A stretch of 64,000 nucleotides of DNA, taken from a virus. Taxonomy: Duplodnaviria > Caudoviricetes. The stretch lies in IMG/VR virus record IMGVR_UViG_2933206877_000003, positions 1 through 64,000 of that record; one strand, given 5' to 3'. Shown here in pieces: positions 1 through 64,000 of this stretch. The first letter of the stretch is position 1. Each line of letters starts with the position of its first letter. The translations under genes and the position numbers were made by a program. The notes under the pieces are model-generated. The model did not search any database. It was not told the origin of the DNA and saw only the letters and a program-made list of their open reading frames with translations.

Positions 1-294
1 TCAGTCCTTCGCACCCTCATCGAGCGGCGGCGGGTTCTGCACGTTGCCGTCCGGGACGGTCGGCGTGTGCGTCTGCATGTACGGCAGCGGGCCGTCGTAC
101 AGGCCGACGGACATCTGCAACTCCTCGTCGTAGACGGCGAGCGGCAGGACGGTCGCCTGGGAGGCGTCGGGCGTACGGGCGAAGCGCAGGGCCCACGGCC
201 GGCTGCTGGTGTTCGAGGCCGGCTCCGTGCTGTGGGGGATGCGCCCGCCCTCGGGCGCGAGCGGGAACGCTTCCCGCATGTCGGCAACGATCAT
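1..294 (-). CDS. tgmA: Putative ATP-grasp-modified RiPP (graspetide) precursor, TgmA-like
   Basis: Leader motif RPWALRF...YDEELQ, Thr/Asp-rich C-terminal core THTPTVPDG...LDEGAKD, AAGGAG RBS 6 nt upstream, and context of XRE plus DUF6415 genes. Confidence 0.75.
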   Translation of the reverse strand: MIVADMREAFPLAPEGGRIPHSTEPASNTSSRPWALRFARTPDASQATVLPLAVYDEELQMSVGLYDGPLPYMQTHTPTVPDGNVQNPPPLDEGAKD

Positions 295-365
295 GTTGCA
301 CTCCTTGGTTCGGTTACTGATGGATACCGCCCGTTTGCCGGGCGGAGATCGTGGTGGGCGCCGAC

Positions 366-695
366 CTAGAGCAGCCGCGCGATGGATTCCGGCAGGAACA
401 GGTCGCGCGCTCGGTGCTCGGCCCAGAGGATCGCGACATCCGGTCGTCCGGCGTACGAGGGGCAGATGTCGCAGAGGCGGGTGTGCGGGGCGGGCACGTC
501 GTCGGAGTGGGCCTCCACGATGTGGCGGGAGATGAAGAGTTGTTGGTCTAAGCAGCCGACGTCCGCGCGGATCTTCTCAGCGAGGCCGACCAGGAGTGCC
601 GCGCACTGGTCACACCCGAACATGAACGGCGGTGGAACCGGGAGAGTCTCCTCATTCGGAGTGTCCGTCGGGTCCTCGTGCCGGTCGCTCGTCAC
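366..695 (-). CDS. Cys/His-rich hypothetical protein
   Basis: GTG start after GAAGGAG; CxxC...H...H, CxxC and WAEH motifs typical of small genes upstream of actinomycete tgmA loci. Confidence 0.6.
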   Translation of the reverse strand: MTSDRHEDPTDTPNEETLPVPPPFMFGCDQCAALLVGLAEKIRADVGCLDQQLFISRHIVEAHSDDVPAPHTRLCDICPSYAGRPDVAILWAEHRARDLFLPESIARLL

Positions 696-949
696 TCGCT
701 GTCTCCTTCGACTGCGGCTGTTCTCGTTCCGGTGCTCGCCCCGCCGAGGTCTTCCGGTTCCTGCGGCGGGGCGAGCGTTCCCGTCGCGTCGCGGCTTCCG
801 TTCCGCAGCGCGACGGGGCTGGTGGGTGCGGCCCTGACCCGGAGCGGCCGCCATGGGGGTGCGTCAGTGCGAGGTCCGCGCCAGCACCACGGCGAGGACG
901 GGGCCGGTCACGGCCACCACGTAGATGAGCAGGGCGCAGATTGATCTCA

Positions 950-1156
950 TTACCGTCGGCTCCCGCCGGCGATGAGGAGAGGGACCACGCCCATGCCCGA
1001 CAGAGCCATCTCGATGGCTTCGTAGCGGTGCTGTGGGTGCGCCCAAATGTTCCAGCCTGGCCCCGAGGAGACTTCCTGGGACGCGATCAGGACCGCGTCG
1101 GCCTCGTCGGTGATCGGTTTACCGCAGGGGCGACAGAATCGCACGAAGGCGGTCAC
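950..1156 (-). CDS. Small CxxC hypothetical protein
   Basis: CRPCGKPI...SSGPG..WAH; overlaps the upstream gene by 4 nt. Confidence 0.6.
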   Translation of the reverse strand: MTAFVRFCRPCGKPITDEADAVLIASQEVSSGPGWNIWAHPQHRYEAIEMALSGMGVVPLLIAGGSRR

Positions 1157-1530
1157 CGGTTCCCGCCGCCGAGTTGCTCGTAGTGGTCACACAAGGCTCT
1201 GACGCAGCGGGCGAGCTTGCGCGCCACCGCGACGCGGACGTCCGGTGTGCAGCCGTCCCCGATCCGCAGCTTCCTGGTCGCCTCGCCGACGCAGGCGAGC
1301 GCGCAGAACTTCGGGATGCTGTCAGCATCTGTTTGCTGAGCCTGCGCCTCAACCGCGGGGATCAGCAGTCCGAGATGCGTTCGCAGCAGCGCGGTGAGCG
1401 TCTCCAGCTCGGGCGCGACCGGCGGCAGGACGTCGGGCCCATCGTCCGGGCCGAGCAGCTGGGCCGCTGTCTCCAGCATGGGCGCGGTGTCGATCCGGCC
1501 GGCTGCGGGGTTTGCCGCTGCTCTGGTCAT
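1153..1530 (-). CDS. DUF6415-like protein
   Basis: LRTHLGLLIPAVE...CVGEATRKL...LARCVRALCDHYE pattern; coupled to neighbours. Confidence 0.7.
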   Translation of the reverse strand: MTRAAANPAAGRIDTAPMLETAAQLLGPDDGPDVLPPVAPELETLTALLRTHLGLLIPAVEAQAQQTDADSIPKFCALACVGEATRKLRIGDGCTPDVRVAVARKLARCVRALCDHYEQLGGGNR

Positions 1531-1736
1531 CGTGCATCACCGGCCTCGCGGTGCCACGGGCAGGCGCACGGGGGAAGCATGGTGTTCATCGGCTCGGGCG
1601 GCGGCACGTATCCGCGAGGCACGGACACGGTGGCGCGCGGGGGCGTGACGCTGCCGTCGCGTGTGACCGTGTACACCTTGATCGTCATGGCCGGACCTCG
1701 TGTCCGTCCTCGCAGTCGGCCTGTACCGTTTGTCAT
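1527..1736 (-). CDS. Small hypothetical protein
   Basis: MTIKVYTVTRDG...PPCACPWH; 4-nt overlap with the next gene; true start may be the internal Met. Confidence 0.55.
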   Translation of the reverse strand: MTNGTGRLRGRTRGPAMTIKVYTVTRDGSVTPPRATVSVPRGYVPPPEPMNTMLPPCACPWHREAGDAR

Positions 1737-1826
1737 GTCGACGCTCCCTCACTGGAATGAGCGTTGGCCAGCCCCCGGACCGTGGCGCGGTCGCGGGGGT
1801 CCGTCTGTTAGCAGGATGCCGACACG

Positions 1827-1866
1827 AAAAGGCCCTAACTATCAGTCTTCACTGATAGCTAGGGCC
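1827..1866 (-). terminator. 16-bp inverted repeat followed by a U-tract; intrinsic terminator and/or operator
   Basis: GGCCCTAACTATCAGT-CTTC-ACTGATAGCTAGGGCC (1 mismatch) at 1831-1866, followed by TTTT on the minus strand, just after the XRE stop. Confidence 0.7.
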
Positions 1867-1882
1867 AACGTTTAACAGTCAG

Positions 1883-3067
1883 TCACATGCCGAGCCAGGA
1901 GCCATAGTTGGTGAAGCTGTTCGGCATCTGACGCCTGGCTGCGTCCAGTCCTGCGTACGTCTCGCGGACCGTCGGGTGATAACGGGTCTGCTGCGGAGCC
2001 AGCTTCCGGGCGATGAGCAGGCTCTTGAACGCTGCGTCGGTCTGGCCGGTCCACATCTGGGCCCTGGCGACCTCGGCGTGGTGGTGGGCGAGCCGGGATG
2101 GCGGCCAGTCGTCGGGGATCGCCGTGTCCTCCGCCTGGCGCACGGCCTCCGGGTACAGGTCCAGCTCGGCGAGCACGCTCACCCGGTGCACACCGACGTT
2201 CGTGGGCCCGAAGGACAGCCAGTACACCCTCTCGGCCGGCCCAGTGCGCTTCGCGATCCGAGCCGCCTCAGCGAGATGCCCTTCGGCGGTCTCCTTGTCC
2301 TTGTCCCGGCCAGCCAGCACAGCGGCGCCGAGGTGTAGCTGTCCGGTGACGACGTCCAGGACTCGGCCGTGCTCCGCCTGCTCCAGGGTGGACATACCGA
2401 GTCCGACCAGCCGCTTGCCGGTCTTGTAGTCGCTGGCCCGCAGGTAGGCCAGCGCGCGGAGGTACTGGCGCATGCCGCCGAGCACCGGGTCCGAGGCGCG
2501 CTGCGCCGCCCAGTCCATCCGGTCCAGGGCGACGGTGCACAGGTCCGGGTAGCCCAACTTGGTCGTGACGTCGTACGCGGTCCGGTAGGTGCTGGCCAGC
2601 AGCTGCCAGGTGCGCGTGGTGCCGCTGGTGTGCGCTCGGTTCGTCGCCTCATGGATGAGGGACGGGAGTTCTGCGGCCACCTGCTTGATGTTCGTCGCGC
2701 GGACCATGGCGCACAGCCGATCGGCGTCCGCTTCCAGCTCCTCGACTGGACGCGGGGCCAGGTCAGGGTCGGCGCCGAGGTCGTAGATGTTGAGCGCCTC
2801 CCGGATCGGGTTGATGAGACCGTCAAGCTGGTCATGGCGCAGCTCGTCGAGGTAGGGCTGACCGTTGAGGTCTGAGACGGGCACCGACAGCGCGCGGGCG
2901 AGTGCCCCTATCACCGAAGGGCTGGCCGGCATGATGCCCTGCTCGACCTTGGTGATGGTGCTGTAGGAGACGTGGGAGAGATCAGCCAGTTCGCGTTGGG
3001 TCAGACGACGAATTTTCCGAGCGTGCGCAATGCGCGCGCCTGTGTGCTCTACAGAGTGCCGGGGCAT
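1883..3067 (-). CDS. XRE-family HTH transcriptional regulator with TPR-like C-terminus
   Basis: N-terminal ARKIRRLTQRELADLSHVSYSTITKVEQG; C-terminal FGPTNVGVH...APQQTRYHP motifs of the actinomycete XRE-TPR family. Confidence 0.88.
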   Translation of the reverse strand: MPRHSVEHTGARIAHARKIRRLTQRELADLSHVSYSTITKVEQGIMPASPSVIGALARALSVPVSDLNGQPYLDELRHDQLDGLINPIREALNIYDLGADPDLAPRPVEELEADADRLCAMVRATNIKQVAAELPSLIHEATNRAHTSGTTRTWQLLASTYRTAYDVTTKLGYPDLCTVALDRMDWAAQRASDPVLGGMRQYLRALAYLRASDYKTGKRLVGLGMSTLEQAEHGRVLDVVTGQLHLGAAVLAGRDKDKETAEGHLAEAARIAKRTGPAERVYWLSFGPTNVGVHRVSVLAELDLYPEAVRQAEDTAIPDDWPPSRLAHHHAEVARAQMWTGQTDAAFKSLLIARKLAPQQTRYHPTVRETYAGLDAARRQMPNSFTNYGSWLGM

Positions 3068-3192
3068 ACTGGTCTCCGTTCTGAACTCGACACTCAGAAC
3101 GGTACCCCGGGCCCGCACCGGGGGACCCGCTCAACGGCCCTCTCCTTAACGGTGGGGGCCGTTGCCGTTGAGGCCGGCGCCCGCATGAGAGA

Positions 3193-3226
3193 GCCCCCCG
3201 CCGCGCGGAGGACGCGGCGGGGGGGC
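3193..3226 (-). terminator. GC-rich hairpin downstream of the TROVE gene
   Basis: CCCCCCGCCGCG-N7-CGCGGCGGGGGG. Confidence 0.6.
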
Positions 3227-3275
3227 GATGTTCAACGCTGGCCTCGCCGCCCGAGGACAGCGGAGCTGGACGCCA

Positions 3276-4949
3276 TCAGACCTCCCACGGCCAGCCCGCG
3301 TCGCGGCCGCGCGACAGCAGCGCGATCGTCGTGAACAGCTGGTCGGAGAATCCGCCGACCTCGTACCGGTTCGGCTGGCTCGTGTCGATGGACGCGGGCC
3401 CGTACCCAGTGGTGTTGATGCCGAACATGGGCACGTCGGCCGGGATCGCGTCCGACACGGACACGGGCCGGTAGCTGCCCCGGAAGGGCCAGGGCGCGCC
3501 ACCGCCCGGGTGGGCGAACGCCTGCATGTCGCTGATGATCACAACCCGGTCGTGCCTGTCGTACGAGGCCCGGAGAGCTGCCACGGTCTCCGTACCGTGT
3601 CCGACCTCGCCGAGCCTCTGGCAGAACGCTTCGGTCTGGCGCAGCACGCTGCCACCCTTGGCCAGTGGGTGCGTGAACGCGCCGTTGGCGTAGCCGACGA
3701 GGTCTACGTCGCAGCCGCGCGCAGCGAGCGCCACCGCGAACAGGGCCCCCACGTCGACATGCCGGATCTGGCTCTTGGCGGACACGGTGCCCATCATCGA
3801 CCCCGACGTGTCGACGAGGACCAGGGTCCGGCCGGGCAGGGCCGGGATGTTCGCGGTGGACGCGGCCAGGGCCTGGTCCAGGGCGTGGCCCCAGCGCAGC
3901 GACGGCGCCGCCCGGTAGGCGGAGAGGAACCGGTACGGGAACTGCCGCGAGCGGCGAACCTCCTCGGGGTCGGCGAGCCGGGCCGCGATCGAGGCCGCCA
4001 TCTCGTCGGAGACACCCGCCTCGTCGAAGTTCCGCAGGTTCCGGGTGAGCGCCATCAGCCCCATGGAGGGGATGACGGCCTCCCACACCGCAGCATCCAT
4101 CGGCCCCTGAAGCCAGCCCGCCAGTGCCTCCCACGTCATGCCCGCCTCGGCCAGGCGCGCGGCGCCGTCGGGGCCGGTGACGAGCGCGCGGCGCTCCCCC
4201 ACCGGCAGGGCCATGAGGGCCTGGCGCGCGGACAGCGTCCGGTTCGATGCGGGCGGGACGGCCGTGTCCGGGTGGTGCCGCCGGTCGAGGGCGTACTGGA
4301 AGAGGTCGCCCTGCCAGGGCTTGTCCGGCGCGGGTGCGGCGTGCACCAGGTTGAGGACGTCACCGAACCGGTAACCCCGGGCCGCGGTGTCGTACTTCAG
4401 CAGGGCCTTGCCGCTGTAGAGCCGCTGCACAGCGTCGCCGATCCCGCGCTTGAGCGGCTTCGGCAGGCGGCGCCCGTACTGCTGCGTCCAGTAGCCGAGC
4501 AGCTCGCCGGGCTCGTCGGGCCGCTGGAGGACGGAGTCGACGACACGCCGGTTCCAGCCGCCGCCCTCGCTGCTGGCCGTCGCGGTGTCGGGGACCAGGT
4601 AGCCCGCCTGCTCGGCCGCGAGACGCGCGTGCACGAACTCGGCGGCGCCGACGACGGCCGCCGACCGCATGTTCGCCGAGCCGCGCAGCCACCCGAGCAG
4701 GGCGGCTGTCCACGCAGGGTCCGCGACGGCGAGCTGGCGCATGAGCTGGCGGAACCGGTTGTCGCGGTCGCCTGCGCTCTCGTAGAAGGAGTCCTGGCCG
4801 ACCATGTTGGTGACGGCGAGCAGGAACAGGTCGCTGCGGGCGTCGCGGACGAACGCGGTGCCGCCCTCGTGGGTGGTGGTGGGCTTGCCGGTCGTGGCGA
4901 CCGGGCCGCGTGCGACCGGGCGCGAAGTGCGGGTGTTGAACCGGGACAT
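3276..4949 (-). CDS. Ro60/Rsr-like TROVE domain RNA-binding protein with C-terminal vWA domain
   Basis: THEGG...FYESA, MR, LPKPLKRG, LLKYD, TWE, MALTRNLRNF, SRQFPYRF and vWA MIDAS LVDTSGSM...IISDMQ; GGAGG RBS. Confidence 0.93.
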   Translation of the reverse strand: MSRFNTRTSRPVARGPVATTGKPTTTHEGGTAFVRDARSDLFLLAVTNMVGQDSFYESAGDRDNRFRQLMRQLAVADPAWTAALLGWLRGSANMRSAAVVGAAEFVHARLAAEQAGYLVPDTATASSEGGGWNRRVVDSVLQRPDEPGELLGYWTQQYGRRLPKPLKRGIGDAVQRLYSGKALLKYDTAARGYRFGDVLNLVHAAPAPDKPWQGDLFQYALDRRHHPDTAVPPASNRTLSARQALMALPVGERRALVTGPDGAARLAEAGMTWEALAGWLQGPMDAAVWEAVIPSMGLMALTRNLRNFDEAGVSDEMAASIAARLADPEEVRRSRQFPYRFLSAYRAAPSLRWGHALDQALAASTANIPALPGRTLVLVDTSGSMMGTVSAKSQIRHVDVGALFAVALAARGCDVDLVGYANGAFTHPLAKGGSVLRQTEAFCQRLGEVGHGTETVAALRASYDRHDRVVIISDMQAFAHPGGGAPWPFRGSYRPVSVSDAIPADVPMFGINTTGYGPASIDTSQPNRYEVGGFSDQLFTTIALLSRGRDAGWPWEV

Positions 4950-4991
4950 GAGAACGCCTCCTCTGCTGGAGCTGGAGGAGGCGGGAAGCGA

Positions 4992-5133
4992 GGGTGCCCG
5001 AGATCAAGACGGCGACGGTACGTAAGCGTGCTGCTGTTACACCACAGCCGACCCCCCGGGCCGGCCGCCAGGATTTGCACCTGGACCACTCGATCCCAAA
5101 TCGAAGTATCCGTTGCCTGCGCACCGGGCACCC
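4992..5133 (-). ncRNA. yrlA: YrlA-like Y RNA copy 3 (permuted tRNA mimic; UGG loop)
   Basis: Terminal stem GGGUGCCCG/CGGGCACCC; GGUGCGCAG...CUUGAUC Ro helix; hairpin UCGA-UUUGGGA-UCGA; T arm CCAGG-UGCAAAU-CCUGG; closed acceptor stem; D arm. Confidence 0.85.
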
Positions 5134-5140
5134 GGCGCTT

Positions 5141-5284
5141 GTGCCTCCCGAGATCAAGTCGGTGACGGTGACGTTGGCGTCCTAGGCCGCTGGACGACAC
5201 CGGCCGTGAAGCCGGCGGCGGGATTCGAACCCGCGTCTCCCTCTTAGCAGGAGAAGTAACCGTTACCTGCGCACCGGGAGGTGC
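5141..5284 (-). ncRNA. yrlA: YrlA-like Y RNA copy 2 (permuted tRNA mimic; GCU loop)
   Basis: Terminal stem CCUCCCG/CGGGAGG; CUC-CUGCUAA-GAG; T arm GCGGG-UUCGAAU-CCCGC; acceptor CGCCGGC-UUCACG-GCCGGUG; D arm GUCC-AGCGGCCUA-GGAC. Confidence 0.88.
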
Positions 5285-5298
5285 GTATGAAGTTGTGG

Positions 5299-5430
5299 GT
5301 CCAGAGGTCAGGTCGGCGACGGTACGTAGCGCTCTACCAACTGAGCTACACCGGCCGCAGCCGATGGCAGGACTCGAACCTGCGACCACTCGATTAACAG
5401 TCGAAGTACCCGTTGCCTTCGCACCTGGAC
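5299..5430 (-). ncRNA. yrlA: YrlA-like Y RNA copy 1 (permuted tRNA mimic; GUU loop)
   Basis: Terminal stem GUCCAG/CUGGAC; GGUGCGAAGG; UCGA-CUGUUAA-UCGA; T arm GCAGG-UUCGAGU-CCUGC; acceptor CAUCGGC-UGCG-GCCGGUG; D arm GCUC-AGUUGGUA-GAGC. Confidence 0.9.
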
Positions 5431-5470
5431 GTGGACCACCGTAGACACAGCGCCCGTCAACCGGCCAATG
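5431..5470 (-). promoter_or_regulatory. Candidate promoter of the Y RNA-Ro60 unit
   Basis: TACGGT (-10-like) ends 7 nt before the first Y RNA nucleotide; the -35 is ambiguous (TTGGCC or TTGACG at non-ideal spacing). Confidence 0.4.
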
Positions 5471-5489
5471 AATAAGCCCTAGTACGCGG

Positions 5490-5525
5490 CAAAGACCCCC
5501 CGCCGCGTTACGCGGCGGGGGGTCT
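5490..5525 (-). terminator. Intrinsic terminator ending the late/lysis operon
   Basis: AGACCCCCCGCCGCG-TTA-CGCGGCGGGGGGTCT, with the minus-strand stem running into TTT. Confidence 0.75.
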
Positions 5526-5536
5526 GGCCCGAGGGT

Positions 5537-6205
5537 TCAGGCGTATTGGCGACGCAGCGGATCGAGGCCGAGCGCCTGGGGTGTGGAGGGTGAGTCGCTG
5601 TCGCTGGGCTGGGGTGTGTCGTCGCGCCGACAGACGAGGGCGTCTGGGTCGTCTGGTGGGGGCTGGAGGCTGTAGCCGGCCGGGCAGTTCTGGCCGTCCT
5701 TGCCGTCGGCGCCGTCCTTCCCGTCTTTGCCGTCCTGGCCCGCCGGTCCGGCCGGTCCGGCTGGCCCGGGCGGTCCCGAGGGGCCTGGCCGGCCATCAGC
5801 GCCGTTGGCACCTGATGCGCCGGCTGGCCCGGTCGCGCCGGCGGCCCCCGGTGCCCCGGTCACGCTGGCCCCGTCGGTCCCGTTCTTCCCGTCCGTTCCG
5901 GCGCGGCCGGCCGATCCGGACGGGCCCGGCGGTCCAGCTGGCCCCCGCGGGCCGGTCACGCTGCGGCCGGGCTCGCCGCGGCTGCCCGGCGGACCGGCTA
6001 CCGGCGATGCGCCGAGCCGCTCAACCTGCGCAGCCAGCGCATCGCGCGCATGGTTCGCGGTGGCCAACTCCTCGTGCAGTGCGACGAACTGGACGACGAG
6101 CAGGGCCAGGCCGGCGAAGAGGACGACGACCATTCCGGCGATGACAGCCTCAGCGCGCGGCAGCGTGAGCCGCCGCAACTTGTTGCTGTGCTTGGCGTCG
6201 CTCAC
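5537..6205 (-). CDS. Membrane-anchored collagen-like protein in the lysis cassette
   Basis: N-terminal TM helix, coiled coil, long G-X-Y repeats, C-terminal CPAGY...LVC. Confidence 0.75.
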   Translation of the reverse strand: MSDAKHSNKLRRLTLPRAEAVIAGMVVVLFAGLALLVVQFVALHEELATANHARDALAAQVERLGASPVAGPPGSRGEPGRSVTGPRGPAGPPGPSGSAGRAGTDGKNGTDGASVTGAPGAAGATGPAGASGANGADGRPGPSGPPGPAGPAGPAGQDGKDGKDGADGKDGQNCPAGYSLQPPPDDPDALVCRRDDTPQPSDSDSPSTPQALGLDPLRRQYA

Positions 6206-6561
6206 TTCCCCACCACCGCCCAGATCGCGATGACGCTGGAGATGAGGCAGATGGCCACCGGCACGATCAGCTGGTAGAGGCGCGCTTGCCGTTCTGCGTC
6301 GCGGCGCTTGGCCTCGTCGCGCTGGTAGGCCTCGAACGCGTCCTCCAACTGGGCGGACTCGGTGCCGCACCTCTGGATGTCGGCCTGGAGCTGGGAGATC
6401 CGCTGCTCGACGTGGGTGGTCTGGATCGTGTAGACGTCCAGCGACACCATCTTGTCCAGCCGCGAGTTCAGCTCAGAGAATCGGTTGTCCAGGCTCTGCT
6501 GGAGTGAGCCGATGAGCCGCCCGAGTTCGCCGTTGGATGGCTCATCGGTCACTGGAGGCAT
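6202..6561 (-). CDS. Coiled-coil membrane protein (lysis cassette)
   Basis: EPSNGELGR N-terminus, coiled coil, C-terminal TM helix. Confidence 0.7.
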   Translation of the reverse strand: MPPVTDEPSNGELGRLIGSLQQSLDNRFSELNSRLDKMVSLDVYTIQTTHVEQRISQLQADIQRCGTESAQLEDAFEAYQRDEAKRRDAERQARLYQLIVPVAICLISSVIAIWAVVGK

Positions 6562-6564
6562 CCG

Positions 6565-6777
6565 TCAGAGGATCTGCGGCGACTCGGCGGTGGGCGGCGC
6601 CGGCGTCTGCGGCCGGTTGGGAACAGCCCAGGTGAAGCCGAGCCCTCCGAGGACGGACAGGACGATGGTGACGGTTTCGGCCGCCGTGATGTGGCCGTCC
6701 TGCACGGCGGCCGCCGCGGTTCCGCCGCCTGCCACGACGGCGGCGACGACTGCCTTCCAGTAGCGGGATACCTTCAT
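6565..6777 (-). CDS. Holin
   Basis: Two TM segments, YWKAVVA...DG.IT..E...WAVPN, directly after the endolysin. Confidence 0.78.
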   Translation of the reverse strand: MKVSRYWKAVVAAVVAGGGTAAAAVQDGHITAAETVTIVLSVLGGLGFTWAVPNRPQTPAPPTAESPQIL

Positions 6778-6780
6778 CGC

Positions 6781-7719
6781 TCAGCCCTCCTGGGGGTTGG
6801 TGACGGTGACGGTGGCCTTCAGGCCGTTCAGCTTGGCCACGAGCGCGGCCTCCAGGGCGGCCGGGTCGAGGGCGGCGAGCGCGGCCTGGAGCTGCTTGAC
6901 GCGGTCGAGAGTCTCGCGGATGCCCATGACCTGGGTGTACTGGGTGTAGGTGCCCGTCCAGGTCGTGTTGTTCGGGGTCTTCCCGTCGGCCTGGAAGTAG
7001 TCCGTGTTGTTGTACGGCGGGGCGGCGGCCGGGATCACGTCCGCGGCCCAGATCCGCTTCAGGTCGCTGTCCTCGAGCGCGCCGCCGCCGGCGAGGAGCT
7101 TGGTCACCACCGCGGCGGCGACCTTGTCGATGTCGTCCTGTGTCAGTGCCACGTCTACCTCCTGGGATCCGGCCCACGCGGCGAGCGCGGCGCGGTCGGT
7201 GAAGTTGCCGAGGTCGCGGTCGGTGCCTCGGATGCCGTACTGGTGGAACAGCCACGGCGCCTTGATGCCGGGTTTGCCCGCAGCGTGGTTGGGGTCGGCG
7301 ATCCATAGCCCGTCGCCGCAGTAGCCGGTCTTGTCGACGCCGGTCCAGCGGGCCACGTCGCAGTAGAGGATGCTGCGGTGCCCGGACCGCAGCTGCTTCA
7401 CGGCCTTGATGAAGCTGTCCTTGTCGGCGTTGCTGGCCAGCCCGCTCGCGGTGGGCTCCCAGTCGCAGGCAAGGATGTCGCCGGGCTGACTCACCGCCTT
7501 CTCCACGAAGAAGGAGGCCTGCTCCTGGACGCTGCCCGGGTGCAGGAAGTGGTAGAAGCCGACGACGCATCCGGCGGCGCGGGCGTGCGCGGCCTGGGCG
7601 GCCATGAGCGGGTTGACGTATGACGTCCCTTCCGTCGCCTTGACGAAGACGAAGCCCAGCCCGTTGGTGTCGTACGTCGCGCTCTGGAACGAACTGACGT
7701 CGATGCCCTGAACGGTCAT
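6781..7719 (-). CDS. Endolysin, GH25 muramidase
   Basis: GIDVSSFQ, FVKATEG, GFYHF, DWE, LWIA, HQY motifs. Confidence 0.93.
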   Translation of the reverse strand: MTVQGIDVSSFQSATYDTNGLGFVFVKATEGTSYVNPLMAAQAAHARAAGCVVGFYHFLHPGSVQEQASFFVEKAVSQPGDILACDWEPTASGLASNADKDSFIKAVKQLRSGHRSILYCDVARWTGVDKTGYCGDGLWIADPNHAAGKPGIKAPWLFHQYGIRGTDRDLGNFTDRAALAAWAGSQEVDVALTQDDIDKVAAAVVTKLLAGGGALEDSDLKRIWAADVIPAAAPPYNNTDYFQADGKTPNNTTWTGTYTQYTQVMGIRETLDRVKQLQAALAALDPAALEAALVAKLNGLKATVTVTNPQEG

Positions 7720-7988
7720 GAGATCACCGGCCAGGACCAGGTGCCGGGCTCGTCGCCCTGGCGGCGGGACGTCGCCCAGTAGGCGTCGGGACCGTCCAGC
7801 AGGACCTGGAGGTTGACCGCGTCGGCCGGGTTCCCGGTGAACACGCGCACGACGACGGCCGGGTACCGGTCGCCCTCGCGGACGAAGTTGCCGTTCTGCC
7901 CGTTGTGGGAGCGCTGCTGGGCAATGTGCCGGGCGTCGTCCTCGGTGAGCTTGTACAGGACGATGCGGCCGGGGGTCGGTTGAGACAT
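7716..7988 (-). CDS. Conserved phage hypothetical protein
   Basis: PTPGRIVLY...PAVV...VNLQVLLDG...GTWSWP; coupled to the endolysin start. Confidence 0.7.
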   Translation of the reverse strand: MSQPTPGRIVLYKLTEDDARHIAQQRSHNGQNGNFVREGDRYPAVVVRVFTGNPADAVNLQVLLDGPDAYWATSRRQGDEPGTWSWPVIS

Positions 7989-8010
7989 GGGGCGTTACTC
8001 CTTCGAGCGG

Positions 8011-8334
8011 TCAGGCCGGGATCCACGCGCCGCCGCGCACCCAGCCGTGTGTGCCGCAGCAGGGCCACAGCAGGGAGGGCTCCAGGTGCAGCGGCTCGGT
8101 GGAGATGAGGGTGTGCTCGGGGGCGGCCTGAGCCATCCATCGGCCCTGCTGGCTGCACCAGTGCCAGAACCAGGGGTTCGGGTCGGCCGGGTCTGCTCGT
8201 AGATGCTCGGGGACCCAGCCGTAGGCGATGTCGGAGGTGAGCTGATGGATCTCGGTCCACCAGTCGCACCACATCGGCGGGGGATCGTTGCGGTCGGAGA
8301 AGGCCACCGGACGCTCCGTCTCGTCGTTCACCAC
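8011..8334 (-). CDS. DUF6527-like Cys/His protein
   Basis: C-terminal LEPSLL..CCGTHGWVRGG.W motif. Confidence 0.55.
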   Translation of the reverse strand: MVNDETERPVAFSDRNDPPPMWCDWWTEIHQLTSDIAYGWVPEHLRADPADPNPWFWHWCSQQGRWMAQAAPEHTLISTEPLHLEPSLLWPCCGTHGWVRGGAWIPA

Positions 8335-8798
8335 GGGTGGATGGCGAGCTTGAACTGGGCGTACAAGATGCTCCGGGGCACCTTGTCGTTGTGCCGGACC
8401 ATGAACCCGAGCGGCGTGCCCTGATACACGCTGATCTCGTGGTGCTTGGTGAAGTACTGGTATCCGCCCGACGGTGGCCGGTCGTCCCGGCCCGTGTCGT
8501 TCATGGGGTCGGTGGTGAAGCCGAGCGGGTCCCGCATAAAGACGTCACGCAGCTCGGTGTAGGCGCCGGCCTCCCACTGGACCTCGGCGCTCAGGCTCCC
8601 CCAGCCATCGCAGTACGGCCAGATGAGGCCGGCTCGCTGGTCGGTGCTGAGGGCGGTGACCCCGTCCGGCTGAGCCGGATCGTGCATCGCGAGATGATCG
8701 ATCTGATCCTGTTCGAACGGGAAGATCAACAAAGTGTCGACGTTGGGCTGGATCAGCTGGTCCGGGGTGGCTGACAGCGAACACACATAAACCGTCAC
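8328..8798 (-). CDS. Hypothetical protein
   Basis: ORF in operon context after the tail genes. Confidence 0.6.
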   Translation of the reverse strand: MTVYVCSLSATPDQLIQPNVDTLLIFPFEQDQIDHLAMHDPAQPDGVTALSTDQRAGLIWPYCDGWGSLSAEVQWEAGAYTELRDVFMRDPLGFTTDPMNDTGRDDRPPSGGYQYFTKHHEISVYQGTPLGFMVRHNDKVPRSILYAQFKLAIHPW

Positions 8799-8799
8799 A

Positions 8800-9210
8800 T
8801 CAGTCTCCTGAGGGCTGGTCGGCGAGAGCGACACCGAAGGTGAGCCGGAAGTAGCCCTGCACCTGCCTGGTGAGAGCAGCCACCTGGGCGGCCGTCGCGT
8901 CGGTTGTCACGGTGCCGGCCGCCACGGAATCGAGGTAGGTCTGGTTGTCGGCCAGGTCCGTGTGGACCTGTACCAACAGTGCGGCCTGAGCCGCGCGACG
9001 GGCCTCGTCGGCGAGGGCCTCGTCAGCACTTGCGTTCTCCGCGTCGGTGAACGGCCTCTCCTCGACGAGGGTGCCGCACTCGTACCGGCGGTAGGTGCGG
9101 GAGGGCACATCCCACTGCTCGATGACGGAGCCGTCCTGCGCCTGGCTCGTGTAGGGGGGCGCCGGATCGGTCTGCGGCGGACTGGCCGCCGGATCATCGG
9201 TGTCGGCCAC
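8800..9210 (-). CDS. Hypothetical tail-associated protein
   Basis: ERPFTDAEN motif; follows the Gly-rich tail gene. Confidence 0.6.
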   Translation of the reverse strand: MADTDDPAASPPQTDPAPPYTSQAQDGSVIEQWDVPSRTYRRYECGTLVEERPFTDAENASADEALADEARRAAQAALLVQVHTDLADNQTYLDSVAAGTVTTDATAAQVAALTRQVQGYFRLTFGVALADQPSGD

Positions 9211-9218
9211 GGCGCCCC

Positions 9219-9971
9219 CTAGAAGAAGCTTTCGACGATGACGACGCCGTCGGCGCCGTTGCCACCGTTGAAACTGGTGCCGGTCGTGGTGCCGCCCTGC
9301 GCCCCACCGCCGCCACCGCCGAAACTCTTGCCTGCGGTGCCTGCGGCGCCGGACAGGGATGCGGTGCTGCGGCGTGTGCCTGCGAGGACCGTGCCCCCGC
9401 CGGACGACTGGCAGCCCGGTAGGCCGCCCTGGACGTACCCATTACCGCCGTCGGTGCCCTGAATGAGAATGTCGCCCGTCGTGCCGTTCCCGGCCAAGCC
9501 ACCCGTGACGACGTTGTTGCCGGAGGTGCGGGCCATGGCTACGCCCTGTGCGCCTCCGGCTGCCACGACCAGGGAGCCGAACGAGCTGGAGCCACCGGCG
9601 TTGCCGTCGTTGGCGCCTGCGGCGCCGCCCGTGCCGCCCGTGCCGACGGTGACGGCGACTGTGCTGCCGAGCGAGGATGCCATGAGGACGGACTCGGCGT
9701 AGCCTCCTCCGCCACCACCTGATCCGGAGGCGCCTTGTCCGCTCGTACCGCTGGGGACTCCCCCGCCGCCGCCTCCACCGCCGATGACCCGGACGCGCAC
9801 CCACTTAGCGGATGTTGGCTTCGTCCACGTGCCGCTGGTCGTGAAAACCTGCCGGTCGACTGGGCTCAGCTGCGGATCGATGGACGCCGCCATCGTCTGC
9901 ATGTGCTCCCAGATCCGGGCGTGGTCCGTCGACTCCGGGTAGGTGATCCCGTGCGACGTCTGCTGGCTCAT
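9219..9971 (-). CDS. Glycine-rich minor tail/fiber protein
   Basis: FTTSGTWTKP...VRVIGGGGGGG...GADGVVIVE glycine-rich domain. Confidence 0.8.
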   Translation of the reverse strand: MSQQTSHGITYPESTDHARIWEHMQTMAASIDPQLSPVDRQVFTTSGTWTKPTSAKWVRVRVIGGGGGGGGVPSGTSGQGASGSGGGGGGYAESVLMASSLGSTVAVTVGTGGTGGAAGANDGNAGGSSSFGSLVVAAGGAQGVAMARTSGNNVVTGGLAGNGTTGDILIQGTDGGNGYVQGGLPGCQSSGGGTVLAGTRRSTASLSGAAGTAGKSFGGGGGGAQGGTTTGTSFNGGNGADGVVIVESFF

Positions 9972-10795
9972 GAACTGCGCCTCCAGTAGAGCGTGAGGGT
10001 CCACGCGGCCGACCAGGAGCTGCGTCCTGCAAGGCGGATGTAGGGATCGTCGGAGCTGACCGTGATGCACAGGCCGCCGCGGCTGCCGTCGACGATGGCC
10101 TGCCCCCACGAGGTGGGCAGCGTGAAAGTGACCTCCGACGGCGACACGTGGCCCTGCACGCCGAGCGCCGGGCCTGCCGTGGACTCGTTGAGCGTGGGAA
10201 AGCCACCGGGCCGGGTGGACTGGCTGACAAGCCGGAGCGTCGGCGACCGCTTCCCGTAGTCGCCAGACGTCAGCCTCCGCAGGCGGACGGTGGCCTTGGT
10301 GACGGTGGCACCGGACAGCGATCGTGGCTTGCTGCCGTAGAACGCGAAGCCGCTGTTGCGGCCCAGGGAGCTGCCGCCGTATTTGCCTTGGAATGTGTCG
10401 GCGCTGGTGGAGGAGCCGGTGTCGGTTCGCCAGCTGCCGTCTCGCCATGTCGACGTCGCTGTTGGGGTGCACACCAGGGAGCCCGTCGTGGTCGTCGGCT
10501 TGGGTGGCGGCGAGCTGTCGCCGAGGGAGGTGACCGGGGGATCACCGGCCGCTGGCGGAGTCGGCGGCAGCGCTGGCGCAGCGCTATACGCGGCGAGAGC
10601 CCAGTACGTCGAACCGCGGCGGGCGATCAATAGTTTGTCGCCGACACTGAACGACAGTCCGGTGACGGTTCGGACGGTTACCTGAATGCCGCCGATGCTG
10701 GCAAGGCACGCCCCGCTCACGGCCGTTGTGACAGCGACGGCTTCGATGGTTCCTTGGCCGGCGAGACTGACCCGGGTGTCGGCGAAGTCCGCCAT
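9968..10795 (-). CDS. Minor tail protein
   Basis: Position and Ser/Thr/Gly-rich composition. Confidence 0.7.
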   Translation of the reverse strand: MADFADTRVSLAGQGTIEAVAVTTAVSGACLASIGGIQVTVRTVTGLSFSVGDKLLIARRGSTYWALAAYSAAPALPPTPPAAGDPPVTSLGDSSPPPKPTTTTGSLVCTPTATSTWRDGSWRTDTGSSTSADTFQGKYGGSSLGRNSGFAFYGSKPRSLSGATVTKATVRLRRLTSGDYGKRSPTLRLVSQSTRPGGFPTLNESTAGPALGVQGHVSPSEVTFTLPTSWGQAIVDGSRGGLCITVSSDDPYIRLAGRSSWSAAWTLTLYWRRSS

Positions 10796-10805
10796 GATGC
10801 CCCCT

Positions 10806-11882
10806 CTACAGGACTCGGACGGTCAGGCTCATTTCGCCTGGTGAGTAGGGCAGCGACAGCGTCTCGATCACGCACGGTGCGCCGACGAGTCCGGCTCCGG
10901 TGGCGGAGATGACGTCACCGGTCACCAGGCCCGGGTGAGGAACCATGCTCACCGCGAGGCGGCGGGACGAAGCGCGGCGCAGCTGGAGGAGCTGGGCGGC
11001 TGCCGCGGCGCGGCACTGAGAGACGGTCGTCATCAGCGGTGACGAGAACACGTACGGCACGGGCAACGGGTTGAAAGGACCGCCGTACCGGTAGGGCGAG
11101 GCGCTGTCCAGGTCGTAGACGACGCCCTGGAGCTGGTTGCCGCTGCTGTCCTCGCCTTGGGCGATGACGACGTTGAACGCACCGTCGCGGTTTCCGCTCC
11201 CCTGCCAGCGCACCACGGTGCCGCCGACGCCGTCCGTGAGGGTCAGGACCGGGGTTCCTCCGTCGATGAGCTTCTCGACGAGGAGGATGCCGTCCTCAGT
11301 AACGTAGGCGTCGGCCGCCCAGGCCGACAGGAGTTCGGTGAGGCCACCGAGGCGGTCGCTGTCCCACTGCATCCCGACGGGCACGGACTGGTCGGTGAGG
11401 AGCCCGTCGACCTGCACGGTCAGTGCGGGCTCGACGAGGGAGCGCACGGTCGACGAGAACGTGCCGGAGGGCTGGAACGGGGAGACGAATTTCGCCTCGT
11501 CGATCAGGGTGAGCAGTCCCTGGGCCGTGACGCTGACGGTGTCGCCGTCGGATCCGACCTCGGTGATCACGAACCAACCGCGATCGACCCACTCAAAGTC
11601 GCCGCCGACGTCGACACCGTAGGAGATGTGGAGCTGCTGCCCGAAGGCGGCGAGTGGATGGTCGGGATCGGCCTGCGGGTCCCAGTTGAAGCCCCTGTCG
11701 CGGCACGGCACGCTGAGGGAAACCCTCTCGGGGATGTTCAGCGAGCGGTCGCGGTCCTCCTGGCCGCCGGCAACGGGGATGTCGGCGGCCAGGAGTTCAC
11801 CGTCGCGCCAGGACTCGGCGCGGACCTGCATGGTGTAGCTGCGCTGGACGATGGCCAGCGCAGCATCGGACATGTCGAGCAC
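10806..11882 (-). CDS. Minor tail protein (DUF5047-like baseplate hub)
   Basis: PLAAFGQQL...FNVVIAQGE...PHPGLVTGDVI motifs. Confidence 0.75.
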   Translation of the reverse strand: MLDMSDAALAIVQRSYTMQVRAESWRDGELLAADIPVAGGQEDRDRSLNIPERVSLSVPCRDRGFNWDPQADPDHPLAAFGQQLHISYGVDVGGDFEWVDRGWFVITEVGSDGDTVSVTAQGLLTLIDEAKFVSPFQPSGTFSSTVRSLVEPALTVQVDGLLTDQSVPVGMQWDSDRLGGLTELLSAWAADAYVTEDGILLVEKLIDGGTPVLTLTDGVGGTVVRWQGSGNRDGAFNVVIAQGEDSSGNQLQGVVYDLDSASPYRYGGPFNPLPVPYVFSSPLMTTVSQCRAAAAAQLLQLRRASSRRLAVSMVPHPGLVTGDVISATGAGLVGAPCVIETLSLPYSPGEMSLTVRVL

Positions 11883-11886
11883 GGCA

Positions 11887-13344
11887 TCACCCGAAGTCGT
11901 AGAGGGCGATGGCGAGCAAGCTGCTGAAGTCGGCCGCCAGGTCGGCCAACGTGCTGTAGTTGTTGGCGATGTCCTGGAGGGTGAATCCAGCCGCCTCCAG
12001 GACGTCGGGCCAGTCGTCGGCCCGGACGACATTGAGCTGGAACCACCTGAATTGGTCGTACCAGGTGGGGCTCTCGGTGTCGTCGAGCAGGGCGTAGGAG
12101 CCGTCCAAGCGCGGCAGACTCACCTGCCGCCGGATCAGCAAAACGCCCTCGGTAACGTGGTCGAGCAGATCGTTGAGGGCATCGCCGTCCTCGTCGGTCT
12201 CCGTGCGCACCGTGACGGTCGTCGAGGGCGCAGAGCGGGGCCGACCGACGACGACGATCCGGCCGCCAACGTTGAACGTCGTGGCCTCGCGGTCGCGTTT
12301 CCAATCCAGCGGCGATTCGATGTGCACCAGAGCGCCGACGCCACGGATCGCGTCCGAGACGACATCGGCGTCCACGGTCGAGGTGATGGGGTCGGAGTAG
12401 ACCGTCCACTGCTGCCCGTACAGGTCAGTCAGCACGGCCGCGTAGGTCATCGAGACCCCGAACGGCTGCTCGGCGTCGACTCTCAGCAGGGAGGACTGCC
12501 CAGTCACATCGATGCCGGTCGCGGCCCTGACGGCCGTCAGGTTGGTGTCGACCTGTCGATACAGCGTCACGGTCGTGATGTCGTCGCCGGTCAGACCCGT
12601 CGCGGACACGAGGTTCCGTGGCGGAAAGGCGGTCTGTGCGATCGCGGCGACATCCGAACTGGCCTCCCGGATACGGAGCGCGCCGGCGACACCGACGGAC
12701 GCTGCCGCCAGGGTGGCGGTGATCGTGGGAGCCACCTGCGCCGTACCGGATGAAACGGAACAGGTAGCGAGCGCACTCGACAGCCCGTTGCCCGTGGTGA
12801 CAGCGGCGTCGGCGCGCTCGGTCACCGTCCCGAAGGTGATTCCCGCCGCGGTGACTGCCTCGGCCGTGTAGGAGTCCGCGCTGGAGGCGACGCCGTACCC
12901 GAGGACGACGAAATCGCCGGCCTTGAATGTCAGAGCCATACCGCCGACCACGGAGAATGCCGTGCCGGAGGTGCTGTCGTCGGCGCCGGATGCAGCCCAC
13001 CGCCAGCCGGTGCCGGCGGTGCGGGCCAGGCTGATGATGCGGGCCGCGATGACGGACCCCGCCGAGCCCGAGGGGATGACGGTGGTCGGGTTCGGCTCAC
13101 CTCCGGCCAGGACGCGCGCGAACCACGTCTGCCTCCGCGGGCCGGCGGAAGCGCCGAAGGTGCCCCCGCCGCCCGAGAAACTGCTGATGAGCGACCAGCC
13201 GGACGGGGTGGTGGGAATGCTGTCACTCGGGTGCCCGGAGAGCACCTGCATGAGCGCCAAGTTGCCGGCGGAGCCCACGAGCGCAGGGGTCACCGTGTCG
13301 GTATGGACCGCCTGCGCACCCGTGCTCCCGAAGGTGATAGTCAC
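11887..13344 (-). CDS. Minor tail/distal tail protein
   Basis: Directly after the tape measure; D.E.PFGV..TY motif with an N-terminal Ser/Thr/Ala-rich domain. Confidence 0.75.
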   Translation of the reverse strand: MTITFGSTGAQAVHTDTVTPALVGSAGNLALMQVLSGHPSDSIPTTPSGWSLISSFSGGGGTFGASAGPRRQTWFARVLAGGEPNPTTVIPSGSAGSVIAARIISLARTAGTGWRWAASGADDSTSGTAFSVVGGMALTFKAGDFVVLGYGVASSADSYTAEAVTAAGITFGTVTERADAAVTTGNGLSSALATCSVSSGTAQVAPTITATLAAASVGVAGALRIREASSDVAAIAQTAFPPRNLVSATGLTGDDITTVTLYRQVDTNLTAVRAATGIDVTGQSSLLRVDAEQPFGVSMTYAAVLTDLYGQQWTVYSDPITSTVDADVVSDAIRGVGALVHIESPLDWKRDREATTFNVGGRIVVVGRPRSAPSTTVTVRTETDEDGDALNDLLDHVTEGVLLIRRQVSLPRLDGSYALLDDTESPTWYDQFRWFQLNVVRADDWPDVLEAAGFTLQDIANNYSTLADLAADFSSLLAIALYDFG

Positions 13345-16300
13345 CCCCCTGCCCTCCGTCCAACGCGCGCGCGGTACGCCTGCCGGTTCTCGGAGGTGCG
13401 GATCATCGGCTGGACGGTTCCCTTGATGACGCCGATGAGTTCACCGGAGTCGAGCACCAGCTGACCGTTCACCTCGTGCGGCCGGCTGGCCTGAGCCTCC
13501 AGCGCCGCTGCCAGCCGATCCCACAACTGGTCTTGACCTTGGTTGCTGCCACCGGCAGTCGGTACGTAGCGGCGACGGATGGACACACCGGTAGCGGTGT
13601 TGGCGAGCCGCTGGGTTGCGGCACCGACGAGGTGGCCGTGCATGTCGATGCCGTGGGCCATTCCGAGGACGATGTTCTTGCCGACCTCGTCCCGGAACAC
13701 CTGCGAGGGGCTCTTGATCTTCAGGGCCCTTTTGATGGCCTTGACCAAGTCCTTGGCCACGGAAGCCATCTGCTTGCCGAGCGCCTTCTCCTGCGACTTC
13801 AGGCCGGCCAGGAATCCCTTGCCCGCGTCTTTGCCGCTGTCGTACATCATGTCGGCCATGGACCGGCCGAACGATGTGGCGAGCTTGCCGCCGCTCTTCA
13901 CGAGCTTGTTCAGCTTGGCGATGTCCTGTGTCTTGACGCCCTTGCCGCCGAGGATGGTCGCGAGCTGACTGCCCGGCCCGGCGTCGGCAAGCTGTTGCAG
14001 CAAGGCCTTCGACGCACCGCGCGCCTTCAGCCTCTTCGTCAGCGAAACGAAGCCCCGGGCGGTCTTCTGCTGGCCCCCCATCTGGGAGATGAGGTCGCCG
14101 ACGTTCGACGCGGACGTCCCGCTGATGGACAGAAAGTCGTTGATGCGCCCGGCCTGGTCGCTGGCGTACTGATTGGCCGCTGCGATCTTCGCCTTGACCG
14201 AGGCCCGCTTCGTGGCGAGCGCTTCGAGCTTCGACCCCTTCTTCTCGACGGATGCCGCCGTCCGGTTGTAACCGGCGTTCAGCAACTTCGTCGCCAAGGA
14301 CTTGATGGCCGAGGCGATCGACGACGACGTGCCCGTCGCCAGGGACTTCTGGAGCCCGGTGGCAATCGAGTTGGAGATCGAGGTCTTCGCGGACCGCTGG
14401 GCGTTTCTCAACGCGATCTCGGCGGCCTTCAGCTCCTTCTGGGCGGCCTGGAGGCGCTTCTCCGCCGCGGCCTCGCCCTTGTGCCGCCGCTTGGCGCGGG
14501 ATACCGCGTCCTTCGCGTCCTCGACCTTCTCCTTGTCGCGGCGGACCCGGTCGGCGGCGTTCATGATCGTGCCGCTCGCGTACCCGGGCAGCTTGATGCC
14601 GTGGGTCTTGGCGAACGCCATGGAGTCCTCGTGGTTGAGGACATCCTCCCCGCCCTTGAAGTTCACCAGCTCGGCGCCCTTTTCGCCGACCCAGGCGAGG
14701 CCCTTGGCGGCGCCGCGCGTGCCCTTCGCGTACCAGTGCGGCGACCGAGCCAGCCATTGCGAGTAGGCGTTGAGCGGGTTGCCGTACCGCTCGGCGATGT
14801 ACGACAGGCCCCACTTGATCTGGGTGGCCGGGTTGGTCTTCCAGTCGGCACCGGCCGACGCCATCTTGCTAGCGGGGAGCGACTGGGGGATGCCGTAGGC
14901 GCCGCTGCTGCTGTTCAGCGCGCGCTCGTTCCAGCCGCTCTCCCCGTTCCACAGGTTCTTCAAGGCGGCCCACTGCGGGCCGCTCCAGCCGCGGAGCGCG
15001 GCGAGGGTGGCGCCGATCTTCTGGTTGGCGGACGAGCCGCCTCCTCCGCCACCGAGCCCGAGCATGCCGAGGACATCTCCGCCGAGACTGCCGAGGGCCT
15101 TGAGGGCCTTCCCGGGCAGCGACGAGACGGACACCAAGCCCTTCTTGACGATCGACGCGAGGGCCTTGGGCATGCTGCCGAACACCTTGTGAGCGATCGC
15201 GGCGCCGCTGGTGCGGGACATGCCCTTGATCAGGCCGGTGACCAGGTGGCCGCCGATGCCCATGAAGACGCGGCTCGGGCTCTTGATCCCGAAGAAGTGC
15301 TTGACGCTGTAGACGACGGGGTCGACGACGACGCTCTTCAGCCAGCTACCGATGCCCCGCATCCTCTGTGAGACACCGCTCTTCAAGCCTGCGATGAGGG
15401 CGGAGCCCTTCGAGATGAGCCAGGTTCCGGCACGCGTGAAGGCGTTCCGTGCCGGGGCGGTGACGTGGGAGGTCATCCAGCCACCGATCGATTTTCCGAT
15501 CGAGTTCGCCCCGGACTTGAATCCGGACACCATCGCGCTGCCCTTGCCGGTCAGCCAGGACCCGGCGCGGGCGAAGCGGCTGGTCACCGGTGTCACAAGG
15601 TGGCTGACGATCCAGCCGCCGATGCCCTTGGCCGTGTTCAGGACGCCGTTCTTGAATCCGGCGACCAGATTGCCGCCGATCCCGGTGAATACCTTCGACG
15701 GGGATGCAATTCCGAAGCCGCTCTTGACCCAGCGGATGACAGGGTCGACGAGGTGGCTCTTCATCCACGAGCCGATGGATTTCAGTTTCGACCAGGCGCC
15801 GCTGATCAGCGACTGTGCCAGGTTGAGGCCGGTCTGATAGAGGGTGAATCGGCCGAACGTCTTCACGATGGCACGGATAAACCGATTGCCCATGCCGGGC
15901 ACTTTGTCGACGATCGCAGATCCCAATCTGGAGATCATCTCGCGGCCCTTGCGGACCAGTGCTCGACCCAGGTCTTCGAGACGGACCGGCAACAGGAGCA
16001 GCTGGTCACTGAACCACTGCGCAACCTTGGGGAAGCGTGACGCGAATGCGTCACCGAACTTCGAAACGATCCTGCTCACGAAGCGGTAGATCGCTCCGAA
16101 GAACTTGGGGGCGAGTTCCCCGATCTTTTCGCCGAAGGGGAGGATCTTCCCCCACGGGATGCGGGTGAAGATCTCGCCGAGCTTCCCCCAGGGGATCCGC
16201 CCGAAGAGCTTCCCGACTACTCCGAAGAGCTTGCCGAACGGCACGATGGCGATGGTCGCCAGAATCACGTCGAGCCAGTGCTTCTCCCAGAATCTGGCGG

Positions 16301-18107
16301 TGAAGAGCGGCTGGAACAGGTTGTTCACGAAGCCGATGGCGAAGGGCAGCGCGATCGCGCCGAGGCTCTTGCCGACGTCGACGAAGTCGATCTGGCCGAT
16401 GGCCTTGCCGAGCTTGGCCGACAGCTCAGCACCGTGGCCGACGATCCACCCGAACGCCTTGCCCAGACCGGCTCCGAGGACGGGCCCGAACTTGCCCCAG
16501 TTGACGTGCATGATGCCGTCGGTGAACGCGATGCGGACCTGCTCGCCGATCTGGCGGGCCAGCGACTTCGGGGCCTTCGGCACCTTCGGCATCTTGATCA
16601 GTGGCGCGCTGAGCCCCGACCCTCCGTGCGGCAGCGGAGCGAGCGGCGCGCCGAGCCGACCGGCCTCGGGCGCGACTTGACCGGCCCCGTAGTGCGGGAG
16701 CCGCTGCATGGCCCGTCCCGTCCCCCTGGTCGAGGACGTCTGAGCCGAGCCGAGGTGCGGCGTGTCCAGCACCGTGGTGGGGAACTTGTCGATGGGTGAC
16801 TTCGGCACCGCCGGCGCCTTCACCTTGGCGCCCGTCAGGCCACCGATGAAGTCGCCGATCCCGCCCTTCCCGCCGAAACCGCCCAGGAAGCCGGAGACGA
16901 CCGACTTGGCCTCGCCGATCGCTGACTTGATGCGATCCACCGGGATGATCTTCCCGACGGCGTCGGCGAAGCGGTACGTGGCGGGCATGGCGTCAGTGGC
17001 AAGGAAGTGAATGAAGCTGGTCACCGGCGGCAGCACCTTGGTGCCGACCCGGATGCCCATTACCTCCAAGTTGCTTGTGAGCAGGTGCCATTGGGCTTCA
17101 GCGGTCTTCCGCTGCTGTTTCACCGCGTCGTCGAACTTGCCCGTGCTGCGGTTGATCTGCTCCTGCTTCTTCTCCAGCACGTCCAAGTTGTTGAGCATGA
17201 GCAGGATGCCGGAGCTGGACCGACCGCCACCGAACGCCCTGGACAACAGCTGCGACTGCTTCGACGCCGACATCCCCGACTTGTCGAGGTGCTCCTTCAA
17301 CAGTCCGATTGCGCCGATCAGACCCTTCGGACCGCGCATGGCCTCCGCGAGGTCGAGGCCGGTCAACCCGATCTTCTTCAACTGCTTCTCGGCAGCCCCG
17401 GACGGGGCGCCGAGCAGCGAGAAAGACATGCGCAGGCGAGTTGCGGCGCTCGCACTGTCGATTCCCTCATCGGTCATGAGGGCCAACGCGGCGCCGACTT
17501 GTTTCATGGAAAGACCGAAAGTTTTCGCAGAGGGCAGGATGCCAGTGCCAATTGCCGCATTAAATTGGTCCATTGACATATTTCCAGCGCCGATAATTGC
17601 ATTTACGGTGCTGACTGCCTCATGAAAACTCGTGGCGCCCTTAATGCCCGTACGCCAGGCGCCCGCCAGAGCATTTGTGGTTTCTTCCAAATTGGCGTGA
17701 CCGACGGCCGCCAAATCAGACGCTTCCTTGAGCGCCTTCATCGCGGACACGTTGTCCATGCCCACCGACTTGAGGTGGTACAGGGACTCGGCAAGGTGCT
17801 GCGGGCCCTGCTGCGTAGTGGTGCCCAGGTCGAGGACTTGCTTCGAGAGGAGCTTGACGTCTTTCTGGGTGGCACCCGCCTGCGTGGAGATGCGGGTCAT
17901 CTCCGCCTGGAACTCCATGGCCGACTTCGCGCCCTCGGCCAGTCCGGCGGCCAGGCCGACCGCCACCGCCTCGCCGACCACCTTGGCGGTCTTGCCGAGC
18001 TTGGCCAGGGTCGACTCGGTGCCGCCGGCTGCTCGGCCGACCTGACGGAACGTGCGCGACGCGGCATCCCTGGCGATGAGGGTGTAGATGATGCCGGTGC
18101 TCGCCAT
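13341..18107 (-). CDS. Tape measure protein with lytic transglycosylase domain
   Basis: About 1590 aa Ala/Gly/Lys-rich; IARDAAS N-terminus; GIKSPSRVF repeats; ESGWN...SSGAYGIPQ...QIKWGLSYIAERYG. Confidence 0.95.
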   Translation of the reverse strand: MASTGIIYTLIARDAASRTFRQVGRAAGGTESTLAKLGKTAKVVGEAVAVGLAAGLAEGAKSAMEFQAEMTRISTQAGATQKDVKLLSKQVLDLGTTTQQGPQHLAESLYHLKSVGMDNVSAMKALKEASDLAAVGHANLEETTNALAGAWRTGIKGATSFHEAVSTVNAIIGAGNMSMDQFNAAIGTGILPSAKTFGLSMKQVGAALALMTDEGIDSASAATRLRMSFSLLGAPSGAAEKQLKKIGLTGLDLAEAMRGPKGLIGAIGLLKEHLDKSGMSASKQSQLLSRAFGGGRSSSGILLMLNNLDVLEKKQEQINRSTGKFDDAVKQQRKTAEAQWHLLTSNLEVMGIRVGTKVLPPVTSFIHFLATDAMPATYRFADAVGKIIPVDRIKSAIGEAKSVVSGFLGGFGGKGGIGDFIGGLTGAKVKAPAVPKSPIDKFPTTVLDTPHLGSAQTSSTRGTGRAMQRLPHYGAGQVAPEAGRLGAPLAPLPHGGSGLSAPLIKMPKVPKAPKSLARQIGEQVRIAFTDGIMHVNWGKFGPVLGAGLGKAFGWIVGHGAELSAKLGKAIGQIDFVDVGKSLGAIALPFAIGFVNNLFQPLFTARFWEKHWLDVILATIAIVPFGKLFGVVGKLFGRIPWGKLGEIFTRIPWGKILPFGEKIGELAPKFFGAIYRFVSRIVSKFGDAFASRFPKVAQWFSDQLLLLPVRLEDLGRALVRKGREMISRLGSAIVDKVPGMGNRFIRAIVKTFGRFTLYQTGLNLAQSLISGAWSKLKSIGSWMKSHLVDPVIRWVKSGFGIASPSKVFTGIGGNLVAGFKNGVLNTAKGIGGWIVSHLVTPVTSRFARAGSWLTGKGSAMVSGFKSGANSIGKSIGGWMTSHVTAPARNAFTRAGTWLISKGSALIAGLKSGVSQRMRGIGSWLKSVVVDPVVYSVKHFFGIKSPSRVFMGIGGHLVTGLIKGMSRTSGAAIAHKVFGSMPKALASIVKKGLVSVSSLPGKALKALGSLGGDVLGMLGLGGGGGGSSANQKIGATLAALRGWSGPQWAALKNLWNGESGWNERALNSSSGAYGIPQSLPASKMASAGADWKTNPATQIKWGLSYIAERYGNPLNAYSQWLARSPHWYAKGTRGAAKGLAWVGEKGAELVNFKGGEDVLNHEDSMAFAKTHGIKLPGYASGTIMNAADRVRRDKEKVEDAKDAVSRAKRRHKGEAAAEKRLQAAQKELKAAEIALRNAQRSAKTSISNSIATGLQKSLATGTSSSIASAIKSLATKLLNAGYNRTAASVEKKGSKLEALATKRASVKAKIAAANQYASDQAGRINDFLSISGTSASNVGDLISQMGGQQKTARGFVSLTKRLKARGASKALLQQLADAGPGSQLATILGGKGVKTQDIAKLNKLVKSGGKLATSFGRSMADMMYDSGKDAGKGFLAGLKSQEKALGKQMASVAKDLVKAIKRALKIKSPSQVFRDEVGKNIVLGMAHGIDMHGHLVGAATQRLANTATGVSIRRRYVPTAGGSNQGQDQLWDRLAAALEAQASRPHEVNGQLVLDSGELIGVIKGTVQPMIRTSENRQAYRARVGRRAGG

Positions 18108-18134
18108 GACGCCTCCCCTCAACGGGTGTCGGTG

Positions 18135-18347
18135 TCATGGCCAGTTGCGCTGCGGCTTCGCCGCCGGGGAGGAGGAGCTGTCGTTCGTGGCCTTCTCGTC
18201 TTCCTCAGCTTCGAGGGAGTAGAAGATCTGCCACTCGATCAGCTCTCGGGCTGAGATTCGTCGGAGGAGTTCGGCGACGGTGTACCCGAGGGCTCGGGCG
18301 AGGACGAAGTGGAATCGTCGCCCGGACTCGGGGTCTCGGAGTTTCCC
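18135..18347 (-). CDS. Tail assembly chaperone -1 frameshift extension (gpGT-like)
   Basis: The -1 frame after the slippery site reads RFHFVLARALGYTVAELLRRISARELIEW, a typical gpT segment. Confidence 0.85.
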   Translation of the reverse strand, partial: GKLRDPESGRRFHFVLARALGYTVAELLRRISARELIEWQIFYSLEAEEDEKATNDSSSSPAAKPQRNWP

Positions 18348-18712
18348 TCCATCTCCTCCTGCTCGTCCTCGGACAGGCCGGACAGGGTCTGTGCCACGTC
18401 GTACAGCCGCTCCAGGACCCGGCCGGACTTCGCCCCCAGCTCGGCCGCCTCGGAGTCCTGGAAGAGGCGCTCGCCGTGGTCGTCGACGAGGCACTTCACC
18501 AGCAGCTTGGCGTGCATGCCCTGCTGGATGAGCACGGGCTCCATGCCCCGCCCGTCCATCGACCGGCGGAACTGCCTGATCGAGCCCTGGAAGTCATCCA
18601 GCTCGTCACCGGTGAGACCGCGCACGATGACGTCACCACCCCACTCGGGGACGGGCACGGTCTCGGTGGGGATGTCGTTCGCCTGCACGATGGCATCGCG
18701 GGAAAGCGCCAC
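18239..18712 (-). CDS. Tail assembly chaperone (gpG-like)
   Basis: VPVPEWGGDVIVRGLTG...LYDVAQTLSGL...EGN. Confidence 0.9.
   Translation of the reverse strand: MALSRDAIVQANDIPTETVPVPEWGGDVIVRGLTGDELDDFQGSIRQFRRSMDGRGMEPVLIQQGMHAKLLVKCLVDDHGERLFQDSEAAELGAKSGRVLERLYDVAQTLSGLSEDEQEEMEGNSETPSPGDDSTSSSPEPSGTPSPNSSDESQPES
18341..18347 (-). promoter_or_regulatory. Programmed -1 ribosomal frameshift slippery site GGGAAAC
   Basis: G GGA AAC in XXXYYYZ register near the end of the chaperone gene, with an open -1 frame. Confidence 0.85.
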
Positions 18713-18720
18713 TGCTGCTC

Positions 18721-19194
18721 CTAGCTGATCTCTCGGGTGATGTCGTCCAGGACACGGCTCACAGCCCGGCGGGCGAGTGGGCCGGCGGTCCGGACGGCGT
18801 TGTAGAAGTACGGCTGTTTCGGCTGGTCGACCCAGACCTCGCGGTTACCGAACACCGGGTGCCGCCACCGCTTCGTGCCCTCGACCATCGACGGCAAGGA
18901 CTTCATGCGGCTGGGCATTTTGCGGCCGTCGACACGAATGGCGACACCCGCCTCACGGCCGGAGGTCTTGACCTCGATGCGGGTCGCCCGAGCCAGCGCG
19001 GCTCGCAGCCCGTCGGGGCTGTAGGCCTGCTGGGAGGGGATGTTGCGGATGCTCCGCCGAACCTTCGGCACGAGCGGCTGGGCCGCCTTGCGCAGCTCCC
19101 GGCGGAACTTGGCCTTGAGCTTCTTGTCGTCCATCGCGCGCAGCTCCCGGACGATCCTCCGCAGGTCACCGCTGTCCCGGACGAAGATGCTCAC
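18721..19194 (-). CDS. Putative neck/tail completion protein (HK97 gp10-like)
   Basis: EG..RWRHPVFGNR..WV.Q..PYF motif. Confidence 0.65.
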   Translation of the reverse strand: MSIFVRDSGDLRRIVRELRAMDDKKLKAKFRRELRKAAQPLVPKVRRSIRNIPSQQAYSPDGLRAALARATRIEVKTSGREAGVAIRVDGRKMPSRMKSLPSMVEGTKRWRHPVFGNREVWVDQPKQPYFYNAVRTAGPLARRAVSRVLDDITREIS

Positions 19195-19670
19195 GGGATG
19201 GTGACGTTCTCGGCCGGCACGTTGGTGATCGTGTACTGGAACGTCATGGATGCCGGGTTCTCGATGTCGCGGGACTTCGGGACCGAGCTGACCTTGACGG
19301 GGAAGACGTCCATCTTCTGCCCGGTCACATCCCCTTCGGGGAAGATCACGATGTAACCGGCAGCGTCACGCGGCATGAGCGTGCGCGCGTCCGAAGAGTT
19401 CGAGGACGCGTACAGGGTGATGCTGGAGTCGTCCGCGGTGATCCGCCCCGGGATCTTCTTGACGAACCGGCTGCCCAGATCGGGGGTGTCCTGCTGGTCG
19501 GACGATGTGGCAAAGCCGGAGACGGCGCTGACCTCGGCGGTGAGGTCGGAGCCAGCGTTCAGCTCGGCCCGGCTCGGGGACAGGTAGTTGCTGATGCTGG
19601 CGACCCAGTAGTAGCGGGTTGTGCCCGGCGGGATGTACCGCGATGTCGGGGCGATCGGCGTGGCCACCAT
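19191..19670 (-). CDS. Major tail tube protein
   Basis: PSRAEL..G.DL...TPDLGSRF...IPGR motifs of actinophage tail tubes. Confidence 0.85.
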   Translation of the reverse strand: MVATPIAPTSRYIPPGTTRYYWVASISNYLSPSRAELNAGSDLTAEVSAVSGFATSSDQQDTPDLGSRFVKKIPGRITADDSSITLYASSNSSDARTLMPRDAAGYIVIFPEGDVTGQKMDVFPVKVSSVPKSRDIENPASMTFQYTITNVPAENVTIP

Positions 19671-19673
19671 GGC

Positions 19674-20009
19674 TCAGCTCTCCTCTTCCTGGGGGGCCTT
19701 GGCGCGCCGCGCCGGCCGCTTCTTGGGTTCCGCCGACTCGTCGGTGCCCGACGTGTCTGCTGCGGCGGTGTCGGTGTCGGTGTCGACCGACAGTTGCTCG
19801 GCCTCGTCCTGGGCCTGAGGCTCCTGGTCGGCCTGCTCGGCCGCGGCGGCGGCCGCGGCCGCCGCCGCGAGGGCCGCGCGCTTGTCGAGTTCGTCTTGGG
19901 GCACCAGCTGCCAACCCGCCGCGGTGTAGTGCGGCATGGCGTCCCGGCGCACCTCGATCTCCTGCTCCGCGGGCAGGGTCGGGTGGCGCAAGACGATGGT
20001 GTCGCTCAC
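19674..20009 (-). CDS. Hypothetical protein
   Basis: HPTLP...AGW with a low-complexity C-terminus; 4-nt overlap. Confidence 0.6.
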   Translation of the reverse strand: MSDTIVLRHPTLPAEQEIEVRRDAMPHYTAAGWQLVPQDELDKRAALAAAAAAAAAAEQADQEPQAQDEAEQLSVDTDTDTAAADTSGTDESAEPKKRPARRAKAPQEEES

Positions 20010-20344
20010 GGGACCCTCACCACCGCGACGGTCACGGAGGCCGTGGCCGAGTAGTTGATGGTCGCGAGCCCCGTCGTCGGATCGGCGTACAGGCCGGGGA
20101 TGAGCGGGATGATGCCCAGGCCGGTGGTCGCGCCGACGGAGAAGGTGCTGTCGGCGATGGCGAGGCGGCCGTCGACCTGGCCGGGCGTGGTCAGGGTCAC
20201 GGTGACAGCGGACCCGCTGGCGTTCTTCACCAGGAGGAAAGTCCCGGCGCCACACGCTGCGGTGTCTCCGTTGGTGGCGGCCACGGGGGCCGAGCCGACG
20301 TCGAGCCCGACATTGGGCACGACCTGGGTTACGAGCGCGGTCAT
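20006..20344 (-). CDS. Putative virion structural protein
   Basis: Beta-rich 112 aa protein between terminator and tail tube genes. Confidence 0.65.
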   Translation of the reverse strand: MTALVTQVVPNVGLDVGSAPVAATNGDTAACGAGTFLLVKNASGSAVTVTLTTPGQVDGRLAIADSTFSVGATTGLGIIPLIPGLYADPTTGLATINYSATASVTVAVVRVP

Positions 20345-20381
20345 CGCGCCTCCTGTCTGGGACGGACGGAGCAGGTGAGGG

Positions 20382-20846
20382 TCAGCGGCCGGTGAAGGCG
20401 TCGCAGGTGACGGTGAAGGTGATGGCGGCCTGGGCGCCCTGGTCGACCTGGCCCTGGGAGAGCTGGTGGGCGGAGACCATGGCGCTCATCACGGCGCCGC
20501 CCAGCGAGCGGTCTGTGGCGATGGCTGTCGCGGCCGCGGTGAACAGCTCGTACGCCCGCTTCCGGGCGGCGGCCAGGTCGGTGCCGCCCTGGAGCACGGC
20601 GGCAACGCAGCGGATGGTCAGCTGCTCACGGTCCGGGTTGCCGCCGAGCCCTTCCCGCATCACCAGGGCTTCGGCGTCGGAGGCACCGTCCTCGCCGGTG
20701 TAGGCGACCGTCACCACCTCGGTGACACGGGCCTGGGACACGGAAGCGCCGTCGCGGATCGCGACGCCGGTGAGGCCCTCGGCCGTGGTGAAGGCGCGCA
20801 CCAGGGCGTCGATGGCGGCGGGAAGTGTCGACGTCCAGCCGGGCAT
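20382..20846 (-). CDS. Putative tail terminator protein
   Basis: Position; ARKRAYEL...DRSLGGAV motif. Confidence 0.65.
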   Translation of the reverse strand: MPGWTSTLPAAIDALVRAFTTAEGLTGVAIRDGASVSQARVTEVVTVAYTGEDGASDAEALVMREGLGGNPDREQLTIRCVAAVLQGGTDLAAARKRAYELFTAAATAIATDRSLGGAVMSAMVSAHQLSQGQVDQGAQAAITFTVTCDAFTGR

Positions 20847-21391
20847 CAGGCCACACCCGGGAGCGGGGTGTCGAGCAGTTCCAGCGCACGGTTCGGGATC
20901 GCGTAGCCGCGGCTCGGGGTGTACGTCTCCGTGTCGCCGCCGAACTGCACCTGCATCATGCCGCGCTGTGTCTCCCACAGGTGCTGAATGATGATCTTCG
21001 CGGCGAGGCGGACGTTGGCCCCGACCACGGTGAGGCCGGCCTGGTAGATCCCGACCGCCGTGCCCCTGATCGTGGCTCCGAGGAGAGTGACACGGCCCGA
21101 CTCTGGGTCTACGTGCGCGGCGCTGGGACTGACGTCCCAGGAGTGTGAGCCGTCGAGAGAAGTCAGCGACGTAAGAGAGATGACCGGCACCGACCGGAGC
21201 AGGAACGACCGCACTGGCCGGTGGAAGTCGAGTTCGTCGACGATGGTGCGCGGCTCGACGACTTTCCCGAGCTGCTTCTCTACCGCTGCGGTGGCCGCGT
21301 CGATGAAACCGAGGAGTTCGACGTCGTCGGCGGTGTTGTCGTCGGGGATGTTCAGCTGTGCTTTGGCGGCGGCCAGGCTCACTATCGCCAC
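20846..21391 (-). CDS. Head-tail connector protein
   Basis: VSLAAAKAQLNI...DDVEL..FI.AAT...IIQHLWETQRG. Confidence 0.85.
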   Translation of the reverse strand: MAIVSLAAAKAQLNIPDDNTADDVELLGFIDAATAAVEKQLGKVVEPRTIVDELDFHRPVRSFLLRSVPVISLTSLTSLDGSHSWDVSPSAAHVDPESGRVTLLGATIRGTAVGIYQAGLTVVGANVRLAAKIIIQHLWETQRGMMQVQFGGDTETYTPSRGYAIPNRALELLDTPLPGVA

Positions 21392-21407
21392 GTGGTCACC
21401 TCCGAGG

Positions 21408-23294
21408 TCAGGCCGGCATGAGTTGCCGGATGGCGGTTGTGATCCGGCGGGCGAGGTAGGCGTGGCCGGCGTCGTTGGGGTGGACGGAGTCGGCGCCGAT
21501 GTAGCCGGCCTGGTTGGCGCTGTTGATGAACGCGCCGTGGGTGGCGACGAGGTTGCCTGCGCTGTCGTAGCAACTGCCGGTGAGAGGGCTGACGAACGGG
21601 ATACCGGCGCCTGCGGCTGCCGTTCGCAGGGTCGCGTCCGTGTTCTGGAGTGACGCCGCTGGGCTGGCGGTCGGGGACCAGCAGCCGAGGACGTACATCT
21701 GCGCGGACGGCAGTCCGGTTTTGATCGTCGCGTACAGGCTGTCGGCCGCCGTCTTGATCGCGGGCTGGCTGGCGCCGTTGTCGTTGTAGCCCGCCCAGAT
21801 GATGACCCGGTCCGGGGCATTGCCGATGACGTCTGTGGCGACGCGGTCGGCGAGGATCGCGTAGGAGCCGGCGGTCACATACCCGGTGCCGCCGCGGGCC
21901 TCGTCCCAGACGTCCGACCAGCCCATCCGGCGGGCGAAGCGCTGCACCCACGTACCAGCGCCGCCGCCCACATTGTTCGAGGAGCCGTCGGACAGAGAGT
22001 CCCCGAAGAGGACGGTGCGGCCGCCACCCGGGGCGACCGGCCACAATGCCGCGGTCGGTGGGAGGTAGATCCCTCCCAGGGGGACGGTGTAGAAGTCGAA
22101 GCGGACGGTGCGCAGGGCTGCCGAGCCGAAGTCGACCGTCATCAAATGGGTGGAGCCCGCGGTGGTGCCGCCGATCGGCTGCATCGTGTCGGTGAGCTTG
22201 CGGCCGTCGACCGATATCCGGTAGGCCCCCGCGATCTGGTAGTTGAAGCGCAGCTGGAACGCGGAGGCGTCGGTGGTGAACTCCATCGACCACACGGCTT
22301 GGCTGCTGGTCAGGTTGCCGCGCGTCCACGGGTAGCGGCTGGTGGGGAGTACGTACGTCGAGTCGGGGGTGCCGGTGCCGATCTGGAAGTTGCCGGCGCC
22401 GAGGTAGGTCCACAGGCCGGTCACGTCGGAGCCGCTCAGGGCGACACCGGGTGGCGCCCACTTCACGTAGCCGCTGGTGGGCGTTGAGGTCTGCGCGACA
22501 CTGATCGTGGGCGCGGTGCCCGTGTAGACGCTGTCCGCCACGCTGCCGTCCGGCAGGTCGCGGCGACGCCACGTCGTCAGGGGAAGGAACCGGGCGGCCG
22601 CGTACGCACGGTCGCCGTGTGGGTCCGCAGCCGCTGCGTGCGAGCTGACCTTGTTCGTCGCGTCCGCGGCTGCCGCGGACTGGGCTGATGTCGCCGCGCC
22701 GCTCGGATCCGCCTGTACGTCCGAGGCGCTGAGATTGACGATGCCCTGCTTGCCGTTGACCGAGGTGACCAGGTTGGTTGCCGGGTCGCCCGGGTCACCC
22801 TTCGGGCCCGTCGCACCGGTGGCACCGGCCGCTCCGGCGGCCCCCGGCGCCCCCGGAGCGCCTGGCGGGCCCTGAGCCCCGGTGGCACCGGCAGGTCCGG
22901 GCTCCCCCGGGTCTCCCTTGGGCCCGACGACGGGCACGAAGTTGCCCTGGAGCGGGTCGGGGACGACGACGTCGGCCAGGACGACGGTCGGCGCGCCTTT
23001 CGGGAGAGCGATGTAGCGGACCCAACCGGGCGCGTTGGTGAACATCGCCGTCACGCGATACGTCCACCCCGTCGGTGACATGCCGGTCACATCGTTGGCG
23101 GCGAGCTCCACGGAGAACTCGCCGTCCACCAACGGCACCTCGACGGCACCGCCGAGGAGGACCTGCTGCCCGTCCACCGTCACCACGTCGGGCCCAGCGA
23201 ACAGGATCCGGCCCTCAAACGGCGTCCCGTCCGGCAGGCACAGCCGCCGACCGGAGGAGACCGTCACCCCGTCTACACCAGCAGGCAGTGGCAC
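21408..23294 (-). CDS. Fiber-like protein: N-terminal anchor, collagen repeat, SGNH/GDSL hydrolase
   Basis: GPKGDPG repeats; FGDSL, GGTGY, GYND, DSVHPN catalytic blocks. Confidence 0.85.
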   Translation of the reverse strand: MPLPAGVDGVTVSSGRRLCLPDGTPFEGRILFAGPDVVTVDGQQVLLGGAVEVPLVDGEFSVELAANDVTGMSPTGWTYRVTAMFTNAPGWVRYIALPKGAPTVVLADVVVPDPLQGNFVPVVGPKGDPGEPGPAGATGAQGPPGAPGAPGAAGAAGATGATGPKGDPGDPATNLVTSVNGKQGIVNLSASDVQADPSGAATSAQSAAAADATNKVSSHAAAADPHGDRAYAAARFLPLTTWRRRDLPDGSVADSVYTGTAPTISVAQTSTPTSGYVKWAPPGVALSGSDVTGLWTYLGAGNFQIGTGTPDSTYVLPTSRYPWTRGNLTSSQAVWSMEFTTDASAFQLRFNYQIAGAYRISVDGRKLTDTMQPIGGTTAGSTHLMTVDFGSAALRTVRFDFYTVPLGGIYLPPTAALWPVAPGGGRTVLFGDSLSDGSSNNVGGGAGTWVQRFARRMGWSDVWDEARGGTGYVTAGSYAILADRVATDVIGNAPDRVIIWAGYNDNGASQPAIKTAADSLYATIKTGLPSAQMYVLGCWSPTASPAASLQNTDATLRTAAAGAGIPFVSPLTGSCYDSAGNLVATHGAFINSANQAGYIGADSVHPNDAGHAYLARRITTAIRQLMPA

Positions 23295-23324
23295 AGGTCA
23301 CCCCCGATTCGTTGGCGCTGGGAA

Positions 23325-23681
23325 CTACTTGCTGTCGGCCGGCTTGGCCGCGGCCGACTTCGACGCGGTGGTCTTGGCCGCCGTGGCCTTCTTCGCGGGG
23401 GCCGGCTTGGTGTCCGCGTTCGCGGGCCGAGGCTGGGGCTCGACGGCGGCCTCGGGGGGCCGCGCGGCCGCGGTCGTCTGCGGCGCTGACTCCTTGGCCT
23501 TCGTCTCGGGCGCCGACTTCTTCTCCGCCTCCTCGGCCTCCTCTTGCTTGTCGACGTCGTAGCCGTACTGCTCGCGCAGCACCTGGGCGACGTACTCGGC
23601 GTCCTTCGTTCGCTTTGCGCGGCGGTAGGACTCGTATTCGTCGATCAGCGCTGTCTTGTAGCGCTCGTCGATGACCTTCAC
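23325..23681 (-). CDS. Hypothetical protein with Ala/Lys-rich tail
   Basis: 4-nt overlap with the glycosyltransferase; typical small post-capsid gene. Confidence 0.65.
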   Translation of the reverse strand: MKVIDERYKTALIDEYESYRRAKRTKDAEYVAQVLREQYGYDVDKQEEAEEAEKKSAPETKAKESAPQTTAAARPPEAAVEPQPRPANADTKPAPAKKATAAKTTASKSAAAKPADSK

Positions 23682-24379
23682 AGCGGGCTCACCTGCTCGA
23701 TGTCGGGGAGTTGGGCGTAGTACTGGTCCTTCGCGGCGCGACGCATCGCGGGCCGCTGCCGGGTGCGGTGCTCCAGGCGGACGTCCCACAGCGGCAGGGC
23801 GGGGGCAGCGCGGTGCACGGTGTCGTTGCCGACCAGGACCCGGGTGCTGCCGTCCTCGGCCGGGGCGGTCACGACGTAGTGGGCCTGCTGGATGCGGATG
23901 CCGGGCAGCGCCCGGAACGCGACCCGGATCGGGAACTGCGAGTCCTGGCCGTCATCGATGCCGCGCTCCCACATCGTCACCTCGGCAACGTCGTGATCGG
24001 TCTCCGTGAGCTGCTTCTTCGTGTCGGCGGGCACGCTAGTGAACACCTCGTCGGCGTCGACCCGGAGCAGCCAGTCGGTGCCCGGCTGCGCCATCGTCAT
24101 CGCGAGCCGGAACATGTAGTCCCGTTTGCCGACTTCGCCGCCCCACCAGGGCTCGCGGGGAACATGGATGGTGCAGCCGATCCCCGCACCGGCCGCGGTC
24201 CGTGCGATCGTGTCGGCCTGCTCGGAGCCGGACGCCGGTTTCCGGGTGGCCCCGGGGAAGCGGGCGTACGGTCCGTCGACCGCGATCAGGTGGTCGCAGA
24301 GCTGGGCGAGTCCGGCGACGCACTCGGCGAGCCACGGCGCGGGCTCTTCGTACCAGGACAGCAGCCCGATGACCTTCAT
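23678..24379 (-). CDS. Glycosyltransferase family 2-like protein
   Basis: YEE...L..C...CDHLIAVDG, and DWLLRVDADE DxD motif. Confidence 0.75.
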   Translation of the reverse strand: MKVIGLLSWYEEPAPWLAECVAGLAQLCDHLIAVDGPYARFPGATRKPASGSEQADTIARTAAGAGIGCTIHVPREPWWGGEVGKRDYMFRLAMTMAQPGTDWLLRVDADEVFTSVPADTKKQLTETDHDVAEVTMWERGIDDGQDSQFPIRVAFRALPGIRIQQAHYVVTAPAEDGSTRVLVGNDTVHRAAPALPLWDVRLEHRTRQRPAMRRAAKDQYYAQLPDIEQVSPL

Positions 24380-24876
24380 GCGTGGATCCCCAGCCAGGCG
24401 CCCCGCGGGTTGCGCAGGGACATGCCGGGCTGTCCGGTCTGCGCGCACGCGAATCCGATCTGTGCGTGCACGGACGCCGGGATGTGCCCGTTTCCGGCGT
24501 CGTGCACGAGGACCACGGAGCCCGGCTTCCCGTGCTCGGCCCACAGTGCGATCTCGGCGAAGCGGACGTCGACGTCGCTGTCGAGGATCACGAAGTCGGC
24601 CTCAGCCATGTGGTCGGCGGTCGGCGTCACGAGGTCCGGGTGTGCCGGCGGCCGCCGCCATGCCGGGTCCGACTCGACGCCGAGGAACTGGCAGGAGGTG
24701 AGGTCGAGATGGTCGGTGATGCGGCCGATCCCGACACCGGTCTCCAGGACGTGCTTCGGCTGGAGCATGCGCTGGAGCAGCCCGGCGAACCGGCAGAAGT
24801 CTTGCTCGGGCGACCATTCGTCCCACGACAACCAGCCCGGCTGGGCGTGCCGCGTGTACTGCTGCTCGTCGTGCAT
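24376..24876 (-). CDS. Class I SAM-dependent methyltransferase
   Basis: PKHVLETGVGIG, DFVILDS, PGSVVLVHD motifs. Confidence 0.75.
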   Translation of the reverse strand: MHDEQQYTRHAQPGWLSWDEWSPEQDFCRFAGLLQRMLQPKHVLETGVGIGRITDHLDLTSCQFLGVESDPAWRRPPAHPDLVTPTADHMAEADFVILDSDVDVRFAEIALWAEHGKPGSVVLVHDAGNGHIPASVHAQIGFACAQTGQPGMSLRNPRGAWLGIHA

Positions 24877-24928
24877 GGGTCTCCCGGATCAGGGGGGGCC
24901 GGGCTGGGTGCCCGGCCCCTCAGGCGGA

Positions 24929-26317
24929 TCAGAAGGACGGGGCGATCAGGCCTGTGCCGCCGATCTCGACGACCGACTGGGGGTACCGAGCCGCGGTGAA
25001 GGCCAGGTAGCCGTAGACCTGGAGTCGGACGGTGAGGTTGCCGGAGCCGACCTCGGGCAGGACCCGGGAGCGGATGCCCGACTCGTAGAGGATGACGTCC
25101 GACGCCCGCAGGACGTGGATGACGTCCTCCGTGGTGGAGGCGCCCAGGTTGGTCGGCATGCTCGGGTCGGTGACGACCGGCAGGCCGTGCATCGAGCCGA
25201 CGACCTGCTGCGAGCCGACCACGCCGAGCGTGGCGACCGCGTTCTGCGGGTTGCCGCTGTTCGGGACAACCAGGGGGCGGCCGGTGGAGTCGGATGCGGC
25301 GAGCAGGTACGCCCACCGGCGCGGGTGCATGACGATGACCGTCGGCGCCATGAAGCGGAGGGTGTGGACCCGCTGCACCGCGTCTGCGATCTTGCTGTAG
25401 AGCTTCGCGACGGACGGGGTGGCGTCGGTGTAGCTGACCGTGGTGATCCCGGCCGTGTTGCGGACACCGGTGACCTGGCCGGCCGAGCCCGAGCCGGAGA
25501 TGACCTGGAGGTCGACCTTCGTGGCGTAGTCGGCGACCAGGTCGCGGAAGATGACCTCGTCGAAGCTCACCGGGGACTGGTCGAGCAGCTGGATCGCGAC
25601 GTCCTGCTGACCGGCGATCGTGCGTACCGGCGCGTTGATGAACGTGTCGGTCGCGTCGGTCTCCTGCACCGGGCCGTTGTCCGCGGTCTGCACCCCGGTG
25701 GCCGTGCCGGTGGCCACCTTAGGGATGTTGATGCTGTCGGTTCCGCCGGGCAGCGGCTGATTGTTGACGACGTTTGCGTACGCGCGGCCGGCGCGGGCCA
25801 GCTCGATGTACTGGTCCATGAGCCACAGCGGCGGCACGAAGTATCCGCCCTGCCCGTCGGTGCGGGTCAGGTCCCGGTACTCGGGGTCGGTGGCGACGTC
25901 CTGGGCGTGGCGCTGGAGCCGCTCGCGGGCGGTGCCGTCGTCCATGTTCAGCTGGACGCGGGCGAGGTCCTGGAGGTAGCTGCGCCCGTTGCCCTTCGCG
26001 TAGGTGCGCTCCTCGGAGACGCTGGACACGCGGGCCTTGGCGCGCTTCACCGCGGCGGCGCCGGCGGTGACGGTGGCGGAGCGCTCCGCTTCGGCGGTCA
26101 GCTCCGAGATCCGCTCGTCGAGCTGCGTGAGCTGCCCGTCGAAGTCGGCGATCTGGCCCGTAAGCTCGCGGAACTCGGAGTCCTCCTCGGGGAGGAGGTC
26201 CTCGCGAGCCTCCTCCTCGGCGAGGTCGGTGATGGCCTTGCGCTTGGCGAGGGTGTCCTCGCGCTGCTGCGCGATCTGCTCGCGGCGGGAAAGAAGCCGC
26301 CGGAATCGCTCATCCAT
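24929..26317 (-). CDS. Major capsid protein, HK97 fold
   Basis: N-terminal coiled-coil delta domain; GGYFVPP, MHPRRW, DSTGRPL, GLPVV motifs. Confidence 0.95.
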   Translation of the reverse strand: MDERFRRLLSRREQIAQQREDTLAKRKAITDLAEEEAREDLLPEEDSEFRELTGQIADFDGQLTQLDERISELTAEAERSATVTAGAAAVKRAKARVSSVSEERTYAKGNGRSYLQDLARVQLNMDDGTARERLQRHAQDVATDPEYRDLTRTDGQGGYFVPPLWLMDQYIELARAGRAYANVVNNQPLPGGTDSINIPKVATGTATGVQTADNGPVQETDATDTFINAPVRTIAGQQDVAIQLLDQSPVSFDEVIFRDLVADYATKVDLQVISGSGSAGQVTGVRNTAGITTVSYTDATPSVAKLYSKIADAVQRVHTLRFMAPTVIVMHPRRWAYLLAASDSTGRPLVVPNSGNPQNAVATLGVVGSQQVVGSMHGLPVVTDPSMPTNLGASTTEDVIHVLRASDVILYESGIRSRVLPEVGSGNLTVRLQVYGYLAFTAARYPQSVVEIGGTGLIAPSF

Positions 26318-26350
26318 GAGCGGGTGCCCTTCTGGCGATACGGATCATGA

Positions 26351-26435
26351 CGGCGGCCAGTGCCAGGCCGTGATGAGCCGTCGAGCGCCAGTGCCAGGCG
26401 GGCGACAGCGGACCGTGATCAGTGCCTGATCACGG
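26351..26435 (-). repeat. Three hairpins carrying GGCACU in the capsid 5' leader
   Basis: 13-bp direct repeat GCCTGGCACTGGC (26356-68, 26387-99) and a 10-bp inverted repeat (26413-26435) with GGCACT at its apex. Confidence 0.6.
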
Positions 26436-26456
26436 GTGGAGCGGGGGTGCGCCGGG

Positions 26457-27512
26457 TCAGGACCCGGCGTCTTCGAGGTGGCGGCGCAGGTGCCGCTCGA
26501 CGGCGGCCTTCTGCTCGTCGGGCATGTCGGACTGCGGGAGCAGCGACAGCGCATGCCGGACGGCCGGCAGTGATGCCGGCGATCCGAGACGGGGCTCGTG
26601 GTGCGGGAACCGGTACGACTCCGCCGAGGCCGGGTCTCCGGCCGGATCGACGTACGCGTGCACGTACCGCAGGAGGATCGGGTTGCCGTCTGCTCCTTCG
26701 ATCGCCGCGCGCCGGTCGAGGGCGACGATGTCGGTGGCCGTCGCGTGCGCGGGGATCTGCTCGGCCAGCTGGACGACGACGCTGCCCTCCGCGATGGCGC
26801 GCGCCTCGGCGACGGTAAGACGGCCGCTGCTGGTCTTCTTCGGCTCGGGCCGCATCCGCCGGTGCATCGCCGCGACGGTGTCGCGGGCGCGGGTCAGGCG
26901 CTCCAGATCGATACCGTCGGATCGGATCTCGGCGAGCGCGGCCTCCGGGTCGAGCGTGGCCAACAGCTCCAGGGCCTCGCTCGCGCTGTTCAGCTGCGCG
27001 GATGTCGCCGGGTTGGCCCCCCAGTTGACCACGCTGACGTCGCCCTTGTGGAGGGAGACCTCCAGCAGCCGGCGCTCGGTGTAGTCCTCGGACCACTCGT
27101 CGTCCTTGACGCGGAACCCGAAGCTCATCTCGTCCATGTCGCCGCGCTTCATCTTCGGCACGAGGCTCTGCACGTCGGGGTCAGACGGATCGAGCCCGGC
27201 TTCGACGTGCAGACCGGTCGTGTCCGTGGCCAGTTTCAGCGTGCCGGACTTCGTACGGGCGAGCGGCATGCCGGCGTGGTTGATGAGCAGGTGGGTGTCG
27301 GCGCGGGCAGCGAGGGTCGTGTCGAACGCCTTCCGGTCGACGACCTCGGTCCAGCCGTACGGCGGGCCGCCGTACACCTCGTAGGGGCTGTCGAAGACGG
27401 ACGCGTAGCCGGTGAGGAGGAGCTGACCGCCTCCCATCTCGCGCAGCTCGAAGCGCCCGGACGCGATGCCTCGCCGCTCCGGGGAGTCCCTGAGCTGCTT
27501 GCGGTCAACCAT
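26457..27512 (-). CDS. HK97-family prohead protease with C-terminal extension
   Basis: GYASVF, LINH, LART.SGTL.L, MSFGF, DVSVV..GANP.T. Confidence 0.93.
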   Translation of the reverse strand: MVDRKQLRDSPERRGIASGRFELREMGGGQLLLTGYASVFDSPYEVYGGPPYGWTEVVDRKAFDTTLAARADTHLLINHAGMPLARTKSGTLKLATDTTGLHVEAGLDPSDPDVQSLVPKMKRGDMDEMSFGFRVKDDEWSEDYTERRLLEVSLHKGDVSVVNWGANPATSAQLNSASEALELLATLDPEAALAEIRSDGIDLERLTRARDTVAAMHRRMRPEPKKTSSGRLTVAEARAIAEGSVVVQLAEQIPAHATATDIVALDRRAAIEGADGNPILLRYVHAYVDPAGDPASAESYRFPHHEPRLGSPASLPAVRHALSLLPQSDMPDEQKAAVERHLRRHLEDAGS

Positions 27513-28791
27513 GGTTCCCCCTCGGGGCTTTGACGAGGCGCAGCCCGGCGTCGTGTGGCGGCCGGTCGCCGCGGATCTGCGGCACGTGGATGGCGGAGCC
27601 GGCCTGGATCGGCAGCGGCGTGTAGTCCTGGCCCTTGCCGTCAGGCAGCGGCGCCTCGTCCTCGCGGGCCCGCAGCTCGTCGAGGTTGTTCAGGCCGATC
27701 AGGCGGGACTTCTCGTACACCGAGTGCCGGGTGAGGATGTCCACCCGGATCAGGGCGTCGGCGTTGAACTTGATGAACTGGCCGCGCGGGAGCAGCTCCG
27801 AGAGGTGGTTCTCCAGCTTCACCAGGTACGGCAGCAGGGCGTCCTGGATGAATTCGATCTGCCGCTGCTCGGGCGAGCTGTAGCTGTAGCTCCCGCCCGT
27901 CTCGCCGCCGATCTTCTCCGGCGGGATGCCGTACACCGCAGCGATCTGCGTGGCCGTGAGCCGCTGCGTCTCGCAGAACTGCGCCTCCTGGACAGAGACG
28001 GTGATCGGCGCGTACTCCCAGTCCTTGCCGTAGACGATCGGTTCGTGGGACCGGATCGCGGAGACGAGGCGGCGCTTGATGGTGTTCGCCGTGGACTGGT
28101 CGATGGTCTGGGTGGTGTTCCTGAAGTGGCCGGGCGGCTGGCCACCGGAACGGAAGTAGTCGTCCACGAACCGCTGTGCGGCGAGGCCGGTCGACACGGT
28201 TACCGCGTAGGCGGCGAGCGGCGACAGGCCCCAGGTCCGGCCGGGCATCGTGATCCAAGGGATGTGCACGATGTCGTACGTGGGGATCTCGATACCGCAG
28301 TACGTCCAGACCGGGTCGGTGAAGGAACCGCGCTGCCCCAGCGGCATACGGTCCTGGACGTAGACGAGCGCCGGGTTCAGCCACTCGATCCGCGTCGGGT
28401 ACTCCAGCCAGTCCCGCTCCATCACGAGCCCGACCGCGTTGCCGCGGTAGACCAGCGACGTCATCGCCCGGCCCAGCCAGTCGTCGATCGTGCCCTGCGC
28501 GGACGGCTTCCGGAACAAGGTGCTGAGCGGGAGCTTCGTGGTGGCGTCGCCGACCCGCCGGTACTGCTGGATCGGCAGCGACGACACACCGGACGACAGC
28601 GCCCGGCCGGCGGCGAACACCGGGGTGAGTGCGAGCGCTCCCCGTTCAGAGAGGGCGGCTGGGGACGCGATGTCGCTAGTCGGCCAGGACACGTTGTCCG
28701 GGCCGAGGCTGCGCTGCTCGCCCCCGCCCCGCGCCGGCGAACTGGTGCCGCGCGTCCAGCCCCAGCGGCGGAAGGAGAGGGGGTTGCGCAC
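27505..28791 (-). CDS. Portal protein, HK97 family
   Basis: GNA, GLSPL, AQF.ET, IA..YGIPP, NELRA.ED..P motifs. Confidence 0.95.
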   Translation of the reverse strand: MRNPLSFRRWGWTRGTSSPARGGGEQRSLGPDNVSWPTSDIASPAALSERGALALTPVFAAGRALSSGVSSLPIQQYRRVGDATTKLPLSTLFRKPSAQGTIDDWLGRAMTSLVYRGNAVGLVMERDWLEYPTRIEWLNPALVYVQDRMPLGQRGSFTDPVWTYCGIEIPTYDIVHIPWITMPGRTWGLSPLAAYAVTVSTGLAAQRFVDDYFRSGGQPPGHFRNTTQTIDQSTANTIKRRLVSAIRSHEPIVYGKDWEYAPITVSVQEAQFCETQRLTATQIAAVYGIPPEKIGGETGGSYSYSSPEQRQIEFIQDALLPYLVKLENHLSELLPRGQFIKFNADALIRVDILTRHSVYEKSRLIGLNNLDELRAREDEAPLPDGKGQDYTPLPIQAGSAIHVPQIRGDRPPHDAGLRLVKAPRGNHG

Positions 28792-28837
28792 GATGGCCCC
28801 CTTCCGGGATCTGTCGAGGGCCGTCGGGCGGCTGCGG

Positions 28838-30364
28838 TCAGAAGATCGAGGCGAGCGGGTCGTATTCGCGGGCCGTGAGCAGGTGGGAGCGGGAGACGTA
28901 GCTCCAGCGGGCGACGCTCATGGCGACGAGCGGGGTGATGTCCACGTCGCTCTTGACCGGGGTCCAGGCGATGGTGTCTCCGGAGGCCTTGGTCTTGGCG
29001 CCGGCCACGGCGACGTCGAGGTGCCGGTTCGGGATGACCCGGAACGTCTGCTCGCGGACCCCGTCGAGGACCTGTCCGGCCGCGGCCGCCATTTCCAGAG
29101 CGCCGGTCACCGCCAGGTCGCCGGGGTCCGGCTCCTCTGGGTCGTCGGGGAGCTGGAAGTCGGCCTTGTCGAGCGCGGTCTTCAAGAACGCGTGGGTGCC
29201 GCGGCCCATGGCGATGGCGATCGGCTCCAGCGTCTCGCGCAGCTCGATCAGCCGAGGCAGCAGCCACCTCGTGCCGGGCCGATAGTCGGCGACCTGGACG
29301 TGGCCGAGGCCGTCCGCACGGTTGCCGTAGACGACGATCGCGGCCGAGTCGCGCAGCGGGCTGATGTCGACGCCGAGCGCGAGGCCGGTCTCCCGGTCAC
29401 GGACGCTGCCCTCGTCGAGCATCCGCGCCCACTTCGCCGGGTCGATGACCGTCGAGCCCTCGGCGCGCTTGGGCCAGATTCCGAGGATCTCGCGAGCGAA
29501 ACCGGCGTCACCCATACCGCGCCGGTCACGTGCCGTGGCCTCTTCGGTGACTCGGTATCCCCATGCAGGGTTGGTGGCCGCCCACAGCTCCGGATCATCG
29601 AGGTCGACGTCCGCGAGGTGCTCCAAGTCGCCGCCGAGACCCCAGTCCCGGTAGCCGAGCGAGGCGTCCCCTCCAGCTTCGGCTCGCTCGCGCAAGTGGT
29701 ACATCACGTCGCCGGTGTCGCCGGAGAGCGGCGGCGTCGAGGTGTAGATGATCTGCGGGTTCTGGACGGCCCGCATGGTCGGCATGAGGGCTTCGTTCTG
29801 CTCCCACGAGTAGGCGAACGCCTCGTCGATGATGTTCGTGGTGCCGGTGAAACCGCGGCCGCTGCCCTTGCTGCGGGCGATGAACTTCAACTCGGCGTTC
29901 GTGTCGAGGCGCTCGAAGCCTTCCTCGCCATTCGTGTTCGAGATCTTGATGCGGATGCCGTCGACCTCGAGCAGGTTCTCATTGGCGCCGACCTGCTTGC
30001 CGAGCCGCTTGAGCAGCTGCTTCATACGCCGGAACGCGCGGATCGCGGTCTTGTATTCGTGGGCCGACCACATGATCAATTGCTCGCCAAGTAGCAAGAA
30101 CCCGGCGAGCGCCCTGATCTCCAAGATGGCGCCCTTGCCGTTCTGGCGCGGCACCCACTCGGCGAACTCGAAACACGCCCACCTCCCGTCCGGGCGGACG
30201 GACATCATCAGGTCGAGGCTGTCCGCCTGCCACGGGTCCGCGGCCAGGCCGGCCCGGCGCGCCAGCTCGCAGGCCTCGGGCCCGAGCGTGTACGCGGCCG
30301 GCGGGGCGAGTTCAACCCTGGGCCTTGCGCGCGATGCGGGCGGTGAGGTCGGAGACACCCGCAC
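28838..30364 (-). CDS. Terminase large subunit
   Basis: Walker A VPRQNGKG, SAH, GRGF, Walker B IIDEA, TNPA, FAREILG, GVD, DI.PLVA; exact start uncertain. Confidence 0.93.
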   Translation of the reverse strand: MRVSPTSPPASRARPRVELAPPAAYTLGPEACELARRAGLAADPWQADSLDLMMSVRPDGRWACFEFAEWVPRQNGKGAILEIRALAGFLLLGEQLIMWSAHEYKTAIRAFRRMKQLLKRLGKQVGANENLLEVDGIRIKISNTNGEEGFERLDTNAELKFIARSKGSGRGFTGTTNIIDEAFAYSWEQNEALMPTMRAVQNPQIIYTSTPPLSGDTGDVMYHLRERAEAGGDASLGYRDWGLGGDLEHLADVDLDDPELWAATNPAWGYRVTEEATARDRRGMGDAGFAREILGIWPKRAEGSTVIDPAKWARMLDEGSVRDRETGLALGVDISPLRDSAAIVVYGNRADGLGHVQVADYRPGTRWLLPRLIELRETLEPIAIAMGRGTHAFLKTALDKADFQLPDDPEEPDPGDLAVTGALEMAAAAGQVLDGVREQTFRVIPNRHLDVAVAGAKTKASGDTIAWTPVKSDVDITPLVAMSVARWSYVSRSHLLTAREYDPLASIF

Positions 30365-30686
30365 CTCCCGCCGGATCGACGCTGGTCGGCGAAGAGCCGT
30401 ACTGGCCCTGCCGGATCTCCGCCAGAAGCGCCTTGAGTGCTGCCGACTGCTGCCGGGATTCCCCCAACAAGGCCGGAATTTCCGCTAGTTGCGCCGGATC
30501 GTCCTTGACATTGCCCGTGACGGCGCGCAGTATGGAGTCGAGCCATTCGAGCCGGTCGGCGATCCGACAAGCCTCCTCCAGCAGCACCAGATGCGCCGGA
30601 GTCAGAGACCAGATCGCCAGGGAGTCCCGCCACATCCGGCGGCCCCGCTCAGCGAGACCAGCAGGCTCCTCCACCATGATCACCAC
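30312..30686 (-). CDS. Terminase small subunit
   Basis: GRRMWR...LLEEACRIADRLE...ESRQQ...L motif; directly upstream of terL. Confidence 0.8.
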   Translation of the reverse strand: MVIMVEEPAGLAERGRRMWRDSLAIWSLTPAHLVLLEEACRIADRLEWLDSILRAVTGNVKDDPAQLAEIPALLGESRQQSAALKALLAEIRQGQYGSSPTSVDPAGGAGVSDLTARIARKAQG

Positions 30687-30814
30687 TCCCTCCAGGGGCC
30701 GCTTTGGGCTGCCCCAAAAATCGCGGGGGGAGAGGGAGGGTCAGGTGGGGGCGGGGTCAGCCAGGCTCTGATAAAAAATCCCGATCTTCCCCCGGAGTCG
30801 GGGATTTCCGCAGG

Positions 30815-31141
30815 TCAGAGGCTTGTCGCGTCGACGGTGAAGCTGGGGCGCGGCCGCTGCGCGGCGCGCAGCTGGTTGTTCCTCGCGGTGTTGCAGCGCC
30901 GATGGGCGAGGCGGCAGTTCGTCCGGTCCAGGGGGTCTCCCCCGAGCCAGAGTGGGTGGACGTGGTCGACGGTGCGCGCCCAGGGGTGGGTGGTGCCGGG
31001 TAGGGACTGGTCGACCCATCGGTGGCAGATCCAGCAGTGGGTCTCCTCCGCGAAGACCCGTGTCTGCACCCTCCGCCAGGGCCGGCCGCTTCGTGCCTGT
31101 CGAGTGCGGCGCTCGATCTCCTGCTCGGTGAGCTGTGCCAT
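30815..31141 (-). CDS. HNH endonuclease (packaging-associated)
   Basis: CWIC...VDHVHPL..GG...N...AH..CN. Confidence 0.9.
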   Translation of the reverse strand: MAQLTEQEIERRTRQARSGRPWRRVQTRVFAEETHCWICHRWVDQSLPGTTHPWARTVDHVHPLWLGGDPLDRTNCRLAHRRCNTARNNQLRAAQRPRPSFTVDATSL

Positions 31142-31148
31142 GCGGTGG

Positions 31149-31277
31149 TCAGCGGGCAGTGAGGCGGTCGGGGTGCAGTGGGTCCGGGTAGAGGGCGAGC
31201 ACACCGTCGGGCAGGCGTACCCAGATGTAGGACTTCCCGAAGAGGACGGTCAGTCGGACGAGCCTGATCTGTTCCAT
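31149..31277 (-). CDS. Small hypothetical protein
   Basis: ATG after GGAGG; 42 aa. Confidence 0.4.
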   Translation of the reverse strand: MEQIRLVRLTVLFGKSYIWVRLPDGVLALYPDPLHPDRLTAR

Positions 31278-31392
31278 GCGTCCCTCCCTGGATACGACGA
31301 AGCCCGGCGCGTAGGCCGGGCTGGAGTGGTGGGAGGGCGGAGAGTCCACGTCTCGGCGGGAGACCTGCGGGACAGCGATGCCAACGTCTCAC

Positions 31393-31421
31393 AGAATGAG
31401 CGCCCGCCGATCTTCTGTCAA
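31393..31421 (-). promoter_or_regulatory. Sigma70/HrdB-type promoter upstream of the packaging operon
   Basis: TTGACA-N17-CATTCT on the minus strand. Confidence 0.65.
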
Positions 31422-31432
31422 GCCTTGGCAGG

Positions 31433-31669
31433 TCAGGCCTCTTGACAGGCGGCACGCTGCGGGAGTTGGCGCAGGGCATCGTTGATGTCGGCGAGGTCCC
31501 ACAGAGCGAGGGCCTGGCCCCGGCTGGGGTTCGGCCGGGACCCGGCCGGGGCGATGCCGCGACGGCGCGCCCAGCCGCGGAACTGCTTAGGGTCCATGCC
31601 CAGGGAGTACGCGGCTTGGGTGGTGGTGACGAGGGCGCGGCCGTCCCGGCCGACTCGTGAGGTGCTCAC
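31433..31669 (-). CDS. Small MerR/Xis-like DNA-binding protein
   Basis: TTTQAAYSLG...FRGWARR.GI...WDLADI. Confidence 0.6.
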   Translation of the reverse strand: MSTSRVGRDGRALVTTTQAAYSLGMDPKQFRGWARRRGIAPAGSRPNPSRGQALALWDLADINDALRQLPQRAACQEA

Positions 31670-31680
31670 GCCCGCCAGTG

Positions 31681-32697
31681 TCACACCTCGTCGAACACGG
31701 ATACCTCGTCTGCCTCCGGCGCTCCGCCTGCCGGGCCGGGCCAGGTCCGCTCCCCGAACGGTTCCTGTGGGTTCCAGTTCTTCTGGAAGTTGCGTTCCTG
31801 GAGTTCGCGGATCTCGTCGGCACGCGAGGCGCGCAGACCAGACTCGATGACGAAGTGCCGCGCCCAGTCGTAGTCATCCGCGGTCAGCTCCCGCACCGAA
31901 TGCAGGTTCACAAAGCGCTGGCTGCCGTCGCCGTAGCCGTACAGCGGCGGGGTCATGATCCGGAAGCGGGCCACGCTGGGGTAGTCGATGCCGAGCGAGA
32001 TCACGCGCAGTGCGTCCTGAGCCGCGGTGGCGAAGTTGCTGAGCTTCTTGAGCCGACCGTTGGTCTGGCTACTCGCGCCGTCCACGCGGGGCTGGTCGCC
32101 CTGGTAGACCTTCGAGCCGAACTTGAAGGGCGACGGTCCCATGGTGGGCCGGTCGCCCGCAGAGTAGTGGTCCAGCAGGGCGTCGAAGGCGAGCACCAGG
32201 CCAGCCATCGCCATGGGATAGTCGGCGATGTCGGCGTGCGTCTGAGCCTCACGCAGCAGTCGGACCGTCTCGGGCTGGGTCAGCAGGTCGACCATGTCGA
32301 TGGAGTCGAAGTCGACCCCGAAGACCTTCGGCGTGACCGTTGTGAAGAAGTCCTCCACGGTCCGGTGGGCCTGCTCGATCTGGTGCTCAGAGGGGAACGT
32401 GCCGTTGTGCTTGAGCGCCACGCGAGCGTCGTTGAGACGCTTCATGGAGTCCTTCTTCGGCAGCTCGAACTCCGGCTTGATCAGAGCCCAATACTGGATG
32501 AACTCGGGCGCCTTGTTCACGTCGATGCCCAGGTGCTGGACGACGGTTCCGAGGTAGTTCTCAACGGCGTCGTGGAAGGACGTGATGGCGCGCGAGCGCA
32601 GCGGCGCAGGCTGGCGGCTCTGCTCGATGCCCTCGCGGTAGAGGAAGCGGACATACGCGAGGCGCTGTACGACGTCCGGATTCAGGGTGGGTGCCAC
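31681..32697 (-). CDS. Hypothetical protein with HEPN-like motif
   Basis: AITSFHDAVE helix and LNDARVALKH (Rx4H) motif. Confidence 0.65.
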   Translation of the reverse strand: MAPTLNPDVVQRLAYVRFLYREGIEQSRQPAPLRSRAITSFHDAVENYLGTVVQHLGIDVNKAPEFIQYWALIKPEFELPKKDSMKRLNDARVALKHNGTFPSEHQIEQAHRTVEDFFTTVTPKVFGVDFDSIDMVDLLTQPETVRLLREAQTHADIADYPMAMAGLVLAFDALLDHYSAGDRPTMGPSPFKFGSKVYQGDQPRVDGASSQTNGRLKKLSNFATAAQDALRVISLGIDYPSVARFRIMTPPLYGYGDGSQRFVNLHSVRELTADDYDWARHFVIESGLRASRADEIRELQERNFQKNWNPQEPFGERTWPGPAGGAPEADEVSVFDEV

Positions 32698-33026
32698 GTG
32701 AACTCCCGATAATTGTGCTGGTGTTGTGATTGTGGGGGTTCGCCCGAGACCGGCGCACCCAGATATCCGGCAGCCCGGTCGGTCCGTACGGCGCCGCGGC
32801 CTCTCGTACGCAGAGGCGGCGTCAGACACGGTTACCGGCGTTTCTGGCCAGGGCGCGCTGTGGTGAGTGCCAGGACACGCCGCCGTTCCGGAGTTGAACC
32901 GGTGCTGGCCAGCTGTGGACGACGGCCCTCGTCTGCCGACGGCGCTCCCGACTGTGTGCGCGGGCCCCGAGGGCCTTCTCCCGGAGGATCGGCGTGCGCG
33001 CCCTGCCGTGTTTTCAGCGTAACTGG

Positions 33027-33203
33027 TCAGCGCGGGCTCTGCGGCACGATGATCCGCGCGTAGGCGTCGGCCAGATCCTTCAGTGCCCCGGCCTGGTTGC
33101 TGGGATTGAGCTTCACCGATTCCTCGGCAGCCTGCGCGATGCGCTTCATCAGTGCCACCCGGGCGTCTTCGACCGCGTCTTCGAACTCGTTGGTGTTCGA
33201 CAT
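33027..33203 (-). CDS. Small hypothetical protein
   Basis: ATG after GGAG; helical 58 aa. Confidence 0.5.
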   Translation of the reverse strand: MSNTNEFEDAVEDARVALMKRIAQAAEESVKLNPSNQAGALKDLADAYARIIVPQSPR

Positions 33204-33291
33204 GGTTCTCCGTTGCTGGTAAGTGATGGACATCGTCCGGTCGGGGCCCTGGCTTCGCCGATACGAGCGGCAGAGCCAGGGCCCGGCTGCG

Positions 33292-33444
33292 CTACAGCGC
33301 GGCGCTGATGGCGTAGCCGATCAGGCCGACCGCCACTACGGGCAGACCGAGCGCGGCGCCCTGCTGCTTGGCGACCTTGCCCAGGTATGCCTGGGCGGCC
33401 AGAGCGGCGAGCATGGCAACGACCGTCTTCTGCTTCTTCGACAT
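33292..33444 (-). CDS. Small hydrophobic peptide
   Basis: ATG after AAGGAGGTG; basic N-terminus plus hydrophobic segments. Confidence 0.55.
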   Translation of the reverse strand: MSKKQKTVVAMLAALAAQAYLGKVAKQQGAALGLPVVAVGLIGYAISAAL

Positions 33445-33590
33445 GTTCTTCACCTCCTTCCATTGAGAGTTGGGAGGAAGGATCGCACGCGGCACTGACA
33501 ATGACCCTGCGATTGGGAGGCGTTGTCCGGCCGCAGGGCCCTGACCTGGCTGCTTGCTAAATCACGCTGGCCGGGTGCACCTTGCACGGC

Positions 33591-33797
33591 ATGCGCTACT
33601 ACGTGATGAGCGGCCCGCACCAGGGCGACACGGGCGAGATGACGGACGGGGTGGGTGAGATCCGGCTCCCCCATCCCACGACCGGCGGTGTCCACTGCCG
33701 GTACCAGGTGAACACCTCGGACGCACTGATCGAGCAGGCGGGGTTCGAGCCCGGCGTGCAGCTGCACTACGCCGGCGACGTCCCGCGTCTGGAGTAA
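33591..33797 (+). CDS. Small hypothetical protein
   Basis: Plus-strand ORF with plausible codon usage. Confidence 0.45.
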   Translation: MRYYVMSGPHQGDTGEMTDGVGEIRLPHPTTGGVHCRYQVNTSDALIEQAGFEPGVQLHYAGDVPRLE

Positions 33798-33838
33798 CCC
33801 GGCGTGCGCCGCGCGGACCCCCGGCTCAGGCTGGTCGC

Positions 33839-34054
33839 ATGGCCGGTGCCCGCGTCATCGTCTACCCGCCGTCCGAGACGGGCGCCCGCAGGGTGACTGT
33901 CGACGGCGTCCTGCTGGGTACCGCCTTCAGCCTGCACGACATGGCCGTCCTCCTGGAGCGCGCCGGCCTGGAGGGGTGGGACGAACTCGACGTCGCCGCG
34001 CACGCCGGGCTGATCGAATGGCGTGGGGGCGGCCCGGACACGTGGGAGACCTGA
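33839..34054 (+). CDS. Conserved small Streptomyces-type hypothetical protein
   Basis: VYPPS..G.RRV...LG.A...AGL...IEWRGGGP. Confidence 0.65.
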   Translation: MAGARVIVYPPSETGARRVTVDGVLLGTAFSLHDMAVLLERAGLEGWDELDVAAHAGLIEWRGGGPDTWET

Positions 34055-34081
34055 GCGGGCGCAGCGTCGTCGGCCGTCGGT

Positions 34082-34825
34082 TCAGCCGGGCCAGACCGTG
34101 TAGACGGCGCGGACCGCCTTCGCCACGGCGGGGATGCCGGTCCACTTCTCCCGGTAGCTCGCACCTGCGGGCAGGGTGTCCGGCGCGTTGTCGGACGCAC
34201 CAGTGCCACCTCCCACGATGCTGCCCTTCGCGTCGTACAGGACGACCTGTTGTGTCACTCCGCCCGAGACCGCTGCGCGCGTGCCGTTGGTGGCCTTCAC
34301 CGCCAGGTCGTAGGCGTACGGCGCGCCGGTGTACTGGTCGCCGCTGCTGTCGCGGGTCAGCGTCTGGTCGCTGGTGGCCAGCGCGCCCAGCTCGCTGATG
34401 CCGGCCTGCCCGGCGGTCTTGTTCAGTGTGACCTGGACCTTGGCGGGGACGCCGGTGAGTGCTGCGGAGAGTCCACCGCCGAGGTCCCCGAAGTAGTCGA
34501 AGGTGGCGCCGGCCGGGACCCTTGGCAGGCTGGTCTCGGCGGAGCCGACGATGGTGCCCGACTTGTCGAGGGCTTGGGCGTCGATGACGACCGCGGCCGC
34601 CGACTTGCTGTCATTCCTGACACGGGCCACGTACCAGACTTCGGGATCGCTGCCGTTCTTCGCCGTGTGATTCCAGGCGAGCCGTACGGAAGCGGTGCTG
34701 GCCGGCGCAGCGGGCTTCCTCGGGATACGCGCGTCCACGGCCGGCCGACCCTCGCTGCTGCCGCATGCGGTGAGCCCGACGGCCGCCAGGACAGCGGCGA
34801 TGGGCAGGCTGACGGCACGTTTCAT
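34082..34825 (-). CDS. Lipoprotein with FxLYD-like Ig-fold repeats
   Basis: Lipobox LTAC; VVLYDAKGSIVG and ALDKSGTIVG repeats. Confidence 0.75.
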   Translation of the reverse strand: MKRAVSLPIAAVLAAVGLTACGSSEGRPAVDARIPRKPAAPASTASVRLAWNHTAKNGSDPEVWYVARVRNDSKSAAAVVIDAQALDKSGTIVGSAETSLPRVPAGATFDYFGDLGGGLSAALTGVPAKVQVTLNKTAGQAGISELGALATSDQTLTRDSSGDQYTGAPYAYDLAVKATNGTRAAVSGGVTQQVVLYDAKGSIVGGGTGASDNAPDTLPAGASYREKWTGIPAVAKAVRAVYTVWPG

Positions 34826-35081
34826 GGTCCCCCCAGAGTGTGCGTGCTGGGCGGGATGCTCCCACCAGCTCTACGGGGGGTCAACTGGATCTAGAAGAGG
34901 GGCCGTTCTCCTCGGGGGCAGGTAGCGGCAGCGGCTACGACGCGGGCTCACTGCCCTCAGTCCCCGGTCGTGCGCCTCACGCGCCCAGAGGCGCTCTGGG
35001 CGCGGCGCAGAGCGGGCAGGCCGGCGTGGAGCAGCGCGGCTTCCGAGCACGGGGCTCCAGGTCGCACGGTGACGGGGTTGG

Positions 35082-35345
35082 TCACTCCTCGATCGGCCGG
35101 CCGCCGACGGCCTGCCCGTCGCGTACGAGCAGGACCAGCGGCCGGGGGACGTCGCTCTCCTCAAGGCCGCCCTCGGGCACGGACGCCCCGCCGGTGAAGG
35201 GGTCCCGGGTGCTCCCTTCGCTGGCGTAGTCCCACACCCACTTGGGGTGGTTCGAGCGGACGCGGAGGTTGCCGGCCGCGTCGAGTACAACGTCGCCGGG
35301 CTTCCAGGTCCCGTCGAGGCTGGTGATCTTGTGCACGGGTTCCAT
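35082..35345 (-). CDS. Hypothetical protein
   Basis: W.PGDVVLDA.G...PRPL.LLVRDG; RBS AGGA. Confidence 0.55.
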   Translation of the reverse strand: MEPVHKITSLDGTWKPGDVVLDAAGNLRVRSNHPKWVWDYASEGSTRDPFTGGASVPEGGLEESDVPRPLVLLVRDGQAVGGRPIEE

Positions 35346-35382
35346 GGCCGTATCCTTCCTCACTGCACTGACAACGGGGCCG

Positions 35383-35796
35383 TCAGGTGCGGTCTGTTGT
35401 TTCGTCGCTCTTGCGGTAGGCGCGGCGCCCGACGAGTGCCTTGGTGATGGTGGCGCCGTACCAGCGGTGCGCGCGGCTGGATTCGTCGTCCGGGGCGGGC
35501 CAGCGGCCCTTCGAGCGGTCGGCACGGATGGTGGCGGCGGTGATGCCGGTGAGGTTCTCGATCTCGCGCGCGCTGTACAGGCGGCGGGGCTCCAGCTCGG
35601 CGGCCGGGCGGTCGACGTGCGCGGCGACGAACCGGTCCACGGCGGCCGGGTCGAACAGGAGGAATTTGCCGCGCTTCCGGGACAGCGGCTTGGGCCACTC
35701 CGGGTGCCGGGCCCACTGGTTGCGGACGGTCGTCTCGGCCCGGCCATGGCGGGCGGCGATCTCGGCGTACGTCTCGCCGGGCGGGGTGTCTACCAT
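35383..35796 (-). CDS. Tandem AlpA/Xis-like HTH protein
   Basis: Two repeats: TYAEIAARHG..ETTVR..W..WP.P and SAREIENLTGI.AATIR...GRWP.P. Confidence 0.7.
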   Translation of the reverse strand: MVDTPPGETYAEIAARHGRAETTVRNQWARHPEWPKPLSRKRGKFLLFDPAAVDRFVAAHVDRPAAELEPRRLYSAREIENLTGITAATIRADRSKGRWPAPDDESSRAHRWYGATITKALVGRRAYRKSDETTDRT

Positions 35797-35903
35797 TGTC
35801 GTGTCCGTCCTTCGTGGATGGTTGGTGACCGGCAGGGGTATTGCGCCGGGCGCTGTGCGCCCGTGGGCTTCGGCCCGGCCCCTGCCGGTTGACTCTGCTT
35901 GCG

Positions 35904-35936
35904 CCAGGGCCCCCGGCTGGCTGCCGGGGGCCCTGG
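35904..35936 (-). terminator. 14-bp hairpin after the 35941-36324 gene
   Basis: CCAGGGCCCCCGGC-N5-GCCGGGGGCCCTGG. Confidence 0.6.
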
Positions 35937-35940
35937 TGTG

Positions 35941-36324
35941 TCACTCGTCCGGGTCGTCGCCCAGGAGCGCGTCTTCCACGGCGTGGAGACCGTCGTGGGC
36001 GGTCACGATGTTGAGCCGGATCTCCAGGGCCACGATCCGCTCGGGCTTCTCCATGTACCTGGTGAAGAGGTGGGAGGCGGAGAGCCAGTGGAGGCCCGCT
36101 CCCCAGATCCCGGACTGGATGAGTTCGTGGACCGGTTCGTCGGTGACGACTTCCACGAGTCGGGTGACTGCCTCGTTCATCTCCTCCCCGTTGAGCGTGT
36201 CCCCGGTGAAGTCGGGGAGCTGGACGGGGACCGGGAGGAGCTGGCACACCCGGCGGAGCAGGAGGTAGACGGCGACGATCGTGTTACCCAGCATCTGGGT
36301 CTCCCGCTCGAACTCGTCAGACAT
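35941..36324 (-). CDS. Acidic helical hypothetical protein (stand-alone unit)
   Basis: ATG after GAGAGGA; has its own promoter and terminator. Confidence 0.65.
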   Translation of the reverse strand: MSDEFERETQMLGNTIVAVYLLLRRVCQLLPVPVQLPDFTGDTLNGEEMNEAVTRLVEVVTDEPVHELIQSGIWGAGLHWLSASHLFTRYMEKPERIVALEIRLNIVTAHDGLHAVEDALLGDDPDE

Positions 36325-36400
36325 GTTGTCCGTCCTCTCTTGAATTGTGGTGGTTGGTGAAGGAGTTCGGAGATTGCGGCCCCTCGTTCCTTCTGTCTCT

Positions 36401-36430
36401 ATTATGGACCCTTCACGCACTGATTTGCAA
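36401..36430 (-). promoter_or_regulatory. Strong sigma70-type promoter
   Basis: TTGCAA-N18-CATAAT in an AT-richer intergenic stretch. Confidence 0.65.
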
Positions 36431-36493
36431 CACATCCAACCGAGAAACTGGCCCCAACCTCCGTACAGATCAGGGCCGTTGTGTTCAGCGTGG

Positions 36494-36712
36494 TCAGGCG
36501 CGCTGCCAGCCGGACAGCCGGCCCTCGTCGCCGACCTCGGCGGTGAGCCTCTGCCCGGCCAGGTCACTGACCGGGATGTCGGTGGCGGCCGCGATCTCGG
36601 CCGCCGGGTACCGCTCCGGCTCGCCGCGGTCTTCCGGCGGAACATCGGCGACGATTTCGGCCTGGTCGCCGAACAGCAGCAGGACTCGGACGGTGACACG
36701 CTCAGTCGTCAT
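36494..36712 (-). CDS. Hypothetical protein
   Basis: Coupled small ORF. Confidence 0.5.
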   Translation of the reverse strand: MTTERVTVRVLLLFGDQAEIVADVPPEDRGEPERYPAAEIAAATDIPVSDLAGQRLTAEVGDEGRLSGWQRA

Positions 36713-37017
36713 GGGGTCATCCTCTCGTGATGTCCGATAGGCGGCGCGATGACGCAGCGACTGGGCTGACCGCTCAGCCAGCCCGTGCCGGGCATTGCGC
36801 ACATGATCTCGGCCGGGTGCCGGTCGACATAGTTGTAGACGCCGGTCAGCCCGTCCATGTGCTCGTTGCAGACCAGGGAGAAGTGGCCAGACGGGGCCAG
36901 GAGCCAGGCGACGTGCCAGGTGGCGGTGTCGGGGCAGGCCGGGTCCATTGGCCAGGTACGGGCGTGACAACGGAGTTCGCCGTCGTACGGACGCGGATCG
37001 CGGGGTGGGGTCCTCAT
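36709..37017 (-). CDS. Cys/His-rich hypothetical protein
   Basis: Coupled small ORF. Confidence 0.45.
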   Translation of the reverse strand: MRTPPRDPRPYDGELRCHARTWPMDPACPDTATWHVAWLLAPSGHFSLVCNEHMDGLTGVYNYVDRHPAEIMCAMPGTGWLSGQPSRCVIAPPIGHHERMTP

Positions 37018-37024
37018 TCGAACC

Positions 37025-37993
37025 TCACTGCCGGCCGTCGGCCGCAGGCTGCTCCTCGAAGGTGCACAGGTTGTGCCCGGCAGGCTTCTGGCACTGGAGA
37101 CCGTATCCGTCGGCCTCGGAGCGCGGGCACTGTTCCGGCGGCCGGTTCGGGTTCATGAAGCACGTGTCGGGGTCGACGCCATCACAGTTGCTGCACGCGT
37201 GCTCGTCTTGCTGCGCTGCGGTGGTGGGCATGAGGAGCGGCCACGGCCCCGGTCCTCGTCCGGTCAGCCGCTGCTCGGGGTGGACCGCCGTGAAGTGGGC
37301 GCGCGCTCCGGAAGGGGTGTGGAGGGTGAGGGGGTAGGGGCAGAGGGGGCAGATCGCCGGGCCGCCCCTAAGGTCAAGAGCGGCCTCGCGCTCCTCGTCC
37401 TGCTGCGCCTCGCCAGCTAGACGACGCAGCAGCGTGGCGTCGGCGTGCATGACGCTGCCGCCGTCCGGCCAGAGCTGATCGGCGGAGCGGGTGAGGTGGT
37501 CGGCCACTCGCAGCAGGAGTGCCGGGTCCACGGCCAGCGGCTCGGCAGTCTGCTGGGCGGGCGCGGGCAGCACGGCGGCGCTGTAGGTGGCGGGCGGCTC
37601 GGTCACGATCTGCACCGGGGTCCCGGCGGCCGTCATCCGGTCGATGTCTGCCTCAGTGAGATCCGTGTCGTCGGGCTCGGGCACGTCTTCCGGGGTGTGC
37701 GCGGAACAGTGATGCTTGCAGCCATAGCAGGGGCAGCGGCACGGGTTCGGGCTGGTTTCGTAGCCGGGGCAGGAAGCGATCGCGTCGTCCCGGTCGGTGG
37801 CGGGCGCCGGGCCGGCAGGAGAGACGGGCGCCACCTCGCTGATGATCTCGGCGACGGTGCGACACACCCGCTCGTGCTGTTCCATGAACGTCGGCGTGCG
37901 CGGGCCGGGAATAGCGACCGCGTCCCACAGGGCGTCGGCGTGCTGCACGGACAGGCCGTGCGTCGGGCTGCCGCTGAGGCTCTCGTTGGTCAT
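37025..37993 (-). CDS. Mosaic Cys-rich phage protein
   Basis: Several CxxC/CxC..H clusters. Confidence 0.6.
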   Translation of the reverse strand: MTNESLSGSPTHGLSVQHADALWDAVAIPGPRTPTFMEQHERVCRTVAEIISEVAPVSPAGPAPATDRDDAIASCPGYETSPNPCRCPCYGCKHHCSAHTPEDVPEPDDTDLTEADIDRMTAAGTPVQIVTEPPATYSAAVLPAPAQQTAEPLAVDPALLLRVADHLTRSADQLWPDGGSVMHADATLLRRLAGEAQQDEEREAALDLRGGPAICPLCPYPLTLHTPSGARAHFTAVHPEQRLTGRGPGPWPLLMPTTAAQQDEHACSNCDGVDPDTCFMNPNRPPEQCPRSEADGYGLQCQKPAGHNLCTFEEQPAADGRQ

Positions 37994-37998
37994 GGTGA

Positions 37999-38781
37999 TC
38001 AGCCCCTCGTGAGGGCTGGCATCGGCGGGATGACAGCAGCGAGCCAGGAGTCCGGCCCTGTGGTGAAGTGTGGCGCGCCGGTCGTCTCCCACCAGGAGCG
38101 CACCGCCGTGGTGCGAACGAGCTGCTCCGTGCGCCTGTCGACGTATTCGACGGGTCGCTCACCGGTGCGACGCACGGTGACGCGACCACGTTTGCAGCCG
38201 TCCGGGTAGTCGTTCCAGTTCACCTTGGCCTCGGACCAGAGCAGCTCCTGCATGCCGTTGGTGTCCACGCCGAACAGCCGCCGGTGGGAGAAGCTCGCCT
38301 GGGCGGCCATGGCGATGGAGTTGCGGACCGCGTCGCGCTGCCGCCACACGAAGTAGTTCGCCACCTCGACGGGGTCGGACAGCGTGAACACGCGGGCGTC
38401 GAACAGGGCTGGGCGGTGCGCGGGCCGGCGACCGTTGAAGGCCGCGGTCGCGGCAGAGGCGGCGATGCTGATCACCTTGGCGACCACTCCCCCGAACCAC
38501 GGCTCCGTCTGCTCGGTGGCGAAGTCGCAGGCGAGGATGCTGATCTCGTCGGACTGGGTGTAGGCGAACACGGCGCCGGAGATCTCCTTGCAGAGCGCCT
38601 CTGCGGTCGCGTCCATGTCCTCCATGAACTGGAGGTCGAACGGCTTGACGGCGCCTCGCAGGTAGGTGTGGAACGCTCGGCCGTCGACCCGGATGACGGT
38701 GTACGTGCGGCGCGGCAAGACGGCCTGGTAGGCGGCCTCGTGCCGCTTCATGCGGTCGCCGAGGGCGGTGCGGTCGGTCAT
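37999..38781 (-). CDS. tRNA(His) guanylyltransferase Thg1-like protein
   Basis: DRMK..E, IRVDGRAFH, KPFD, YTQSDEIS, WFGG...K, FDARV, YF.WRQ.DA.RNS, NWND.P...KRG. Confidence 0.93.
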   Translation of the reverse strand: MTDRTALGDRMKRHEAAYQAVLPRRTYTVIRVDGRAFHTYLRGAVKPFDLQFMEDMDATAEALCKEISGAVFAYTQSDEISILACDFATEQTEPWFGGVVAKVISIAASAATAAFNGRRPAHRPALFDARVFTLSDPVEVANYFVWRQRDAVRNSIAMAAQASFSHRRLFGVDTNGMQELLWSEAKVNWNDYPDGCKRGRVTVRRTGERPVEYVDRRTEQLVRTTAVRSWWETTGAPHFTTGPDSWLAAVIPPMPALTRG

Positions 38782-39095
38782 CGTTGTCCCTTTGACGGCG
38801 GGTTGACGAGCTGGAGTGTGGCTGCGCCCGCACGGACCATCCGGAGCGCCAGGGAGCGCAGGGCGCCGAGCGGGTGGCGTGCGAACCCGGCACAGATAGC
38901 GGGCGCCGGAGTGTCGAGGGTGGCGTGGCAGACGACGTGTCCTTCGGCGGCGATGGCGGCCTGGGTCATCTCCTGGACGCGGCCGGCCGCCAGGTGCGCC
39001 AGGTTGCCGGGCCGGTAGATGCAGGTGTCGCACAGGGTGGCGCACTGGCGCACGGTGCCGGTGTCCGGATCGGCGACGGGCGCGTCCCGGCTCAC
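38778..39095 (-). CDS. Cys-rich hypothetical protein
   Basis: C...CDTCIYRPGN...CH...CAGF. Confidence 0.6.
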   Translation of the reverse strand: MSRDAPVADPDTGTVRQCATLCDTCIYRPGNLAHLAAGRVQEMTQAAIAAEGHVVCHATLDTPAPAICAGFARHPLGALRSLALRMVRAGAATLQLVNPPSKGQR

Positions 39096-39541
39096 CGGTC
39101 GCCGTCCCAGCCGGGCACGACGGTGACGGGGATGCCCTCCTCTTCCCAGAGCCGGATCACGTTGGGGTTGTCATCCCAGGCGGCGACCGGCCGGTACAGC
39201 TGGCGGATGCGGGCGAGGATGCCGCGCTTGACGACGTAGTCGGGCCTGAAGTCGCCCGGGCCGCGCATCCACATCGCCTCCGACGGCACCTGGTGCAAGG
39301 CGAGCCACCATGCGGTGACGTGCCGCCACTTCGCTGCTCGGCCGGTCACGATCAGGACCGCGCGGCCGGCGGCGTGCTCCCGGCGTGCGGCGGCGACGAC
39401 GTGGTCGTGGGGCGGGCAGTCGATGGAGGCGGCGTGGAAGGTGTCGAAGCGGCCCGGACCGTCCAACAGGTGACGGATGCCGCGGACGTCGCACAGGGTG
39501 CCGTCCATGTCGAAGATGACGGCCTCGGGCAGCTCAGGCAC
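39092..39541 (-). CDS. HAD phosphatase resembling the 3'-phosphatase domain of polynucleotide kinase-phosphatase
   Basis: IFDMDGTL, VTGR, MR..GD.RPD.VVK, DDNP.VI.LW...GI. Confidence 0.85.
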   Translation of the reverse strand: MPELPEAVIFDMDGTLCDVRGIRHLLDGPGRFDTFHAASIDCPPHDHVVAAARREHAAGRAVLIVTGRAAKWRHVTAWWLALHQVPSEAMWMRGPGDFRPDYVVKRGILARIRQLYRPVAAWDDNPNVIRLWEEEGIPVTVVPGWDGDR

Positions 39542-40430
39542 GCTTCGCCGCCTCGGTGTACAAGTGGGCGCGCACCCGGCGCAGCCACGCCTCGGCGGCT
39601 GCTTCGTCGGGCTGGTCCGGCAGGACGGACCGGTTCTCGTTGAAGGCGGCCTCGTACTCGGCGAGCAGCGGGCGCGCGGCACTGGAGTCGGCGGCCACCT
39701 GCTCCCCGAAGTCGTGGTACTCCTGCGGGTCCGTGACGCGGATCGTGAGGTGCCCGGTGGTGTACAGCTCCAGGCCCTGGTGGCACAGACGCTTCAAGTG
39801 CCGGGCGTGCTTCGCCGTCCGCTTGCGAGTGTCCGCGGAGAACGAGCCGTCGCCGCGGTTCTCCAGGCGCCGGAACTGCTGGGTGGCGTAGCCGAGGTAG
39901 GCGTCCCGGACCCGCGTCGCGGAGAGGAACGACCGGCGGATGTCGATCAGCTCGTTCCCCAGGGGCGTACGCACCTCGTACAGTTCGGGCGGCAGCCACA
40001 CCAGCTCCATCACGGTCGGGTTGCCTCCGAGGGCGAGCCGGCACCACTTCGCGGCTTCATGCAGGGTGCGGTCCGGGCCCGTGGTGACGTGGGACTCGGT
40101 GGGCCGGTGAAGGCCGTGCAGCTGCTCGGTGGGTACCGCATAGATGCCGAGCCGGTCGACGTCGGAGCCGGGCCGGGCGAGGCCGTACGCGGTCGAACCG
40201 ACGATGCCGGACAGCAGGACCCCCGGAACGGCGAGCCTTGAGGGCACCGGCCGCGCCAGCTTCTCCGTCGCTGCGTCCGACTGATCGGGCGAAGGGTCGA
40301 CCACGTTGTGCAGCTCGGCAAGGCGGGCGTCCCACCATCGGGCCAGCGACGTCCCGAAGGGAGGCGGCCCGGCCTTCACCCACTGTTCGTACAGGGCGGC
40401 GGCGCGGTCGGGCGGCTGGCTGGCGGTCAC
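39534..40430 (-). CDS. Pol-beta superfamily nucleotidyltransferase, RlaP/YcgL-like
   Basis: GS.AYGL....SDVDR.GIY, HE..K...L...GNP...E, YLGYA..Q, KHA.HL.RL. Confidence 0.85.
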   Translation of the reverse strand: MTASQPPDRAAALYEQWVKAGPPPFGTSLARWWDARLAELHNVVDPSPDQSDAATEKLARPVPSRLAVPGVLLSGIVGSTAYGLARPGSDVDRLGIYAVPTEQLHGLHRPTESHVTTGPDRTLHEAAKWCRLALGGNPTVMELVWLPPELYEVRTPLGNELIDIRRSFLSATRVRDAYLGYATQQFRRLENRGDGSFSADTRKRTAKHARHLKRLCHQGLELYTTGHLTIRVTDPQEYHDFGEQVAADSSAARPLLAEYEAAFNENRSVLPDQPDEAAAEAWLRRVRAHLYTEAAKRA

Positions 40431-42967
40431 AGTCGGCCTCCGTTCTGGTGCTGGGTGATGTGGGCGTTGGCGGCCGCCATGCAGGCCTGCCAGCCCGCGC
40501 GGTCGAGGGTGGCCGAGCGGCCGATGAGCAGCGGCACTCCCCCGCTGCCGCAGGGCCGGCAGGCGGCGGTCCAGGCGCGGCCGGCCGGTGCGGTGCTGAA
40601 CCCGACGGGCGGGAAGTCGGCGGCGCTGACACGCAGGGGGGCGTTCACCGCTTCGGCTCCTGGCCTGCGGTCTTCCGCGGCTGCCCGAACTGGGTGGTCA
40701 GCTGGGCGGTGATGTCGGCCTCGGTGCGTCCGCCCATGAGCAGGATCTTCATGGGCTTCAGGCCGAGTTCGGCGAGCTGCACCACGATCGGCTCGTCGGC
40801 CATGAGGCGGGCCATGTTCTCGCCGGACAGCCCGAGGACCACGACGGCCTGTCCACTGGGCTCGCGCAGGATCGCTTTGATCATTCGCCGATCACCTCCG
40901 CGTCGTCGGCGAGCTGGAGGCCGGCGCGCTCACAGAACTCGGTGAGGTCCATGTCGCCGCCGTACTGCTCGCCGGTGTCGAAGATGGCGATGCGCCCCTC
41001 GGGCGGCTGCGTCCACTGCTCGCTGTCCTCGGTGTCGTACGCGTCGACGGTGCCGATGCCGGACCGGTAGCGCAGGTAGAGGTACTGGCCTTCGACGGTC
41101 CAGGCGTTCCACTGCGAAGGGACGGCTGTGCAGGTACGCACGGCCCGGGCCAGGATCAGCGGAGCGTCGGGCCGCAGCGGCAGCAGCGTGCACGCGTGCT
41201 CGATCCCCCCGGCGCACCGTACGCCGCGGCGGGTCGCGACGTGGAGGTGCTTGCCGGCCTTCACGGCCTGGTCGACGATCGCCGCGGTGATGGCGGCCTT
41301 ACCGGTGCGGCGCGGGTGCTCGACGAGGACCTGGCGTCCGGAGCCGAGCCTGAAGACGCGGCCGAAGTCCATCAGGGCGGCAACCGCAGGGTTCCGGGCC
41401 CACGTCTCGGCGCAGTCCCGGCAGGACACCAGGCCGAGGCCGCGCGTGCACACCGGCTGTCCGCCCTCGATGGCGTGGCGGTTGACCGGATGGGCGCAGG
41501 CAGGGCACGGCGTCGGCTCGGGTGCCCGCCCACGCCGCTCTTGGGCCAAGGCGCGTTCGCGGTTCGGGTACGGGCGGTAGTTCACGACTCGCCTCCGACG
41601 GGCCCGTACTTGCGCTGCCAGTCGTCGTCCTTCTGGCCCAGCCCGTACTCATGCAGGGTGCGGTCGCACACGACGGCGGTGAAGGCCTTGTCCAGTTGCT
41701 CGATCGTGTGCGCCATCGTCCGGGCGATGTTGCTCGGGTCGCTGGACCATTCGGTGTGCTGCGCCAGGTAGTCCAGGCCCTTGAGGCGTCGTTGGTGGTG
41801 GTAGAGGAACGCGTCGCACTGCCGGGCCAAGACTCCGACCAGGGTGGCGAAGTGCGCCGCCGGATCGTCTTCGACGTAGGTGCGGCCGGACGCAGGGTGG
41901 GTGAAGCTGTTGTCAGGCACCCGGTGCCTCCCAGATGACGGTGATGGGCGCGCCATGTCCCTGGGCGACTTTCACGACACCCGGATTGATCCACATGACG
42001 GTCTTCATGGGCAGGTCGAGCGCCTTCAGCTTGAAGCCGGCCTTCTCGGCGGCATCGGCCAGGACGTCGTCGGGACCGTAGTCGACCCCGATCGAGCGCA
42101 TGTAGGAGCCGAAGTCCGGTGCCTCTGAGCGCCAGCTGTACTGCGCGATGTGCTGCTCGATCTCCTCGGCCAAGGCTTCACGGAAGGCCTCGATGTCGGC
42201 CTGGCTGCGCTGCCGGCGGACGAGAGCCGAGACCGAGTTGGCCGGAGTGCTCGACTCGGCGGCGCCGCGGCCCAGGTCGTGGCCCGGCGGCTCGGCGAGC
42301 GTCTTCGCCCACCAGTTGGCGGCGGCGACGGCTTCGGGACGTGGGCTCACGCGGTGCGTCCTTTCGTGGGTACGGGCTTGATCGCGTTCAGGAAGCGGAT
42401 GGTGGCGTCTACGACGTTGCCCGTGAGTCGGTCCCTCTGCGGGTCACCGAATGCGAGGTACTGCATGACCGGTTCCGCGGCCTCCGGCATCGACTCGTCG
42501 ATGCGGGCGCTGCTGGCCATGTACCGTCCGCCGTCGGCGTCCACCGCAGTCATGCATCGCTGCTCGACGCGGCCGGGGATCTCCTGGAAGCGGGGCACCG
42601 ATCCTCCGACTGCCTTGCGGCGCAGGGCTTCCTGAACGGCCGGCTCCGTGGACCCTCCGCTGATCGCGTAGGCCTCGTACCGAAAGGCGGCGCCGATCAG
42701 CCGTCCGACGCCTGGCCTGACGAGCGGGTGTGATCCGTCCGGATGGCGGGGCAGCTGGAGCGCGACAGCGGCCAGCGCGGCAACTGTGGTCGGTGGATGC
42801 CCGGGGGTCGCCCAGACCAGCTCCGGGACCGGCAGCTGAGCGAGGCTCGCGCCGCTGGTGGTCTCATGGATGGTGAACAGCGCCGGTTGCTCGTCCCACT
42901 CGCTTCGCGTACGCAGATGGTCGACAAGCTCGGTCTGCACCGCGTTGACTGTTGCCTGACTGATCAC
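40427..42967 (-). CDS. Six coupled hypothetical phage genes (40427-40648, 40645-40884, 40881-41585, 41582-41920, 41913-42350, 42347-42967)
   Basis: Chain of ORFs with 4-8 nt stop/start overlaps; no recognised family. Confidence 0.6.
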
Positions 42968-43488
42968 GACGTCCTTCCTCCCCTGTTGCGCTGGTCCTCG
43001 AAGTGATCAGCGAGCGAGCGGATCGCGGCGCGCGCCACGGCGACGTTCTGCTTCGGGTCGTCCGCCGCACCGCGGACGCCGCGAAGGACGGTGAGGGCCT
43101 GGCGAAGCGGCTCGTCGAGGACGAGTACGAGCGTGTCGCGGTCGCCGTCGCCAGGCGCCGGCGGTGTCTCGTCCGAACCGTCGCTCGTCTCGCCGGTGTC
43201 GCGCGCCGTCTCCTCGGCCGCCTCGGCTTCCTCGCGCTCGGCGGCCGCGATGTCGCGTCGCACCGTGTCCTTGGAGACGCCGAGCCTGTCACCGATCTCC
43301 CGCAGCGACAGACTCTCGCGCGACAGTCTCAGCGCCTCGATGCGCCGTCGCGCGACGTCGAGCGGCTCGGACGGCGGCGGCTTCGGCGGCTCAGCGAGGC
43401 CCGGCCGTAGCGGTATCACCGGTGTCTCATGCGACGTCTCAGCGCCGTCTCGCGACTGGCGCGCGACGCTGCCTTGGGTGGTGTTCAC
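42964..43488 (-). CDS. HTH DNA-binding protein
   Basis: LSLREIGDRLGVSKDTVRRDI. Confidence 0.75.
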   Translation of the reverse strand: MNTTQGSVARQSRDGAETSHETPVIPLRPGLAEPPKPPPSEPLDVARRRIEALRLSRESLSLREIGDRLGVSKDTVRRDIAAAEREEAEAAEETARDTGETSDGSDETPPAPGDGDRDTLVLVLDEPLRQALTVLRGVRGAADDPKQNVAVARAAIRSLADHFEDQRNRGGRTS

Positions 43489-43738
43489 CGCTCCCCCTCG
43501 CTGCCGCGTCCGGTGTACGACGTCTCGGCGCCGTCGCGCGACGGCGTCTCACTCGTGGCCGGCCGGGCCGGCGCCGTCTTGTCGGTGGGACAGAAGTCGC
43601 CGGCGGTGTCGCATCCCCAGCCGTGCCGCATGCGGGCCATCCGGCGGGCATGCGCGGCGTTCCGGGTCCGCTCCACAGTGACCTTGGCGCGGCAGCCCCG
43701 CCGGTCGCAGAACAGGGTGTGCGCGTAGCCGATCGCCA

Positions 43739-44596
43739 TCACGTGCCTGCCTCTCCGGCCGCGATCCGTTGCGCGAGCGGCCACGCCTCGGCGAGCGGGA
43801 ACCGGGTGTCTGTGCGCTCGGGCTCCCGAAGGTCCTGGCGCTCGTGGACGAAGCCGTGCACGCGGTGCCAGCGGCGGCCCTCACGGTCGCAGATGGCCCA
43901 CCGGTCGCCGCTGGCAGTGCTACGGCGCAGCTGGAGAGGCAGCGCCGAGCCGGTGCACGGGATCTCGAAGACGGTCACGTGCGCCAGCAGTCCGGAGAAG
44001 TCGGGAGTGGGCTCGCCCGTGTGCGACTGGGGACCGCCGCTGGTGCCCTTCTCCCGTTCCGCGTCATCGGCCATGGCCTGGACGATGTCCCGGCAGTGGC
44101 GCCATGCGTCGGCGTACGAACCAGCGTTCAGCGTGCCCTTGAGGTGGTCGGGGAGCTGCATCGCGGCGAGCCGCTCGTCGACCTGGTGCAGCGTCGTGGT
44201 GCGGGCCGCATCGCGTTCCACCTGGGCGCCGAGGATGGCGACGAGCGCGTCCTGCAGCGCGGTCTGTCCCTGGCGAGCGCGCGCGGCGTACCGGTCGGCG
44301 GCGCCGGCGAGCGAGAGGGCGCGGGTGCGGCACAGCTTCCACGCCGTGAGGTAGCGCTCGGCGCGGGCCTCGGCGTCGAGCAGGCGGCGCAGGACGGCGG
44401 CCGCGCGCTCGCCCATGTACGCGGCGAGGTTGAGGCAGTACCAGTCCTCGCTCTGGGTGGTGTGGTCGTGCTCGCGACGGCCCTGGACGGACTTGCCGAA
44501 CGATATGAGCAGACTCGCCCGGGCAGGCTGCGTGTCGCCGAGCTGGGCAGCGAGCGTGGCCCGCTGCTCGGCCGATAGTTCGTCCCGGGCGCTCAT
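43739..44596 (-). CDS. Hypothetical phage protein
   Basis: Coupled ORF. Confidence 0.55.
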   Translation of the reverse strand: MSARDELSAEQRATLAAQLGDTQPARASLLISFGKSVQGRREHDHTTQSEDWYCLNLAAYMGERAAAVLRRLLDAEARAERYLTAWKLCRTRALSLAGAADRYAARARQGQTALQDALVAILGAQVERDAARTTTLHQVDERLAAMQLPDHLKGTLNAGSYADAWRHCRDIVQAMADDAEREKGTSGGPQSHTGEPTPDFSGLLAHVTVFEIPCTGSALPLQLRRSTASGDRWAICDREGRRWHRVHGFVHERQDLREPERTDTRFPLAEAWPLAQRIAAGEAGT

Positions 44597-44964
44597 CGGT
44601 GCTCACCGCGCTCGGCGTGGTCGAGGAGGAGCTGGGCGGCCTGCTTGGCGGACATCAGCCCGTTGCGGTCCCTGAGGGCCCGCTGGATCAGGGCCGCCTC
44701 GGCGGTGAGCCCGTGCTCCTCCAGCAGCCTGACGGTGTGCTTGGCGTGCATCCCGCGTTTCTGGACAGCCGCGCGCTGGATGAGACTGACGGCGGGACTG
44801 CGGTCGACTCGGGCCTGAATCCAGGCGGCAGTGCGTGACCGGTGGAAGTCGGTGCGCTCGCGGGTGCCGCCGTGGCTCATGCACGGCTGGCCGACGGCCG
44901 CGCCGCAGCCCTCCGGCGCGGGCGGGCAGGACACGGTGCGGGGTGTGTGCTCCGGCGTCGTCAT
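44593..44964 (-). CDS. Zinc-finger-like hypothetical protein
   Basis: CP.....CGA..G.PC...H..R motif. Confidence 0.6.
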   Translation of the reverse strand: MTTPEHTPRTVSCPPAPEGCGAAVGQPCMSHGGTRERTDFHRSRTAAWIQARVDRSPAVSLIQRAAVQKRGMHAKHTVRLLEEHGLTAEAALIQRALRDRNGLMSAKQAAQLLLDHAERGEHR

Positions 44965-45227
44965 GTGTCGTCGCCTCCCTTGCGGCGCGGCTTGTAGACG
45001 CCGGCCACCTCCTGCCAGGCCTTGTAGTCGTCGAGGGGCATGCCGCCTTCGTCGTGCGAGTTGTCGTTGAGGGCGGTGGCGGCGGCGGTGGCCAGCAGGG
45101 CGTGGCCGATGGCCTCGGTGGCCAGTGCCTGTCCGGTGACCGGGTCTGCGCCGTCGCCGTAGGTGTAGTGGTGGGCGCGCGCGAGCAGCTGCTCGGCCTC
45201 CCGGTAGTGCTCGGGTCCATGGGCCAT
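44961..45227 (-). CDS. Conserved actinophage hypothetical protein
   Basis: GPEHYREAE.LL...HA.LA.AAATAL; start may be a few codons downstream. Confidence 0.6.
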   Translation of the reverse strand: MAHGPEHYREAEQLLARAHHYTYGDGADPVTGQALATEAIGHALLATAAATALNDNSHDEGGMPLDDYKAWQEVAGVYKPRRKGGDDT

Positions 45228-45802
45228 CAGCCCTCGGCTCCCTTCACGGTGTCAGAGCCGAGCTGGGCGGCCCAGTCGGCGAGGATGGTGAAGTCGTGGT
45301 CGGTGAGGCCCTTGCACGGGTCGACCCAGTGCAACAAGGCGGGGCCCGGGTGGTGCTCGGCGACGTAGGCCCGGTCGATGTCGCCGTGCTGGTCGTCGAC
45401 CCAGGCGAACGGCCGGCCGGCCGCGTACTCGACGATGCGGTGCGTCTTGACGTACGTCCCGTCCGCGCGGTGGGCGAACTGGCTGCCGAACTCGATGACC
45501 GGAAAGTTCTGCGCACGCGGGAGACCGATGCGCCAGCCGATCCACTCGTTGGCGTCGTGCTCCCACGTGGTGGCCCAGACCAGCTCGAACGGCAGGCTTA
45601 GGAGTGCCGCGCCGTGGGCCGGGTTGAGCCACACGCGCAGGGGCTTCACCAGGTGCTCGGGTACGCCGTGGTGCTGGGCAACCCAGGTGTCCGGCTTCAT
45701 CCGGTGCGTCCGGTAGCCGGCGGGACGCCGGTGGGGCGGTGCACCGAACGGGTTCAGCGGCCCGTCCACGTCCAGCAGGAGCAGTGGCGCCGCGCTCGTC
45801 AC
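45227..45802 (-). CDS. HAD-domain protein (HAD_SAK/RNA-repair-associated type)
   Basis: LLLDVDGPLNP, LVWATTW..AN, K, RPFAWVDD, VDP..GL. Confidence 0.78.
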   Translation of the reverse strand: MTSAAPLLLLDVDGPLNPFGAPPHRRPAGYRTHRMKPDTWVAQHHGVPEHLVKPLRVWLNPAHGAALLSLPFELVWATTWEHDANEWIGWRIGLPRAQNFPVIEFGSQFAHRADGTYVKTHRIVEYAAGRPFAWVDDQHGDIDRAYVAEHHPGPALLHWVDPCKGLTDHDFTILADWAAQLGSDTVKGAEG

Positions 45803-47564
45803 TGTCCGGTGTCCTCTCGCGGCGTGCACCGGGGCGCGCCCGGGCACGGGCCGAAGCCGTCGTGCTGCGAGCACTGGAACTGCGACGGGTAGGGGCCGCC
45901 GCCCTCGGCCGGGTCGATGTGCGCGGATGCGAATGCCCAGGCCTGGTCCCGCTCCTTCGTGCGGTACTCGGTCATCAGGTCCTCGGCCGCCTCATGCGCG
46001 GCCGCGCCACCGATGGCCTGCTGGTAGAGCAGCACCCTGTCCTCGGCAAGGATCCGGCGCAGGTGCTGGTCAACCTCGGCCGGTGTGGCGTCGAAGCGTC
46101 CCGGGAGGGCGACAGGCTCGGTGGGCGGCCGGGCGGTGGCGGCCCGTGCGATCCAGGACGCGATTACGGCGACCGTGGACCACTCCCAGTGGGACAGCCA
46201 GTCGATGATGACGCCGTCGTACTCCCCCAGGTCGACGCCGGCGGCGGCGAGCGTGTCCCGGAGGAGTGTCGCCTGCTCCTCCCCGTACCGGAAGCCGGCG
46301 GGCGGCTTCTCGACGGGGCCGGCCGGTATCTCTGTGGTGGTCATGATGGTCCTTCCATGTCTCGCGGGTGGGGTGCGCCGTCGCTCTTGCCGGGCCAGTC
46401 GTGCGCCTTCGGGGCGCCGCACCAGCCCTGTTCGCCGCTGCCGAGCGTCGGGAGGGTCTCGGGCTGGCTTCGGTCGGCGGCGGCGCGGCGGCGCCACTTC
46501 GCGGCCGAAGAGTTCTCGGCGGCGCGAAGAGCGCGGATGCGCTTCGGGTTGGCCATGTCAGTCGTCGAAGCCGGGCAGCCCGCGCGTGTTGAGGCCCAGC
46601 GGGCTTGCGGCGGCGTGCGCATGGTCCAGAGCGGCGCCGAGCAGCTTTGCGGCGGCCTCGGCATTGGCCAGGGCGGTGCGCAGGTGCTCGACCGCATGGC
46701 CCGGGGTGCCGCCCCCGTCGACGGTGACGCGGCCCTCTCCGTGCGTGCGCTGCACGGGCCGCATGGACTGCTCGATAGCCTGCGGCAGCATCCGCACCAG
46801 GTAAGCGAGGGATCCAATCGCGTCGTACGCGTGCGGCGGGTACTGCCAGCCGTCGCCGGTGTTGATGGTGTCGTGGTTGAAGGCACGAACCAGGTCACCG
46901 GCCTTGGACATGGTGTGTCCCGGCGTAGTGCTCATGAGGGTGTCTCTCCTGGAATCTCGAGTAGGGATTCGACGGCGCGTACGGCTTCGAGGTCGAGGAC
47001 CTGGCGCAGGAGCGCCGCCTGTTCGTCGGTGAGGCGGGGCCGGGCTGCGGCGCGCACGGGGCGCTTCATCAGCACGGGCACGTCGAGGCGGATGCCGAGC
47101 ACGGCGCCGTCGGGGCCGTAGGCGATCTCGTAGCCGGACGGGGTGATGTACCAGGCTTCGTACGCCTCGGCGGGCTTTCCGGCGCGCGATGCCTGCACGG
47201 CGACCAGGGCGGCCACGGCGGCGGGCAGCGTCGTCCGGTACCGGTCCATCGAGCCGTTCAGCATCGGGCAGACGGCGACGGCGTAGTCCAGGCACTCGGG
47301 GTGCATGCCGGGCTCGTCGACGTAGCCGACGCCGGCGTCCGCCGGGCGCACGACCAGCCCGATGCGGCGGCCGAGCGGCTGGCGGCAGAACTGGCAGGCC
47401 CGGTGCGTGATGCACTGGATTCGGCGGATCGGGAAGTTGATCCCGAAGGACGGGCGGCCGTCGAACCAACCAGTGATCCACGGGACGGCCAGGCCGCCGC
47501 GGCGCGGCAGGGCTGCGGCACGCGCGGGCGGTCGGACCGCTCGTGAGCGGCGGGGCTTCGGCAT
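45799..47564 (-). CDS. Four coupled hypothetical genes (45799-46344, 46341-46556, 46558-46935, 46932-47564)
   Basis: Overlapping ORFs; 46932-47564 has VPWIT...CQFC...EP.MH.EC..YA...CP. Confidence 0.55.
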
Positions 47565-47659
47565 GGTGGGATCTCCAGGTGGGGCCCCGGCGGCGGGAAG
47601 CGCGCGCCAGCGCGCCGAAGCGCGGGTCGCGTGTCCGGCCGCCCGGGCGGTCTAGCCGG

Positions 47660-48088
47660 TCAGCTCTCGGCGATCTCACGGAGGCGGTGCAGCGCCGTGG
47701 AGGCGTCGGCGTAGAAGAACGTCTCGCCGGGCTTGAGACCGAGGACCTCTGCCCCAACCTGGGCGATCAGGCGGCGCTCCTCGCCCTTCTGCGCGAACGT
47801 GCGCACGGTGACCGTCTCATCGGTGCCATCGGGCTGTCGCACCAGGACTTGCGTCCTGCTGTCGTCGTCGAGGGCGACGATGGTCCAGCCCGCCGCGCGG
47901 GCAGCCCATCCGGCGGCGCACAGCGTCGTCCCACATTCGGGCTCGGCGTCCGGAGGCAGCTGTCCAGCGTCGGGGAAGTAGACCCAGTCCTCCATGTCGA
48001 AGGCGTGGGGCTGTGCTTCGATCGCGTCGAGGACTGCCGACGCGACGGCGGCGGGCGTGGCGGGGTACTTCGTGACCGTGTCGGTCAT
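47660..48088 (-). CDS. Conserved actinophage hypothetical protein
   Basis: FDM..W...CGTT.C.AGWA motif. Confidence 0.65.
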   Translation of the reverse strand: MTDTVTKYPATPAAVASAVLDAIEAQPHAFDMEDWVYFPDAGQLPPDAEPECGTTLCAAGWAARAAGWTIVALDDDSRTQVLVRQPDGTDETVTVRTFAQKGEERRLIAQVGAEVLGLKPGETFFYADASTALHRLREIAES

Positions 48089-48120
48089 GGCAACTCCATT
48101 ACCGTGGAGAGGCGTTGGAG

Positions 48121-48193
48121 TGGTGCTGGCGGGACTCGAACCCGCGACCCAGGACTTATAAGATCCGCGCTCTGCCAACTGAGCTACAGCACC
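48121..48193 (-). tRNA. tRNA-Ile(UAU); CCA not encoded
   Basis: GGTGCTG TA GCTC AGTTGGCA GAGC G CGGAT CT-TAT-AA GTCCT GGGTC GCGGG TTCGAGT CCCGC CAGCACC A. Confidence 0.88.
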
Positions 48194-48290
48194 GTGTTAT
48201 TGAGTTGTGGGGTGGGCCGCGCCTCGCAGAGCGGGGCGGGAGCGCGGGGCGCGGCCCTGGCGGCGGTAGATCGCTACGGCCGCCGGTCTG

Positions 48291-49496
48291 TCAGGCCCGG
48301 GTGAGCAGCATCAGCCGCTTGTGGGCCTTGTTCTTCATGTCGTCGTCGGCGCCTTCGAGGGCGGCGGTGGCGCGGGCCATCTCCTCGGTCATGGTCTTGC
48401 CGGGGCGGCGTGGGGCGACGTGGTCGAGGTAGCCGGTGATGGCCCGCTCGGCGGCGTAGGCGGTGCGGCCGACGCGCTCGGTCTCGGTGCGGAAGACGTC
48501 GTCGAGGGCGCCGAGCCGTGCGGCGTGGTTGTTCTTGGTCCTGTCGGTGGCGTCGTCGTCGAGGGGCCACAGATCGGCGATGACCTTGCGGAAGTCGGTG
48601 ACGGCCATGTCCGTCCGGGCGAGCGCGGTCTCCTCGGCGGCGTACTTCTCGAAGTAGTCGAGGGACAGACCGAGGGTGCGGCGGGCTTCCTTGATCTGGT
48701 CGACGGCGCCTGCGGTGTGGCGGACGGCCCAGCGGGTGTGTGCGTCGCGTACGGCGAACCGCTCGGTGTTGGCGCAGACGGGGCGCCACGGGGTGACGAC
48801 GCACTGGAAGGTGCCCTGCCCGGTGTGGTCGTTCATGACGGCCACGTACGGGACGATCGTGTCGTTGATGCCGTCCGCCTCGATCGCGACCGTTTCGGGG
48901 AGCCGGATGGAGATGAACACCCGGCGACCGCCCTTGATGACTCCGGCGGACTCCCAGACCACGTCGTAGCGTCCGACCAGTTCCTGAAGGAACTCGAAGC
49001 CCTGCCGGTTCTGGATCGGCTCGTATCGGCGGCCGACGACGCCGAGCGCGGCGCCGCTGTCCTCCCGGACCGTGTGGAAGTGGTCGGAGTGCTCGCGGAG
49101 TTCGCCGCCCCACTGGTACAGGGCGGGGACGGTGGTGACGGTGAAGTCGAGACCGCCCGCGCGGAGCACCGTGTCGATGTCGGTGATGCCGCCGGGGATG
49201 ATCTGACCGAGGCCGTGCCAGGCCGGGGACGACGCGTACAGGGCGATCGTGCCGTCCGCCCGGGAGTCGAGGCCGTGGTTCGCGAGGATCGCGTCGATGG
49301 CGCCCTGTGCGTTCCGGGAGACGGTGAACCGCTCGCCCCGGTCCCAGCCGGTGAGTACCTCGTACTGCTCGCCACCGACGAGGCGGATCTCGCCCCGGTC
49401 GATGCGGGCCTGGAACGCCTGCTCGCGGCTTCGCGCGGCGTCGATCTGGTGGGTCTTCTCGTCGGCGAACGCGGTGTTGACGTCGGTGATGGTCAC
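48291..49496 (-). CDS. DUF932 family (phage/plasmid-like) protein
   Basis: PAWHGLG, LGVVG.RY..IQN..F, ESAG...GGR..F, N.H.G, TP.R.VC.NT, RHT motifs. Confidence 0.88.
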   Translation of the reverse strand: MTITDVNTAFADEKTHQIDAARSREQAFQARIDRGEIRLVGGEQYEVLTGWDRGERFTVSRNAQGAIDAILANHGLDSRADGTIALYASSPAWHGLGQIIPGGITDIDTVLRAGGLDFTVTTVPALYQWGGELREHSDHFHTVREDSGAALGVVGRRYEPIQNRQGFEFLQELVGRYDVVWESAGVIKGGRRVFISIRLPETVAIEADGINDTIVPYVAVMNDHTGQGTFQCVVTPWRPVCANTERFAVRDAHTRWAVRHTAGAVDQIKEARRTLGLSLDYFEKYAAEETALARTDMAVTDFRKVIADLWPLDDDATDRTKNNHAARLGALDDVFRTETERVGRTAYAAERAITGYLDHVAPRRPGKTMTEEMARATAALEGADDDMKNKAHKRLMLLTRA

Positions 49497-49527
49497 GGTG
49501 ACCCCTTCGGATGGTGGGTGTCTGTCG

Positions 49528-49602
49528 TGGTGGGCCCGGTCGGAGTTGAACCGACGACCGGCGGTTTTAAGGCGCCTGCTCTGACCGCTGAGCTACGGGT
49601 CC
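49528..49602 (-). tRNA. tRNA with UAA anticodon (reads UUA, Leu by anticodon) on a short-variable-arm body; CCA encoded
   Basis: GGACCCG TA GCTC AGCGGTCA GAGC A GGCGC CT-TAA-AA CCGCC GGTC GTCGG TTCAACT CCGAC CGGGCCC A CCA; mismatches at 3:70 and 31:39. Confidence 0.78.
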
Positions 49603-49651
49603 GGGTGGCGGCCGGGCCGGGGGGGGATGAGCCCGGCCGCCGGTCTGTTGC

Positions 49652-49897
49652 TCAGCCGCAGGCGGCGGAGCGGGTGAGGGATTCGCGGCGGACGTGGTGC
49701 GGGCCGGGCCGTTCGCCCCAGGGGTCGCCGAGCGCGAAGCGGGCGTCCGGCAGGCCGAGGACGTCCATCGCGCGGCAGATCTGGCAGGGGCACGGGATGG
49801 CGAGCCAGAGACCGTGCAGGGACCGGATGGACCCGTGGTAGATGACCAGGTCTCCCGGCTCGATCAGATCGAGTGACCGGATCAGCGTGTCCGACAT
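49652..49897 (-). CDS. Small Cys-containing hypothetical protein
   Basis: ATG after GGGGGAG; YHGS...CPCQIC. Confidence 0.6.
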   Translation of the reverse strand: MSDTLIRSLDLIEPGDLVIYHGSIRSLHGLWLAIPCPCQICRAMDVLGLPDARFALGDPWGERPGPHHVRRESLTRSAACG

Positions 49898-49922
49898 GAC
49901 TCCCCCTCGGGCGATCGGTGGG

Positions 49923-50282
49923 CTACGGGTGGTTGCGGACGGGTCCGTTGCCGGGCGTCCACCGCATGGCGTCGCCGCTGACGAACGTGGCCCGGTGGGG
50001 ACGCACTGTCGGTGCGGCGGGGATGTGGCGGTGTCCGGCGGTGCGGCCGTATCGGTCCCACGCGGCCCTGAGAACGTGGGTCTCTTCCGGCCGGTAGGCC
50101 ATGACCTTGCGGAATCGGCCGTTGATCCACCGGAAGGCTCGGCCGGGTTCACGCCGGTAGCTCTGCCGGTAGATCTCGGCGGCGACTCGGCCGAGCGGAG
50201 AGCCATAGCGCCAGTCGGCCGGGAGACCCCGCTGAACGAGGTATTCGGCGACCGTGATTCGGCGGCTGACCAGCACAGACAT
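49923..50282 (-). CDS. Basic hypothetical protein
   Basis: ATG after GGAGGG; first gene behind the divergent promoter. Confidence 0.6.
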   Translation of the reverse strand: MSVLVSRRITVAEYLVQRGLPADWRYGSPLGRVAAEIYRQSYRREPGRAFRWINGRFRKVMAYRPEETHVLRAAWDRYGRTAGHRHIPAAPTVRPHRATFVSGDAMRWTPGNGPVRNHP

Positions 50283-50324
50283 GGCTTCCCTCCCCGGTTC
50301 GGAGTCCCTTGCTTCTCTTCCAGG

Positions 50325-50396
50325 ATAGGCCGAGAATGCGGCCTATGGAAGGGGTAAGTCAAAGAAAGTACGAGACATTCCGAGAGGGTCTTTGAC
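50325..50396. promoter_or_regulatory. Divergent promoter/operator region
   Basis: Minus-strand TTGACT-N18-CATTCT; the -10 is flanked by the 8-bp inverted repeat ATAGGCCG/CGGCCTAT; GTCAAAGA-N23-TCTTTGAC gives back-to-back -35 boxes. Confidence 0.6.
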
Positions 50397-50444
50397 ATGA
50401 CGACACTGCACGACAGGCCGGGTATCTGGCCTACGGAACATGCG

Positions 50445-50720
50445 ATGATCAACGCCATGGCCCGCAGCAACTACGAACCGCCCGACGATGCGGCCGAACT
50501 TTTCGCCCGGATCAAGAGGGCTCACGACACCCTCCGGGAACTGCGCGGCCCGCTCCAGGAGATGGCCGTCCGCGAGATGCGGGAGGGCGGGGCCACCGTC
50601 GGCGACCTCGCCCGTCTCACCGGCTACGACCCGGAGAAGTACCGGCTCATGGCCAGGGCCGCCGGCGTCGAGCGCCGGCGGCCGCCGACCCGGGGCCAGG
50701 TCAGCGACTCAAGCGACTGA
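50445..50720 (+). CDS. Small putative HTH repressor
   Basis: GATVGDLARLTGYDPEKYRLMARAAGV; divergent from the tRNA/DUF932 operon. Confidence 0.6.
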   Translation: MINAMARSNYEPPDDAAELFARIKRAHDTLRELRGPLQEMAVREMREGGATVGDLARLTGYDPEKYRLMARAAGVERRRPPTRGQVSDSSD

Positions 50721-50731
50721 CCCTCCCAACA

Positions 50732-51298
50732 TCAGCCGACATGGTTCGCCGTCAGCAGGTACAGCCGGGTTCCCTCGTAGCGGGCCGGCTGCCCAGTCTC
50801 GCCGTCCTCACAGGCATCGTTGATGCACCAGGCGCGCGGCCGGTCATCGTCCGCGCGGCCATACACGGTCCGCTGCCCACACGTCAGGCAGAGGGCGTGC
50901 CGGAAGTGCACGCTGGGCCCGCGCAGGCCCAGCACGGTGAGCACCGTGCCGTGCCACCGGCTGACCAACTGCCGTACCTCCGGCTCACGACCAGCATTCT
51001 CGGCGCCCGGCGGAATCGCGGGCAGAGCCCGGTACCAGGGCTGCGTGTGCGGCGAACCGCGCAGCTCGGCGTCCAGCTGCACAGCCTCGCTCTTAATGCG
51101 CTGCGACCACGAGACGGCCTCCAGTGACGTCGGCGGTCGGGATCCCGGTGGCGCGTGGCCACCGACGGCTGGCTGCCGGGTACGGAGGCCGAGCGTGTCC
51201 AGCCGATGGAGGAGCCCGGGGCCGTCGTCGCCGGGGTGCTGCTCGTCGCCGGTGTACCGGCTGATGAGGTCGGCGACCAAGCCGTCAAGCGTCTGCAT
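50732..51298 (-). CDS. Zn-ribbon-containing phage protein
   Basis: PGSRPP..L.A...CLTCG...C.N..C. Confidence 0.6.
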   Translation of the reverse strand: MQTLDGLVADLISRYTGDEQHPGDDGPGLLHRLDTLGLRTRQPAVGGHAPPGSRPPTSLEAVSWSQRIKSEAVQLDAELRGSPHTQPWYRALPAIPPGAENAGREPEVRQLVSRWHGTVLTVLGLRGPSVHFRHALCLTCGQRTVYGRADDDRPRAWCINDACEDGETGQPARYEGTRLYLLTANHVG

Positions 51299-52058
51299 GA
51301 GCCGCCCTCGTCTTCCGTGCCCAACGTGATTTGCCGCGCTCGGACTCGCAGGCGCGGCAAACGCGTTCGCCGCGCCTGCCTGGCTTCGGGTTCGGTCGGC
51401 GGTAGGTGTTCTCCGGGGTCATCTCGTGCGGCCCCTTACCGCCCTGGCAGTGCGTCGCCAACGGCTTGGTGCGCGAGCCGACCCGGCGGTCCGTACCCTT
51501 CACCGGTGGTGCGGTCTCCGGCGCGTACCAGTGAGCGCGGAACCTGCGACGGGCGGAGGTCATGCGCTGCGTCAGCGTCGAGTACTTGATGCCGAGCGCG
51601 TCCGCGGCGGCCTGGTAGTCGCCGTGCACAGCGAGCGCGACGACGGCCTCCCGCTCGGTTTCCGTGAGCACGCCCAGGATCTGCGGTACGGCAACGCGTT
51701 CGGCGATGCCCTCCTCCGGGCGTGCGGGCGGCAGGGTCCAGTACTGCCGGAACCGCTGCGACGAGGCGACCTCGTTGGTGCCGTCCTTGTCGCGTTGCCC
51801 GAACAGGTGCCGCATCTCGCGGACCTCGGCGTAGATCGCGCGCCAGCCGACGGTGAACAGATCGTGCCACTCGGGCGGCTCGGCCGCGGAGCAGAGGGCC
51901 TCGGCGATGGCGGACCAGGCGACGTCGTAGCGGGTGGTGGCGTCGGAGGCCATCGACCGGTCGTAGGAGCAGCTGGAGGCTGCCAGTTTGTGGAGGTCGC
52001 GCAGCGAGTAGCCGTGCGCCACTGGAAGTTCTGCCGCCAGGTTGTTCAGGCTGTTCAC
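51285..52058 (-). CDS. Sigma-70 region-4-like HTH protein with C-terminal THC...H...CRAC motif
   Basis: LTETEREAV...YQAAADALGI..ST...RM..ARRRF. Confidence 0.65.
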   Translation of the reverse strand: MNSLNNLAAELPVAHGYSLRDLHKLAASSCSYDRSMASDATTRYDVAWSAIAEALCSAAEPPEWHDLFTVGWRAIYAEVREMRHLFGQRDKDGTNEVASSQRFRQYWTLPPARPEEGIAERVAVPQILGVLTETEREAVVALAVHGDYQAAADALGIKYSTLTQRMTSARRRFRAHWYAPETAPPVKGTDRRVGSRTKPLATHCQGGKGPHEMTPENTYRRPNPKPGRRGERVCRACESERGKSRWARKTRAAHADA

Positions 52059-55000
52059 CGTGTTCCCTCTCTCATCAGCGTGAACAGGTCCTCGATCTCG
52101 ACGATGTCGAGCCGATCCCACGTGGCGAGGGCGTCGCGCAGCTTGACGTCCAGCTGGGCGGCGAGGGCGGCCTGCGTCCAGTGAAGGGCCATGTCGCGCG
52201 CCTCGTCGGGCGACAGCGCGCCCTTCATGGAGCCCCGGCCGATGTGCACATACGGCTTGCCGGTCTTGGCGCCGGCGACCGCGGCGATCCGGAGAGCGCA
52301 CCGGCCCTCGGGCATCGGCCGGCGCCCGCGGACCATGCCGAGCACGCCACCGAGAGTGTCGTCGTCGGCATTGAAGTCCTGCCGGAACGTCTCGATGAGG
52401 GCGATGTCGGTCTCGGCTGCGCTCGCGGCGGCCATCAGCTCGCGAGCCGTGTTCAGCACGACGAAGACGGGGATGACCCCGCCGGTGCTCCCCCACCGCA
52501 TCAGGCAGGCCGGCTGGCCGTCATCGTCCAGGGTCGACTGGATCGTGCATATCCCGTCAGGCATCGGTGCCCTCCCCTGCGCTCCAGCGGATGTTGCGGA
52601 TGCCGTGGGCCAGCACTTCCATGCCGAAGCGGTCTCGCGGCAGCTCCACCCGGGCGCGCGGGTAGATGCGGTACCGCTCCAGGTCGAAGGTGCAGACGGC
52701 CTCCGTGCCGCGGCCGTCCGGGTCCGGCTCATAGCGGACCGGCCAACGGGCCACGAGCCGCCGGGCGTACCAGCGGCGGGCGTGACGTGCCTTCCACATC
52801 TGCCAGGTGGACGCCGGCACCTCGTACGGCACGCGAGTGCGCTGGGTAAGGCGCTGAGGCGGCAGGTCGTCGGCGAGGATCCTGGTCCGCAACTGGAAGA
52901 GGAACTGCCGGAAGAGGACCTCTCGCTGTACTGAGACGTCGAGGTCCAGGAGCAGCTCCTCGGCGACCGCGAACTGCATTGCGTACTGCTTGAAGGCGAG
53001 CGTGACCCGCTCTTCGTTGAGCACTACTCGCCTCCCTCGGAACGGGAGGCGGTAATCAGCGCCTTGAGGAGTTCCAGGGCCTGCTTCTCGGTGAAGCCGG
53101 CCTCGATCCATGCGAGGAATACTTCGTGATGCAGGGCAGCCTGAGCCGCGAGTTCGGTGACCGGCGAGTCGCAAGGCTCGAAGTCGTCGGGCACGTCAGG
53201 CCTTCCCGTGGTTCAGGATCCGCTCGGCCGTCGACCAGGTGCCGCATGGCCAGGTGATGATCGAGCCTTGGACGGAGCAGGCCGAGCACAGCGCGCCGGG
53301 TTTCGTGGGGTCGGCGTGGGGCTGGGGGCGGTGGCTGTCGCGGAGCGCGGCCAGATCGGTGCGCACGCGCGTGATCTCGGCGCAGGCCTGGCTGCCGGCC
53401 ATCAGCCCCTGACGCACGCTCTCCATGACAGCCTTGGCCTCGGCCGGGCTGGGGGTTGTGCCGGGTTCCCGGATCATCATTCGGACCATCCCGAGGACCG
53501 CGTCGGCGAGGGCCGTGTTGACCTTGTCCAGGTCGAAGGGCTGCGGGCTCGTACTCGGAGGAGTGAAGGGCAGGTCAGGCATCGGTGGCCTCCGTGTCGG
53601 TCGGAGCAGCGCTCGTGCGTGCGTCGGCCTCGGCGCGTCGGGCGTCGAAGGTGACGATGACGTGCTCGTCGTCGGCGGACACGTAGACATCACCCGTCCA
53701 CATGCCGCCTGCGGCGAGCTGGCTGCGCTGCTGGTTGGCGACGGCCATGGCCTTGTCGACCTCGGTGTGGTGGGCCGGCCCCTTCATCTGCCACACATGC
53801 CGGTCGATCGTGATGACGTGGTGCTCGGCGCCCATCAGGACTCCTCAACGGTGTAGTTGGTGGTCACGTGGACCAGGCGGAACTCGAATTCGGGGTGACG
53901 CTGCCTACGTCTGGTCAGGTCGTCGGCGGCCCGCTGCCGGTCGGAGGTGGGTCGCACGGGCAGCCAGACGTCGGCGTGGCGGTACTCGACTCGCCATGCC
54001 TCGCGCGCCGGATGTGCCTCGACGGGTACCGCCGGCCACTCCACGGTCGCGCCGTGGTAGCCCTCCAGCAGGTGTTCCAGCGACGTGGCGACCGTGGCGA
54101 AGCCGTACTCGGGGTCATCGAGGACGAACACGCGGCCGGAGGGGAACTCTGCGCCGTCGAGGTACTGACTGTCGGACAGGTGAAGGCGGAAGCCGCGGGT
54201 GAAGACGGGTTGCATCAGCTTTCTCCGCTCGCACGCATCAGGCGCTCGTAGATGGAGGCGCCGCTGAGCCGGTCCTCGATGTGGCCGGACCGGCCGCGTC
54301 CGGGGTCGGTGAGGCCACTGATGGCGCGGGCCACGGCGAGAGCGGGGCACGGCAGGTTGAACAGGTTCCGCCGGCTGTCGCAGTAGCCGCACTCGCTGTC
54401 GGGCAGGTGGATGACGGCTGCGTCCTCCAACCATCGGATCAACGGCTCACGAGCGCCCAGCAGGACCCGGATCATCTCCAGCAGTTCGCGACTGTTGCAG
54501 TCGACGAGGAAGCCATCGCAGTTCCGATCGTCGCGGAGCCGGGCCGCGGCCGCGCGCAACTCCTCGGCTGGGTTGGTAGTGGTCACTGGTCACCTTCCTG
54601 AGTGCTGAGCCACTGCGGTTCGGGGGCGATGCGGAGCAGCGCCGTGCGATCCTCTGAGGCCGCGAACTCGGGGGCTTCGGGATCGACGTACCGGTGGCCC
54701 TGGTCGTTGCGGAGGTAGGCGGTGTAGCGAATGACCGGCCCGAATGCGGTGGGCTCGATGACCATCTCGGAGTCCACCGGCACGTCGATCGGGTCGATGC
54801 CGTGCAGACGGAGCCAGCGCTGTACGGACCGGAGCCCGTCGGGCTGGCCGATCACCCTGTCCAACAGCTCGTGGCAGTCGATAACAAGACGCTCCATCAC
54901 GGCAGTGACACCTCCAGCCGCCGGCGCCCGCTGCGGTCCTGCTGCGTGGGCACGACATGGAAGCCGCCGCTGCGTAGCTCGGCCTCGATCCCCTTCAGCT

Positions 55001-56304
55001 GGTCGGCCTCTCCCGGGCCGTCCCAGAAGACGGTGACCATGCGCCGTCCGGCCTGGGCGACACGTACGCCCGGGTCCCAGTCACCGCCCTCGAACTCGCT
55101 GAACTCGTGGCCCTGCGCGCGGAGGTAGTCCTCGACCATCGCGGCCCTGATGCGCCGTGCCACGTCACACCTGCCGCTCGTGCAAGAGGCGGCACGCGGA
55201 CGCGGCATCGTGCAGGACCTCGTCGAGGCTTACGCCGCTGGCGAGCGCGGTCAGGACGCGGGCGTGCTGATTCTCGACATGGGCGGCCAGTTCGCTGCGA
55301 GGGAACTGCGGAGCACCAGAGCAGTAGGGGCAAGCCTGCGTGTCGTTGGCGCCCAACGAGCCTTGCTCGGGCGGCTCGATGCGGTACCTGAGGCAGCCGC
55401 ACTTCAGACAATGGCGGAACAGGGCATCGCTATGTTCAGGGTCGATGTGCCCGCACGCGCAGGGCGTGTACTCCGGTCCCTCGGGGGGCGGCAACTGGTC
55501 GTCGATGACGGGGTACACGGCCACGGTGTCGGACCAGTGGAAGCCGTGCTCGTCGATGTGGTCGCCGCGGTGCTGCGCAGCTCGGATGCACTGGCGCTTG
55601 TCGTTGCTGAAGCGGGTGTATAGCGCCGAGCACTCGGCGGCCGCCACGTCGTCCACCCCTGACAGATCTCTGGCCTGCGCGTTCGCCTCCGAGTGGACGA
55701 CTTCTGCGTCTGCGGCTGCGGAGTCGTCCAGTTCGTCGCGCAGCTCGGCGCCGGCGGCCCGCACGAGGAACATCGACGCGCCATGCGCGGCCTGCCAGCG
55801 GTCTGCCAGCTGGTAGGCCCGCCCGGCCGCCCGGCGCGCGCGATCCCGCTCTCGCTGAAGCTGTCCAACAACCAGCATCACAGCGTCGACGGCCTCCTGG
55901 GGGACGTCGACCAGGCAAAGGTGCTCGTCTCGAGCGAAGTTGATCGCCCGCTCGATCCGCCGGCGGAGGACCTCTCGTTCGGCGCCGGGGCCCGCCATCC
56001 AGCCGGGCACGTCGAAGGCCTCGACGATGTCGGCGGCCAGCTGCTGGCGAGCAGCGGTTACCTCGTCGGCCCACAGGATGCGGGTGGCGCCGCCGTGGCC
56101 GTGGATCTTTTCGAAGGGTGCCGAGCCCTTGTTGTGCCAGACGTCGGTCTTCGGCTCGTGCATCGGCGGCTGGTCGAGCCAGTGGGTGACGACCCAGCCG
56201 TCGGAGAACTGCACGCCCTCGGCGATGACACCCTCACCGGAGATGCCGGACACGTCCTCGTCGCGCTGGGCGACGAAGGTCCGCGGGAAGCTCGGTTCGC
56301 TCAT
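52055..56304 (-). CDS. Run of coupled hypothetical phage genes (52055-52564, 52557-53024, 53196-53582, 53575-53835, 53835-54215, 54215-54586, 54583-54900, 54897-55163, 55165-56304)
   Basis: Overlapping stop/start chain; 55165-56304 begins with RDEDVSGISGEG..AEG.QFSDG...HGHGG.T. Confidence 0.55.
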
Positions 56305-56561
56305 CGGTTGTACTCCCCTGCTTCGGCACGGTCGATCAGGAGCTGGATGTAGGTGCGGGCCTTGCAGAGGTCCTCGATGCCGTTCTTCTTCCGCCAGCGG
56401 AGCAGGTATTTCAGGGCGTTGCCCTCGTAGAAGTCCAGGCTGAAGGCGTTGATCACGTCGAAGGGCTGCATTCCGGTGCCGCGGTAGTGGTCCGGTGTCC
56501 AGTCCTTGGGCCCTGGCGCCAGCGGCGTGCTGGCGGCTTTCACGGTCTTCTCATCGGCCAT
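56301..56561 (-). CDS. DUF3310 family protein
   Basis: PDHY...F..GNALKY..R..KKNG.EDL.KA..YI. Confidence 0.85.
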   Translation of the reverse strand: MADEKTVKAASTPLAPGPKDWTPDHYRGTGMQPFDVINAFSLDFYEGNALKYLLRWRKKNGIEDLCKARTYIQLLIDRAEAGEYNR

Positions 56562-58066
56562 CAGGCGATTCCTTCCGGCTGGAGCGAGCTCGTGCGCTGG
56601 CGCGGGATGGGCACGGTGAGGGTCGTCTCCGTCTCGGGGTCGAGCAGCTTCGCGACGGGGATCTGCACGGTGTCGTCGTCCAGCAGGCCGGCGGGTGGGC
56701 TCACGGCAGCCGGCTCCATGAGGGCGACCTCGGCGCCGTTCTGGCGGGTGCCCCAGCCTGTGCGGGCGCAGGTGGCCATGCCGTACCAGCGCATGGCGCG
56801 CAGGACGGTCCAGCCGGCGACCACCGCGAGAGGCATGAGCAGCCAGGTGACGAGCCGGCCGCCGAAGGCCTCGTCGTCCCGGGCAATGGACAGATACCGC
56901 AGACCCTGCGCCCAGCCGATCAGGAACGGCACGACCAGGAAGCTGGCGGGCGGGGTGTGACCGTACGCGGCGGGCTCGACGACCAAGAGCCACCCGAGGA
57001 CGGCGGTGGACAGGGCGACCTGGAACCAGCGCAGCAGGTGGGCCCAGTACGCCCAGCTGGTCAGCGGCAGGTACCGGAACCGCCACACGGAGCGGATGGT
57101 GGAGCCGCGCATCCAGCGCAGGTACATGCGTAGGAAGTGGGATGGCCGCTCCGGAAGGGCGGTGAAGACGATCGCGGTCGGCTGTTGCACCGTGCGGCCG
57201 CCGAGCAGCGCGTACAGGGTGAGTAGGGAGTCGTCGGAGAACATGACCGGGCGGCCCATGAAGCGCTCGTTCAGGTAGCCGTCGAGGTTCTCCCGGATGA
57301 TGGCGGCCCGGTAGGCGGCCAGCGGTCCGGAGTTCACGAGGACGGCGCCCATCGCGGACAGTGCGGAGCGATCGGTGAGCTGCCCAGTCGTGAACCACAG
57401 GTCGGTGATGCGGGTCAGGAGGTTCGCACGGTGGTTGGTGGCGAGGACGACCCCGGCGACGGACTGGACCCGGGCCTGCGCGAAGGGGAGCAGCAGCTCC
57501 TCCAGAGCGTTCGGGGCGAGGCTGGAGTCGGAGTCGACGGTGACGTACACGTCCGCTTGCGGGCTCGCTGTGACGGCGGCGGCCTGAGCGTGGCGCTTGC
57601 CCTGGTTGTCGGTTCGCTGCCACGTGGTGACGATGTCCGCCGCGGCCGCCGCCTTCGTCCACCAGGAGCGGACGGCGCTGTAGTCGCCGCTGGACGAGCC
57701 GTCATCGACGACGTGCACGGAGTCGGGGCGGCGGGTCTGGGCGAGGATGCTCTCCAGGCCGAGCCGCAGGTAGCCGGGGTCCTCGTTGTAGACGGGCAGC
57801 AGGATGGCGACATGCAGGGCGCCGAGCTGCCGGCGGGACCGCGGAGTGGTACGCCGGGGACGCTCCCAGTGGTACATCACGGTCTGCGTGATGAGCAGCA
57901 GGAACGTGACGCCCCAGACGGCGGCGAGCCGCGAACTGGTGGGGCCGCCGTACTGGGCGGCGGCTATGCCGTGCTGGGCGGCCCACCCTGCGGCGCCGGT
58001 CAGGCATATCGCGCCGGTGAGCAGGACGCCGGAGCGGTGCCGGTGCGCGGTCAGGGGTCTGGTCAC
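56561..58066 (-). CDS. Processive membrane GT2, hyaluronan synthase/NodC-like
   Basis: PVYNED, VDDGS, NQGKRHAQ, VDSDS, SGPLAAYR, SDDSLLT, MYLRW.R (QxxRW position), with N- and C-terminal TM helices. Confidence 0.88.
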   Translation of the reverse strand: MTRPLTAHRHRSGVLLTGAICLTGAAGWAAQHGIAAAQYGGPTSSRLAAVWGVTFLLLITQTVMYHWERPRRTTPRSRRQLGALHVAILLPVYNEDPGYLRLGLESILAQTRRPDSVHVVDDGSSSGDYSAVRSWWTKAAAAADIVTTWQRTDNQGKRHAQAAAVTASPQADVYVTVDSDSSLAPNALEELLLPFAQARVQSVAGVVLATNHRANLLTRITDLWFTTGQLTDRSALSAMGAVLVNSGPLAAYRAAIIRENLDGYLNERFMGRPVMFSDDSLLTLYALLGGRTVQQPTAIVFTALPERPSHFLRMYLRWMRGSTIRSVWRFRYLPLTSWAYWAHLLRWFQVALSTAVLGWLLVVEPAAYGHTPPASFLVVPFLIGWAQGLRYLSIARDDEAFGGRLVTWLLMPLAVVAGWTVLRAMRWYGMATCARTGWGTRQNGAEVALMEPAAVSPPAGLLDDDTVQIPVAKLLDPETETTLTVPIPRQRTSSLQPEGIA

Positions 58067-58233
58067 TGCTCTCCCGCCCCTCGGCCGTGGCGGAAGCCGA
58101 GGCGGATGCAGATGGCGCCGACGGTGACGACGGCCAGGGCGGCGGCGAGCAGCCACCAGCCGGTGACGGCGACTCCGCCGACGACGAGGACTCCGGCGGT
58201 GCCGGTGCGGGCGAGCTGTGCGTTGTCGGACAC
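58063..58233 (-). CDS. Tiny membrane peptide with LAxTG motif
   Basis: GTG start after GAAAGAGAA; LARTG, hydrophobic stretch, basic tail; 4-nt overlap with the GT2. Confidence 0.6.
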   Translation of the reverse strand: MSDNAQLARTGTAGVLVVGGVAVTGWWLLAAALAVVTVGAICIRLGFRHGRGAGEQ

Positions 58234-58243
58234 GGGTTCTCTT

Positions 58244-58919
58244 TCAGGGCTGCTGGTGGTCGGGGTCGTGCGTGCCGAGCGCGCCGATGGCGCGGCAGGT
58301 GCTGAGGTCGTCTGATCTGGCACGGCGCCGGGTGCGGCGCGAGCGGGCCCGGGCGGCCAGGTCGTCGCTCGCGGCGAGCATGCCGAGGGCGCAGACCACG
58401 ACCAGGGCCAGGCCGAAGGAGCCGATGGCGCCCCCGACGGCGGCCACGATGAGGACCTGGAGCGGCGTCATCGCTGCCTCCGCTGCCGGGTGGCGGCGTA
58501 GATCGAGTAGGTGGCGCCTCCGGCGCACATGGCGCCGCTGACGAGGAAGGAGAGCGCCCACAGCCGCAGGTCGCGGTAGGCGGCGTCGAGGCCGCCGAGC
58601 AGGCACGCGAGGGCAAGCAGCGTGCAGAACCAGTGGTCGGCCAGGCCGAAGCAGAGGCCTGCGACGGCGGCCAGGGCGATGCCGATCGCGATCAGGCTCA
58701 GGGTGGACATGGGGTGCCTCGGGTGGGGTTGTAGTTGTCGATGGGCGGGAGGGTGTCGATGTCGCGGATGCGGCCTCGGAGGATGACCGCTCGGCCTTCG
58801 GCGATGTCGTCGGCTGTGCGGAGGTCGTCTTCGTCTGGCTCGTCTTCCGCGCAGGGGCAGTAGCCGTGGGCGTCGCAACCGCCGTGCGGGCAGATGAAGC
58901 GGGCGGGTTGCTCGGTCAC
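58244..58919 (-). CDS. Three small genes (58244-58471 and 58468-58710 membrane proteins; 58698-58919 Cys-rich)
   Basis: Coupled ORFs with TM segments or Cys clusters. Confidence 0.5.
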
Positions 58920-59623
58920 GACGCTCTGGCCGCTGCGTTGGGGATGAGGCCGAGGCGCTCACACACGCGCTGGACGGATGGCACGCTGACGGCCATGGCG
59001 CGAGCGATGGCGATATCGCTCAGCCCGGACGCCCACAGGCTGTAGACCCGCCGCTCGTGTGGCGTTTCACCGCGGGACTTCGGGCGGGGCTTGCTGCTCG
59101 CCTGTGTGCTCCGGGTCGGTGCAACCACGCGGGGTGCGGCGGCCTTCTTCTTCGGCGCGATGACCTTTCTCTTCGTGCTGGACCGCCTGTTGGCGGCGCC
59201 TGTGGCCTGGCTGAGGCGCTCGCGGCGTACTTCGGCGCTCCAGCATGTGGAGTCGACGCGCTCCCCGAACCACAGGTGCCGGAGCAGGGCGGTGTATGTA
59301 CCGCAGTCCGGGGCCGGCCCGGTGAAGACGAGGGCAGGCTTGTCGCTGTGGCCGGGGGCGCTGGCGTCGAGACGCCAGCGTTCGTGCGCGGTGAGTCCGG
59401 CGACGACTCCGTCGCGGCGGACCTCGGCCTGGCCGTTCTCCAGGTTCTTCACGTTGGCCAGGCAGGCGGTGCGCACGGGGCAGCGCACGGCGCAGATGAG
59501 GCGCGCGTTGTGCTCGTGCTCCTGGTTGGAGAATGTGTCCGGGTCCTCGGTGCGGCAGGCCATGTGTGCCATCCAGTCGAGGCGGTGGCCCCCGGTGTCG
59601 GGTACTGATCCGGTGTAGGCCAT
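58916..59623 (-). CDS. WhiB family regulator with C-terminal HTH
   Basis: W...ACR..DPD.F...A..IC..RCPVR..CL...GV.AGLT..ER; C-terminal GLSDIAIARAMAVS..SV.R. Confidence 0.85.
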   Translation of the reverse strand: MAYTGSVPDTGGHRLDWMAHMACRTEDPDTFSNQEHEHNARLICAVRCPVRTACLANVKNLENGQAEVRRDGVVAGLTAHERWRLDASAPGHSDKPALVFTGPAPDCGTYTALLRHLWFGERVDSTCWSAEVRRERLSQATGAANRRSSTKRKVIAPKKKAAAPRVVAPTRSTQASSKPRPKSRGETPHERRVYSLWASGLSDIAIARAMAVSVPSVQRVCERLGLIPNAAARAS

Positions 59624-59626
59624 GGC

Positions 59627-59992
59627 TCACTCCGCGGTCTTCCGGCTGCCCTTGGCGGCTTTGCGGATGGTGACCTTGCGGTCGCGGCGGCGGACGGCGT
59701 CGGCGAGGTGGTCGGAGACCCGCAGTCGGACGACCTGGTGGGCGGCTGAGGTGAACGTCTCCCCGGTCTGGGGGTTGCGGCGCGTGGCCCGCTTGACGCG
59801 GTGCGAGATGAACGTGACGAAGTTGGTGATCGCCACGTCGTGACCGGTCGCGTTGGCACGGGCGATGACGTCGAAGGTGGTCATGATCGTGTCGCGGACG
59901 GCGCTCGGAGTGGTGCCGAGGTCCGCGGCGACCGCCTCGATCAGCTTGGTGGTGTTCAGCCGCTCGGTGATACGGGTGGGCTGGTTCGGCAT
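59627..59992 (-). CDS. HU family DNA-binding protein
   Basis: LN...LI.AVA...V.ITNF.TF...RNPQTGE...L.DAV. Confidence 0.88.
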   Translation of the reverse strand: MPNQPTRITERLNTTKLIEAVAADLGTTPSAVRDTIMTTFDVIARANATGHDVAITNFVTFISHRVKRATRRNPQTGETFTSAAHQVVRLRVSDHLADAVRRRDRKVTIRKAAKGSRKTAE

Positions 59993-60043
59993 ACGAAGCT
60001 CCAGGAGTTGGAGCGCGGGGCAGCGACGCCGCCCCGCGCGGTG

Positions 60044-60613
60044 TCAGTGCTTGGGGGCGTCGAGCTGGGGGACGCTGGCGTAGAGCTTGATCGGCTGGCT
60101 GCTCACCAGGAATGGCTGGTCGGTCTCGACGAGCGTCCCGTTCGTGGTGAAGAAGAACACCCCGCCCTCGCCGCCCTCGTCGGGGCCGTAGGAGCCGTCG
60201 TCGCCGATGGCGTTGTTGGTGCAGGTGATGTTGTCGCCGCCGTAGCCGCAGTGGACGTTGACCTGGGTGGAGGTCATCTGCGAGCTGGTCGAGGAGACCT
60301 TGCCGCGGATGACGTAGTAGCCGATGACCTTGTCGGTCATCCCCGCGAACACATAGACGTAGTTGGTGTTGCCCTTGGAGTTGTACTGGGTGAGGCGCCG
60401 GGCCAGGTTCTTGCGCTCCAGCGGGTCGGAGGGCATCCCGTTCGCGTACGGGTACGGCACGGCCTGGTTGAACTTCTGGGCGGTGCCGGCGGCGAGGTCG
60501 TTCTGCTTGGCCTGCTGCTTGCTGGCGTTGTTGTCGCTGGTGCAGCCGGCGAGCGCGAGCAGGGCGGCTGCCAGAGCGACGGCGGCCGCGCGGCGACGGT
60601 AGGTGGTGGGCAT
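60044..60613 (-). CDS. Lipoprotein
   Basis: Lipobox LAGC; LERKNL...GKVSS...DGSYG...FFFT. Confidence 0.75.
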   Translation of the reverse strand: MPTTYRRRAAAVALAAALLALAGCTSDNNASKQQAKQNDLAAGTAQKFNQAVPYPYANGMPSDPLERKNLARRLTQYNSKGNTNYVYVFAGMTDKVIGYYVIRGKVSSTSSQMTSTQVNVHCGYGGDNITCTNNAIGDDGSYGPDEGGEGGVFFFTTNGTLVETDQPFLVSSQPIKLYASVPQLDAPKH

Positions 60614-60616
60614 GGG

Positions 60617-61060
60617 TCAGCTCCCGCAGTAGGAGTCGGAGTCGATGCGTGCAGGCAGGCCCTCGGGCACCCAGGGCGCGCCGAGGGTCGAGGCGGCGTC
60701 GGCGTTGTACTGGGCGACGTCCTGGAGGCAGTTGTTCTGGGCGCCCAGGTAGTTGGCCTGGTCCTGGCCGGTGGCGCTTTCGGCGTCGGCCTGGTGCTTG
60801 AGGGTGGCGACGATGCCCTGGTCGGCCTGGATCTGCTGGAACTCGGCGTTGAACGTGGCGGACCAGTGCTCGCGGTTCTTCGCGCCGTTCTGGTCACGGC
60901 GGACGTCGCCGGCGCCCTTGGCGCCGGAGGTGAAGACGCCGAAGGCCCACAGGAGCGAAGCCACGATCAGGGCGACGGTGAGGGTGGCGATCACGAGGAC
61001 GGTGCCGGCGCCGAGTCCGGTGGCGGCGTCGCCGACGTCGCGGCGTGTGATGCGGGGCAA
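60617..61060 (-). CDS. Membrane-anchored protein
   Basis: N-terminal TM helix; C...V..YNA...LP..I...C. Confidence 0.65.
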   Translation of the reverse strand: MPRITRRDVGDAATGLGAGTVLVIATLTVALIVASLLWAFGVFTSGAKGAGDVRRDQNGAKNREHWSATFNAEFQQIQADQGIVATLKHQADAESATGQDQANYLGAQNNCLQDVAQYNADAASTLGAPWVPEGLPARIDSDSYCGS

Positions 61061-61133
61061 GGCTTCTCCTTACGTGAGGGTCAACCGCAGATGCAGTGGA
61101 CGCGCCTGCATCGGTGGCAGACGGGGACGCCGT

Positions 61134-61889
61134 TCATGGCAGGAGCCGCTTGTGCCGGGCTGCGGTCAGCCACGTACCGAAGTCGCGGGTGATGCCGTCG
61201 TAGAGCGCGCTGTCGGGCAGTCCGGACGGGTTGGCCCCGGCGTGGAAGTACGAGGCGTTGTCGACGAGGCGGCCGCCCATCTGCTTGAGCTGTCGAAGGA
61301 AGCCGACCTCGGACCGGCCGAACCCGACGAACGACCAGAAGATCGGCAGCTTCGACGCCTGGGCGAGCTGGAGTCGGGCGGCGTCCTTGTCCTGGGGGTC
61401 GCCGTCGGTTTGGAAGATGACCAGGGCCGGGTCCGTGGCGCCGCTGTGCATGTAGTGCTCGATGACCATGGTCATCGCGATTGCGTACTGGGTACCGCCC
61501 ATCGTGGCTTCGCCGCCGTGCAGCCGGTGTTGGTAGTCCACGACGCCCTGGTAGCGATCAAGGCTGATGTCCACCAGCGGGTAGGGGCGGCTGTCGAAGA
61601 ACACCATGGGCACGGTGCCGTCGTCGTCGAGGTTCGCGGACAGACCCAGGGCCTGGTCGGCGAGGTTCTGTACGGCGCTGCTGCTGAAGTAGTCCTTCAT
61701 CGAGTACGAGCGGTCGATGACCAGATACACGGCGGCCCGCTGTCCAGCGGGCACGCCCGCCTTGGCCAGCGAGACGCCGGCGGTCTTCACGAGCGAGACG
61801 AGTCCGGCCGGGACACCGACCGTGGCCGGCGCCTGGGCGACCGCGGGCTCTGCCGGGGTGGTCGAGGACTTCTTGAAGCGATCGAACAC
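61134..61889 (-). CDS. vWA domain protein (TerF-vWA-like)
   Basis: LVIDRSYSM, LDDDG, GGT.Y, FQTDG, PIFW.FVG.G, R.VDNA. Confidence 0.85.
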   Translation of the reverse strand: MFDRFKKSSTTPAEPAVAQAPATVGVPAGLVSLVKTAGVSLAKAGVPAGQRAAVYLVIDRSYSMKDYFSSSAVQNLADQALGLSANLDDDGTVPMVFFDSRPYPLVDISLDRYQGVVDYQHRLHGGEATMGGTQYAIAMTMVIEHYMHSGATDPALVIFQTDGDPQDKDAARLQLAQASKLPIFWSFVGFGRSEVGFLRQLKQMGGRLVDNASYFHAGANPSGLPDSALYDGITRDFGTWLTAARHKRLLP

Positions 61890-61966
61890 GGGTACTTCTC
61901 CTTGCGGTGGTGGTACCGCCCGCCGTCGGGGCCGGTGACATCCGCGGCGGCGGGCGGTGGCTCGGG

Positions 61967-62936
61967 TCAGGCGCTCGCGCGCCAGGCGGTGGCGGTCTGG
62001 TCGGCGAACTCCTGCACGCCGTCGGGTAGCGCGCTTGCGTCGTCGGCCGGGGACGGCCCCAGATGCAGCGACCGCATCGCGTGAGCGTTGTCGAGAGCGG
62101 CGCGGAGTTCGGTGATCTGCCGCCTCAGACCCGCGGTCTCCTGGAGGTGCCGACCCTCGGCCTGCTCCAGCAGGGCGGACAGCTCACCGCGGTCCACCTC
62201 CAGGCCGGCGATGTACTGCCCGGCACCGGCCAGCTGGTGGCGGGCCTGGCGAAGTTCGTCCCGCAGCTGGCGACTGGTGATCCTGCGGGCGCCGCTGCCT
62301 TCGAAGGCCTTTCGCGCGGCCTCGATCGGGCCGTAGCCGTAGCGGACGGCCACGACCACGGCACCGGCGCCGAGACCGCTGACACCGAGGAACAGGTAGG
62401 CGATCACGCTGCCCCCTCGACGGGTGCCTGCGGAAGGCTGCCGAAGGGCTGCTCCGGGTCGAAACGCGCTGGGCCGGTGCGCTCGCGCAGTTCTCGGTCG
62501 GCTGCCTCGTTCGCGGCCTGGAGGTCGGCCAGGCGCCGCTCCAAGCTGCGGTTGCGGGCTTCCGAGGTGGCAAGTTGGACGCGGAGCCGGTTGGCCTGCG
62601 CGTCGCTGAGGCGGTGCCGCCAGCGGCGGATGAGGCTCGGGGCGGTCACTCGGCACCGTCCTGAATCTCGCTCACGTGCACCAGGTGTCCGAACCCTCGG
62701 TCGCACCTGCCGTAGATGACCTGGTTGTCGGTGGGCAGACTGCCTTCCGCCGATCGCATCGCGTAGGCGAGCGATGCCGGGTGACCTTGGTAGGTCATCC
62801 ACGACTGGCCGAAGACCCGGTCGTGCCAGTCCTCCAGCCGGATCTGAAGCTGCTCGGTGCCCGAGTAGGTGAAGAGCGGGGCGGCGGGCTGAACCGTGAC
62901 GGTCTGCCCGGCCAGCGGGTGGGGTGCGTCGTGCAT
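61967..62936 (-). CDS. Three hypothetical genes (61967-62407, 62404-62649, 62646-62936)
   Basis: Coupled ORFs; two are coiled-coil; 62646-62936 has HPLAG.TV...EDW.DRV.G.SW...YG....GHLVH.SE. Confidence 0.55.
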
Positions 62937-62938
62937 GG

Positions 62939-64000
62939 TCAGTGGCCTCTGCTGGTGGTCGAGTCGATGCGGCGGGAGAAGGCGTCGAGGTCCTCGGTCA
63001 GGCCCGAGGTGAGCGACTCGCGGACGTCGTCGCGTGGGAATGCGTCGTGGGTACGGCCGTCGAGCTGCCGTCCGGCAGCGCTCTTGCCGACGCGGACGGC
63101 GATGGTGTCGGCGTCGAGCATCACGGTGCGGCGGGTACGGTCGCCGGGCCGCATGAGCCGAGTGGAGCCACCGCGGAAGTCCGTACCGCGCTCGCGGATC
63201 GTCGCGGAGTGGCGGCCGCCGAGGGGGCTGTCGTACGCCCGGCCTCCCGCGTACTCCGGATCGTCCACGACCGGGGCACTGAGGTACTCGCCCCACTGCT
63301 TGAAGAAGAACGGCACGCCCGCCTGCTGGCATTCGTCGCGCAGATCACGCGCCGACTGCGGGTGCATGGGCCTGGCCCGGGGCCCGGATTCGCCGCCCAC
63401 GATGACCCAGTCGATCCGCGTGCAGCGGTCGTCGTGGTGATGGTGAGGCGATCGAGGGCAGCCCGCAGTGCCGACGCCGTGGTGCGCGCCGTGGCATCCG
63501 CGCTGGCCCGCCGCCGCAACCAAGTTGACCGGGCTTAGCAGCGGCTCGCAGCTGAGGAATCGAATAGCGGCCGGAGTCTCCAGCAGGGCCGGGATCCGAA
63601 TGTCTGCCCACCGCTGGTTCTCAACGGACACCCCGAGCCAGATGTTGGCCGGCGGCCCCGCGGCGCGCGCCCGAGCGTCTCGGGCTGCGGGGCTGTTGCG
63701 CATAGCCTCGGTCGGGCACTGGTCGAACTTGGCCGCGTACTCCTGCTTGGCCCTCTGCCGGGCCTGCATGAAGGACCGCATCCGGGCGTGCCGCTTGGTG
63801 AGGACGAGGAAGGTGTGGCGACGGTTCAACCCGGCTTCCATCACGTCGAAGATCCGGGTGATGAACTGGTCCGGCACGCTGTCGTGGAAGAGGTCGGACA
63901 TCGAGTTCACGAAGACCCGGCCGGGCTTCTTCCATCGGTACGGCTGGTCAAGGCGGTCATCGTGCAGGGTCACCTTGAAGCCGTCGGGGAAGGCCTTCGA
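62939..64000 (-). CDS. DUF5131 (phage Gp37/Gp68) family protein, 5' end outside the window
   Basis: FVNSMSDLFH, LTKR, N.WLGVSVENQ, RFLSCEPLL, WVIVGGESG..ARPM, PFFFKQWG. Confidence 0.92.
   Translation of the reverse strand, partial: SKAFPDGFKVTLHDDRLDQPYRWKKPGRVFVNSMSDLFHDSVPDQFITRIFDVMEAGLNRRHTFLVLTKRHARMRSFMQARQRAKQEYAAKFDQCPTEAMRNSPAARDARARAAGPPANIWLGVSVENQRWADIRIPALLETPAAIRFLSCEPLLSPVNLVAAAGQRGCHGAHHGVGTAGCPRSPHHHHDDRCTRIDWVIVGGESGPRARPMHPQSARDLRDECQQAGVPFFFKQWGEYLSAPVVDDPEYAGGRAYDSPLGGRHSATIRERGTDFRGGSTRLMRPGDRTRRTVMLDADTIAVRVGKSAAGRQLDGRTHDAFPRDDVRESLTSGLTEDLDAFSRRIDSTTSRGH

What the first reader, a model, noticed from the sequence alone, without database searches (positions are those of the whole stretch)
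49528..49602. Prophage tRNA with the bldA anticodon (UAA) on a class I, Phe-like body
Seen: a cloverleaf with encoded CCA, anticodon loop CU-UAA-AA, a variable region of only 4 nt, discriminator A, and two stem mismatches (3:70, 31:39). Established: in Streptomyces the rare UUA codon is read only by the bldA tRNA, which gates sporulation and antibiotic genes, and bacterial tRNA-Leu normally has a long variable arm. The loop is one substitution from Phe CU-GAA-AA. A manual, incomplete spot check found no in-frame TTA in the main phage genes. Inference: the tRNA may bypass or perturb host bldA control, may insert a non-Leu residue at UUA, may act as an uncharged decoy, or may be decaying.
Basis: partly seen in the sequence, partly recalled or inferred. 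Interest (0 to 1): 0.82.

Follow-up and report, generated by a model that had tools for sequence, protein, structure and literature searches.

The report
Prophage tRNA reading the bldA codon
A Streptomyces prophage carries a well-formed short-armed tRNA that reads the host's rare developmental codon UUA, and its relatives bear the mark that normally means "load alanine", so which amino acid it delivers is open and testable.

Summary
Window 49528-49602 (- strand) is a real tRNA gene (Rfam 57.9 bits, ARAGORN) with anticodon UAA, a 4-nt variable loop, A73, encoded CCA, and A3.C70 and C31.C39 mismatches. The record is a 74-kb virus record whose relatives are Streptomyces prophages.

The body is not specifically Phe-like. 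Its nearest host tRNAs are Thr, Met, Val and Arg(UCU).

I found six same-body homologues: four with UAA, one with UAU, one degenerate, none with GAA. With the window copy, five of seven carry UAA. Five of the seven carry G3.U70 with A73 and G2-C71, the alanine identity set. In a complete host tRNA set that pair occurs only in tRNA-Ala. The window copy has lost it (A.C).

These phages hardly use TTA. This genome has two credible codons in about 19,000, and both sit where homologous proteins mostly have Phe.

Best reading, about 0.55: a functional UUA decoder that does not depend on bldA, paired with tRNA-Ile(UAU). Its amino acid is unresolved (Leu, Phe or Ala). The main rival, about 0.3, is a decaying copy. 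No expression or charging data exist.

The parts
49528..49602 (-). Class-I tRNA gene: anticodon UAA, A73, encoded CCA, A3.C70 and C31.C39 mismatches, 4-nt variable loop.
   Evidence: ARAGORN; Rfam tRNA 57.9 bits; cloverleaf minimum-free-energy fold; family alignment and pair counts.
49608..49641 (-). G+C-rich hairpin (about 12 pairs, no U tract) ending a few bases 5' of the tRNA, between the upstream ORF and the tRNA. It may be a terminator or a processing structure.
   Evidence: Fold of 49497-49665 on the - strand. The promoter and terminator scan found no sigma-70-like site in 47800-50600.
48291..49496 (-). DUF932 / phrog_1221 gene directly downstream of the tRNA. I used it as the anchor to find syntenic prophages.
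   Evidence: Pfam PF06067 1.4e-59; phrog_1221 6.4e-72; related loci.
48120..48193 (-). Partner tRNA-Ile(UAU), which reads the rare codon AUA. It has a normal acceptor stem (U3-A70).
   Evidence: ARAGORN; Rfam 68.4 bits. A tRNA with anticodon tat lies downstream of the DUF932 gene in 8 of 15 related loci, and beside the UAA tRNA in L019 and L021.
366..695 (-). Small conserved hypothetical gene (109 aa as filed in the protein collection) with one of the two credible in-frame TTA codons, at 549-551. Five of its 7 homologues have Phe at that column.

Best explanation
The feature is a genuine and probably functional elongator tRNA gene carried by a Streptomyces prophage.

Its UAA anticodon pairs with UUA, and by wobble probably with UUG. 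UUA is the rarest host codon, and the host reads it only through the developmentally limited bldA tRNA.

The gene belongs to a small family of prophage tRNAs (seven copies found) that travel with a tRNA-Ile(UAU) gene. Together the two give the phage its own decoders for the two rarest A-ending codons, independent of the host bldA gene and of lysidine-modified tRNA-Ile2.

The tRNA is not a copy of bldA or of any leucine tRNA, and leucine cannot be assumed as its amino acid:
- The family's acceptor stem is alanine-type (G1-C72, G2-C71, G3.U70, A73). Most members are therefore predicted to be substrates of AlaRS.
- In the window copy the G.U has become A.C, which probably weakens or removes that identity.
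- This copy would then be charged by LeuRS (A73-based, and blind to the anticodon and the long arm), by PheRS (A35, A36, A73, U20), or poorly by any enzyme.

My split for this copy: Leu 0.25, Phe 0.15, Ala 0.10, mixed or other 0.05, not functional 0.35-0.45.

Shown: the gene, its structure, its relatives, their anticodons and 3:70 pairs, and the codon census. Inferred: expression, charging, and any effect on host UUA-containing genes.
For: Real and intact:
- Rfam 57.9 bits and a cloverleaf fold.
- On the 7-member alignment 95.2% of pair cells are standard pairs.
- The window copy carries a compensatory C-G to U-A change in the T stem.

Anticodon kept: 5 of 7 members have UAA, 1 UAU, 1 is degenerate.

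Recurrent pairing with tRNA-Ile(UAU), seen in the window, L001, L011, L019 and L021.

No faster decay than its partner. Among window, L001 and L011 the UAA tRNA is 78-84% identical, the Ile tRNA 71-82% and the DUF932 coding DNA 83.5-86.6%.

The acceptor stem looks constrained. In that synteny-found trio the UAA tRNA's 5' acceptor strand differs at one base, while the Ile tRNA's acceptor stems differ throughout.

Alanine mark:
- G.U at 3:70 in 5 of 7 members, G-C in 1, A.C in 1.
- Among 60 distinct tRNAs of complete genome G001, G3.U70 occurs in 3 of 3 tRNA-Ala and 0 of 57 others.
- Host tRNA-Ala(CGC) has an acceptor stem that differs from the family's only at pair 6:67.
- The review lists the bacterial alanine identity set as A73, G2-C71, G3.U70, G4-C69 and G20.

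Leucine remains possible:
- The review says E. coli LeuRS needs A73 and D/T-loop tertiary contacts, not the long arm or the anticodon.
- Three Streptomyces genomes carry a 76-nt short-armed tRNA(CAA) with A73, and the class-II Leu(CAA) seen in two other genomes was not detected in them.

The phage has something to read: two credible TTA codons.
Against: - Nothing shows expression or charging. No promoter-like site was found, and a strong hairpin lies just upstream.
- The copy has two stem mismatches, one of them at the family's presumed identity pair.
- Its closest relative by position, L011, has C70, a broken anticodon loop and no CCA. It looks like a decaying gene.
- The slot upstream of the DUF932 gene holds a tRNA in only 4 of 16 elements: the window plus L001, L002 and L011 among the 15 related loci. 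The tRNA is therefore dispensable.
- Codon demand is tiny. G000 has 5 candidate TTA (2 credible) in 19,149 codons. G003, which carries an intact G3.U70 copy, has 2 doubtful ones in 17,470. The regions around three other UAA-bearing copies (G086, G338, G222) have no credible TTA.
- A host baseline made with the same caller gives 2 TTA in 38,611 codons, and ATA at 0.65 per 1000 against 0.63 in the phage. Neither tRNA matches a raised codon use.
- Family size is only seven, and four members were found by similarity to the window tRNA. That biases them towards a similar acceptor stem.
Confidence: 0.55

Rival explanations
1. Decaying or neutral remnant. The ancestor of this copy lost its identity pair (U70 to C, as in L011), and the gene is now drifting. 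It is transcribed little or not at all and does nothing in translation.
For: - A3.C70 and C31.C39 mismatches.
- L011, in the same slot, has C70, a disrupted anticodon loop, no CCA and only 47.5 bits.
- The slot is empty in 12 of the 15 related loci.
- The phage has almost no TTA codons.
- No promoter-like site.
Against: - All invariant tertiary nucleotides are intact.
- The T stem carries a compensatory double change.
- Relative to L001, two other pairs are better formed in the window copy (27:43 and 49:65).
- CCA is retained.
- Divergence is no greater than that of the partner tRNA-Ile(UAU).
- One anticodon-stem mismatch is typical of the UAA members. All 5 with an intact UAA loop have one, at 27:43 or 31:39, so C31.C39 is not a special sign of decay.
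Confidence: 0.3
2. Alanine decoder. The family, and perhaps still this copy, is charged by AlaRS and reads UUA as Ala. That would give the prophage a way through UUA codons, in its own genes or the host's, that needs neither bldA nor LeuRS.
For: - G3.U70 with A73, G2-C71 and G1-C72 in L001, L017, L019 and L021. L018 has G3.U70 with G1.U72.
- G3.U70 is exclusive to tRNA-Ala in the host set.
- The review says G3.U70 transplanted into other tRNAs confers alanine acceptance, and that some mispairs at 3:70 keep activity in vivo.
- Natural allo-tRNAs with G3:U70 and non-Ala anticodons were tested for alanylation in E. coli (PMC5389517, passage seen).
Against: - The window copy has A.C, not G.U. The review states that G3-C70 and A3-U70 abolish alanylation, and the active mispairs it lists are C-C, C-U and G-A, not A-C.
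- The family has C4-G69 and C20 rather than the G4-C69 and G20 of the E. coli set, although host tRNA-Ala(CGC) also has C4-G69.
- L018 joins the same body to UAU, in a region with 16 ATA codons in 8,807. Reading those as Ala would be costly.
- G1.U72 is a reported antideterminant for E. coli AlaRS.
Confidence: 0.1
3. Phenylalanine decoder. After losing G.U, this copy is charged by PheRS and reads UUA as Phe, so that TTC-to-TTA changes in the phage are silent.
For: - Both credible TTA codons lie at columns where homologues have Phe. In the YqaJ-family exonuclease (genome 69247-69249) the column holds F in 57 and L in 3 of 60 sequences, the query included.
- In the small protein at window 549-551, 5 of 7 homologues have F, 1 has L and 1 has V.
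- The tRNA has A35, A36, A73 and U20.
- Unlike its relatives, the window copy has an extra D-loop base that gives U20, and a short variable loop.
Against: - There are only two codons.
- TTC to TTA is a single transversion, Phe to Leu is conservative, and Leu occurs in other homologues at both columns. Ordinary mutation explains the pattern.
- G34, which the review names as the strongest PheRS determinant, is absent, and so is U59.
- The body is not closest to tRNA-Phe.
Confidence: 0.15
4. Non-translational role: an uncharged decoy, a primer, or an attachment-site remnant.
For: Nothing specific. A role of this kind would fit the lack of codon demand.
Against: - The gene is a complete tRNA with CCA, not the 3' fragment that is typical of attachment sites.
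- The longest run I saw shared with the nearest host tRNA, Arg(UCU), is about 14 bases, read by eye.
- Conservation of the anticodon in 5 of 7 members points to codon reading.
Confidence: 0.05

Closest known systems
bldA, the Streptomyces tRNA-Leu(UAA)
   Same: Same anticodon, and an A36-A37-A38 loop, so the same codon is read. It probably needs the same MiaA/MiaB modification of position 37 that the Introduction of PMC10732093 describes as important for bldA tRNA function (passage seen).
   Different: bldA is a class-II tRNA of 84 nt with a long variable arm and acceptor stem GCCCGGA. The phage tRNA is class I, 72 nt before the CCA, and unrelated in sequence: host bldA is not among its ten nearest host tRNAs. 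It lies on a prophage, not at the chromosomal bldA locus.
Phage-encoded tRNAs for codons that are rare in the host
   Same: It sits in a phage element beside a second rare-codon tRNA (Ile-UAU), as phage tRNA sets often do (general knowledge, recalled).
   Different: The usual rationale does not hold here. These phages use TTA and ATA no more than the host does.
Dual-identity mistranslating tRNAs of Streptomyces and Kitasatospora (tRNAProX)
   Same: Same genus, and the same idea: the identity elements for one amino acid joined to an anticodon for another (abstract of PMC10404621).
   Different: Those tRNAs have a proline body with Asn or Thr anticodons and lie next to a dedicated ProRS isoform. 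Here no synthetase-like gene lies nearby, the mark is alanine-type, and nothing has been tested.
allo-tRNAs with G3:U70 and non-alanine anticodons
   Same: Natural tRNAs that carry G3:U70 with anticodons for other codons, including Leu codons (PMC5389517, passages seen).
   Different: allo-tRNAs have 8/4 or 9/3 acceptor/T branches and a long variable arm. This family is a canonical 7/5 class-I cloverleaf.
Animal mitochondrial tRNA-Leu(UUR)
   Same: A class-I tRNA with a UAA anticodon, A73 and mismatches in the anticodon arm that is nevertheless leucylated, with identity resting on A73 and A14 (review PMC9976931).
   Different: It is organellar and has its own LeuRS. There is no evolutionary link, so it serves only as a precedent that a short-armed UAA tRNA can carry leucine.

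Membership tests
tRNA (Rfam RF00005) | Covariance-model score above the gathering score, with a cloverleaf fold. | tested here: met
   57.9 bits against a gathering score of 29; ARAGORN call; the minimum-free-energy fold is the cloverleaf.
Bacterial tRNA-Leu (class II) | Long variable arm. | tested here: not met
   The variable loop is 4 nt. The host class-II Leu tRNAs are 84-86 nt in G001 and 83-88 nt in G081.
Bacterial tRNA-Leu (class II) | A73 discriminator and G18-G19 / A14 tertiary nucleotides. | tested here: met
   Read from the sequence. The element list comes from review PMC9976931.
Bacterial tRNA-Leu (class II) | A15-U48 pair and A20a (E. coli set). | tested here: not met
   G15 and C48, and C at 20a, by my numbering. 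Whether Streptomyces LeuRS needs these elements is unknown.
bldA orthologue | Sequence relatedness to the host tRNA-Leu(UAA). | tested here: not met
   Host bldA is not among the ten most similar host tRNAs.
tRNA-Phe | G34, A35, A36 and A73, plus U20 and U59 in E. coli. | tested here: not met
   U34 and C59 are present in place of G34 and U59. A35, A36, A73 and U20 are present. In body similarity Phe falls outside the top ten.
Alanine-identity tRNA (AlaRS substrate) | G3.U70 wobble pair. | tested here: not met
   The window copy has A3.C70. Five of 7 family members have G.U.
Alanine-identity tRNA (AlaRS substrate) | A73 and G2-C71. | tested here: met
   (G2-C71 in 7 of 7 members, A73 in 7 of 7).
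Alanine-identity tRNA (AlaRS substrate) | Actual alanylation. | not testable with these tools
   Needs an aminoacylation assay or mass spectrometry.
tRNAProX-type dedicated mistranslation system | A dedicated synthetase isoform encoded next to the tRNA. | tested here: not met
   None of the neighbouring ORFs I scanned in 40881-52732 gave a Pfam or PHROG match to a synthetase.
allo-tRNA | 8/4 or 9/3 acceptor/T branch. | tested here: not met
   7-bp acceptor stem and 5-bp T stem.
Nonsense suppressor tRNA | Anticodon complementary to a stop codon. | tested here: not met
   The anticodon UAA reads UUA/UUG. ORFs are intact under table 11, and the stops of the 90 called genes are TGA 80, TAG 8 and TAA 2.

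The most novel reading that the evidence does not exclude
This prophage tRNA family gives the bldA codon UUA a private, non-leucine meaning. The G3.U70 members would read it as alanine. The window copy, which has lost G.U, may read it as phenylalanine: both of its credible TTA codons replace a Phe that is conserved in homologues. A temperate phage could then translate UUA-containing messages, its own or the host's developmental ones such as adpA, at times when the host cannot.
Probability: 0.28. Interest if true: 0.9.

Novelty: new variant of a known kind. Interest (0 to 1): 0.68.

Why it matters
In Streptomyces, UUA is a translational switch. The bldA tRNA is its only reader (abstract of PMC2000904), and UUA is described as gating development and antibiotic production.

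A mobile element that brings its own UUA reader could uncouple that switch in lysogens or during infection.

The idea can be tested directly with standard laboratory strains. It would also give a compact tool for bldA-independent expression of TTA-containing gene clusters.

If the gene proves to be a decaying remnant, the family still records how phage tRNAs change anticodon (UAA to UAU on one body) and lose identity marks.

Tried and rejected
- Codon-supply explanation: rejected. TTA and ATA are no more frequent in the phages than in host DNA.
- Phe-like body: rejected on similarity. The 77% match to tRNA-Phe of Streptomyces phages JustBecause and Kela is generic similarity in the T arm and acceptor stem.
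- Attachment-site remnant and ochre suppressor: considered and rejected (full tRNA with CCA; anticodon reads UUA; stop usage).
- Dedicated synthetase nearby: none found.
- More family members were sought without success:
  - exact and degenerate patterns in IMG/VR gave 0 hits and then 1, the L001 record;
  - the pattern in 401 genomes sampled from the family gave 6 hits, all anticodon TCT;
Of 80 loci returned, 77 were readable, with anticodons TCT 53, TTT 11, TCG 13 and no TAA or TAT. The 3:70 column of that script was one base out of register and I do not use it.
- Known phage records: no close homologue of the tRNA, and no Streptomyces phage matched host bldA by blastn (3 records, none from Streptomyces). 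I did not survey all Streptomyces phage tRNA sets. The 40-kb stretch of JustBecause that I looked at holds 10 tRNAs, none of them Leu.
- TTA control in related loci without the tRNA: uninformative. Nearly all hits lay in over-extended N termini or in shadow ORFs.
- Expression: no RNA holder was listed for 47900-49900, and read laying was not used.
- Literature: searches found no report of a phage tRNA with a UAA anticodon on a class-I or G3:U70 body, judged from the listings. Supplements were closed and may hold tRNA tables.
- My gene calls are a crude GC3-based caller, not a trained gene finder.

Full report
**What is there**

ARAGORN places a tRNA with anticodon taa at 49528-49602 on the - strand. 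Rfam's tRNA model scores it at 57.9 bits and flags two non-standard pairs, at 3:70 and 31:39. The sequence reads:
- acceptor stem GGACCCG/CGGGCCC (A3.C70)
- a standard 4-bp D arm
- anticodon arm GGCGC-CUUAAAA-CCGCC (C31.C39)
- variable loop GGUC
- T arm GUCGG-UUCAACU-CCGAC
- A73, then CCA

It folds as a cloverleaf on its own.

A second tRNA, Ile(UAU), lies 1.3 kb downstream at 48120-48193 (68.4 bits). ARAGORN's third call, Ala(cgc) of 94 nt at 54454-54547, has no Rfam support.

**Where it is**

The window is part of a 74,091-base virus record with 69.8% G+C, and nearly all of its genes lie on the - strand.
- It encodes capsid, portal, protease and tape-measure proteins.
- The capsid protein is 61-64% identical to those of Mycobacterium phages and prophages.
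- Relatives of the DUF932 gene next to the tRNA are two IMG/VR proviruses and prophage regions in 13 Streptomyces genomes.
- One of the record's own proteins is filed on a 907-kb contig.

So this is a Streptomyces prophage.

**Relatives of the tRNA**

In 15 syntenic loci, the slot upstream of the DUF932 gene holds one of the following:
- a same-body tRNA in L001 (UAA, CCA) and in L011 (broken anticodon loop, no CCA);
- a tRNA-Ile(UAU) in L002;
- nothing recognisable in the other 12.

A blastn search of 401 genomes of the genus gave four more same-body tRNAs: L017, L019 and L021 with UAA, and L018 with UAU. The other 26 of the 30 best loci were host tRNA-Arg(UCU) (18) and tRNA-Thr(UGU) (8).

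L017 and L018 lie upstream of a homologue of window gene 46932-47564. L019 and L021 have a tRNA-Ile(UAU) 320-370 bases away. The family therefore belongs to a recurring prophage module.

The anticodon tally is 5 UAA, 1 UAU, 1 degenerate and 0 GAA.

**Body and identity**

I fetched all 74 Rfam tRNA matches of one complete Streptomyces genome (G001). ARAGORN called 72 of them, giving 60 distinct sequences.
- The window tRNA is closest to Thr(UGU) at 0.74, then to Met, Val(UAC) and Arg(UCU) at 0.72. Its relatives are closest to Arg(UCU) at 0.78-0.80. Phe is not in the window's top ten.
- The host bldA tRNA is an unrelated class-II tRNA of 84 nt.

The striking feature is the acceptor stem. Five of seven family members have G3.U70 (L011 has G-C, the window copy A.C), together with G2-C71 and A73 in all seven. 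In the host set, G3.U70 occurs in all three tRNA-Ala species and in none of the other 57. Host tRNA-Ala(CGC) has the family's acceptor stem apart from pair 6:67.

The review PMC9976931 (passages seen) states the following:
- The bacterial alanine set is A73, G2-C71, G3.U70, G4-C69 and G20.
- G3.U70 transplanted into other tRNAs confers alanine acceptance.
- G3-C70 and A3-U70 abolish alanine acceptance, while a few mispairs (C-C, C-U, G-A) keep activity in vivo.
- G1.U72 blocks E. coli AlaRS.

On that basis most family members are predicted to be AlaRS substrates. The window copy has changed both bases of the pair, and its identity is open.

Within the trio found by synteny (window, L001, L011), the UAA tRNA's acceptor stem is almost fixed, while the tRNA-Ile(UAU) acceptor stems differ throughout. 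That pattern is what one expects if identity sits in the acceptor stem of the first tRNA and in the anticodon of the second.

**Is the window copy alive?**

For:
- all invariant nucleotides are present;
- the T stem has a compensatory change, and 95.2% of pair cells are standard pairs;
- CCA is kept;
- divergence from L001 and L011 (78-84%) is similar to that of the partner tRNA (71-82%) and of the flanking gene (83.5-86.6%);
- every UAA member has one mismatch at an end of the anticodon stem.

Against:
- the lost G.U pair;
- the visibly degenerate L011;
- the empty slot in most relatives;
- no promoter-like site and a strong hairpin just upstream;
- no RNA data.

**Codon demand**

With a GC3-based gene caller:
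- G000 has 5 candidate in-frame TTA in 19,149 codons, and none more in the gaps between calls.
- Three of the five lie in an over-extended N terminus or in doubtful + strand ORFs.
- G003, which has an intact G3.U70 UAA tRNA, has 2 doubtful TTA in 17,470 codons.
- The regions around L017, L019 and L021 have no credible TTA.
- Host DNA gives 2 TTA in 38,611 codons. ATA is at 0.65 per 1000 in the host against 0.63 in the phage.

The tRNAs therefore do not answer a raised codon use.

The two credible TTA codons are at window 549-551, in a small conserved protein, and at genome 69247-69249, codon 369 of a YqaJ-family exonuclease that lies outside the window. Both fall in columns where homologues mostly have Phe: F in 5 of 7 homologues, and F in 57 of 60 sequences.
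- This may be ordinary TTC-to-TTA mutation with a tolerated Phe-to-Leu change. Leu does occur in other homologues at both columns.
- It is also what Phe decoding of UUA would produce.
- Two codons cannot decide between these.

**Can a short-armed tRNA carry leucine here?**

The review says E. coli LeuRS needs A73 and D/T-loop contacts, not the long arm or the anticodon.

I also found a 76-nt tRNA(CAA) with A73 and a 5-nt variable loop in G001, G002 and G341. In those three genomes the class-II Leu(CAA) of G081 and G004 was not detected. If that tRNA is their UUG reader, Streptomyces LeuRS accepts short-armed substrates. This is an inference.

A 76-nt tRNA(UAG) with A73 is identical in three further genomes.

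**Verdict**

The finding gains an unexpected layer in the alanine-type acceptor stem of its family. I rate a functional, bldA-independent UUA decoder at about 0.55, with the amino acid unresolved, and decay at about 0.3.

Its A36-A37-A38 loop suggests it would still need the MiaA/MiaB modification described for bldA tRNA (PMC10732093, passage seen). Any bypass would therefore act on tRNA supply, not on modification.

It is a new variant of known kinds: phage rare-codon tRNAs, and dual-identity tRNAs such as tRNAProX (PMC10404621, abstract) and G3:U70 allo-tRNAs (PMC5389517, passages). I found no report of it in the searches.

Noticed in passing
window 3276-4949 (-) and 5156-5430 (-): A TROVE/Ro60-type gene (Pfam PF05731, 7.6e-17) is followed by tRNA-like and Y-RNA-like elements: an Rfam tRNA hit at 5210-5355 with an 89-nt insert, and partial YrlA hits of 41.4 and 21.9 bits, below the gathering score of 69. 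This looks like a prophage-borne Rsr/Y-RNA module.
   Followed up: partly
window 39534-40430 (-) and 45227-45874 (-): An RlaP 'RNA repair pathway' nucleotidyltransferase (2.7e-18) and a weak HAD_SAK_2 'Swiss Army Knife RNA repair' match (26.2 bits, just under the cut-off of 27.5). Together with Ro60 this suggests an RNA-repair theme in the phage.
   Followed up: no
L018 1496-1569 (-), in G212: The same tRNA body as the UAA family, in the same module position as L017, but with anticodon UAU and with G1.U72 as well as G3.U70. This is an anticodon switch on one scaffold. The surrounding 40 kb has 16 ATA codons in 8,807.
   Followed up: partly
L089 31-106 (-) in G001; L224; L225: A 76-nt tRNA with anticodon CAA, A73 and a 5-nt variable loop occurs in three Streptomyces genomes. 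In those genomes the class-II tRNA-Leu(CAA) seen in G081 and G004 was not detected. It may be a native short-armed leucine tRNA.
   Followed up: partly
L243 1511-1586 (-), L244, L245: A 76-nt class-I tRNA with anticodon UAG (the Leu codon CUA), A73 and G3-C70 is identical in three different Streptomyces genomes. No G000 or G003 phage protein matched within the 3-kb flanks.
   Followed up: no
window 48120-48193 (-) and its relatives: The partner tRNA-Ile(UAU) is kept in most related prophages, but its acceptor stems differ widely and are compensated (GGUGCUG, AGCGCCG, CACGCUG, GCCUCCG and others). An ATA codon in the GT2 glycosyltransferase (window 56561-58156) is conserved between G000 and G003.
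   Followed up: partly
window 54454-54547 (+): ARAGORN calls a 94-nt tRNA-Ala(cgc) here. Rfam gives no match, and the call overlaps a - strand ORF (54215-54586). It is probably a false positive. ARAGORN made a similar call in L011.
   Followed up: no
window 58916-59623, 61134-61889 and 62939-64000 (-): A WhiB-like regulator, a TerF-type vWA protein and a DUF5131 protein are encoded in the prophage.
   Followed up: no
G001 host tRNA set (L054-L091): Only about 12 of 60 distinct host tRNA genes appear to encode CCA (by eye from the ARAGORN output), whereas the window tRNA and L001 do. The host also holds several odd extra tRNAs, for example Cys(gca) and Pro(cgg) that share the acceptor stem CGACGUG.
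   Followed up: no
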